From: Acidobacteriota bacterium
Lineage (GTDB): Bacteria > Acidobacteriota > Thermoanaerobaculia > Multivoradales > UBA5704
DNA: 64,000 nt
Assembly: GCA_040005235.1 (NCBI GenBank)
Contig: JBDTZG010000001.1
Coordinates: forward strand, 128,001 to 192,000
Direction: 5' to 3'
Translations under genes and position numbers: made by a program
Shown here: in pieces, positions 1 through 64,000 of the stretch
Numbering within the stretch: the stretch's first letter is position 1
Layout of the letters: every line of letters begins with the position of its first letter
Notes under the pieces: generated by a model
The model's input: the letters and a program-made list of their open reading frames with translations, nothing else
What the model was told of the DNA's origin: nothing
Database searches by the model: none

Positions 1-85
1 CATCATACTCTTATTGCTCTACCTCCAAAGAAAGCGCCAACTCTCGCTCCCTTCGCCGAACCGACTCCGGCCGCTCGGTTGGCGG

Positions 86-190
86 TTAGACGTGCTGATC
101 GACCAGGACCGGGTTTCCGTCAGGGTCGAGGGCCATGAAATACGCCGGCCCCTTCGTCGTCTCGTCGGCCTCGGCCACCAGTGTTCCTCC
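86..190 (-). pseudogene. 3' remnant of a VOC/glyoxalase-family gene
   Basis: The frame ends ...LVAEADETTKGPAYFMALDPDGNPVLVDQHV*, with the DPDGN motif typical of VOC C-termini. No matching N-terminus is present; the antitoxin gene lies upstream instead. Confidence 0.6.
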
Positions 191-252
191 TTTGGGATAG
201 AAGGCTGCCGAGCCCGACGCGATGTCGCGCTTGAATCTCTGCCTTCCTGATC

Positions 253-546
253 TTACGCCGCCAACTTCACCGCGACCGAGACGCCGGCTTTCGCACAGAG
301 TCCCACCAAATAGTCGAGCGAGAACTTCTCGACCTTGTTGCGAGCGATCTCGGAAATCCGAGGCTGCGCCACTCCCAGGTGCTCGGCGGCCTGTTTCTGG
401 GTCAGTCCTTCGCTGTCCATCCACCGGCGCAGAGCCTCGGCCAGCTCGCAACGAAGCAGAAGGATCGCCGCCTCATGTGGAGGAAATCCTAGGTCGAGAA
501 ATACATTGCCGCTCCCCGCGGTGACTCGTGTTTCAGTACTCTTCAT
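253..546 (-). CDS. XRE-family HTH antitoxin (HigA-like)
   Basis: ATG at 546 follows a GGAGG RBS. GSGNVFLDLG N-terminal motif and HTH LTQKQAAEHLGVAQPRISEI. Lies directly downstream of a RelE-like gene. Confidence 0.85.
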   Translation of the reverse strand: MKSTETRVTAGSGNVFLDLGFPPHEAAILLLRCELAEALRRWMDSEGLTQKQAAEHLGVAQPRISEIARNKVEKFSLDYLVGLCAKAGVSVAVKLAA

Positions 547-751
547 GGCGGTCCTCCGATCGGAACGCACCGGATTCGTCCCGTATTCGGATTTCGAAGG
601 CCTCGGCACCGACGCTCGGCATCGGCTTGAAATCCGCCGGTTCGCGTCCCGCCGGCACCATGAACAGCTCCTGCCCGGCGCTTCGACGAGCCGACGCAGG
701 GAACGCTGCCAAATCCTTGCGGGAGGTACCCACGAAGCGCACTTCCTTCAC
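533..751 (-). pseudogene. Truncated RelE/ParE (HigB, Gp49-like) toxin
   Basis: FVGTSRKDLAAFP...FKPMPSVG...EIRIRDESGAFR matches the family N-terminal half, then runs into the antitoxin RBS. The usual VIY...VLHAFQKK C-terminal part is absent (72 aa total). Confidence 0.75.
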
Positions 752-833
752 GGCCTGAGAATACGACTATCTGTAACTCGCCACGAATCGCATTTGGGTC
801 GCGGCCGGTCCAGAGCCGGGCTCCGCCCGTTTC

Positions 834-1179
834 GTGATCCAGGATCAACCGAGCCGGTCGAAGCTTCTGGTGACTGACGGGATTGCCGGCAGTACCCACG
901 AAATCTTCCGGATCGACGACCCGTTTGCCCGCACGTTCGTCGACGAGCCGACCGCCGCGGGCGCTCTTCTTATTTCTTCGCCGCCGATTCGGCGACCGGC
1001 CAAGAGCTCTGGGCCACCGACGGCACGACGGCCGGGCCCGGACATCCGTCATGCCCGGCCGGTTGTCTTCGACCCCCCAGGACTTCGCGGTGTACGGCGA
1101 CGATCTCTACTTCAGCGCCGGCCGGCCGGACGTCGGCTACGAGCTTTGGAAGCTGCCGCTTTCGGTGCTAGAGCCGTGA
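834..1179 (+). pseudogene. Frameshifted 3' remnant of an ELWxxDGT-repeat protein
   Basis: Motifs are spread over three frames: LLVTDGIAGST (frame of 834), YFFAADSATGQELWATDGTTAG (971-1036), and DLYFSAGRPDVGYELWKLP* (frame of 883). Confidence 0.7.
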
Positions 1180-1377
1180 AGCGGTCGACATCCGACTCCT
1201 TCGAATTGAAAGAGAGGGCGGTCAACTTGATGGAGTTGGCGAAGCCGTCTGTGGGGATCTGCGTGCGGCTCCAGGTTGGCACGGCCGTTGCTTGCTGTAT
1301 CCTTTGATCGCAGCAATGCTCGCATACGTTAATTTGGAATGTTTGAATCAAGGCGTTCTGGGACGGAGAATCCAATC

Positions 1378-1593
1378 ATGAGACTCGCGGATAGGGTAAC
1401 CACCCCGATGTTTCTCAGCAACGAGCTCTCGGGCCGACCGAAGCCGAAGCCGCTCCTCGCACGCGATCTCAAGCTGAGCGACATTTCTGAGGCCTACGAC
1501 ATCGTCGGAGAGGCGGCTAAAGAGAAAGCGCTCAACGTCATCCTCCGCACCGCAGGAGCCAAACGAGTCTCGCCAAAGAACAGCCGAGCTTGA
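1378..1593 (+). pseudogene. Degenerate C-terminal fragment of a zinc-dependent alcohol dehydrogenase
   Basis: TTPMFL...KLSDISEAYDIVGEAAKEKALNVIL resembles the C-terminus of MDR/Zn-ADH proteins. The rest of the gene is missing. Confidence 0.55.
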
Positions 1594-1838
1594 GGGACGA
1601 GTAGCCACCAGACGTGCGCTTAAAACGCGATCTTGTGGGTGCCAAGAGGATCTCCCTTGCCGGTGCATAGGGGGAAGTCTCCGACGTTAGAGATCACCGG
1701 CATCGCAATGCTGCGTAAGCGCGGCGTCGCTTGACCAGGCGGGCAAACCGCTGAGCTAATCAGCGTCAACCGCGAGCACCAGCTTTGGGCCGGGGCGACG
1801 TTGCAATCTATCTCGAACAGCCAGCCGGAGGAGTCTCA

Positions 1839-2717
1839 ATGAGCACCGCACTCGATCTCGTCACCCTTGCCGCCGCTCTTCGCGAGGTGGAATCGTTTTC
1901 CGGGGAGACCGGTTGGCGGGCACGCAACGCCGAGCAGAAGGCGCTCCTGGCGCGTCTCGAGACGCTGTCAGGCGATGCCGCCCGCGTGCCCGAGGTCGCC
2001 GCCTGGGCGCGCCGCACGGCCGAGGAGATCAACGAGATCCTCGCCGCGCGTGAATTCTCGATCCGCCTTAACCCTTGGCCCGACAACGGGGAGAGCTTCG
2101 GCGTCGTTGCGATCGCCGACGTGACGGTTGCCTGGCTTCTGGAGGGTAAGACGAAGGACGGCCGCGGCAAAGCGTTTGAAATTCACGGCCACCGGGCCTT
2201 CCGACTCGATGTGAGCCAAGCGGGGGTCAGCTTCCGCAGGGTGCCGGGAACGGATCACCCGCTGATTTGTGTTTCGACCCAATCGGGCGATGAGGTCTGG
2301 ATGATCCGGCTCGAGCAGCCCTCCGAGGGGCTCGCGCTTTTCGAGACCTGGGAACGCCTGCAGCAGGAGGCGGCCGCGGCCCCCCTCGCCGGGTTCGACG
2401 GCCTGATCGCGCCGATGATCCATCTGGACACGTCGCCCGACATCTCCTGGCTTCTGGGTTTCGAGGTCGGAACGACGCCGTGGGGCCTTGTGCAGGCTCT
2501 GGCGCAGATTCGGCTGGGAATGAACCAGAAGGGGGCGCGGGTCATTTCGGCCGTCGCGGTTGAAATGTCACGTGGTCTTCCCGAGCCGCCGATCGATTAT
2601 GTCCTTGAGGGTCCGTTCCTTTTCGCGTTGGTCCGTCCGGGTCTCACGCACCCGCTGGCCGTCGCCTACCTCGACGAGTCGTGCTGGCAGGATCCTGGAG
2701 ATCTTGGAACGATTTAG
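1839..2717 (+). CDS. Hypothetical protein with a serpin-like C-terminal region
   Basis: GGAGGAG RBS before ATG at 1839. The C-terminus QIRLGMNQKGARVISAVAVEMSRG...YVLEGPFLFALV resembles the serpin s5A-hinge-RCL-s1C/s4B pattern. Confidence 0.7.
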   Translation: MSTALDLVTLAAALREVESFSGETGWRARNAEQKALLARLETLSGDAARVPEVAAWARRTAEEINEILAAREFSIRLNPWPDNGESFGVVAIADVTVAWLLEGKTKDGRGKAFEIHGHRAFRLDVSQAGVSFRRVPGTDHPLICVSTQSGDEVWMIRLEQPSEGLALFETWERLQQEAAAAPLAGFDGLIAPMIHLDTSPDISWLLGFEVGTTPWGLVQALAQIRLGMNQKGARVISAVAVEMSRGLPEPPIDYVLEGPFLFALVRPGLTHPLAVAYLDESCWQDPGDLGTI

Positions 2718-2848
2718 TCGCTGGGTCCGGTGCTGTTGGCGCCGACGGCGATAGGCTGCGATCTCAGGGCGACGCCGCCCCCGTGATACCGTTTTGGATC
2801 TACCTCCAAAGCATCCTCCAGACCCTCGATCCCTTGAGGAACACCGAC

Positions 2849-3292
2849 ATGAAAGACGACCAAACCGTCCTGGCCGAGCTGGTCGAGCGCCACCCTGGCA
2901 TCCACGTTCTGCGCGGTGGCGGAGAGCATGGCCGGAGCTGGAACGGGATTCAGTACCAGCAGGGGATTTCGGGCCGGAACGTGGGTGCCAAGAACCTGTC
3001 GATCAATGTCGCGACGGTGCCGCCTGGGGCGATCGCTTATGCCCACATTCACGATGGGTTCGAGGTGATGCTCTACATCGTCCAGGGGCGGGTGCGCCAC
3101 GACTTCGGTGCGAATTTGGAGAACTCGGTGGAGAACGAGGCGGGCGATTTCATCTTCATCGAGCCGGGGGTGCCGCACGAGGTGTTCAATATCGGCGACG
3201 GGCCGCTCACCGCGTTCGTCGCCCGTTCGACCGCGGACGAGTGGGACAAGATCATCGATGTGCCGAGCCGCTATCGGCCGGAGGTGCTTTGA
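2849..3292 (+). CDS. Cupin domain protein
   Basis: Cupin motifs [15 protein letters not shown] and [12 protein letters not shown]; GAGGA RBS before ATG at 2849. Confidence 0.88.
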
Positions 3293-4581
3293 CCGTGCGC
3301 GGAAAGGCGATCCTGCTTGGAGCCTGTCTCCTGTCGTTGCTTCCCCCGGCCCTTCGCGCCGCCACCCCCTGGACGCCGCCCGACCCGGCGCTGGTCGAGC
3401 GGGCGCGAAAGCTTTTGGACGGAACACCCTTGATCGACGGCCATAACGATCTTCCTTGGGAATACCGCAAGCGGGTCGACCGCCGGATCGGCGAGATCGA
3501 CATCGCGAAGGACCAGACGAAGCTCGACCCTCCTCTCCACACCGATCTGCCGCGGCTGCGCAAGGGGGGCGTGGGTGCGCAGTTCTGGTCGGTCTATGTG
3601 CCGGTCGAGATGACGGCCGGCGAGGCGACGCGCGCGGTGTTCGAGCAGATGGACGTCGTCCGCCGGCTGGCCGAGCGGTACCCGAACGATCTGGAGTTGG
3701 CGTTTACGGCCGACGACGTGGTGCGCATTCACAAGGCGGGAAAGATCGCGTCGCTGATCGGGATGGAGGGGGGGCACGCGATCGACTCGTCGCTGCCGCT
3801 GCTACGCGCGTTCTACGCCGCGGGCGCTCGCTACATGACGATCACCCACACCAAGAACACCCCGTGGGCCGATTCAGCGACCGACGCGCCGAAGGCGAAC
3901 GGCTTGACCAAGTTCGGCGAAGAGGTGATTCGCGAGATGAACCGGCTGGGGATGCTGGTCGACCTCTCGCATGTTTCGCCCGACACGATGAAGGACGCGA
4001 TCGCGGTGGCGCAGGCGCCGGTGATCTTTTCCCATTCCTCCGCGCGCGCGCTCTGTGACCATCCGCGGAACGTCCCGGACGACGTGCTCGCGCTGCTGCC
4101 GAAGAACGGCGGGGTGGCGATGGTGACCTTCGTGCCCTCGTTCTTGACCGAGGCGCGGCGGCAGTGGGGCGCGGCGATCGACGGCGAGGAGAAGCGGCTG
4201 CAAGGTCTCCATCCCGAGAATGCCGAGCGGGTGAAGAGCGATCTGGCCGCCTGGAAGGTCGACCACCCCGAGCCGCAGCCATCGGTCGGAGACATCGCCG
4301 ACCATATCGAGCACGTCAAGAAGATCGCGGGGATCGACCACGTCGGGATCGGCTCGGATTTCGACGGCATCACCTCGACGCCGATCGGCGCGCGCGGCGT
4401 CGACGCGTTCCCGGTCGTGCTCGCCGAGCTGCTCCGCCGCGGCTGGAGCGACGCCGAGATCAAGAAGCTCGCGGGCGAAAACCTGCTGCGCGTCCTCCGA
4501 GAGGCCGAGACGGTGGCGAAGCGCCTGCAGAAGGAACGCCCGGCTTCCGAGGCGACGATCGAGGTGTTGGATAAAATGTAG
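3289..4581 (+). CDS. Secreted membrane/renal-type dipeptidase (peptidase M19)
   Basis: Signal peptide; [34 protein letters not shown] and GIGSDFDG motifs. The TTG start overlaps the cupin stop. Confidence 0.93.
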
Positions 4582-4604
4582 GGGCGAGGCACCATGCCTG
4601 GCCC

Positions 4605-5186
4605 CTACGGCGGTTCGGTCTCCGAGTCCTCGGTTTCCTCAACCACAGAGAGGATCAAACCGCATTCGGGGCATTCCGCCGCGCCGGGCGGGAGGTTCGT
4701 GCCACAGGCGGGGCAGGCTCCCTCCCGCATTTCCGGAATCTCCTCGCGCAGGCCGGAAAGGTAGACCTCGCGGTCGACCGCGACAGCGGCCTCGGCATCT
4801 TCGACGCGGACGAACAGGCCGTATTGTTCGCCGGTGGCGCTCTTCTGGATCCGCACCGGGATCTCCCGCTGTTCGAGGGCTTCGGCGAGATCGAGAATCC
4901 AGTCGTAAGCGGCGGCGCGCACGATCACGACTTCGGCATCCGGCGGGATCGCGGGCTCGGGTTCCTTGGGTCCCTCGTCGTACTCTTCCTCGTCATCGTC
5001 TTCGTCCCGGTCTTCCTCCCGGTCTTCCTCCGCCGTCGGGGCCTGCCGGCGGGGCGCCAGATCGGCCTCCGGGTATTCGAACGGGACCTCGTCGTCGCGC
5101 ACGTCGGTCGGGCCGCCGCAGTCGAGGCACTCCAACACCTGCATTTGAAACTCCGACCGGCAGCGCGCGCAGTAGCGGATGAGCAT
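4605..5186 (-). CDS. Double zinc-ribbon protein with a DUF2007-like central domain and an acidic linker
   Basis: CARC..CLDC at the N-terminus, CPAC..CPEC at the C-terminus, LAEALEQREIP...YGLFVRVED in the centre, and an Asp/Glu-rich tract built from 12-bp repeats. Confidence 0.8.
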   Translation of the reverse strand: MLIRYCARCRSEFQMQVLECLDCGGPTDVRDDEVPFEYPEADLAPRRQAPTAEEDREEDRDEDDDEEEYDEGPKEPEPAIPPDAEVVIVRAAAYDWILDLAEALEQREIPVRIQKSATGEQYGLFVRVEDAEAAVAVDREVYLSGLREEIPEMREGACPACGTNLPPGAAECPECGLILSVVEETEDSETEPP

Positions 5187-5289
5187 CGGGGATCTCCGTG
5201 GAAGAGGGTACCGAGAGCGCGAATATAGAACGGCGGAGGCGTCGATTCGCGCGGCGGCACGGGTTTGAAACTAGAATGCATGACCAGCT

Positions 5290-6246
5290 ATGAATCCCAG
5301 AGTCTACGGCCTCGGCCTGCTGACGCTTTGTCTCGCGGCGCCCCGGGCGGCTGCGGCCGGCGAGCTGAGCGCCGCGGAGATCGCGTGCGACGCCCTCCGC
5401 CTTTCCGGCCTGCTCGAACGGAGCGCCGTTTCGGCGCCACAGTCAACGAAGACAACCAACCTCGCCCTGTCGTTGACCGCGAGCGGAGATTTCTTCGGGA
5501 TCGAAACCGGCGGCGGCGCGGCGGGCAGCCCGGATGCCGCGCTCGCGTTTTCGACCAACCCGGAAGAGACGACGCTGCTGCGCAACCCCGCTCGGCCGCA
5601 GCTCTTCTCGGTGAGCTTGACGCGCAACGATTTGAATTCCGACCGGGTGGTACCGGGCGACGCCCGCGAGCTGCACCTTTCGGTCAACCCGACGCTCGAT
5701 TTGGCGAATCCGCCGGCCGGAAACCTCTTGGCGATCGACAATCTCCTCGCGGGCGGCAAATCGACCGATGCCAAGCCGGGGCGCGGCCTCGGTTCGCTGA
5801 TCGTCCCGTGCCACGACGATTTCTCCGCCCGCGACGTCCACGTGTTTCGCGTCCTGTCTCGGATCGCCCGGATTGAGGCGGTCGGCGCCCGCAGCGTCGA
5901 GCTGGCGATCTATCGCGGCCCGCTCGCCGATTCCTACCGGTTCGATGCCTACGTCTACGATTCCGTGGGCGCCAGCCTCGGCCGCCTGTCGGGCGCGCTG
6001 TCGATTCCCTCGCAGCCCTCCGGCGAGCTGGGGGTCGCTTCGATGGAGGTCTTTCCCCCCTGCCAGGCGGGGACCGCCACCGAGTGCAGCAGCCTCGCGG
6101 GCGACGGCGCGATCGCGCTGTTCAAACCGGTGGTCTCCGGCCTGCCGCCGCCCACGCCGTACCGCGCCTCGACCGCCGGTCCGCACCAGACCGACGTCGA
6201 TTTCGCCGACCTGCTCGCCGGCACCTCTTGGAGGCGACCGCTGTGA
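5290..6246 (+). CDS. Secreted hypothetical protein (stand-alone copy of an unnamed ~290-aa domain)
   Basis: Signal peptide; collinear paralogy with the C-terminal domain of the next gene (AFSTNPEETTLL, DAKPGRG, VDFADLLAGTxWRRPL). Confidence 0.85.
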   Translation: MNPRVYGLGLLTLCLAAPRAAAAGELSAAEIACDALRLSGLLERSAVSAPQSTKTTNLALSLTASGDFFGIETGGGAAGSPDAALAFSTNPEETTLLRNPARPQLFSVSLTRNDLNSDRVVPGDARELHLSVNPTLDLANPPAGNLLAIDNLLAGGKSTDAKPGRGLGSLIVPCHDDFSARDVHVFRVLSRIARIEAVGARSVELAIYRGPLADSYRFDAYVYDSVGASLGRLSGALSIPSQPSGELGVASMEVFPPCQAGTATECSSLAGDGAIALFKPVVSGLPPPTPYRASTAGPHQTDVDFADLLAGTSWRRPL

Positions 6247-8285
6247 GCCGCGCCGCCGGTACAGTGCGAGGATTGCTGCTCGGTCTGCTTCTGGCGCCGG
6301 CCGGAGCCGGCGCCGAGACGTTTACCGTCCGCTCTTTGTCGAACGACACGTTCGTCCCCTCGAACCTGACGATCCAGGTCGGCGACTCGGTCCAATTTCT
6401 AAACCAGGGGAGCGGCTTTCACAACGTGATCGAGGACGGCGGAGCGTTCCGCTGCGCCGAAGGGTGCGACGGCCAAGGGGGGAGCGGCGATCCGTCGTCG
6501 GCCGGTTGGAGCTTCACCCTGACGTTCGATACCGCCGGCACGATCGGCTACTACTGCGATGTCCACGGCTCGCCGGGCGTCGGCATGATCGGCAAGATCC
6601 AGGTGATCGCCCCCGACTCGCCGGGCCGGCTCGAATTTTCCGCCGAGAGCTATTCCGCGGCAGAGGCGAGCGGCGGCACCTCGATCGTCGTCCGGCGCAC
6701 CGCCGGCACCACTGGCGCGGTTTCGGTCCATTACGCCGCGAGCCCAGGGACGGCCTCTGCGGCGGACTTCACGCCGACCTCCGGCACTCTCCTCTGGGCC
6801 GACGGCGAGGTCTCGGTGAAGACCTTCTCGGTTCCGATCGCGAACGACACCCTGGTCGAGGGCAACGAAACCGTGCGGCTCGCGCTCTCTCAACCGACCG
6901 GCGGCGCCTCACTCGGGCGGTCGAGCGCGGTGCTCACCCTGGTGGACGACGACGCGTTGAATTCTCCCGGCCGGCTGCGCTTCCGGGTGCCGACCTTTGT
7001 TGGCGCCGAAGGGAGCGCGGCGCAGATCGGCGTGGTGCGCGAGGCGGGCGCCGTCGGCGCGGTGTCGGCCGGCTACGCCACGAGCGACGGCACGGCCGCC
7101 GCCGGCTCGGCTGGCTCTGATTACCCCTCGACCTCCGGCACGGTCTCGTTCGCCGCCGGGGAATCGGGAGAAAAGACGATCTCGATTCCGCTGGCCGCAG
7201 ACGAGGACGTGGCGGCCGAGGCGTTCCAGATCGCGCTGTCGAACCCGATCGGCGGCGCGGTCCTCGCCTATCCGTCGCGCGCCACGGTGGTCATCCTGCC
7301 CTCTTCGGCAGCGGTGGGCGCGCTCACCGCCGACGAGGTCGCCTGCGACGCGGAGCGCCTCTCCGGCCTGCTCGCCCGCGGCCGGGCGCTCGCGCCGCGA
7401 TCGAGCCGGCCGACGTTTCTCGCGGCTTCGTTCACCGGCACGGGCGATTTCGCCGGCCTGGCCACCACCGGTCTCGGCGGGGCGGGCGGCGGCGGGGGAG
7501 AGGCGGCGCTCGCGTTTTCGACCAATCCGGAAGAGACGACGCTGCTCGCCAACCCCTCCCGACCGCAGCTCTTCTCGGTCAGCCTGGCGCGGAACGAGCT
7601 GAATTCCGACCTGGTGGCCCCGGGCTCCGCCGACGAGCTGCGGTTGACGATCAACCCGACGCTCGATGAGAACCCTCCGGCGGGCAACCTGCTGGCGATC
7701 GACAACCTCGCGGCAGCCTCGGGCCATCCCGCGGACGCCAAGCCGGGCCGCGGCATCGCGCCGCTGCTCGCCTCCTGCCATGGCGATTTCGGCGCCGGGG
7801 ACGTCCAGCTCTTCCGGGTTCTGCCCAAGCTCGCGCGCGGCGAGACGGCGGGGCCGGCGGAGGCCTCGGGATTCGAGCTGGCGATCTACCGCGGTCCCGA
7901 GCCCGACGCCTATCGGCTCGACCTTTTCCCCTTGGGCGCGAACGGTACGGCGAGCGGCCGGCTCTCGGTCCCGCTCGACGTCGTTCGCTCTGCCGGCGGC
8001 GACCTCGCGAGCGGCACCCTCCGTCGACTTGGGCCTTGCGCTCCGGGGCAGGCGAGCGGTTGCTCGGACCTCTCCGGCCTAGGGGGCAACGCTGCGCTGG
8101 CCCTGTGGAAGCCGGTGCTTTCCGGTACGCCCCCGGCGACGCCCTACCGGATTTCGGCCTCCGGCCCCGCGGAGGTCGCGGTGGATTTCGCCGATCTGCT
8201 GGCCGGCACGGCGTGGCGCCGGCCTTTGGAAGGATTGGAGCCGGGCGACGTTCGGCTCGGCTTCAACCTGATCCGCGATTTCTAG
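6243..8285 (+). CDS. Secreted cupredoxin + 2x Calx-beta + unnamed C-terminal domain protein
   Basis: GTG overlaps the upstream TGA. Type-1 Cu ligands FHNV...YYCDVH...GM. Calx-beta motifs DFTPTSGTLLWADGE..IANDTLVEGNE and DYPSTSGTVSFAAGE. Confidence 0.87.
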   Translation: MSRAAGTVRGLLLGLLLAPAGAGAETFTVRSLSNDTFVPSNLTIQVGDSVQFLNQGSGFHNVIEDGGAFRCAEGCDGQGGSGDPSSAGWSFTLTFDTAGTIGYYCDVHGSPGVGMIGKIQVIAPDSPGRLEFSAESYSAAEASGGTSIVVRRTAGTTGAVSVHYAASPGTASAADFTPTSGTLLWADGEVSVKTFSVPIANDTLVEGNETVRLALSQPTGGASLGRSSAVLTLVDDDALNSPGRLRFRVPTFVGAEGSAAQIGVVREAGAVGAVSAGYATSDGTAAAGSAGSDYPSTSGTVSFAAGESGEKTISIPLAADEDVAAEAFQIALSNPIGGAVLAYPSRATVVILPSSAAVGALTADEVACDAERLSGLLARGRALAPRSSRPTFLAASFTGTGDFAGLATTGLGGAGGGGGEAALAFSTNPEETTLLANPSRPQLFSVSLARNELNSDLVAPGSADELRLTINPTLDENPPAGNLLAIDNLAAASGHPADAKPGRGIAPLLASCHGDFGAGDVQLFRVLPKLARGETAGPAEASGFELAIYRGPEPDAYRLDLFPLGANGTASGRLSVPLDVVRSAGGDLASGTLRRLGPCAPGQASGCSDLSGLGGNAALALWKPVLSGTPPATPYRISASGPAEVAVDFADLLAGTAWRRPLEGLEPGDVRLGFNLIRDF

Positions 8286-8372
8286 GTATCCTTCCCGGCA
8301 GACTTCGATTCTAAACCCGCTCATTCGGAAGAGCCCGCGCCACCCGGCGCTTAAAGCCCCAAGGAGGCTTCC

Positions 8373-9089
8373 ATGCACGCGAACGCCCGCCGTAGCGCCA
8401 CCGCCGTCGGTCTCGTCGTCCTCTTGTCCGCGGCGCTCGCCGCACCCTCCCCGGGTCGCGCGGCCGGCGCGCCTCTCGGGGCGGAAACCCCCGAAAAACT
8501 GGTCGAACGGATGCGCAAGTCGGCGGAGAAGAAGGACTTCCGCGAGCTGGCGGCGTGTCTCGCGCCCGCGCCCAGGAAAGAGCTGGCGCAGATGATCTGG
8601 ATGGGCGCCACCATGATGATCGGCATGGCGGCCAGCATGGGCACGATGGCGCAGGGAATGGGCGAAGCGATGGCCGGGGAGGCCAAGGAAGGCGAAGCGA
8701 AAGCCGACCAGGCGCCGGCGGCTCCGGTGGCCCCGAAGGTCGATCCGAAGCTCGAAGCGCTCGCCCAGCGCTATGACGCCGTGGCGCACAAGCACGGCCT
8801 GCCGGGTCTGAAGGACGAAAAGGAGCCGACAGGCGATCCGGCGGCGCTGTTCGACATGGTTGACGCGGTCGAAGTAGTCGGCGATTTCGGCGCCCTGCTC
8901 GACGGCATCGGCGAGGCGACCGGCGAGTCCGCCCCCGCGCCGCCGGTCCCCGCGGGCAAGCTCGAAGGGCTGAAGATCGATGGCGACAAGGCGACCGGCA
9001 AGCTCGACGGCGAGCCGGTCACGTTCGAGAAGATCGACGGCCGCTGGTTCATCTCCGAGTTGCCGAAGAAGCCTGAAGCCGCGGAGTAA
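8373..9089 (+). CDS. Secreted hypothetical protein with a Met-rich helix and an NTF2/DUF4878-like C-terminus
   Basis: AGGAGG RBS, signal peptide, and C-terminus KIDGDKATG...VTFEKIDGRWFI. Confidence 0.8.
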   Translation: MHANARRSATAVGLVVLLSAALAAPSPGRAAGAPLGAETPEKLVERMRKSAEKKDFRELAACLAPAPRKELAQMIWMGATMMIGMAASMGTMAQGMGEAMAGEAKEGEAKADQAPAAPVAPKVDPKLEALAQRYDAVAHKHGLPGLKDEKEPTGDPAALFDMVDAVEVVGDFGALLDGIGEATGESAPAPPVPAGKLEGLKIDGDKATGKLDGEPVTFEKIDGRWFISELPKKPEAAE

Positions 9090-9091
9090 AG

Positions 9092-9120
9092 TTGACGAGC
9101 GGGCCGCGAAGTGGTATTCC
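9092..9120 (+). promoter_or_regulatory. Putative sigma70 promoter for the IPTL-CTERM gene
   Basis: TTGACG, 17 bp, TATTCC with an extended-10 TG. The -10 match is weak. Confidence 0.35.
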
Positions 9121-9174
9121 CCCGGACAACTTCGTCGTACTCCATTCCGGCAGGTTGACCCCGAGGATCGCCCG

Positions 9175-12100
9175 ATGCCCAATTGCCGCTTCGCGCTCCG
9201 CTTAGGCCTGGTTTTCGCCCTGGTCGCTCTCACCTCGGGAGCGCTTTTCGCGGTCGCCGTCCGGCCGATCGTCGGCCATGCGGCGGCTTTTGGCGTTTCC
9301 CGGCCCGCGAGCGAGCTCGCCCGCCTGCCGGTGAACGTCCTGCGGGTTAACAAGGACGGCGAGGCGCGCGGGGAAGAAGAAGAGATCAACGAGCAGAACG
9401 GCGAGGACGTGAAGCGAGGCATTCCAGGCCGGGGCGCCGGGGCGCTCTCGCAGTTCCTCGACCCGACCGTGGCGGCGTCCAAGGCCAACGCGTTCCTGCG
9501 CGTGATCCCGGCGCCGTCTCTCACGTTCGACGGCATCAACAGCACGAGCGGCATCCTGCCGCCGGACACGAACGGCGACGTCGGCCTCAGCCAATACGTC
9601 CAGACCACCAACTCGTCGACCAGCGCGATCACCGCGGTCGGCGTCTTCGACAAGACCTCCGGCGCCCTCTTGGCTCCCGCCTTCTCGATGGCGACGCTGT
9701 TCGCGTCGCTCGGCGGCTCGGACCCGTGCGCCGCCAACGACGACGGCGACCCGATCGTGATCTACGACTCGTTCGCCGACCGTTGGCTGATCTCGCAGTT
9801 CGTGATCGGCACGGAGCCCACCCGCCAGTGCATCGCGATCTCCCAGACCGGGAACCCCTTGGGCGCCTATTTCGCCTACGACTTCATCATGCCGACGGAC
9901 GGCGACGGCAAGCTCAACGACTACCCCCACTTCGGCGTCTGGCACAACGCGTATTACATGACCGACAACCAGTTCAACACGGCGGGCACCGCGTTTGAGG
10001 GCGGCGGCATCTTCGCGTTCGACCGCAACAAGATGGTCGCGGGCGACCCGACGGCCACCTATATCTACTTCGACATCTTCGGCATTGACCCGAACGCCGG
10101 CGGCTTCCTGCCGACCGACGCCGACGGCGTGGTGCCGCCGCCGCCCGGCCTGAACCAGTTGGTGATGGAGTACCGCGCCGACGAATTCGGCGATCCGCTC
10201 GACGCCCTGCGCATCTACGAGGTCGTGCCGAACTTCGCGACCCCGATGTCCTCGACCGTCACCGTCCGGCCCGATCTCGCTCTGGCCGCGTTTGACGCCA
10301 ACCAACCCGCCGGCCGCGGCGATATCGAGCAGTCCGGGGGCGCCAACCTCGATTCGCTCTCCGACCGCCTGCTGCACCGGCTGCAGTATCGCAACGTCGG
10401 CACCTTGGTCGCGCCGCTGAACCGGTGGACCGGCAACTTTGGCGTCAACGTCAGCGGCGTGACTCCGACCACGGCGGGCACCTACCAGATCGCCCCGCGG
10501 TGGTTCATCCTGCAGAGCGCGGGCACGGCGTTGCCCACCGTGCTCGATCAGGGCACCCATTCGCCCGATGCGGGCAACGGCGCCACCGGCAACAACCGCT
10601 GGATGGCCTCGGCCGCGCTCGACAACCAGGGCAACCTGGCGGTCGGCTTCTCGCGCTCCAGCACCACCCTGCGCGCCGACATCATGATCGCCGGCCGGCT
10701 CGCCGGCGACGCCCCCGGCTCGCTGGTGCAGGGCGAGACGGTGATGTTCGCCGCCGCCGGTTCGCAGACCTCGACGTCGAACCGCTGGGGCGACTACAGC
10801 GCGATGACTGTCGACCCGATCGACGACTGCACCTTTTGGTACACCCAGGAGTATTACTCCACGACCTCGGGCGCCAACTGGCGCACGCGGATCGGCAAGT
10901 TCATCTACCCCAGTTGCATCGCCCCGCAAAAAGGCACGGTTGCGGTCAACGTCACCAACTGCGCCTCGGGCGCCCCGATTCAAGGTGCGACCGTCGCGAT
11001 GACCGGCGGCTTCGTCAACTCGACGAACGCCGGGGGCGCGATCGTCAGCAACTTCATGGCCGGCCCGGGTTCCTACACGGTCACCTCGAACAAGACCGGC
11101 TACCTCTCGGGACCAGGGTCGACCGCTCCTGCGGTAGTCACGAACGGCGGCACGACGACGGTCAACGTCTGCCTGACCGGCGTTCCCGCGGTCTCGGCGG
11201 GCGCCAACGCGATCGCCGCAGAATCGTGCACCCCCGCCAACTCGGTGCTCGACCCGGGCGAAACGGTCACGTTGAGCCTCTGCGTCACGAATAGCGGCAC
11301 GGCCGACACGACGGCCGCGACGACCGGCACCCTCCAGGCGACCGGCGGCGTCCTCACCCCCAGCGCCCCGCAGGTCTACGGCGTGCTCGTCTCCGGCGGC
11401 CCCGCGGTCTGCCGCAACTACACCTTCACGGTCGATCCGGCGCTCTCCTGCGGCGGCACGGTCACGGCGACGCTCCAGATCCAGGACGGCGCCACCAACC
11501 TGGGCAACGTCACCTACGACCTGATCACCGGCGCGCTCACCGGCCCGGTCGTCACCAACACCTTCAGCTACACCGGCCCGGCGGTCGCCATCCCCGACAA
11601 CGCGCCGGGAATCACCGTCAACTTGCCGGTCTCCGGCATCGCGGCGGGCAGCCAGGTCACCGACGTCAACTTCCGCTTCGACACCGGCGGCGCCTGCACC
11701 AACACGATCGGCGACCCCAACGCGGGCCTGGATCACACGTGGGTCGGCGATCTAGTGGTCACGATCACGGCGCCCACGGCGCAGAGCGTTTCGGTCATCG
11801 ATCGGATCGGCGTACCGGCCTCGGGCTTCGGCTTGAATGCCGAGAACTTCTGCGCCGTGACGATCGACGACGAGGGCGGCTTCCCGCCGATTGAAAACAC
11901 GGTCTTGAATCCGGTCACCGGCAACTTCTCGCCGAACAACCCGCTCTCCGGTTTCGACACCGTCACCGCGCCGAACGGCAACTGGATGCTCTCGGTCACC
12001 GACGGAGCCGGCGGCGACTCCGGCAGCTTGCGCCGCTTCTCGCTGGTCATCGAGACCACCGGCCGAGTCTGCTCGACCTCCTGCATCCTGGGCTGCAGCC

Positions 12101-12654
12101 TCACCTGCCCGGCGAACCAGTCGTTCAACAACGACGCCGGGGTCTGCAACGCCGTGGTCAACTACCCGGCTCCGACGAGCGTCGGCGCCTGCGGCACGGT
12201 CAGCTGCACGCCCGCCTCCGGCACGATCTTCAACGTCGGGACCCAGAACGTCACCTGCACCGATTCAGGAAGTGCCGCCTCCTGCGGCTTCACGGTGACG
12301 GTCAACGACACCGAGCCGCCGGTCGTCAACGCGGGCACCTGCCCGGCCATCAACATCTCCGGCCCGGGCGGCACTCCCGTCAACTACACCCCGCCCAGCG
12401 CTTCGGACAACTGCGGCCCGGTGGCCGGCAACTGCACTCCCCCCCCGGGCGCGATCTTCCCGAGCGGCACGACCAACGTCACCTGCACCTTCGCCAACGG
12501 CACCCAGCAGCCGTTGACCTGCACCTTCCCGCTGACGATCAACGGCTCGATCGTCGACATCCCGACCCTCTCCGGCCTCGGCTTCGGAGGTCTGGCCGCC
12601 CTCCTAGCCGCCGCGGCGATGATCGTCATGATGCGTCGTCGGCGAACGGTGTAA
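9175..12654 (+). CDS. Large secreted surface protein: uncharacterised N-terminal domain, carboxypeptidase-regulatory-like, proprotein convertase P-like and HYR domains, IPTL-CTERM anchor
   Basis: Signal peptide; PPDTNGDVG...RWGDYSAMTVDP domain; HTWVGDL..PNGNWMLSVTD (P-domain); DTEPP/ASDNCG (HYR); C-terminus DIPTLS + TM helix + RRRR. Confidence 0.9.
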   Translation: MPNCRFALRLGLVFALVALTSGALFAVAVRPIVGHAAAFGVSRPASELARLPVNVLRVNKDGEARGEEEEINEQNGEDVKRGIPGRGAGALSQFLDPTVAASKANAFLRVIPAPSLTFDGINSTSGILPPDTNGDVGLSQYVQTTNSSTSAITAVGVFDKTSGALLAPAFSMATLFASLGGSDPCAANDDGDPIVIYDSFADRWLISQFVIGTEPTRQCIAISQTGNPLGAYFAYDFIMPTDGDGKLNDYPHFGVWHNAYYMTDNQFNTAGTAFEGGGIFAFDRNKMVAGDPTATYIYFDIFGIDPNAGGFLPTDADGVVPPPPGLNQLVMEYRADEFGDPLDALRIYEVVPNFATPMSSTVTVRPDLALAAFDANQPAGRGDIEQSGGANLDSLSDRLLHRLQYRNVGTLVAPLNRWTGNFGVNVSGVTPTTAGTYQIAPRWFILQSAGTALPTVLDQGTHSPDAGNGATGNNRWMASAALDNQGNLAVGFSRSSTTLRADIMIAGRLAGDAPGSLVQGETVMFAAAGSQTSTSNRWGDYSAMTVDPIDDCTFWYTQEYYSTTSGANWRTRIGKFIYPSCIAPQKGTVAVNVTNCASGAPIQGATVAMTGGFVNSTNAGGAIVSNFMAGPGSYTVTSNKTGYLSGPGSTAPAVVTNGGTTTVNVCLTGVPAVSAGANAIAAESCTPANSVLDPGETVTLSLCVTNSGTADTTAATTGTLQATGGVLTPSAPQVYGVLVSGGPAVCRNYTFTVDPALSCGGTVTATLQIQDGATNLGNVTYDLITGALTGPVVTNTFSYTGPAVAIPDNAPGITVNLPVSGIAAGSQVTDVNFRFDTGGACTNTIGDPNAGLDHTWVGDLVVTITAPTAQSVSVIDRIGVPASGFGLNAENFCAVTIDDEGGFPPIENTVLNPVTGNFSPNNPLSGFDTVTAPNGNWMLSVTDGAGGDSGSLRRFSLVIETTGRVCSTSCILGCSLTCPANQSFNNDAGVCNAVVNYPAPTSVGACGTVSCTPASGTIFNVGTQNVTCTDSGSAASCGFTVTVNDTEPPVVNAGTCPAINISGPGGTPVNYTPPSASDNCGPVAGNCTPPPGAIFPSGTTNVTCTFANGTQQPLTCTFPLTINGSIVDIPTLSGLGFGGLAALLAAAAMIVMMRRRRTV

Positions 12655-12662
12655 CCCGGAGA

Positions 12663-12691
12663 AACGAGCCGCGTAAACCTCGCGGCTCGTT
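12663..12691. terminator. Stem-loop after the IPTL-CTERM gene
   Basis: Perfect 11-bp inverted repeat AACGAGCCGCG-7 nt-CGCGGCTCGTT. Confidence 0.6.
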
Positions 12692-12701
12692 CGAGTGAAA
12701 C

Positions 12702-12730
12702 AAAGAGAGGCCCCTTCGGGGGCCTCTTTT
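12702..12730. terminator. Intrinsic terminator between convergent genes, possibly bidirectional
   Basis: AGAGGCCCC-TTCG-GGGGCCTCT stem with a UUCG tetraloop, a 3' T tract and a 5' A tract. Confidence 0.85.
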
Positions 12731-12766
12731 CGTTGGGAGAACGATTCGGAATGCCGTGACCCGCTC

Positions 12767-13483
12767 TTACTTTTTCCACACCTCCGCACCCAACGGAAGC
12801 TCATTCAGCTCGGCCCGAGCTTCCCGCCAGGTTGGATAGTGCTGATCCATTAGCGCCATGAATCGCTCGCTGTGGGTTGGGGCAATCAGGTGCGCCATCT
12901 CGTGGACGACGACGTATTCGAGGAGGTCCTTCGGTTTCTTCACCAGCTCGGTGTTTAGACGGATGTTTCGTGCCTGGTGGTTGCAGCTTCCCCATTTGGT
13001 CTTCATGCGCTGGAGGAAATAGCCGGCCACTTCGACGCCGAGCTTCTGCTCCCACTTCCGAATCAGGTCAGGGATTGTGCGGTGGAGGAGGGACTTGTGC
13101 CACTCGTGAATGACCTCCTCGCGTTTTGCCTTGTCGCTGCCCGGCCGGACGGTGAGGGTGATGCTGCGGTGGCTGAGTTTGACGCTGGGCTTACCATCTT
13201 CTTCTCGAACGGTGAGCAGAAAGCGCCGTCCCCAGAGGTAATGGCTCTCGCGCTCCACGAACTGGCGGCGTGGTTCCCGCGCCTGGGCACGCAGTTTTTC
13301 CTGCTGGTCGCGGATCCAACCCAGCTTGGATGCAGCGTAGGCGCGGGCCACCTCGGGGCGTGTGGTCTTCGGAGCGACCAGCGTCACGCGCCCATGGGGA
13401 GGGTGGACGGAAAGGTGGACATGCTTGATGTCCTTGCGCGTCACGGCGATCGAGACCTCGCCGAGTTGGATCGTCTCTTCCAT
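12767..13483 (-). CDS. YgjP/DUF45-like (M48/SprT) zinc metalloprotease
   Basis: MKTKWGSCN and LEYVVVHEMAH (HExxH). The ATG overlaps the hsdR stop, a common companion arrangement in type I RM loci. Confidence 0.92.
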   Translation of the reverse strand: MEETIQLGEVSIAVTRKDIKHVHLSVHPPHGRVTLVAPKTTRPEVARAYAASKLGWIRDQQEKLRAQAREPRRQFVERESHYLWGRRFLLTVREEDGKPSVKLSHRSITLTVRPGSDKAKREEVIHEWHKSLLHRTIPDLIRKWEQKLGVEVAGYFLQRMKTKWGSCNHQARNIRLNTELVKKPKDLLEYVVVHEMAHLIAPTHSERFMALMDQHYPTWREARAELNELPLGAEVWKK

Positions 13484-16400
13484 CAGTAGCCCGGCTGGTT
13501 CTTGATCAGGTCGAACAAGGCGCGGGTCGCTTCGCGGTCGCGGTCTAGCAGCGGGAACAGCGCATTGAGGACCTGCTTCTCGCGGGTTTCGTCCCCTTTC
13601 CAACCCGCCGGAGCCTGCTCGCGCATCACAAGATCGATTTCAAGCGCCAACTCCAGGCGCTCATCCCCGTATTCGGCCCGGGGCTCCGCGACGATTCCGG
13701 CCCTGGCGCTGCCCGCCGCGAAGATCCGCGGCAGGTTGTTGTAGATCAGGGTCGCCTCGCGCTTGCCGTGCAGCTCTGCGGGCAGCCCCAAGTCGGTCTG
13801 CCTCGCCGCCAACCGCTTGGCCAGAGCCTCCTGGCCACGGAGGAACTCTTCATAGCTGATGGCGCCGGTCCTGAGCTGCTGGATCAGGTCTTCGAGCAGC
13901 TTCGACATCTCCTCGTAGAACCGGGGATCGGTCAACTGCTCGCGGAGGATGGTCTTTCTGACGTTGTTGATGATCCCCTCGGCGATCGCATTCTTCGACA
14001 GCTTGCCTTTCTCGTTGAGCTGTTGGGCGATTGCGTTGTGGATCCCGGTCTCGACGATCAGCTCGGTCAGCGACATCTCGCCCAGCTTCCCCAATCCCAC
14101 CGCGGGTTCGGCGTGGATGTAGGTGTTGAGGAGGTGGCGCATGTCCGCCTCGAAGGGCTTGGTGTCGAGCTCCTCGCCCGAGTGCTTTTTGATCGCGGAG
14201 CGAATTTCGCCGTAGCGCTCGACCTCCCTCTTGGCCGCAGCCGCCTCGGCGTCGGAATACCCGGCATCCTCAAGGTTCTGTGCGATGGCGACGTAGGCGC
14301 GCGCCAAGACCGCGACGGCTTTGTAGAACGAGACTCGCAAGGCTTCGGTCTCGTTGAGCGCTTCGGGGTTGGCGGCGTCGCCGCAAAAGTAGTGGAGGAA
14401 CTGTTCTACCTCCCGCGGCGGCGGCACCGGCTCGCACAGGTAGCGCAGCGCCTCCAGCGCCGCTTCGAGGTTCTTCCTGCCTTCCTTCAGCCAATCTTTC
14501 AAATGGACGTTGTTGTCGCCGCCATCGCCCAGATCGGTATCCAGCTCGTCCGAGTTATAGACGGCGATCGCTTCCTGCACTTTGCCGAACAGCTCCTTGA
14601 AGTCGACGATATGGCCGTAGTCCTTGTCGACTCCATCGAGGCGATTGGTCCGGCAGATGGCCTGGAACAGGTTGTGGTCGCGCAGCTCATGGTCGAGATA
14701 GATGTAGGAGCAACTCGGCGCGTCGAAGCCGGTCAGCAGCTTGGAGACGACGATCAGCAGCTTCAGGTTCGCCGGCTCTTCGATAAAGCGGCGCTTGGTC
14801 TCGTCTTCGTACTGCTTGGTGGTCTGATCGCGCCCGAGGACGTAGTTTGTGTAGGTGTCGAACTTGTAGCGCTCGTCGCTTTGGCTGGGCTCGCGCGAAA
14901 TCGCATTGTGGTTCGGCTCATACGAGGTGATGATTCCGCAATACCGGCCGAAACTGGTGTTCATAAACAGACGGTAGTAGTGGCAGGCGTCGTAGATCGA
15001 GGCGGCGACCAGGAGGGCGGTGCCGTGGTTGTCGTTGAGCCGGGACTCATTGGTGAAATCCTCGATGATGCTGGCGATGATTCGCTGTTTGCGTTCGCCG
15101 GAGCTCATCAGCTCTTCCATGGTGGCCCAGCGCTTGCGCAGCACCGCCTTCTGAAAATTGTTGAGGCGCTTGGTCTTCTGCTCGAACCACCGGTCGATGG
15201 CGGCCTGCGAGGTGAGCCGCTGCGGCACGTCGCGGGCCTCGTACTTGAGATCCAGGATCACGCCGTCGGCGACACCCTCGTGGAACTTGTAGGTGTGGAT
15301 GTAGGTGCCGAAGACGTCCTGCGTCATCCGCTTGTCTTTGCGCAGGAGCGGCGTGCCGGTGAAGCCGATGAAGATCGCGCCCGCGAGCCAGCGCTTCATC
15401 TGCTTGTTCATGTCGCCGCCCTGGGTCCGGTGGCACTCGTCCACGAAGACGTAGAAGCGTCCGCTGACGCGGGGCGGTTCGCCCTTCAAGTCGGACGCGT
15501 CGAACTTGTGGATCAGCGCGCACAGAAGGCGCTGTGTAGGGCTGCCCAGCTTTTCCACGAACGCCGCCCGCGAGGCGATACGCGGCGGGGGAGAATCGGC
15601 GCCAATGACCCCGGCGTTTTTCATCACGCCTTCGATCTGCTTGTCCAATTCGTCGCGATCGGTGACGATGAGAATGCGCGCTTCGGGGTCGTGCTCCAGG
15701 ACCCATTTCGCCAGGAGCACCATTACGATGCTCTTGCCGCTCCCCTGGGTGTGCCAGATGACGCCGCCCTCGCGCTTTGCGATGCGCTCTTGCGCTGCCT
15801 TCACGCCGAAGAACTGATGCGGTCGCGGCACCTTCTTCTGGCCGGCGTCGAAGAGGACAAAATTTCGGATCAGGTCGAGCAGCCGGGTCTTGCTACACAT
15901 CTGGGCGAGCGGGCGGTCGAGCAGCGCGCCCGCAACCGGTGCAGCACCGGTGGGCGCCTCGTCCTTCCATTCGACGAAGAACTGCTCCGGTGTGCCAGCC
16001 GTTCCGTAGCGGAGGCCTTGCGAGTCGCTGCCGGCGAAGAGGAGCTGGGCGGTGCTGAAAAACGCTTGATTGAAGATCTCTTCCTGGTTCGTAATGAGTT
16101 GCCGTACGCCGTCGCCGATATCGATCGAGCTGCGCTTGAGCTCGATCACCACCACGGCGAGGCCATTCAAATAGAGGACGATGTCCGGACGGCGCTCGTA
16201 GCCGCCTTTGAGCGTCACCTCCTCGGCGAGCGCGAAGTCGTTTCGTTCCGGGCGCTCCCAGTCGATCAAATGCACCGTTTCATTCACCCGGCCCGCTGCG
16301 ATCTGCACCGACACTCCGTATCGCAGGAGCTGGTAGGTGCGCAGGTTGGCCTGGTAGAGCGTGATGCCGGTCGAGTCGGCGGCTCTTTCGAGCTTCTGGA

Positions 16401-16602
16401 GAGCCGCGGAGATGTGGGCCGCCGAGTAGCCGCGGGTCACGAGGTTGTCGCGCAGGATCGTCGCTTCTATGCGGCGATTGTTCTCGCGCTTTTTCCACTC
16501 GCCGAGGTAGCGATACCCGAGGGCGTCGGGACGCGCCGAGTCGGTGAACAGGGCGACGATGCGGTTCTGCGTGGTGCGCTCGGAGCGGAGCGGTTCGTTC
16601 AT
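13483..16602 (-). CDS. hsdR: Type I restriction endonuclease subunit R
   Basis: Nuclease motif [14 protein letters not shown], Walker [28 protein letters not shown] and QAICRTNR. Confidence 0.96.
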
Positions 16603-18002
16603 GGTAGAACCTCCCAATGGCCACCCTTGGCTGGGCCGACACGTCGCAATCGACCCGTGGCCTTGAGTTGGCGGATCTGCTTTTCCACCGCCCGTGGAGT
16701 TAAGTCCAGAGCTGATGCCATTTGCTGTGCGGAAAGACCCGGCTCCTTCTTCACCATGGCGAGAATTCGATCCTCGGTTTTCGCCGGCGTTTCTACCGGC
16801 GTTTCTACCGGCGTTTTCTCCGAACTTTTCTCCGAACTTTTCTCCGAACTTTTTCCGGCCGGATCGCCTTCGCCCTTTGGTCTCACGGCGTGGAGGTACT
16901 CAGACGAGAAGGCGAAATCCAGCCAAAGGTCGTGGCCGGCCAGCCGAATCTTCGGCTTCGGTGTTCCGGCGTCGCGGCAATCCTGGAAGATGCGCTGGAT
17001 GCCGCGTCCCCAGGCTTCGATTTCCCCGGCGCGGAAGAAGGCGTTGGCGATATTCGGGTTGTAGGGAAGCGAAGCGTGCTCGTACAGCAGGTCGCTCAGG
17101 TCCCAGCCCTCGGGCAGTACGGCGGGATTCCAGATGCTCAGCCGGTCCTCATAGACGCGGATCTGCACCGGAGCGGCCACGGCATAGTCGCGGTGGATCA
17201 ATGAATTGAGCAGGGCCTCGCGCAGCGCGGCATCGGGCACGGGGAAGGATTCGATGCGCTGAATGCCCTCATAGCGGATGGCGGCCTTGAGGTACTTGGT
17301 GCGCAACATTTCGAGGGTCGCCGCCACTTGGGTGAACAGGTCTCCGTGGACCTCATCGTGGTAAGCCAGATCGGATTCGGAGCGGAAGAAGCCGATCTTC
17401 ACGAAGGCGCCGCTCACGAAGGCCTCCGGGTCCTTGTGGAACAGCAACAGCGCAGCCCGTTTGAGGTGGGCGCCTTCGCGGAGTCTGAGCTTGTCGATGA
17501 GGTCCATGTAAGAGCCCTGCAGAGAGCCGGGTTGGACCCGCCCGCTGTGTCGCGCCAAGGCGCGGAAATTCCTGAGCGCGGGCCCCGATAGATTCTTGAT
17601 CGTCACGCCAGGAACGGGAACGCCGTCCCAAGTGCGGCCCTGCCTGCGTAGGAGAAAGCGATCCAGCGCGGCACCCTTCAATTCTTGGAGGGTGCTGCCG
17701 CTGCGCTGGTAGTAGTGGCCGCGATAGCTGATCGGCGAGGGGTAGGCCGACGTCACCACTTCGAGGAATTCTCGATCGCCTTCGCCGCGGAGGTTGACTT
17801 CGACGACGATGCCCAGCAGATCGCGGATCTTGTTCGGCAGCTCTTCCAACAGCCGCGCGGCGTCGGGGATGCCGACCACCCGCCCCTCGTCATCGCGCCC
17901 GATGACCAGCACGCCACCTTCTGCATTGGCGAAGCCGCACACCCAGCGCAGGTGATCGTCGCGCCACGATTCCTTCCATTCCGTGCGCTGGGATTCCTTC
18001 AT
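16599..18002 (-). CDS. AlbA_2 (Schlafen-like) + HATPase_c_4 (RecG C-terminal-like) + winged HTH protein
   Basis: [20 protein letters not shown]; [13 protein letters not shown]; [20 protein letters not shown]; C-terminal HTH ending GPAKGGHW. Overlaps both hsdS and hsdR. Confidence 0.9.
16784..16855. repeat. Six tandem 12-bp units in the linker of the AlbA_2 gene
   Basis: ccggcgtttcta x2, ccggcgttttct, ccgaacttttct x2, ccgaactttttc; encodes (SSEK)3(TPVE)2. Confidence 0.9.
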
Positions 18003-19249
18003 AACAGCCGCGTTCTCCCGGTAAAGAGCTCCTGCATCATCGCCTGCTTGAGGTCGCGGGTTTTGTTGCGGCGGGCTTCGAGGGCGGACAGTTCGGCGTC
18101 CATGTCGGAGAGGACGGTGCCGATGGCGGTTTGCTCGGCGTAGGACGGAAGTGGCACTTCGATACTGGACAGCGCCGCCGCACTGATATGTACCACGGCG
18201 TCACCCTGACCCTTGCTCGCCTTCTGTGCGTTGACTGGCGCGGTGTTGCAGTAGTAGCCCATGAACATAGGTTGCACGCCGGCAAGTCGAAGGATAACGA
18301 TGTCGCCACCTGCGAATGCATCGCAGTCATAGGTGAAGGCGACGCATTTCCCAATTTCCTCCTTGGTTTCACCCGATCCGGCAAACAACAGGTCTCCTAG
18401 CTTCAGCCTGGTCGCTGTAGCCGCAACCTCCGGAGAGATCCAAGAGTTGAACGACCTGATGTAGTCAGTGTGGTGCGTGTAGATCTCACCGTATCGGACG
18501 CAGGGCAGATCGCCGCTCTTGGCTTCATCCTTTTTGACGCCACGACCCTTCAGAAATATTCCGAGATCCCCCAACCGCTTCACCTCCCACTCGCCGCGGA
18601 AGCCGGGAAGGCGCGTCTGTCCGGTCAGAATCTGCTGCATGGCGGCATGTTTGAGATCGCGCTTCTTGCCGATGAGCCGATCCAGTCCAGCCAGCAGCGC
18701 ATCGACGTCGTTCAAGGCCGTCGTGATAGCCAGTTGTTCGGATAGGCTCGTCGGAAACGGGACTGCGACCCGTTTCACGTCACGAATGTTGATGCCCTTT
18801 ACTGCCTGTCCGATAGTATGAAGTGAGATCTGATGTTGAGCACTTGAAGCTTGAAGAGCGTGGTAGAGAAAATCCTGTGACACCGAAGGGCCGACTCTGA
18901 CTCTAGCTGTGTCTTGCGTGATGTTTGCACCGGTCAGCGAGGAAGGCACAAGAGCAACTCGGCCGGTTGTCCCGCGAATAGTGATTAAAACGTCGCCCAC
19001 AGCCAGGCGCGATCGCTTATAGGCGGCGTCGATCGTAGGATGGGTGAGCAGGAGGTCAGCCTCACTGATCCGACCTGCCATGACATCTTTCACTTTTATC
19101 ACTGGGACCCCGCCGGAGCAGTGCTGCCCGGGCATTAAGATTCCGTAGCAGATTGGCGAATCTCGTCGAACGCATTCTTCAAGGGAACAGATGTACCAAT
19201 CATCGGGAATTTCCCCTGTGACCTGGCTATGTCGGGCCGTCACTTCCAT
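17999..19249 (-). CDS. hsdS: Type I restriction-modification specificity subunit S
   Basis: Two TRDs (IPDDW..., EWEVKRLGD...), each followed by a conserved helix (EQLAITTALNDVD..., EQTAIGTVLSDMD...AMMQELFTG). The TRDs look more AT-rich. Confidence 0.94.
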   Translation of the reverse strand: MEVTARHSQVTGEIPDDWYICSLEECVRRDSPICYGILMPGQHCSGGVPVIKVKDVMAGRISEADLLLTHPTIDAAYKRSRLAVGDVLITIRGTTGRVALVPSSLTGANITQDTARVRVGPSVSQDFLYHALQASSAQHQISLHTIGQAVKGINIRDVKRVAVPFPTSLSEQLAITTALNDVDALLAGLDRLIGKKRDLKHAAMQQILTGQTRLPGFRGEWEVKRLGDLGIFLKGRGVKKDEAKSGDLPCVRYGEIYTHHTDYIRSFNSWISPEVAATATRLKLGDLLFAGSGETKEEIGKCVAFTYDCDAFAGGDIVILRLAGVQPMFMGYYCNTAPVNAQKASKGQGDAVVHISAAALSSIEVPLPSYAEQTAIGTVLSDMDAELSALEARRNKTRDLKQAMMQELFTGRTRLL

Positions 19250-21663
19250 TCCGCTCCCATCTTTTCCAGATGCTTCTCGACACGAGTAGTGAGTGCCGCC
19301 ATTTCGTTGATGAGCTTCGGCAGCGGCGTGGCATACCTCTCGGCCAGCTCGCGGATGCGGCCGGTGAGGGTCTGAGAAACGCGGTCCAGCTCGCCCCGCA
19401 CGTTGGCCTCAAGCCGCGCCATCCACTTGTCGTCCACCACCAGCGTCTTGATCTCGGCCGCGGTGAGCTTCGAGTATTTCTCATAGGCCAGCGCATCGAG
19501 CGCGGCCTCCTGCTCCTTCACCGTGCGTTTGAGCACCGTTTCGCTCTCGGCCAGCTCCAGCCAGCGTTTGAGCACCGCCGCCTCGGCTTTGGCATCCTTG
19601 TCGCCTTTGATCTCCTTGAGCCGGGCGGTGACGTCGGCCTTGGCGATCCTGTCGAGCGCTCCCAGATAGCCCTCCTCGCCGCCGTGCTCCTCTTCCAGCT
19701 CGGCGAGACCGGCGGTGGCGGCTTCGAGGTGGGTCTGCTTCGCCTCGATCCGAGCTTCCTCCTTGGCGAAATAGCAGGCGACGATCAGCGGCTTGGGGAT
19801 CAGATCGCAGACCCAGCCCTTATCCTTTTGCTTACCCTTCTTGTCGGTCTCGACGATGCGGGACGGCACAGCGACCCAGCCGTCGGCGGCGATTAGGTAG
19901 GCGTCGTCCTGCATGGTCTCGGCCCAATAGTCCATCAGGTGCTGGTAGACGTCATAGGCATCGAGCAATGGCGCCTGGCGAAACGCCGCGAGAAGATCCT
20001 CGGCAAGGGACTCGATCAGCGCCTTGGGGTGGCCGTCTTTCCCGAAGCCCGTAAGGCGCGGCGTCATGGCCTTGCGCCAAGTGGCGAAACTCTTCGTCGC
20101 CTTCTTCTGGAACGCGGCGAACTCGGCGTGGCCGAGGATGCCGGATTTCACCTCGGCTATCGGTAGCTTGAGGCGCGCGTAACCGCGCCGACCCGCAGAT
20201 TTGAATAGATCGGCGCGCACGCCGGGAAGAACCTGCCAGTACGCAACGAGCGCGTCGAGATCACGCTCCGGAATGCCGCCGCGCAGGTGGCCGTCGATGT
20301 CCTGAAGATCCTCGGGCTCCGTGCTGTCGATGTAGCGCGGCAGATTGAGGTTGAAGTCGTTCTTCGGATCGGCGATCTCGTCCCGCGGCACCATCCGGGC
20401 GTAGCGTGGAGCGTCCACCTGTTTGGTGAAGACGTCGACGATGCGGTGGATGTCCTGCTCGCGCAGACGGTTCTTCGGGCCGTCCTTGAGGAAGCCCTTC
20501 GAGGCGTCGATCATGAACACGCCCTTGCGGCCCGCGGCGTTCTCCTTGTCGAGCACCACGATGCAGGCGGGGATGCCGGTGCCGAAGAAGAGGTTCGCGG
20601 GCAGCCCGATGATCCCCTTGAGAACGCCCGAGAGAACGAGCTGCCGGCGGATCGTCGCCTCCGCATTTCCGCGGAACAAAACACCATGGGGGAGAATGCA
20701 GGCGCCTTTGCCCGTGCCTTTCATCGAGCGAATGATGTGCAGCAGATAGGCATAGTCGCCCTGCTTGGCGGGCGGCTCGCCCCAGGCGAAGCGCTCGTAC
20801 GGGTCGTTCGAAGGCGTGAGGCCGGTCGACCAGGTCTTGTCGGAGAACGGCGGATTGGCGACGACGTAGTCGTAGGTACGGAGCTTCTTCTCGCCGTCCT
20901 TGAACTTCGGCGCGGCCAGCGTGTCTCCCGGGAGGATGTTGGCCGTCGGGAAGTCGTGCAGGATCATGTTCATGCGCGCCAGGCCCGCGGTGGTCACGTC
21001 CTTCTCTTGGCCTTCCAACGTGATGCGCTTGCCGGCCTGGGCCGCTACTTTGAGCAGCAGCGAGCCCGAGCCGCAGGTCGGGTCGTAAGCGGTGGTGGAG
21101 GCCTTTGCCTTCGCCGGCGAGATCCCGATCACTTGGGCGATCACGCGGCTCACCTCGGCGGGGGTGTAGAACTGTCCCTTGCTCTTGCCGCTTTCGGTGG
21201 CGAAGTGCCGCATCAGGTACTCGTAGGCGTCGCCGAGGATGTCGTCGTGATCGGCGCGATTCTGCGAGAAGTCGAGCTGGGGGCTGGCAAAGATATTGAT
21301 CAGGCCGGTGAGGCGCTCGACCTTCGCCGGCCCCTCGCCGAGTTTGTTCGAGTCGTTGAAATCGGGGAAGTCGCTGCGGGCCAGCCGGGCATTGGCCTCT
21401 ACGAGCGGCGCGATGACCTTCGTGTTGATCTTGTCGCCGATGTCGTCCTTGCCCCGAAGCTTGAGCATGTCTTCGAAGCTGGCACCTTTGGGGATCGTGA
21501 CCGGGGGGGCGAAGTCGGCGCTGTTGCCGTATTTGTCCGTGATGTACTTGATGAACAGGAGGAACAGAACGTAGTCCTTGTACTGACTGGCGTCCATGCC
21601 GCCGCGGAGCAAATCGCACGAGGCCCAGATGGAGGAGTAGAGATCGGATTTCTTGATCGGCAT
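19240..21663 (-). CDS. hsdM: Type I restriction-modification N6-adenine methyltransferase subunit M
   Basis: MPIKKSDLYSSIW start, GQFYTP, DPTCGSGSLL (motif I) and ANPPF (motif IV). Confidence 0.96.
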   Translation of the reverse strand: MPIKKSDLYSSIWASCDLLRGGMDASQYKDYVLFLLFIKYITDKYGNSADFAPPVTIPKGASFEDMLKLRGKDDIGDKINTKVIAPLVEANARLARSDFPDFNDSNKLGEGPAKVERLTGLINIFASPQLDFSQNRADHDDILGDAYEYLMRHFATESGKSKGQFYTPAEVSRVIAQVIGISPAKAKASTTAYDPTCGSGSLLLKVAAQAGKRITLEGQEKDVTTAGLARMNMILHDFPTANILPGDTLAAPKFKDGEKKLRTYDYVVANPPFSDKTWSTGLTPSNDPYERFAWGEPPAKQGDYAYLLHIIRSMKGTGKGACILPHGVLFRGNAEATIRRQLVLSGVLKGIIGLPANLFFGTGIPACIVVLDKENAAGRKGVFMIDASKGFLKDGPKNRLREQDIHRIVDVFTKQVDAPRYARMVPRDEIADPKNDFNLNLPRYIDSTEPEDLQDIDGHLRGGIPERDLDALVAYWQVLPGVRADLFKSAGRRGYARLKLPIAEVKSGILGHAEFAAFQKKATKSFATWRKAMTPRLTGFGKDGHPKALIESLAEDLLAAFRQAPLLDAYDVYQHLMDYWAETMQDDAYLIAADGWVAVPSRIVETDKKGKQKDKGWVCDLIPKPLIVACYFAKEEARIEAKQTHLEAATAGLAELEEEHGGEEGYLGALDRIAKADVTARLKEIKGDKDAKAEAAVLKRWLELAESETVLKRTVKEQEAALDALAYEKYSKLTAAEIKTLVVDDKWMARLEANVRGELDRVSQTLTGRIRELAERYATPLPKLINEMAALTTRVEKHLEKMGAEWK

Positions 21664-21718
21664 GGGGGCCGAAAGTATGTCCCACATTCCTCTCCGACGG
21701 TTTGCGAGCCCTTCCGAT

Positions 21719-22990
21719 TTAGGGTGCCCCGACCCGCCACCAGGCAAACCCATACCGCTCCGCCCCCGGATTCTGAATCGGGCTCACCACAGCCAGCCCC
21801 CCGCCTTTCAGGAACGTCAACGCCAGGTACTCGCCTCCGGGGTCGCGGGGGAGGGGCTGGCCTCCTTTCTGCGGGGTGCGGCTCCAGGTGTCGGGCTGGA
21901 AGGGTGGCGCTTCGAGGGTTCGGGGCGGCGCGTTGCCGGGGGCGAGTTGGAAGCGGGCCACGTGGGCTTGCATCGTGGCGGCCGGGCCGGAGAACCAGGT
22001 GGCCGCCAGCTCTCCGGCGCCTTGGGCGACGAGGTAGGGGAAGTACATGAGGTCTTGGCTTTGGACGACGTGCCAGGTCGACCAGGTGGCGCCTTGGTCG
22101 GCGGAGCGGGCGAGCCAGAGGCCTTCTTCGTTGGACCCTAGGGAATAGATATGGCCTTGGGCGTCCCAGGCGATCGGCTCGACCCAGCGGGGCAATGGGT
22201 CGTCGTCGGGGAAGGGGAAGGGCCATGCGCGGTGGCCGGGGGCCGGGTGCTTGCTCCAGGTTCTGCCGCCGTTGGTGCTGACCGCAATGAGATCGACGCC
22301 CGGGTGGTTCTTGTTGCCCGAGGCCGAGTAGGGCGTCACGCGCACGGCGATTTCGCCGCGGGGTCCGACCGCGAGGTGGCTCGATCCGCCCTGGGGGGTG
22401 ATCCGGTCCTGTTCGACCCAGGTGCGGCCGTCGTCCGGGCTGGTCGCGTGGCAGACGCCCTCGCCGTCGTTCCAAATCACGTGCGGGACTCCGTCCGACG
22501 CCACCTCGACCCAGGGCCGGTCGTCGAACCGGGTCTTCGACAGCAGCGTCCAGGTCCAGGTGGCCCCGGCGTCGCGGCTGACGCCGATGCTGATCTGGAC
22601 CCCTTCCGACGTCTGCCGATCGAAGAGCATGGACACGAAATAGAGGGTGCCGTTCGGGGCGACCGCGAGATCCACGTCCGAATTGCCGATCGCGCCTTGG
22701 GCCTCCGTTCCGACGTTCACGCGGTCCCAGGTGGCGCCCTCATCCCGGCTGGCCCAGAGCGTCGGCGTGCTCTCGCCATAGCCGGCGACGAACAGCGTCC
22801 CGCTGGGATGCTCGACGACCATCGGCTCCCGGGTGCGCTGGCCGAGGTGCTCGACGGGCGGGGCCAGGATCAGCGCGGTAGCCTCCGGCGCCCGGGGGAG
22901 GCGCGCGGCGTCAGGGGCGAGAGAGCAGCCGGCCGCGAGCGCCAGAAGGCTTGAGCACAGGAACGTCGTTGGAATTCGTTCGAACATCAT
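21719..22990 (-). CDS. BNR/Asp-box (sialidase-like) beta-propeller lipoprotein
   Basis: Lipobox LAAGC and five Asp-boxes (SRDEGATW, SRDAGATW, SPDDGRTW, STNGGRTW, SADQGATW). Confidence 0.88.
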   Translation of the reverse strand: MMFERIPTTFLCSSLLALAAGCSLAPDAARLPRAPEATALILAPPVEHLGQRTREPMVVEHPSGTLFVAGYGESTPTLWASRDEGATWDRVNVGTEAQGAIGNSDVDLAVAPNGTLYFVSMLFDRQTSEGVQISIGVSRDAGATWTWTLLSKTRFDDRPWVEVASDGVPHVIWNDGEGVCHATSPDDGRTWVEQDRITPQGGSSHLAVGPRGEIAVRVTPYSASGNKNHPGVDLIAVSTNGGRTWSKHPAPGHRAWPFPFPDDDPLPRWVEPIAWDAQGHIYSLGSNEEGLWLARSADQGATWSTWHVVQSQDLMYFPYLVAQGAGELAATWFSGPAATMQAHVARFQLAPGNAPPRTLEAPPFQPDTWSRTPQKGGQPLPRDPGGEYLALTFLKGGGLAVVSPIQNPGAERYGFAWWRVGAP

Positions 22991-23569
22991 CGGAAGCCTC
23001 AGCGCGGAGCGTAACACCGCGGAATCTTGGAGCCTTTCCTGGGACCGCCGAGCACCAGCTCGGCACCGAGGCGGCGCAGATGTCAAAAACAGCCGAGCTG
23101 GTGCTCGGCAGCGTGCGCCGGCCGCGAACGGCGCCGTAAAGCCGCTATCGGCTGTCGACGGCGGCTCAGCGGTCTTCGAGAGCGGCTATCCGGCTCTGGA
23201 TTCCGCCATCGCCCGTGGAACCCCGCTATCGAGAACGGGATAGCTGGCATCGCTCCTCGAAAGCCGCTATCGCTCGCGAAGAGCGACGTTGCGGCTGCTG
23301 CGAGCGGCCGTCGGTCTCGGATAGCCGTTCTACGTCAAGGAATTGCTCGTTTTTCCTTCTGCATCCCGCTCTCCGCGCCGGACGCCCGAATCCAGCGGCG
23401 GAAAGCCGCTTTCGACGGCCGCGCCGCCGTGGCGGCGGCCGCATTCGCCCAGCGGGACTCGCTGAGCGATAGCGCCGCCCACAGATCGGCTGCCATCACG
23501 CCATTGGCTCCGCCGAGGCGGATCGGCTGGGAGATGCCGAGACCGCGAGTGGTCTGCCTTACGTGGCGC

Positions 23570-24010
23570 TTACTGAGGTGCCTGAACGGGGTTGTAAGTG
23601 GCGAGGCGTTCCGAATTGGCTGCAGCCAGGAGGAGGCGGTCGGAGCAGGCAAAGGTGACGTCCAGACCGTTCTCCTGAAGCAGGAGGGCGCTTGCGAGGT
23701 GGAGGGCGTCGGCGCCTCGAAGCGGGTGGTTCTCGCAAAGCCCAGGTACGAGAGCCAGGACTTCGGCTCCGATCGGCACCTGCGTGAACCCCTGCCAGTC
23801 CTCCGCCCAACGGACGACGAGCTCTTCAAACTCGTCGGGATGCAAGAGACCTTCGCGCCGACGACGGGCGAAGGTGGCGTGCATCTCGGCAAATGCCAGA
23901 TGAGAGGCGGCCATCGGTTCTCCCGGGGCCGTCAGTGCGCGCATCTGCTCGGAACCGCGTTCCTCGACATAGAGTTTGACCAGAACGCTCGTGTCGACAA
24001 AGACAATCAA
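23570..24010 (-). CDS. vapC: VapC-family PIN-domain toxin
   Basis: FVDTSVLVKLYVEE.GS, LRGADALHLASA and CSD..L..AA acidic PIN residues. The start overlaps the antitoxin stop. Confidence 0.9.
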   Translation of the reverse strand: MIVFVDTSVLVKLYVEERGSEQMRALTAPGEPMAASHLAFAEMHATFARRRREGLLHPDEFEELVVRWAEDWQGFTQVPIGAEVLALVPGLCENHPLRGADALHLASALLLQENGLDVTFACSDRLLLAAANSERLATYNPVQAPQ

Positions 24011-24291
24011 CGCCGATCCTCAAGGACCATCTCGGAGGCCAGCTTGCTTCGATTTGGAACCGCCGGCCGTTGGAACGCGGTTCGTAACGCGCGTTTTGGC
24101 AGTTCCACCAGACCGCGGGCTCCCAGCTCGGCCAGGAGCGCCTCTTGGTCCAAGCTCCGAACCTGAGCCATGGGTACCAGCGCAGCCACCGGTTGGCCCC
24201 CTCGGAGCACGACGATTTGTTCGCCGGCTTCAGCCCGCTGCAGGTAGCTGGAGAGTTGATCCTTCAGGACGCGAGTGCTCACGGTAGACAT
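24007..24291 (-). CDS. Phd/YefM-family antitoxin
   Basis: VSTRVLKDQLSSYLQRAEAGEQIVVLRGGQPVAALVP; AGGAGG RBS before ATG at 24291. Confidence 0.9.
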   Translation of the reverse strand: MSTVSTRVLKDQLSSYLQRAEAGEQIVVLRGGQPVAALVPMAQVRSLDQEALLAELGARGLVELPKRALRTAFQRPAVPNRSKLASEMVLEDRR

Positions 24292-24300
24292 GGCGGCCCT

Positions 24301-24339
24301 CCTGCGGCCATTGTAGCCGCAGGCCGCTCCGTCAAACAA
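24301..24339 (-). promoter_or_regulatory. TA promoter with a palindromic operator
   Basis: A -10 TACAAT (24315-24310) is bracketed by the perfect 8-bp inverted repeat CCTGCGGC/GCCGCAGG. TTG-containing -35 candidates lie at 24339 and 24335. Confidence 0.65.
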
Positions 24340-24354
24340 TTCCTCCAGAAACCT

Positions 24355-24822
24355 TCAGGGTTGGTAGGGCCCTTTGACCTCGCCCCACCCCCAATGGGGC
24401 ATGGGGGCGTAGGGATCGACTTCGGCCCCGGGCTGAGAGTTGATCACGGCCAGGCGCGAGCCCCATTCGAGGTAGCCGACCAGCGCGGAGCGAAATTCCG
24501 GATCGTCGGGCAGGCCGAGCTGATCGGCGGTATCCAAGAGCAGCGCGACCCAGGTGCGCCGCTGCTCTTGGGTCAGATGCCGGTTCAAATGCTGGCGAAT
24601 CATGTGCGGGTGCCCGCCGTGCTCCGCCGAATAGGTGGCGGGTCCGCCGAGAACCTCGGCGAGGAAGGCTGCGACGTGGCGCGGGTGGTCCGCTCCCATG
24701 TGGGCGAAAATAGAGGCCAGCACCGGCTCGTCGGGGACCCGGTCGTAGAACCGCGTGATCAGACGCTCCAGCGCCGGCAGGCCGCCGATCCATTCGTAAA
24801 GGCTTGGGATGTTTCCTGACAT
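24355..24822 (-). CDS. Truncated hemoglobin (group II-like bacterial globin)
   Basis: SLYEWIGG, FYDRV..EPVLASIF, FLAEVLGGP..YS...GHPHMIRQH and EQRRTW. Confidence 0.9.
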   Translation of the reverse strand: MSGNIPSLYEWIGGLPALERLITRFYDRVPDEPVLASIFAHMGADHPRHVAAFLAEVLGGPATYSAEHGGHPHMIRQHLNRHLTQEQRRTWVALLLDTADQLGLPDDPEFRSALVGYLEWGSRLAVINSQPGAEVDPYAPMPHWGWGEVKGPYQP

Positions 24823-25340
24823 CGTCTACTCCTGTGGCTCGTATGCTACCGCCGCACGCACCGAAACCAGGCGCCTTTCCCGGGAAAGAAGCGAAAGAAG
24901 TAAAAGACGCTGGCCCAGTCCTCGTTCCACCAACAAGCCCAAGCGCCCCCATACATCCGATTCGCCAAGCTCAGCCGTACTGAATCTCAAGCGGGCCAGA
25001 TGTAGGGGCCGGCTGCGGCTTCGGCGTCCCCGTTAAGAGGGCTTAGGCCCTGTAAATTCAGCTCGTTGCGCGATGCCTCGCACAGTCGTAGACAGCCTTC
25101 CCAACGTCCCGGTTCGGCTTGCCGATCGCACTATCCATCGGGTGGACTTTCGTGCCGTTCGAAGGGAGCTGCCGCGCATGGCTCCCTTCGCTTCCCAGCC
25201 AACGACAACATAAGGATGGCGCCTGGACCCCTGGCGGGTCGGCGGCACATCTTAAAAAGCGCCGCGGTACGGGTAGCGGCGTTTGCGCTGCGTACGACTT
25301 TTCAAGTTTGACGTAGCCCGCAGGAGAAGGAGAGGACCGG

Positions 25341-28300
25341 ATGAGCAGCATCGACGATCTGGGCAGCGCCGCCGGGCTTTCGGAGCAGGACCGGGAGCTG
25401 CTGGCCCTGTTGCTTGCCGAAGAGGGGGTCGAGCTGTCGGAGAGCGCGGCGATTCCGAAGCGTGCGATGGAGCTTCGGGGCGAGGCGCCTCTTTCCTGGT
25501 CGCAGGAGCGGCTGTGGGTGATCGACCGGATGGCGCCGGGCACCTCGACGCTCGACATCCCGGTCTCCGTGCGCCTGCTCGGCCGGCTCGACCGCGACGT
25601 GTTGGCGCGCTGCTTCGCCGAGATCGCCCGCCGGCACGAGTCGCTGCGCACCCGTTTCGTCGAGCGCGGCGGCGTGCCGCGCCAGGTGATCGATCCTCCC
25701 GTGGCGGACACCGCCGGGCACCTCGCGCTCGCCCAGCCCTTGGTCGATCTGGTGGGCCTTTCCGCCGGGCGTTGGGATGTCGAGATGCACCGCCTCGCCG
25801 CCGAGGACACCCGCCGCTCGTTCGACCTCGCGCGCGGCCCGTTGTTTTCGACCGTCTTGATCCGCCGGAGCCCCGACGAGCACGCGCTGCTGCTCAACAT
25901 TCATCACATCGTGACCGATGGCTGGTCGATGGGCGTGCTGATCGGCGAGCTGTCGGCGCTGTACCCCAAGGTCGCGGCGGCGGCCGCCGCCGGTCCGGCG
26001 GGGACGTTCGTGCCGCTGCCCGAGCTGCCGGTGCAGTACGCCGACTTCGCGGTCTGGCAGCGCGAGCGGTTGGGGGCCGACCAGGGGTTTGCCGAGCAGC
26101 TCAAATACTGGCGCGACCGCCTGACCGGCGTGCCGGCGCTGGAGCTGCCGACCGATCTGGCGCGGCCGGCGATCCAGAGCTTCCGCGGCGGCAGCGAGGT
26201 CCGCGTTTTGCCGCCGCCGCTCGCGGCGGGGCTGGCCGAGATGGCGCGGATGACCAGCGCCTCCCCCTACATGGTGCTGCTCGCGGTCTTCTCGCTGGTG
26301 CTCGGCCGCCTGTCGGGACAGGAGGACTTTGCGATCGGCAGCCCGATCGCCGGCCGCGGCCGGCCGGAGCTGGAAGGGCTGATCGGGTTCTTCCTGAACT
26401 CGCTCGCTCTGCGCGCCGACCTGTCGGGCAATCCGACCTTCCGCGAGCTGGTCGGCCGCGCGCGCGACACGGCGCTCGGCGCCTACGCCAACCAGGACGT
26501 GCCGTTCGAGCGGCTGCTCGGCGAGCTGGATGTCGAGCGCGATCTTTCGCGGACGCCGATCTTCCAGGTGCTGCTCAACATGCTGAACCTGCCGCGCGCC
26601 GAAGCGCGGTTCGAGGGCCTCGCGATCGAGCCGATCTCGGTGCCCGAGGTCGAATCGAAATTCGACCTCACCATCTACGCCTCCGAGTCGGCGGATGGGC
26701 TGATGCTGCGCCTGGTCTACAACGCCGACCTGTTCACCGCGGAGCGGATGCGCGAGCTGCTCGCCCAGCTCGAAGGCGCGCTGGTCCAGGCGTTTGCGGC
26801 GCCCGATCGGCCGATCTCGCAGATCCGCCTGCGGACCGCGGCGGCGGATGCCGGTTTGCCCGATCCGAAGGCGCCGCTCGACGCCACCTGGCGCGGCTCG
26901 GTGGTCGATCTGTTCCGGGACCAGGCGGCGCGCCGGCCGGAGCGCTTGGCGGTGACCGATCGCGCCGGCTCCTGGAGCTACGGCGAGCTGGCGGAAGCCT
27001 CGACGCGGATCGCCGCGCGGCTGCGCCGTCCGGGGGAAGGTTGGGCAGGCTTGGCGCGCGGCGAGCGGGTGGCGATCTGGACCCATCGGAGCGCGGCTCT
27101 CCCGGCCGCGGTGCTCGGCGCGCTCGAAGCGGGCGGCGTGTTTGCGATGCTCGATCCGGCTTATCCGGCGGAGCGGATTGTCGCGATGCTCGATCTCGCC
27201 GAGCCGCGGGCGTTCGTCCGTCTCGAAGCCGCGGGGCCGCTGCCGCCGGAAGTCGACGAATGGCTCGCGCGCGCCGGGGCGATCCGGGTGGACCTTCCCG
27301 CGGGCGGCGCGGCGGCGGTGCTGGAATCTTTGCCGGTTGCCGAAGAAAGCGCCGAAAGCCCCGGAAGCGAGACGATCGAGATCGGCCCGGACGATCCGGC
27401 GCTCGTCGCGTTCACTTCCGGCTCGACCGGCCAGCCGAAGGGAATCGTCGGCCGGCACGGGCCGCTCTCGCATTTCCTGCCTTGGCAGTGCGCGGAAATG
27501 GCGCTCTCGGAAAGTGACGTGTTCAGCCTGCTCTCCGGCCTCGCGCACGATCCGTTGCAGCGCGATCTGTTCACGCCGCTCAGCTTGGGCGCCGCGATCG
27601 CCGTGCCCGATCCGAGCGACATTGCGACCCCCGGCCGGCTCGCCGCCTGGATGGCCGAGCGGGGAGTCTCGGTCGCCCACTTGACCCCGGCGATGGGCCA
27701 GCTGATCGCGGAATCCGCCGAGCTGTCGGCGTCGCGCGGCGTGCCGGTGGCGGTGCCGTCGCTGCGTCGTGCTCTGCTGGTGGGCGATGCACTCACCCGG
27801 CTCGACGTAGCGAGGCTCGAACGGATCGCGCCGAACCTCACCTGCATCAACCTCTACGGCTCGACCGAGACCCAGCGCGCGGTGGCGTATCACGTGGTCG
27901 AACGGACGCCGGCGCGGGGCGAGATTGGGTCCGTCCCGCAGCTACTGGCTGCTGCCGAAGGCGCCCGAAGGAGCGAGGAGGCGGACCCAACCTCGCCCTC
28001 GGCCGCCACGCAGCGCGAAATCCTGCCCCTTGGCCGCGGCATGCAGGACGTGCAGCTTCTGGTGCTCGATGCGGAAGGCCGGCCGGCGGGCTTCGGCGAG
28101 GTGGGCGAGATCGCGGTGCGCAGCCCTCATCTGGCGGCCGGCTATCTGGGCGATCCGGAGATGACCCGGGCGCGCTTCGTGATCTCGCAAGAGGCCGCGG
28201 CCGATCCGGCCGATCGGATGTACAAGACCGGCGACCTCGGCCGCTACCGGCTGGATGGCGAGGTCGAGTTCGTGGCGCGCGCCGATGCGCAGGTGAAGAT

Positions 28301-28969
28301 CCGCGGCTTCCGAATCGAGCCGGGGGAGATCGAGGCGGCGCTTTCGCGCCACGGCGGAGTGCGCGAGGCGGTGGTCGTCGCGCGGACGGACGACAACGGC
28401 GCCAAGCGGCTGGTGGCCTATTACGTCGTCGCCCCCGGCGCGCCCACGCCTTCGGCCGAAGAGCTGGGCGAGTTTCTACGCGCGCGGCTGCCGGAGTACA
28501 TGGTGCCGGCGCTCTGGCTGGCGCTCGAACGGTTGCCGCTCACGCCGAACGGCAAGATCGACCGCCGGGCGCTGCCCGCGCCGCGCGCGGCTTCGACCGC
28601 CTCGGCCGAATACGTGGCGCCCAAAACCGACACCGAGCGGGCGATCGCCGAGGTCTGGCGCGAGGTGCTGGGGCTCGACCGGGTCGGCCGTCACGACAAG
28701 TTTTTCGCCCTCGGCGGCCACTCGCTGCTGCTGGTGCGCGCGCATGGACGATTGGCCGAGAAACTGGGCCGCGAGATCGCGGTGATCGACCTGTTCCGCC
28801 ACCCTGACGTGGCGTCGCTCGGCCGATTCTTGGACGGCGGCGCCACGTCGGACGTCGCCGCGGTCGAGGCGCGCGCGGAGGTGATCGAAGCGGGCAAGGA
28901 CCGCCGCCGGATGCGGCTCGAACGAAGGCAGGGGGCCGGTCCATCCGGCGTTACGTATGGGGACGAGCG

Positions 28970-28973
<4 letters not shown>
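25341..28973 (+). CDS. NRPS 1: C-A(Lys2/aminoadipate-like)-T
   Basis: HHIVTDG; AFTSGSTGQPKG; SGLAHDPLQRD; NLYGSTETQRA; GGHSL. Strong AGGAG-rich RBS. Confidence 0.95.
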
Positions 28974-49488
<20,515 letters not shown>

Positions 49489-49492
<4 letters not shown>

Positions 49493-52400
49493 GCGACACG
49501 ACGACCCAAAGCCGCGGGATCTCCGGCGAGGATCTGGATCTACTTTCCAGACTCTTGGAGCAGGAAGGGTTCGGCGCTCCGGCTTCGACCGCGATTCCGC
49601 GCCGCGCCGTTTTCGGATCGGCGGGCGAAGAGCTTCCGCTGTCGTATGCCCAACAGCGGCTCTGGTTTCTCGACCGGCTGCAGCCAGGCTCGGCGCAGTA
49701 CAACCTGTATTCGGCGCGCCGGTTTCCGCAGCCGATCGCCCTGACGGTGCTCGCGCGCACCCTTGGGGAGCTTGCGCGCCGCCACGAGACGCTGCGCACT
49801 ACGTTCGTGGAAGTCCAGGGCCGCGCGGTGCAGGTGATTGCGCCGCCGCCCCGCGCGGCGGTCCCGCCGGTCATCGATCTGCTCGGGCTGCCGAACGCGC
49901 GGCGCGAGGACGAGGTGGCGCGGGTCGCGGGCGCCGAATCCCGCCGGCCTTTCGACCTCTCACGCGGGCCGCTCTGGCGCGCGGCGGTCGTCCACGTTGG
50001 CGAAGGCGAGGATGTCCTTCTGTCGGTGATGCATCACATCATCTCGGACGGTGGGTCGCTGGGCGTGATGATGGGCGAGGTCTCGCGCCTGTATGCGGCT
50101 TTTGCCGCCGGCCGACCGTCTCCTCTGCCGGAGCTGGCGATCCAATACGCAGATTTCGCCCTCTGGCAGCGCGAGCGTCTTGAGGGTGGCGAGCTCGCCC
50201 GGGAGCTTGACTTCTGGCGTGCGGAGCTGTTGGGTGCGCCGCAGGTACTCGACCTGCCGGCCGATCGACCGCGGCCGGCGGTGCAGAGCTTCCGCGGCGC
50301 CAACGAGATGTTCTCGATCCCGGCCACCGACGCGGCGCGGCTGCGCGAGCTGGCGCGAGAAGAGGGCGCGACCCTGTTCATGGCCATGCTTGCCACCCTC
50401 GGCGCCACGCTCGGCAGGATCACCGGGCGCTTCGACCTGCTGATCTCTTCGCCGATCGCGAACCGAAACCGCCCCGAGATCGAGGCGCTGATCGGCTTCT
50501 TCGTCAACACCTTGGTTTTGAGGGTCGATCTCGCGGGGGAACCGAGCCTGCGCGAGATGATCCGCCGCACCAAGCTCCGAACCCTTGCCGCTTACGATCA
50601 CCAGAACCTGCCGTTCGAGAAGTTAGTCGAGGAGCTGCGTCCGGAGCGCGATCTGGCCCACGCGCCGCTGGTCCAGGTCATGTTGGCGCTGCAGACCGAG
50701 GACGCTCCGGCGATGCCGGCCGGCGGGGGAGCCGGCGGCGCGACCGCCGCGTCGGAGGTGCCACTGATGAACGGTACGGCGAAGCTCGACCTTTTGATCT
50801 CGATGATCGAGTCTTCGCGCGGCTTGAACGGTATGGCGGAGTACGCGACCGATCTGTTCGAGGGGGCGACGGTGCGGCGGTTGCTCGACGCTTGGCGGAC
50901 GTTGATCGCCGGGGCGCTCGCCACGCCTGAGGCGGCGGATCGGCCGCTCGCCGAGCTGCCGTTGCTCGACGCGGCCGAAACCCGGCGCCTGGTGGTCGAT
51001 TGGAACGACACCGCGGTCGCTTACGATCAGGCCGGAGCGCGGCTCCACGATCTGGTCTTCGCGCAGGCTGCGGCGACGCCGGATGCGATCGCTGTGGTAT
51101 TCGAGGAGTCGGCGCTCTCCTACGGCGCGCTGGCCCGCGCGGCGCAGCGCTTGGCACAGTCGCTGCGCCGTCGCGGCATCGGTCCTGAGATCGCCGTCGG
51201 CGTCTGCCTCGAACGGTCGCTCGAAATGCCGGTCGCATTGTTGGCGGTGCTCGAAGCGGGGGGCTTTTACGTTCCGCTCGATCCTGACTATCCGGCGGAT
51301 CGGCTGACCTACATGCTCGCGGACAGCCGGGTGCCGTTGGTTCTAATCTCGGCCGCCGTGCAGGCACGGATCGCCGATCTGCCCGAGGGCGTTGTGCGGG
51401 TCGATCCGGGCGATTGGGAGACGCTCAATCCGGTCGCGCCGGAGCTGGTGGAACGCGCGACGACCGAGCCGGAGACGCTCGCCTACGCGATTTACACCTC
51501 GGGCTCGACCGGCAAGCCAAAAGCGGGCATGAACGCGCACCGTGGGATCGTCAACCGATTGCTCTGGATGCGTGAGCGTTACGCCTTGGGACCGGCGGAT
51601 CGGGTGCTCCAGAAGACGCCGTTCAGCTTCGATGTCTCGGTCTGGGAGCTGTTTCTGCCGCTCCTGTCCGGCGCGCGACTGGTCATGGCCCGGCCGGGCG
51701 GTCATCAGGACGCAGGCTACCTGGTCGATCTGATCTCCCGCGAGGGAGTAAGCGTTCTCCACTTCGTGCCCTCGATGCTCCAGGTGTTCGTCGGCGAGCC
51801 GGGGGTGGCGGAGTTAAGCAGTCTGCGGGCGCTGATTTGTTCCGGCGAGGCGTTGCCTTCCACCCTGGTCGATCGCTTCTTCGCGCTGTTTTCCGGCCAC
51901 CTGAGCGCTCGCCAAGAACCCGAGCTGCACAACCTGTACGGCCCCACAGAGGCGGCGGTCGACGTCACCGAACAGGTCTGCCTGCCGGGCCTCGCGACCG
52001 TGCCGATCGGTCGGCCGATCGCGAACCTGCGCATCTATCTGCTCGATCCGGAGCGCCTGCCGGTGCCGGTTGGAGTTCCGGGCGAGCTGTTTATCGGTGG
52101 CGTCGGCGTAGGCCGCGGATACCTGCATCGGCCGCAGTTGACCGCCGCGGCGTTCGTGCCCGACGGCATCGGCGGAGAGCCGGGTGCCCGCCTCTATCGC
52201 ACCGGCGACCTCTGCCGGTTCGCCGTGGACGGCGCGATCGAGTATCTCGGGCGGATCGACCATCAGGTGAAGATCCGCGGCTTCCGCATTGAGCTGGGGG
52301 AGATCGAGCGAGCGCTCGCCGATCACCCGGATGTCTCCGAGTGCGTGGTGGCGACCTACGGCCCGGCGACCGATCGGCGCATCGCGGCGTATCTGGTCGC

Positions 52401-55400
52401 GGGTTCGTCGAAGCCGCCATCGATTGAAGAGCTCCGCACGTTCCTGGGTCGTAGCCTGCCCCTGTACATGATTCCCCAGGCGTTCGTCGCCTTGCCCGCT
52501 CTGCCGCTGTCGCCGAACGGAAAAATCGATCGCAAGGCTTTGCCGACGCCGGAGCTTTCGCGCCCGTCCCTCGGCGAGCAGTACGTCGCGCCGCGGACGG
52601 TCGCCGAGCAGGTGCTGGCGGTGGTTTGGGAGCATGTGCTCGGCGTCGAGCAGGTCGGCGCCCATGACAATTTCTTCGCTCTCGGCGGGGACTCGATCCG
52701 CAGCATTCAGGTGCTCGCCATGGCCCGCGAGCGAGGCCTGGAAATCTCGCTCCAGCAGCTGTTTCAACATCAGACTATCGCTGCCCTGGCCGCCGTCGCC
52801 GTCACTCCTTCAGCCGTGGAGGCGCCCACCGAGCCGTTCTCACTGCTCGCGCCGGAGGATCGCCAGCGCCTGCCGAGTGGGCCGGGGTTCGCGCTCGATG
52901 ACGCCTATCCCCTGGCGATGCTGCAGGCCGGCATGCTGTTCCACATGGTGCTGCGGCCCGAAGATCCGCCGTACCATAACGTCGACAGCTGGCAGCTGGT
53001 CGCGCGGTTCGACGCCGAGGCGTTTGCGCGTGCCACCGCCGATGTTGTCGCTCGCCATCCGGTGATGCGCACTTCGTTTCACCTGACCGGGTTTTCCGAA
53101 CCGATCCAGATGGTCCACCGGGAGGCGGCCTTACCGCTGACGGTGTTCGATCTCATCCACCTGACGGCGCTGGAGCAGCAGCGGGAGGTCGCGGCGCTGG
53201 TGCGCGCGGAAAAGCTCAAGATCTTCGACTTCACCCGCGCGCCGCAGCTTCGCTTTCACGTCCACCGGCTCGCCGAGGATCGGTTTCAGTTCACGCTCAC
53301 CGAGAACCACGCGATCTTCGATGGCTGGAGCTTGCACTCGACGTTGGCCGAGATTTTCAGCCGATATTTCGCTTACCTTCGCGGTGAAACCCCGGCATTC
53401 GAGGCGCCGCTCGCGCTTACCTATCGCGATTTCGTTGCGGCGGAACGGCGGACCCTCGAATCGGAAAGTGCCAAGGCGTTCTGGCGCGAACAATTAGCCG
53501 GCGCCTCGGTGCTCGAGCTGCCGCGCCCCAACCCGGTGACCCAGGCACCGGTCGGAGCGCGAGTCTGCCGGCTGATCCCGAACTTGTCGCCGGAGATCTC
53601 GCGGGCGGTGCGCTCGCTCGCGCGTCGTTCGGCGGTGCCGCTCAAGAGCGTGCTGCTCGGCGCGCACTTCAAGGTGATGAGCCTGCTTTCGGGCTCGCCC
53701 GACGTAATGATCGGGATCGGCTTCAACGGCCGCGCCGAGCTGTCGGGTGGGGACGATGTCCGCGGCCTGTTCTTGAACACACTTCCGGTCCGGTTCGAGG
53801 TCAAAGACGAGAGTTTTGCGCGAATTTCCGAACGGGCGTTCGAAACCGAACGCGACATCCTGCCCCACCGCCGCTACCCGTACAACCGTCTGCAGCAGGA
53901 GAACAGTGGCCGGCCGTTCTACGACGTGATCTTCAACTACATACACTTCCATGTCGTGGACAAAATGCTCGCCCACGAGGAGATCGGTGTGGTGGGTTTC
54001 CATGCCGCCGAAGGGACGAACTTCCTGCTCCAGGTTGCGTTCGCACCGGGCACCGACGAGCAAGGCATTCACTTTGCGCTCGAATACGACGGCGCACGCC
54101 TGTCGGAGACTGACGCGGCATGGATCGCCGGTTACTTCACGCGCTATTTCGCGGCGCTTGGCCAGGATCCGGACGCCTCGACCGCCACCGCCTCCCTGCT
54201 CGCCCCGGAGGAGCGCGAACAGATCCGCGCGGCGACCGCGCTCGCTGTTTCGCCGGTTGCACTGCCCTCTCTCGTCGAGCTGTTCGCGCGCGCGGTCGCC
54301 ACGCATGGAAAGCGGGAAGCGGTGCGCTGCGGCAACGCCGGGCTCACCTATGCCGAATTGGACCGGCGCGCCAACGCTCTTGCGCACCGCCTGATTCGCG
54401 ACGGTGTGCTGCCCGGGGACCTGGTCGCGGTGTCGCTCGACCGGTCGACCGATCTGATCGTTGCGCTGCTCGCCGTGCTCAAGAGCGGCGCGGGCTACGT
54501 GCCGATCGATCCGACCTATCCGGAGGAGCGCCGGGCGTTTCTGCTAAAGGATTCGGGCGCGCGCCTGCTGCTCGACGAGGTGGCAGCCGATCTCGCCCAA
54601 GAAGACCACGCGGCGCCCGTGCTGCGAATCACCGCGGCCGACGTTGCTTACGTAATCTACACCTCGGGCTCGACGGGCAAGCCGAAAGGGGTGCCGGTGC
54701 GCCACGGCGAAGTGGCGCGGCTGATGTCGTCGACCGACTCGTGGTTCGGATTCGGCCCCGACGACGTCTGGACGCTGTTTCATTCCTACGCGTTCGATTT
54801 CTCGGTCTGGGAGATCTGGGGGGCGCTCGCCTACGGCGGCCGGCTGATCGTGGTGCCCACCGCGATCTCGCGCGCTCCGGAGTCGTTCTATCGCCTGGTC
54901 CGCGACGAGAAGGTCACCGTGCTCAACCAGACGCCGTCGGCGTTCCAGCAGTTGATCTGGGCCGAGCGGGGGGTGTTCGAGGCCGACGGCCCGGCACCTC
55001 TGGCCCTGCGTTACGTGATCTTCGGCGGCGAGGCGCTCGATCTGCCGACGCTCGCGCCCTGGATCGAACGGCATCCCGATTCGACGCTGATCAACATGTA
55101 CGGCATCACCGAGACGACTGTCCACGTCACCTATCGGCCGATCGGCAAGGCCGACGTCCTGGCGAAGCGGGGGAGCCTGATCGGCGTGCCGATTCCCGAT
55201 CTCGCGGTCCACGTGCTCGACGCGTTCGGCATGCCCGCGCCGCTCGGGGTCTCCGGCGAGATGTACGTCTCGGGCGCCGGGCTCGCGGTCGGATATCTGG
55301 GGCGGCCGGAGCTGACGGCGGAACGCTTCGTGCCCGATTCGTTCTCGGGAGCTGTCGGCGCGCGGGCCTATCGCTCGGGCGATTTGGCCCGGCGGCTGCC

Positions 55401-56205
55401 CGCGGTCTCCGGCTTCGACCTTGAGTACCTGGGCCGGATCGACAACCAGGTGAAGATCCGAGGCTTCCGGATCGAGCTGGCCGAGATCGAGGCGGTGCTC
55501 GCCGCGCACCCCGGCGTCCGGCGCGCGATCGTGGTTCCGCGCGAGGATGTCGCGGGCGACAAGCGGCTGGTCGCCTACGTCGTGCTCGCGGACTCTTCGA
55601 TCTCGGCCGACGACCTGCGCGGCGCGGCGCAGGCCAACCTGCCGGAATACATGGTTCCCGCGGCGGTGGTGATCCTGCCCGAGTTGCCGCTCACTCCGCA
55701 CGGCAAGGTCGACGTGCGCGCGCTGCCGCTGCCGGCCGGCACCCGCGAGGCCTCGCGCCAGGCGTTCGTCGAGCCGAGGACGCCGCTCGAAGAGCGGATC
55801 GCGGCGATCTGGGCCGAGGTGCTGCGGCTCGAGAAGGTGGGCGTGCGCGACGGCTTCTTCGACCTCGGCGGCAACTCGATCCTCGCCACCCAGGTGTTCG
55901 CCCGGCTGCGCGAGACGTTCGGCTTCGAGGTGCCGATGCGCACGCTGTTCGAAGAACCGACGATCGAGCGCCTGGCGGTGACGATCGGCGAGCTGCAGGC
56001 GCGCGGTCCGAGCGCGGAGGCGGAGTCGCAGCGGATCGCGCGGCGCCGGAGCGAGGGCGATGCGGTCGGAGCGGTCGGAGCGATTCCCGCGGCACCCAAG
56101 GATGCCGACAAGATCCGCACCGATCTCGCGGCGATGACGCCCGAGGCGATCCGCAAGTTGCTCGCCGAGAAGCGGGCGAAGAAACAACAGGGAGGACAGG
56201 GGTGA
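49489..56205 (+). CDS. NRPS 3: C-A(Ser)-T-C(modAA-like)-A(Thr)-T
   Basis: A codes DVWHISLVD (Ser) and DFWNIGMVH (Thr); T motifs GGDSI and GGNSI; second C motif ENHAIFDG. Confidence 0.95.
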
Positions 56206-59200
56206 GCGAAATCTCCGAGCCCGATTCTGCCGCCGAGCTGGCTGCCGATCTCGAAGGCGATCTCGAAGCCGAGCGCCTCGCGCTGCTGGATCTGCTGCTC
56301 GAAGAGGAGGCGGAGGAGGCCGCCGCTCCCGCCGCGGCGATCGGACATGCGACGGCGCCCGAGCGGATTCCGCTGTCGCTGTCGCAGCGCCGGCTGTGGA
56401 TCGCCGATCGGCTCGATCCGGGCACGGCGCTGTTCAACATCCCGGCCTCGCAGCGGCTCTCGGGGGAGCTCGACATCCGGGCGCTCCGTGCCGCGCTCCA
56501 GGCTCTGGTCGATCGCCACGAGAGCCTGCGCACGACGTTTTCGACCGCCGACGGCAATGCCGGCGCGCGCGGGTCGAGCGAAGGTTTCCAGGTCATCGCC
56601 CGGCATCGCGAAGTCGATCTGCCGCGGATCGACCTGTCGCTGCTGCCGCTTTCCCTGGCGCTCCAGACGTCTCTTCGTCTATCGGGGCTTTCCCAGTCGC
56701 GCGGCTTCGACCTCGAACAGGGTCCGCTCCTCCGCTTCGCCCTGATCGAGATGGCTCCCCGAGACAACGTGCTGCTGGTGACGATGCATCACATCGTCGC
56801 CGACGGCTGGTCGCTGTCGATCTTCCAGCGCGAGTTCGCCGCGTTCTACGCCGGCTTTGCGAAGAATCAGCCGGCAACGCTTCCGGCGCTGCCGATTCAG
56901 TACGCGGACTTCGCGCTCTGGCAGCGCGACTGGCTGCGCGGCGAGGTGCTCGAAAATCAGCTCGCTTTCTGGCGCGACCATCTCGCCGATGCGCCGTTCT
57001 TGGCCGAGCTGCCGACCGATCGGCCGCGTCCCAGGGTGCGCAACTTCCGCGGCGGTAAGGTCGCGCGCCTGGTCGCCGATTCGGTCACCGAAGCGTTCCA
57101 CCGCCTGGTCCGCGGCGAAGGGGTGACCTATTTCGCCTCGGCGTTGGCGCTCGGACACGCCTGGCTCGGCCGCCTCACCCGCAGCGACGACGCGTTGATC
57201 GGATCGCCAATCGCCGGGCGCCACCGGATCGAGACCGAAGGCGTGATCGGTTTCTTCGTCAGCAACCTGGTCTTCCGCGCCCAGCTTCGAGGCGATCCCA
57301 CGGCGCGCGAGCTGCTGGTGCGGACGCGCGAGGAGACGCTCGCGATCCTGTCGCACCAGGACGTGCCGTTCGATCTGCTGGTCGAAGCGCTCGCTCCGGA
57401 GCGCGACCTGTCGACCACGCCGATCTACCAGGTGCAGCTGATGGCGTTCGAGGGTCAGCGCCGCGCCGACGCGTCGGCGCACGCCGCGGACGAGACGGCG
57501 CGCACCAGGGCGATGGGGGGCTTGCGCCTCACGCCTCTCACCTCGGGCGACGAGATGTCGATGTTCGACCTGTCGATGACCATCGCCGAAGGGGGTCGTC
57601 GGCTCGCGCTGCAATACAACCGCGATCTGTTCGATGCCGCGACGATCGAGCGGATGGCCGGCTACTTCGAGAATCTGATGGCGGCTTTTGTCGCCGAGCC
57701 CGATCGCCATCTGTCCGAGATCGCGATGATCGGGCAAGACGAGCGGCGCCAGCTGCTGCTCGAATGGAACCCGCCTTCCTCCCGGGCGGCGTTTTCCCAG
57801 AAGACCCTGCTGCCCGAATGGGTGGCGATCCATGCGAAGAGCCGCCCCCAAGCGATCGCGGTCGAGATGGGGGACATGTCCCTGACCTACGCCGAGCTGG
57901 ACGAGCGTTCGAACGCGCTCGCGCGCTACCTGGCGATGTTCGGCGTCGGACCCGAGGTGAGAGTAGGGCTCTGCCTCATGCGCTCGCTCGATCTGGTGGT
58001 CGGCCTGATCGCGGTGCAGAAGGCCGGCGGCGCCTATCTGCCGCTCGATCCCACCTATCCGATCGACCGGCTGGCCGGCATGATCGAAGACGCGGGCCTG
58101 ATGCTGCTGCTCGCCCAAGACGCCACGCTCGACGCGCTGCCGGCGGGCACCGCCTATGTGATCAACCTCGACCGGACGGACGAGATGGCCGCGATGATGG
58201 GGGATGGTGGCGACGAAGCGGGAGACGGGGCAACGCCGGAGCCGCCGCCCGGCCCCTGCCCTGAGCACCTCGCCTACGTGATTTTCACCTCGGGCTCGAC
58301 GGGCCGGCCGAAGGGCGTGATGCTCGCGCACGACGGCCTCGCGAACCTGTGCGCCGAGCAGGCGCGAATCTTCGCGGTGGGGCCGGAAAGCCGGGTGCTC
58401 CAATTCGCCTCGGTGTCGTTCGACGCCTCGGTCGCCGAGATCGCGGTGGCGCTCTGTGCCGGCGCCGCTCTGGTGCTTGGGGCGCCGGACGATCTGCTCC
58501 CCGGGCCGGGCTTGGTGCGGCTGCTCGCCTCCCGGCGGATCACCAAGGCGACGATTCCGCCTTCCGCGCTCGCCGTGCTGCCGGCCGGAGCCGAAGCCGA
58601 GCTGCCGGACCTGCGCACCCTGGTGGTAGCGGGCGAAGCCTGTTCGCCCGAGCTTGCGGCGATCTGGGGCCGCGGGCGCCGATTCGTCAACGCCTACGGC
58701 CCGACCGAGGCGACGGTCTGCGCCACCGCCGAGCTCTTCGTCGAGGGCAAGGCGCTCACCTTGGGCCGGCCGCTTTCCGACGTCGAGATCCATGTGCTGG
58801 GTTCCCGTTTCGAACCCCTGCCGGTGGGTGTCGCGGGCGAGCTGCTGATCGGTGGCCGGGGCCTTGCGCGTGGCTATCTGAACCGCCCCGATTTGACCGC
58901 CGAGCGCTTCGTGCCGCACCCCTTCGCCGCCGAACGCGGCGATTTCGGGGATCCCGGCGCGCGGCTCTATCGCACCGGCGACCTGGTGCGGCGCCTGGCC
59001 GACGGACGGATCGAGTTCCTCGGCCGGATCGACCATCAGGTGAAGGTGCGCGGCTTCCGCATCGAGCTGGGCGAGATCGAGGCGGCGTTGCGCGCGCAGG
59101 CGGGGGTCAGAGAGGTCGTGGTGCTCGCGCGCAACGATTCGGGCGGCGGTTTATCGGGTGGTAATGCGGACCGGCTGGTCGCCTACCTGCTCGCCGAGCC

Positions 59201-62200
59201 CGAGCGCGAGCTGGTGCCGGCCGATTTGAAGGCGGCGCTTTCCGCGCGGCTGCCGGAGTACATGGTGCCCGCGGCATTCGTGGTGCTTGGGGCCTTTCCG
59301 CTCACCGCCAACGGCAAAGTCGATCGGAAGGCGCTGCCCACGCCGGAGCTGGCGCATCTGCACGTCGAGGGGGTGCGTTACGAGGCGCCGCGCGACGCGA
59401 TCGAAACGCTGGTGGCGGAGGTCTTCGGCGAGGTGCTCGGCCTTTCCGGCGAGATCTCGATCCACGATTCGTTCTTCGACTTAGGCGGCCACTCGCTGCT
59501 CGCCACCCAGCTCTTGTCCCGCGTGCGCGACGCATTCGGCGTCGAGCTGGCGCTGCGCCAGGTGTTCGAGGCGCAGACGATCGCGAGCTTCTCCCGCGCG
59601 ATCGAGGCGGCGCAGCGCGAAGCGCGCGGCCTCGAATCCGGGCCGATCGAACGCCGCCCGCGCGTGGCCGGGGCGGATCTGCCGCTGTCGTTCGCGCAGG
59701 AGCGGTTGTGGTTTCTGGACCAGTTGGAGCCGGGAAGCCCGACCTACAACATCCCGAGTGCCCTGCGCGTCCGCGGCGCGCTCGATCCTTTGCGGCTCGC
59801 CGCGGCGCTGCGCTACCTGGAGCGGCGCCACGAGTCGCTGCGCACTACATTCCCCACCCGGGCCGGGCGCGCGGCGCAGGAGATCGCGGCGCCCGATTCC
59901 GTCGATTCGCCCCGGGGGGCGCTGCTCTTTGCCCGGGTGGATCTTGCCGCCCTCTCGGAGGCGCGCCGCGAGGTGGAGACGCTGCGCCTCGCGGGGAAAG
60001 AGGCGATCCGGCCTTTCGATCTGGCGACCGGGCCGCTCGGCCGCGTGGTGCTGGTGCATCTGTCGCCGCAGCCGGCGACCGAGCAGGCGCTGCTGCTCAC
60101 CGTCCATCACGTCATTTCCGACGGCTGGTCGATGGGCGTTTTCGTGCGCGAGCTGGCCGAGGTCCACTCGGCGCTGGTCGAAGGCCGCGAGCCCGACGCC
60201 AATGTCCTGCCGCCTCTGCCGATCCAGTACGCCGACTTCGCCGCCTGGCAGCGCGGCTGGCTCACCGGCGACGTCCTCGCGCGCCAGATCGATCATTGGC
60301 GCCGGCACCTTCTGGGCGCGCCCGAGCTGCTCGCTCTGCCCACCGACCGGCCGCGGCCGGCGATCCAGAGCTACCGCGGCGCCTCGGTCGCGCGGCCCTC
60401 GGCTCCGGGAACCGTCGAGCGCCTGCACGCGCTCTCGCGGGCGGAAGGCGCGACGCTGTTCATGACGTTGCTCGCCGGCTGGTCGACGCTGCTCTATCGC
60501 TATACCGGGCAGACCGACATTCCGGTCGGCACTCCGATCGCGAACCGCAACCGGGCGGAGGTCGAAGGGCTGATCGGCTTCTTCGTCAACACCCTCGTCC
60601 TGCGCACGCGGGTGGCGCCGCGGCAGAGCTTCCGCGCGCTGCTCGGCACGGTGCGCGAATCGACGCTCGAAGGGTACGCGCACCAGGATCTGCCGTTCGA
60701 AAAGCTGGTGGAGGCGATCGCGCCGGAGCGCAATCTTTCCTACTCGCCGCTGTTCCAATCGATGCTCGTGCTGCAGAACAACCCCGACCGGCCGCTCGAA
60801 TTGCCTGGCTTGGAAATCTCCGGCCTCGCGATGTCGGGCGAGGTGTCGAAATACGACCTGACGCTGAACGCGATCGAGCTGGGACCGCGGCTGGCCTGCC
60901 GGGTGGTTTACAGCACGGCGCTGTTCGAGGCGGCGACGGTCGAGCGGATTCTCGGCCATCTCCACGCGCTGCTCCATGCGCTGCTCGATCAGCCCGACCG
61001 GCCGGTCGGGACGCTCGACCTCTTCTCGGGGGAGGAGCGGCGCACCCTGCTGATCGAATGGAACGAGCCGGCGGTCGTGCACCCGTCCGAAGGCTACCTG
61101 CCGCAGATGTTCGAGGAACGGGTCGATGCCGGGCCGGCGCGCATCGCGGTCGAATTCGATTCCCGCACCGAATCGGAGAGGGCGGCCGGAGGCGCGGGAT
61201 TCTCGATGCTCACCTACGCCGAGCTGGACGCGCGGGCGAACCGGCTGGCCCGCCATCTGCGCCGGGCGGGGGTCGGACCCGAAACGCGCGTCGGCGTCTG
61301 CCTGGAGCGCTCGCTCGACTTGCCCGTAGCGCTGCTTGCCGTCCTGAAGGCGGGGGCGGCCTACCTGCCGCTCGACCCGAGCCTGCCGGAGGATCGCCTG
61401 CGCCATTTGGTGGCGGACGCCTCGGCGCCGGTGGTCGTCACGGTCGGCCGGTTCGTCGAACGGCTCGGCACTGATCGCACCGATCGCTTCGATCGCTTCG
61501 GGGGGCCGCATCTCGTCCTCCTGGACGATGCGGCGACCGCCGCGGCGATCGCTGAGGAACCGGCGGAGCGCCTGTTGCCCGCGGCTTTGGGCGAGCACCC
61601 GGCCTACGTGATCTATACCTCCGGGTCGACAGGTCAGCCCAAAGGGGTGGTGGTGACTCACGGCGCTCTGGGCAACCGGCTGCGCTATGCCCTCGCAACC
61701 GACTTTGCGACCGACGCCGAAGTGTTCCTCCAAAAGACCACGATCAGCTTCGACGTTTCGGTGCTCGAAATCTTTGCGCCTTTAGTCTCCGGCGGGCGCA
61801 CCGTGCTGCCCGAGCCCGAAGGGCATCGCGATCCCGCTTATCTGGTGCGCCTGATCGCCGAGCGGCGGATCACCCAGGCGTCGTTTCCCCCTTCGACCCT
61901 CGCCCTGCTGCTCGATTCGGGCGCGCTCGACGAGTGCCGCGATCTGCGGCTGCTGGTCACCGGCGGCGAGACCGTGCCGGCCGATCTGCCGAACCGGGTT
62001 CACGAGCGCCTCCCGTGGATCGACGTCTACAACCGCTACGGGCCGACCGAGGCGACGATCTCGGTCACCTCCTGGCTCTGCCGGCCGGACGCCGCCGAGC
62101 GCTCTCTGCCGATCGGCCGGCCGACCGCCAAGGCCCACGTCTATCTGCTCGACCGCGAAGGCGAGCCGACGCCGGTAGGCGTACCGGGCGAGCTGCATCT

Positions 62201-64000
62201 CGGCGGCATCTGCCTCGCCCGCGGCTATCTCGACCGGCCGGCGATGACCGCCGCGGCATTCGTGCCGAACCCCTTCTCCGAGACCCCCGGCGAGCGGCTC
62301 TACGCCACAGGCGATCTCGCGAAGTGGCGCGCCGACGGCGCGATCGATTTCGTCGGCCGGATCGACGGCCAGATCAAGATCCGCGGCTTCCGCGTCGAGC
62401 TGGGGGAGATCGAAGCGGCTCTCTATCGCTGCCCGGGAGTGCGCGAAGCGGCGGTGATCGATCGCGAGGACACGCCGGGCCAGAAGCGGCTGGTGGCCTA
62501 CTTCGTCCCTGAGGTCGCCGATGCCGAGGCGCCTGCGGAACCCTCCGATCTACCGCGCGCGTTGCGCGAGCGGCTCGCCGCCGAGCTGCCGGCCTACATG
62601 GTGCCCGCGGCGTTCGTGGCGATTGAAAAGCTGCCGCTTTCGCCGACCGGAAAAGTCGATCGCAAAGCGCTCCCCGCGCCTCCCGCCGAAGCGGCGACCG
62701 TCTCCGGCTACGCGCCGCCGCGTACCGAGACCGAGACGCTGCTCGCGGCGATCTGGGCCGAGGCGCTCGGTCTCTCCCGCGTCGGCATTCACGACAACTA
62801 TTTCGCGCTCGGCGGCGACTCGATCCTGTCGATCCAGATCGTCGCGCGGGCCAACCAGGCCGGCTGCCGCATCGCGCCGCGCCAGCTGTTCCAGCACCAG
62901 ACCGTGGCCGAGCTGGCCGCCGTCGCCGGCACCATCGACGCGGTCGAAGCGGAGCAGGGAGCGGTGACTGGCGAGGCGCCGCTGTCGCCGATCCAAAGCT
63001 GGTTCCTCGCGAGCGACCGGCCCGACCGCCACTGGTTCAACCAGTCATTCCTGGTGAGCGTCGAGCGCGGGGTCGAACCGGCGGCGGTCGAGCAGGCGAT
63101 CTCAACTCTCGTCGAGCATCACGACGCGCTGAGGCTGCGGTTCGAAAAAAAGCTCACCGAGGGATGGAGGCAAGAGCTGGCGCCGGTGGGTTCCGCGAGC
63201 GACCTGCCCTTTGTGCACGTCGACCTCTCGGATCTGCCGGTAGGGGAGCGGCGAGCCGCGCTCGAAGCGAAATGCGCCGCCCTGCAGTCGAGCCTCGATC
63301 TTGAAAATGGACCGATCCTCCGCGCCGCCCTGTTCGATCTAGGTGCCGACGAGCCGCGCCGGCTGTTGCTCGCGATCCATCACCTCGCGGTCGACGGCGT
63401 TTCCTGGCGCATTCTGTTCGAAGACCTGGAGAATGCGCTCGCGGGCCGCGACCTGCCGGCCAAGACCACCTCGTGGAAAGCCTGGACCGAGAAGCTCGCG
63501 GCGCTTGACCTCGAAGGCGAAGCCGCCGATTGGCAAGACCGGCCGGAGATCTCGTTCCGACTGCCGATCGAGCCGCGCGGCGAGAATCTCGTCTCCGCCG
63601 CCAAGAGCGTCGCGGTCTCTTTCGACGCCGAAGAGACTCGCAGCCTGCTCCAAGCGCCCGCTGCTTACCGAGCGCAGATCCAGGACCTTCTGCTCACCGC
63701 CCTCCAAGCCACCCTCGCCGGCGATTCGCCGTTGCCGATCGAGCTGGAAGGCCACGGCCGCGAAGAGGATCTCGTCCCGAACGTCGACCTCACCCGCACC
63801 GTCGGCTGGTTCACCACGCTCTATCCGGTCACCCTCGAAGTCCCCGCGAACGCCGGCCCCGGAGAGCGCCTGAAGTCGATCAAAGAACGCCTCCACACCC
63901 TCCCGAGCCGAGGCTTGAGCCACGGCGTTCTCCGCTGGCTCGGACGGTCCGAAACGCGCACAGCGCTCGCCGCTTTTTCCCCCCCTGAGGTTTCTTTCAA
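56202..64000 (+). CDS. NRPS 4 (partial, runs off the window): C-A(aromatic)-T-C-A(unknown)-T-E...
   Basis: Absent from the ORF track, apparently because it has no stop inside the window. GTG at 56202 overlaps the upstream TGA after GGAGG. In-frame motifs: HHIVADG (56787), GGHSL (~59484), HHVISDG (60105), GGDSI (62811) and E-domain HHLAVDGVSW (63378), LEGHGRE, RTVGWFT. Confidence 0.93.
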   Translation, partial: MSEISEPDSAAELAADLEGDLEAERLALLDLLLEEEAEEAAAPAAAIGHATAPERIPLSLSQRRLWIADRLDPGTALFNIPASQRLSGELDIRALRAALQALVDRHESLRTTFSTADGNAGARGSSEGFQVIARHREVDLPRIDLSLLPLSLALQTSLRLSGLSQSRGFDLEQGPLLRFALIEMAPRDNVLLVTMHHIVADGWSLSIFQREFAAFYAGFAKNQPATLPALPIQYADFALWQRDWLRGEVLENQLAFWRDHLADAPFLAELPTDRPRPRVRNFRGGKVARLVADSVTEAFHRLVRGEGVTYFASALALGHAWLGRLTRSDDALIGSPIAGRHRIETEGVIGFFVSNLVFRAQLRGDPTARELLVRTREETLAILSHQDVPFDLLVEALAPERDLSTTPIYQVQLMAFEGQRRADASAHAADETARTRAMGGLRLTPLTSGDEMSMFDLSMTIAEGGRRLALQYNRDLFDAATIERMAGYFENLMAAFVAEPDRHLSEIAMIGQDERRQLLLEWNPPSSRAAFSQKTLLPEWVAIHAKSRPQAIAVEMGDMSLTYAELDERSNALARYLAMFGVGPEVRVGLCLMRSLDLVVGLIAVQKAGGAYLPLDPTYPIDRLAGMIEDAGLMLLLAQDATLDALPAGTAYVINLDRTDEMAAMMGDGGDEAGDGATPEPPPGPCPEHLAYVIFTSGSTGRPKGVMLAHDGLANLCAEQARIFAVGPESRVLQFASVSFDASVAEIAVALCAGAALVLGAPDDLLPGPGLVRLLASRRITKATIPPSALAVLPAGAEAELPDLRTLVVAGEACSPELAAIWGRGRRFVNAYGPTEATVCATAELFVEGKALTLGRPLSDVEIHVLGSRFEPLPVGVAGELLIGGRGLARGYLNRPDLTAERFVPHPFAAERGDFGDPGARLYRTGDLVRRLADGRIEFLGRIDHQVKVRGFRIELGEIEAALRAQAGVREVVVLARNDSGGGLSGGNADRLVAYLLAEPERELVPADLKAALSARLPEYMVPAAFVVLGAFPLTANGKVDRKALPTPELAHLHVEGVRYEAPRDAIETLVAEVFGEVLGLSGEISIHDSFFDLGGHSLLATQLLSRVRDAFGVELALRQVFEAQTIASFSRAIEAAQREARGLESGPIERRPRVAGADLPLSFAQERLWFLDQLEPGSPTYNIPSALRVRGALDPLRLAAALRYLERRHESLRTTFPTRAGRAAQEIAAPDSVDSPRGALLFARVDLAALSEARREVETLRLAGKEAIRPFDLATGPLGRVVLVHLSPQPATEQALLLTVHHVISDGWSMGVFVRELAEVHSALVEGREPDANVLPPLPIQYADFAAWQRGWLTGDVLARQIDHWRRHLLGAPELLALPTDRPRPAIQSYRGASVARPSAPGTVERLHALSRAEGATLFMTLLAGWSTLLYRYTGQTDIPVGTPIANRNRAEVEGLIGFFVNTLVLRTRVAPRQSFRALLGTVRESTLEGYAHQDLPFEKLVEAIAPERNLSYSPLFQSMLVLQNNPDRPLELPGLEISGLAMSGEVSKYDLTLNAIELGPRLACRVVYSTALFEAATVERILGHLHALLHALLDQPDRPVGTLDLFSGEERRTLLIEWNEPAVVHPSEGYLPQMFEERVDAGPARIAVEFDSRTESERAAGGAGFSMLTYAELDARANRLARHLRRAGVGPETRVGVCLERSLDLPVALLAVLKAGAAYLPLDPSLPEDRLRHLVADASAPVVVTVGRFVERLGTDRTDRFDRFGGPHLVLLDDAATAAAIAEEPAERLLPAALGEHPAYVIYTSGSTGQPKGVVVTHGALGNRLRYALATDFATDAEVFLQKTTISFDVSVLEIFAPLVSGGRTVLPEPEGHRDPAYLVRLIAERRITQASFPPSTLALLLDSGALDECRDLRLLVTGGETVPADLPNRVHERLPWIDVYNRYGPTEATISVTSWLCRPDAAERSLPIGRPTAKAHVYLLDREGEPTPVGVPGELHLGGICLARGYLDRPAMTAAAFVPNPFSETPGERLYATGDLAKWRADGAIDFVGRIDGQIKIRGFRVELGEIEAALYRCPGVREAAVIDREDTPGQKRLVAYFVPEVADAEAPAEPSDLPRALRERLAAELPAYMVPAAFVAIEKLPLSPTGKVDRKALPAPPAEAATVSGYAPPRTETETLLAAIWAEALGLSRVGIHDNYFALGGDSILSIQIVARANQAGCRIAPRQLFQHQTVAELAAVAGTIDAVEAEQGAVTGEAPLSPIQSWFLASDRPDRHWFNQSFLVSVERGVEPAAVEQAISTLVEHHDALRLRFEKKLTEGWRQELAPVGSASDLPFVHVDLSDLPVGERRAALEAKCAALQSSLDLENGPILRAALFDLGADEPRRLLLAIHHLAVDGVSWRILFEDLENALAGRDLPAKTTSWKAWTEKLAALDLEGEAADWQDRPEISFRLPIEPRGENLVSAAKSVAVSFDAEETRSLLQAPAAYRAQIQDLLLTALQATLAGDSPLPIELEGHGREEDLVPNVDLTRTVGWFTTLYPVTLEVPANAGPGERLKSIKERLHTLPSRGLSHGVLRWLGRSETRTALAAFSPPEVSF

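Follow-up and report, generated by a model that had tools for sequence, protein, structure and literature searches.

What does a sulfotransferase do when it is built into the middle of a nonribosomal peptide assembly line, directly after a module with a tyrosine code? The locus described here raises this question in an uncultured soil Acidobacteriota bacterium of the class Thermoanaerobaculia, and was found in a 64,000-nucleotide stretch of one contig of that genome (the window). Orphan NRPS-PKS clusters are very common in metagenome-assembled genomes (MAGs), and the cluster as such is unremarkable: it belongs to a well-known type of machinery, apart from one unusual in-line sulfotransferase (ST) domain. 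Here we report that this cluster is real, intact and orphan, and we weigh whether the ST would leave a permanent sulfate on tyrosine or serve some other end.

A complete four-gene NRPS-PKS line

Four translationally coupled genes on the + strand make up the line, the first starting at 25341. The ORF listing gives g1 (25341-28973, 1210 aa), g2 (28970-49492, 6840 aa) and g3 (49489-56205, 2238 aa), while g4 starts at 56202 and its reading frame is still open at the window end (64000); the whole of g4 encodes 7272 aa, with its stop at window-equivalent 78020 (contig C118:206020), 14,020 bases beyond the window. The gene junctions read ATGA, ATGA and GTGA in gene order, the same overlaps as in the initial annotation, which was made from the window alone. 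That annotation had also expected a line of more than 38 kb that continues to the right. It does so through the rest of g4, four further modules and a thioesterase (TE), but no MbtH, transporter or PAPS gene follows; the complete line measures 52.7 kb (~53 kb) and comprises 14 NRPS modules and 1 PKS module, and the partial product proposed there has to be extended by Thr-Tyr-Gly-Gly. All 17,560 codons of the four genes are open in the source genome. The frameshifts or missing release domain by which a dead cluster was to be recognized were thus not encountered, as four frames are open and the TE closes the line.

Domains were assigned by Pfam and a domain map, within the window and beyond it, for a total of 14 C, 14 A and 15 carrier domains. 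Both approaches place 10 NRPS modules and 1 PKS module in the window, the number counted earlier. The first gene is C-A-T, with C1 at 25479-26846 (LCL type, HHIVTDG), A1 at 26913-28556 (Lys2-like) and T1 at 28626-28850. The second opens with KS-AT-T (29000..31996) and goes on with five C-A-T modules (modules 2-6, read as Gly, Gly, Tyr with the ST, Gln and an aromatic residue). Its KS (29000-30451) has a complete Cys-His-His triad (Cys in SACSTS; His in HGTAT and NIGH) and is followed by an AT (30554-31396; GHSVG, HAFH) and a carrier (31790-31996), a full KS-AT-carrier module. Neither Pfam nor motif inspection found a KR, DH or ER domain in this module, and a KR is absent from the entire line, in keeping with the hybrid NRPS-PKS origin and keto group that had been proposed for the product. 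Two C-A-T modules make up g3 (module 7 with a Ser code, module 8 with a Thr code). Inside the window g4 carries module 9 (aromatic), module 10 and an E domain from 62970; past the window it encodes a DCL-type C11, then Thr, Tyr, Gly and Gly modules, and the TE (window-equivalent 77268-78011; PF00975, E 3.6e-23, GASLGG). Catalytic motifs are retained throughout: HHxxxDG or a close variant in every C domain, the carrier serine in 15 of 15 carriers and HHLAVDG in the E domain. With repeated C-A-T units, KS-AT-carrier and a terminal release domain, the locus has the make-up of a modular hybrid NRPS-PKS.

Specificity codes were read from an alignment of all 14 A domains, which agrees with the codes given before. 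The codes DILQ(L)GMVWK (A2 and A3), DASTVAAVCK (A4), DAWQFGLIDK (A5), DVWHISLVDK (A7) and DFWNIGMVHK (A8) are those we take to denote Gly, Gly, Tyr, Gln, Ser and Thr, and modules 11-14 beyond the window presumably specify Thr, Tyr, Gly and Gly. A6 and A9 share DAATVAAVCK, tentatively an aromatic residue (Ar), and A10 (DVLSVGRISK) is left as a tentative Xaa. The residue of module 10 would be D-configured, as already suggested, because an E domain and then a DCL-type C domain follow it.

The closest relatives of the source genome are themselves Thermoanaerobaculia MAGs. Orthologues of g1 with at least 73% identity occur in six of seven congeners, and three relatives have a collinear version of the cluster (77-91% nucleotide identity); modules have been gained and lost among the congeners' collinear clusters. 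The similarity begins upstream of g1, at a conserved non-coding stretch on the + strand (24948..25340) that is likely the promoter and ribosome-binding site, with GGAGAAGGAGAGG directly 5' of the first ATG. The flanks contain no MbtH, transporter, PAPS or regulator gene, and none of their genes has an evident biosynthetic role; MbtH, transporter and PAPS functions are encoded on other contigs of the genome. Upstream lie a type I restriction-modification system, a BNR protein and a globin, and downstream a 634-aa protein without family match, a ClsB-like phospholipase D protein, a di-haem oxidoreductase and a glycosyltransferase. Most of the stretch is present in just two sequencing runs. They come from a single study, one being a root metagenome and the other a soil metagenome, and either may be the source. 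The stretch is listed for no RNA run, which carries no weight either way on expression. The contigs aligned to g4 were short unitigs with many repeat-driven joints and have no bearing on the assembly of the repeated Gly modules.

The opening module and the condensation domain after Ser7

Together with the C-terminal half of C1, A1 (code DPRHLVLRAK) matches the Lys2 model TIGR03443 over model positions 2-578 with 598 bits, against 271 bits for A8, an ordinary A domain of the line. This fits the Aad/Glu residue proposed earlier. The score lies below the model's cut-off of 1030 and a reductase domain is absent, so the protein is not a Lys2 as a whole: its A domain is like that of the Lys2 alpha-aminoadipate reductase, but here it is embedded in a C-A-T module that feeds a KS. 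When A1 was compared with two Microcystis genomes in search of a side-chain-activating Glu domain, only the C-terminal subdomain matched, and a literature search for specificity-code strings found no match; for these reasons TIGR03443 is the one line of evidence used for the assignment. The substrate is predicted to be acidic, aminoadipate or glutamate for instance, and may be activated at its side-chain carboxyl.

A lipo-initiation role was considered for C1; its similarities do not support a starter type, though it might still function as one. The best solved relatives are LCL elongation domains (Txo2, 290 bits; Txo1, 285 bits), whereas surfactin chains reach 95-99 bits and CDA synthetase I is absent from the list of 42 chains with E<=1e-10; we take the first-module C domains of CDA and surfactin to be the solved starter-type representatives. 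C1 is 84-97% identical in three orthologues, a conservation equal to that of A1, and retains HHIVTDG in them. No donor for C1 is encoded near the locus.

C8 (52891..54225, + strand), placed after the Ser carrier, is unique in the source genome. Its best solved matches are the second C domain of McyA (8jbr, 320 bits) and the CmodAA domain of AmbE (7r9x, 199 bits), ahead of the next chain at 145 bits. We take the McyA domain to come after the Ser module from which microcystin obtains its dehydroalanine, and the AmbE CmodAA is presumably dehydrating as well. C8 thus groups with the CmodAA class both by its closest relatives and by its position after a Ser/Thr carrier, and like the McyA domain it follows a Ser-loading module, in accord with the dehydro residue that the initial annotation had tentatively placed before Thr; its own dehydrating role is predicted. 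The code of module 7 reads Ser in the source genome and one congener and Thr-like in two other congeners, as expected for a Dha/Dhb position. C8 was also considered as a dual E/C domain, and was rejected as such on the grounds that a second, N-terminal His motif is lacking and the best matches are McyA and AmbE.

C8 could instead be merely a divergent C domain, for example one accepting a D- or otherwise unusual donor, with Ser7 remaining serine. Its motif, NHAIFDG, in which Asn replaces the first His of HHxxxDG while McyA and AmbE have HH, lends this some weight, yet the wide margin of the McyA and AmbE matches, the lack of an E domain in module 7 and the alternation of its code between Ser-type and Thr-like among congeners all argue the other way, and we consider an unmodified serine unlikely.

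A sulfotransferase after the tyrosine module

The ST (41984..42790, + strand; g2 aa 4339-4607) is a Sulfotransfer_3 domain (PF13469, E 1.4e-27) that stands directly after the Tyr-module carrier and before C5, as had been noted from the open reading frames. A4 and T4 together span 40079..41806 (T4, 41621-41806, GGNSI), so that the order is T-ST-C in mid-line. Its best solved relatives are the ST of the olefin synthase OLS (4gox; 231 bits, E 2e-67) and that of CurM (4gbm; 221 bits, E 2.6e-64), and the match to chains of the protein tyrosine sulfotransferase TPST2 is weak (25 bits, E 6e-5), which does not place it in that family. The PRSGST loop and RHPY, the PAPS motifs, are both retained. Where CurM and OLS read ELHL, whose Glu-x-His we take to be functional, this domain reads ELEL: the Glu is kept and the His is replaced by Glu. 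The same ELEL is shared with 117 of the 120 NRPS-embedded relatives listed in the alignment.

By sequence the ST belongs with those of CurM (curacin A) and OLS (Synechococcus PCC 7002), with which it shares family, PAPS motifs and a carrier-tethered substrate. In context it differs. In CurM and OLS the order is ACP-ST-TE, within a PKS, and the ST sulfates a beta-hydroxyl to make it a leaving group during release; the present domain belongs to an elongation module of an NRPS, downstream of an A domain with a Tyr code. ST domains embedded in NRPSs have been described in OciA (Planktothrix cyanopeptolin/oscillapeptin) and DysB (dysinosin), which give sulfated products (PMC2533009, PMC6520454); their target is a starter, glyceric acid, within the loading region. 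Compared by these descriptions only, the systems are alike in having an ST built into an NRPS, but ours follows an amino-acid elongation module.

Homologues of the ST were found in 818 longer proteins at E<=1e-20, and domains were called on the 120 of the 818 that were listed. Among these 120 the ST is followed by a C domain in 48 and shows the CurM-like ST-TE order in 62. An upstream A domain is present in 31 of the 48 ST-C proteins, with a readable code in 22 of the 31: among these listed matches 9 codes are Ser-type, 8 Thr-type, 4 Tyr-type and 1 other, and the ST domain therefore follows hydroxy-amino-acid carriers. In the listed ST-TE proteins Ser, Thr and Tyr types account for just 21 of 51 readable upstream codes, so that modification of the adjacent hydroxy residue is not a general rule. 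The carrier-ST-condensation layout is widespread in Acidobacteriota NRPSs, occurring in hundreds of proteins, and the new point is its tyrosine context. Five related loci (L004-L008) show the Tyr-ST block, and each has preserved it. Gly-Gly-Tyr-ST is likewise intact in the three that cover it completely (L005-L007), one of which is a relative's second cluster, whereas the reading in L008 is Gly-Dab-Tyr-ST. An APS kinase gene, for PAPS supply, is present on contig C99, and an ST that follows a Ser position lies on contig C84.

An aryl (phenol) sulfate cannot leave by beta-elimination, and the tyrosine context therefore favours a sulfate that is retained. Against tyrosine sulfation counts that the closest solved STs act on beta-hydroxyacyl carriers, where the sulfate is a leaving group, and not on phenols, and so do the weak TPST2 match and the Glu in place of the His of ELHL. 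The ST might accordingly leave no sulfate in the product, through transient sulfation, action on another residue or inactivity; among solved chains it is closest to the "activating" STs from CurM and OLS, the ST-TE order prevails in the counts above, and in most listed ST-C homologues the preceding residue is Ser or Thr, which would allow elimination. We nevertheless hold an unsulfated product to be improbable. The neighbouring residue is Tyr-coded, the PKS module without KR provides no beta-hydroxyl for sulfation, the Ser position has its own McyA-type C domain and does not need an ST for dehydration, and the PAPS motifs are intact.

A silent or decaying cluster without a product is suggested by a single premature g4 stop in each of two relatives (TAA in one, TAG in the other, at different positions), which may reflect relaxed selection, and by the absence of adjoining regulator, transporter and MbtH genes. 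The stops may also be MAG errors, since an isolated stop in a MAG consensus can arise in this way; all codons and all checked catalytic motifs are intact in the source genome, the cluster is kept in most congeners, and C1 and A1 are 82-97% identical between species, which together make decay quite improbable. It is very improbable that the cluster belongs to an already described compound. The freely accessible literature that was searched yielded no NRPS in which an ST follows an elongation module for an amino acid, no product from Thermoanaerobaculia, no study of the carrier-ST-condensation layout and no characterised counterpart of the cluster, which bears out the earlier impression of an uncharacterised combination. 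The close ST homologues among the matches listed all bear generic MAG-annotation names only.

Proposed pathway and its meaning

Based on these observations, we propose a pathway in which every substrate and every chemical step is predicted from the domains and their codes. The g1 protein would load its Lys2-type substrate, which C1, as an LCL domain, would couple to an acyl or peptidyl donor encoded outside the locus. The KS-AT-T of g2 would add one malonate unit and leave the beta-keto group unreduced, and the thirteen later modules would add Gly-Gly-Tyr-Gln-Ar-Ser-Thr-Ar-D-Xaa-Thr-Tyr-Gly-Gly. While the chain is held on T4, the PAPS-dependent ST would O-sulfate Tyr, and this sulfate, being that of a phenol, would stay in the product. 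C8 would then dehydrate Ser7 to dehydroalanine while coupling Thr8, and the terminal TE would free the chain in linear or cyclised form. The product should be a 14-residue peptide with a sulfated Tyr and a dehydrated Ser. We regard an intact four-gene hybrid line with this sulfotyrosine and dehydroalanine pathway as probable.

The cluster is complete, with every frame open, and has been conserved throughout a genus of uncultured Thermoanaerobaculia. Only with tyrosine do the two readings of the ST, stable sulfate or leaving group, predict outcomes that differ and are easy to measure, and since a sulfate on Tyr cannot eliminate, this cluster offers the cleanest test between the two for the ST family; as the ST and a McyA-type dehydrating domain lie in one line, both chemistries can be compared in one product. 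The chances seem to us evenly balanced that ELEL-type NRPS-embedded STs are a general, hitherto uncharacterised on-line tailoring class that O-sulfates carrier-bound hydroxy amino acids, with this line as a nonribosomal route to sulfotyrosine. Far less probably, such a product, if formed close to roots, could mimic plant sulfotyrosine peptide signals.

Gene layout and boundaries of an intact assembly line

The NRPS-PKS cluster is real and intact. The ORF listing resolves four plus-strand genes, g1 (25341-28973, 1210 aa), g2 (28970-49492, 6840 aa), g3 (49489-56205, 2238 aa) and g4 (from 56202, open at the window end), whose overlaps, as the initial annotation had described them, read ATGA, ATGA and GTGA at the successive junctions; a purine-rich ribosome-binding stretch lies 5' of the g1 ATG. 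The window is positions 128001-192000 of C118, one of 140 contigs in a 6.22 Mb genome (G000) with quality scores of 100% completeness and 0.33% contamination. On this contig g4 encodes 7272 aa and ends at C118:206020 (78020 in window numbering run past its end), bearing out the expected continuation to the right. No interruption of the g1-g4 frames was found in the ORFs and domain map on the contig, and a TE domain stands at the g4 end; the refutation proposed for the observation, a dead cluster with frameshifts or no release domain, does not hold.

Pfam scans, together with a map seeded by the cluster's own domains, gave the domain order: C-A-T in g1; KS-AT-T and then five C-A-T modules in g2, with a sulfotransferase domain (ST) between T4, which is the fourth carrier of g2 and belongs to NRPS module 4, and the next C; two C-A-T modules in g3; and C-A-T, C-A-T-E, four C-A-T modules and TE in g4. 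The 10 NRPS modules and one PKS module reported for the window are thereby confirmed, and the whole line comprises 14 NRPS modules and one PKS module across 52.7 kb. The KS retains its Cys-His-His residues (SACSTS, HGTAT, NIGH), the AT carries GHSVG and HAFH, and no reductive domain fits in the PKS module, as the gap from AT to carrier is only 130 residues. The serine motif is kept in all 15 carriers, the E and TE domains show HHLAVDG and GASLGG, and the C domains have HHxxxDG or near variants throughout (HHSVSDD in C6, HHIVSDA in C13 and C14, NHAIFDG in C8).

In nucleotide comparisons, similarity to relatives starts at 24948-25103, some 240-390 bases 5' of g1. Upstream, the window encodes type I restriction-modification genes (13483-21753), whose hsdR and hsdS are separated by a Schlafen/AlbA_2-HTH gene (16599-18002), along with proteins of Calx-beta/cupredoxin (6084-8285) and HYR-domain (8980-12654) type, a BNR protein and a globin. 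Because the neighbour of g1 in one relative is a two-gene histidine kinase-response regulator unit whose counterpart here lies at C118:120001-122666, some 30 kb appear to have been inserted upstream in G000; the stretch absent in the relative is window 1-24948 plus C118:122664-128000. Downstream lie a 634-aa protein, a ClsB-like protein, a di-haem oxidoreductase and a glycosyltransferase. The 634-aa frame (minus strand, window-equivalent 78550-80454, or L002:10550-12454 in locus numbering) converges on the g4 end, has coding-like codon bias and is syntenic, with the ClsB-like gene, in one relative; no Pfam or NCBIfam match to it was found. Among the flanking genes examined, none adjacent to the cluster is an MbtH, transporter or PAPS gene; an APS kinase is encoded elsewhere in the genome on C99, and two MbtH-like genes on C73 and C101.

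Substrate codes and condensation domains

Read against published codes, the A domains presumably select Gly in A2, A3, A13 and A14 (DILQ(L)GMVWK), Tyr in A4 (DASTVAAVCK) and A12 (DASTIAAVCK), Gln in A5 (DAWQFGLIDK), a Tyr/Phe-like residue in A6 and A9 (DAATVAAVCK), Ser in A7 (DVWHISLVDK) and Thr in A8 (DFWNIGMVHK) and A11 (DFWNVGMVHK); that of A10 (DVLSVGRISK) is not known to match any published code. A1 has a Lys2-like code (DPRHLVLRAK) and scores 598 bits against the Lys2 model TIGR03443, versus 271 for A8, the match beginning within the C-terminal half of C1. The predicted substrate of A1, supported by this score at the level of class rather than of a named residue, is a Lys2-like acidic amino acid. 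Elsewhere in G000, a cassette resembling the g1-g2 start, with a Lys2-like A domain (DPRHFVYRAK) and carrier followed by KS-AT-carrier (C132:44970-52430), recurs inside a different large NRPS-PKS cluster as one of its internal steps, and a third DPRH-type A domain is found on C84.

C1 is of the LCL type (top solved matches Txo2 and Txo1). It is 84-97% identical in three orthologues, compared with 82-93% for A1, and the 46-residue N-terminal tail is equally conserved; this conservation and the intact HHIVTDG motif suggest that C1 is probably used. No donor for it is encoded at the locus. C8, which follows the Ser module, itself without an E domain, has its closest solved relatives in McyA (condensation domain 8jbr, 320 bits) and AmbE CmodAA (7r9x, 199 bits), ahead of the next chain, PvdL, at 145 bits, and is the sole representative of its kind in the genome, where the next-best match reaches 170 bits.

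The in-line sulfotransferase and the predicted product

The ST (Sulfotransfer_3, PF13469, E 1.4e-27 in Pfam) sits between T4 of the Tyr-coded module 4 and C5. Its best solved relatives are the STs of olefin synthase (4gox, 231 bits) and CurM (4gbm, 221 bits), with only 25 bits for protein tyrosine sulfotransferase. The PAPS loop PRSGST and RHPY are present, whereas the ELHL motif of the CurM and olefin-synthase enzymes has ELEL as its counterpart here. NRPS-embedded precedents are OciA (PMC2533009) and DysB (PMC6520454), both of which act on a glyceric-acid starter according to those reports; no others were found in the literature searched, subscription journals and MIBiG lying outside its scope.

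Of 8000 candidates scored as longer homologues of the ST, 818 proteins reached E<=1e-20. Among the 120 of these that were listed, almost every one is a fragment of an NRPS from Thermoanaerobaculia, Pyrinomonadaceae or another group of Acidobacteriota; all bear generic names only, and 117 keep ELEL. By domain calls on these 120, the ST is followed by TE in 62 and by C in 48, and 10 are cut off after the ST. Among the ST-C proteins an upstream A domain is present in 31 and its code readable in 22 (five partial): Ser-type in nine, Thr-type in eight, Tyr-type in four and another type in one. Readable codes in the ST-TE proteins (51 of 57) are Thr-type in 11, Ser-type in seven, Tyr-type in three and of other or unknown types in 30. 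These ST-TE homologues show an NRPS module ending in carrier-ST-TE, most commonly C-A-T-ST-TE of ~1700 aa, an arrangement equivalent, for peptides, to the release module of curacin. G000 itself has a second in-line ST (C84:6177-6824, minus strand, locus L107), which follows a module coded for Ser within an NRPS frame of 7176 aa on a short contig, and further ST matches on C55, C35, C104, C86 and C139.

Retention of the tyrosine sulfate is suggested by the location of the ST on the Tyr carrier, by the hydroxy-amino-acid carriers that mid-line members of the family follow, and by a chain that has no beta-hydroxyl at that stage, together with the fact that an aryl sulfate cannot eliminate. Against it, the nearest characterized STs produce leaving groups, the amino-acid assignments are presumptive readings of the codes, and in the ST-TE relatives the preceding residue is often of unknown type. 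Each of the five related loci in which the stretch is visible (L004-L008) keeps the Tyr-ST pairing; Gly-Gly-Tyr-ST is complete in three, including a second cluster of one relative, and L008 reads Gly-Dab-Tyr-ST. Dehydration would be handled by C8, a device separate from the ST, and the TE would release the finished chain. The product is most likely X-(Lys2-type acidic residue)-CO-CH2-CO-Gly-Gly-Tyr(OSO3)-Gln-Ar-Dha-Thr-Ar-D-Xaa-Thr-Tyr-Gly-Gly, and the initial interpretation, a sulfated keto-peptide with a dehydro-residue, is supported and extended.

Conservation and the NRPS content of the lineage

When the T-ST-C stretch was searched against a single genome for each species, the six best loci (78-94% identity) came from five MAGs of Thermoanaerobaculia. 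Orthologues of g1 (73-95% identity) occur in six of the seven other genomes of the genus, one being partial and containing TAG; the best match in the seventh is 53%, and none above 60% was found outside the genus among the 31 genomes compared, G000 included. Three relatives have clusters collinear with this one, at a nucleotide identity of 77-91%. In one relative a single terminal Gly module stands in place of two (window-equivalent about 73500-76700), and another is without the Thr11 and Tyr12 modules (equivalent of 65265-72184). The module 7 code is Ser in G000 and one relative and Thr-like (DFWSVGMVHK) in two others; that of module 11 differs in one congener (DYWNNGLVIK). In two congener MAGs g4 has a single premature stop, at different sites (G001, C54 nt 20019; G002, C11 nt 27114; TAA and TAG), both Glu codons in G000; these stops may reflect true nonsense mutations or errors in the MAG consensus.

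A-domain matches at E<=1e-30 number 91 on 20 contigs of G000, with 14 within the cluster and most of the remainder in multi-thousand-residue frames, and a single C-A-T query gave 164-194 matches in each of four relatives. A Thermoanaerobaculia MAG with NRPS genes also appears in a table of PMC10681181. NRPS genes abound in this lineage.
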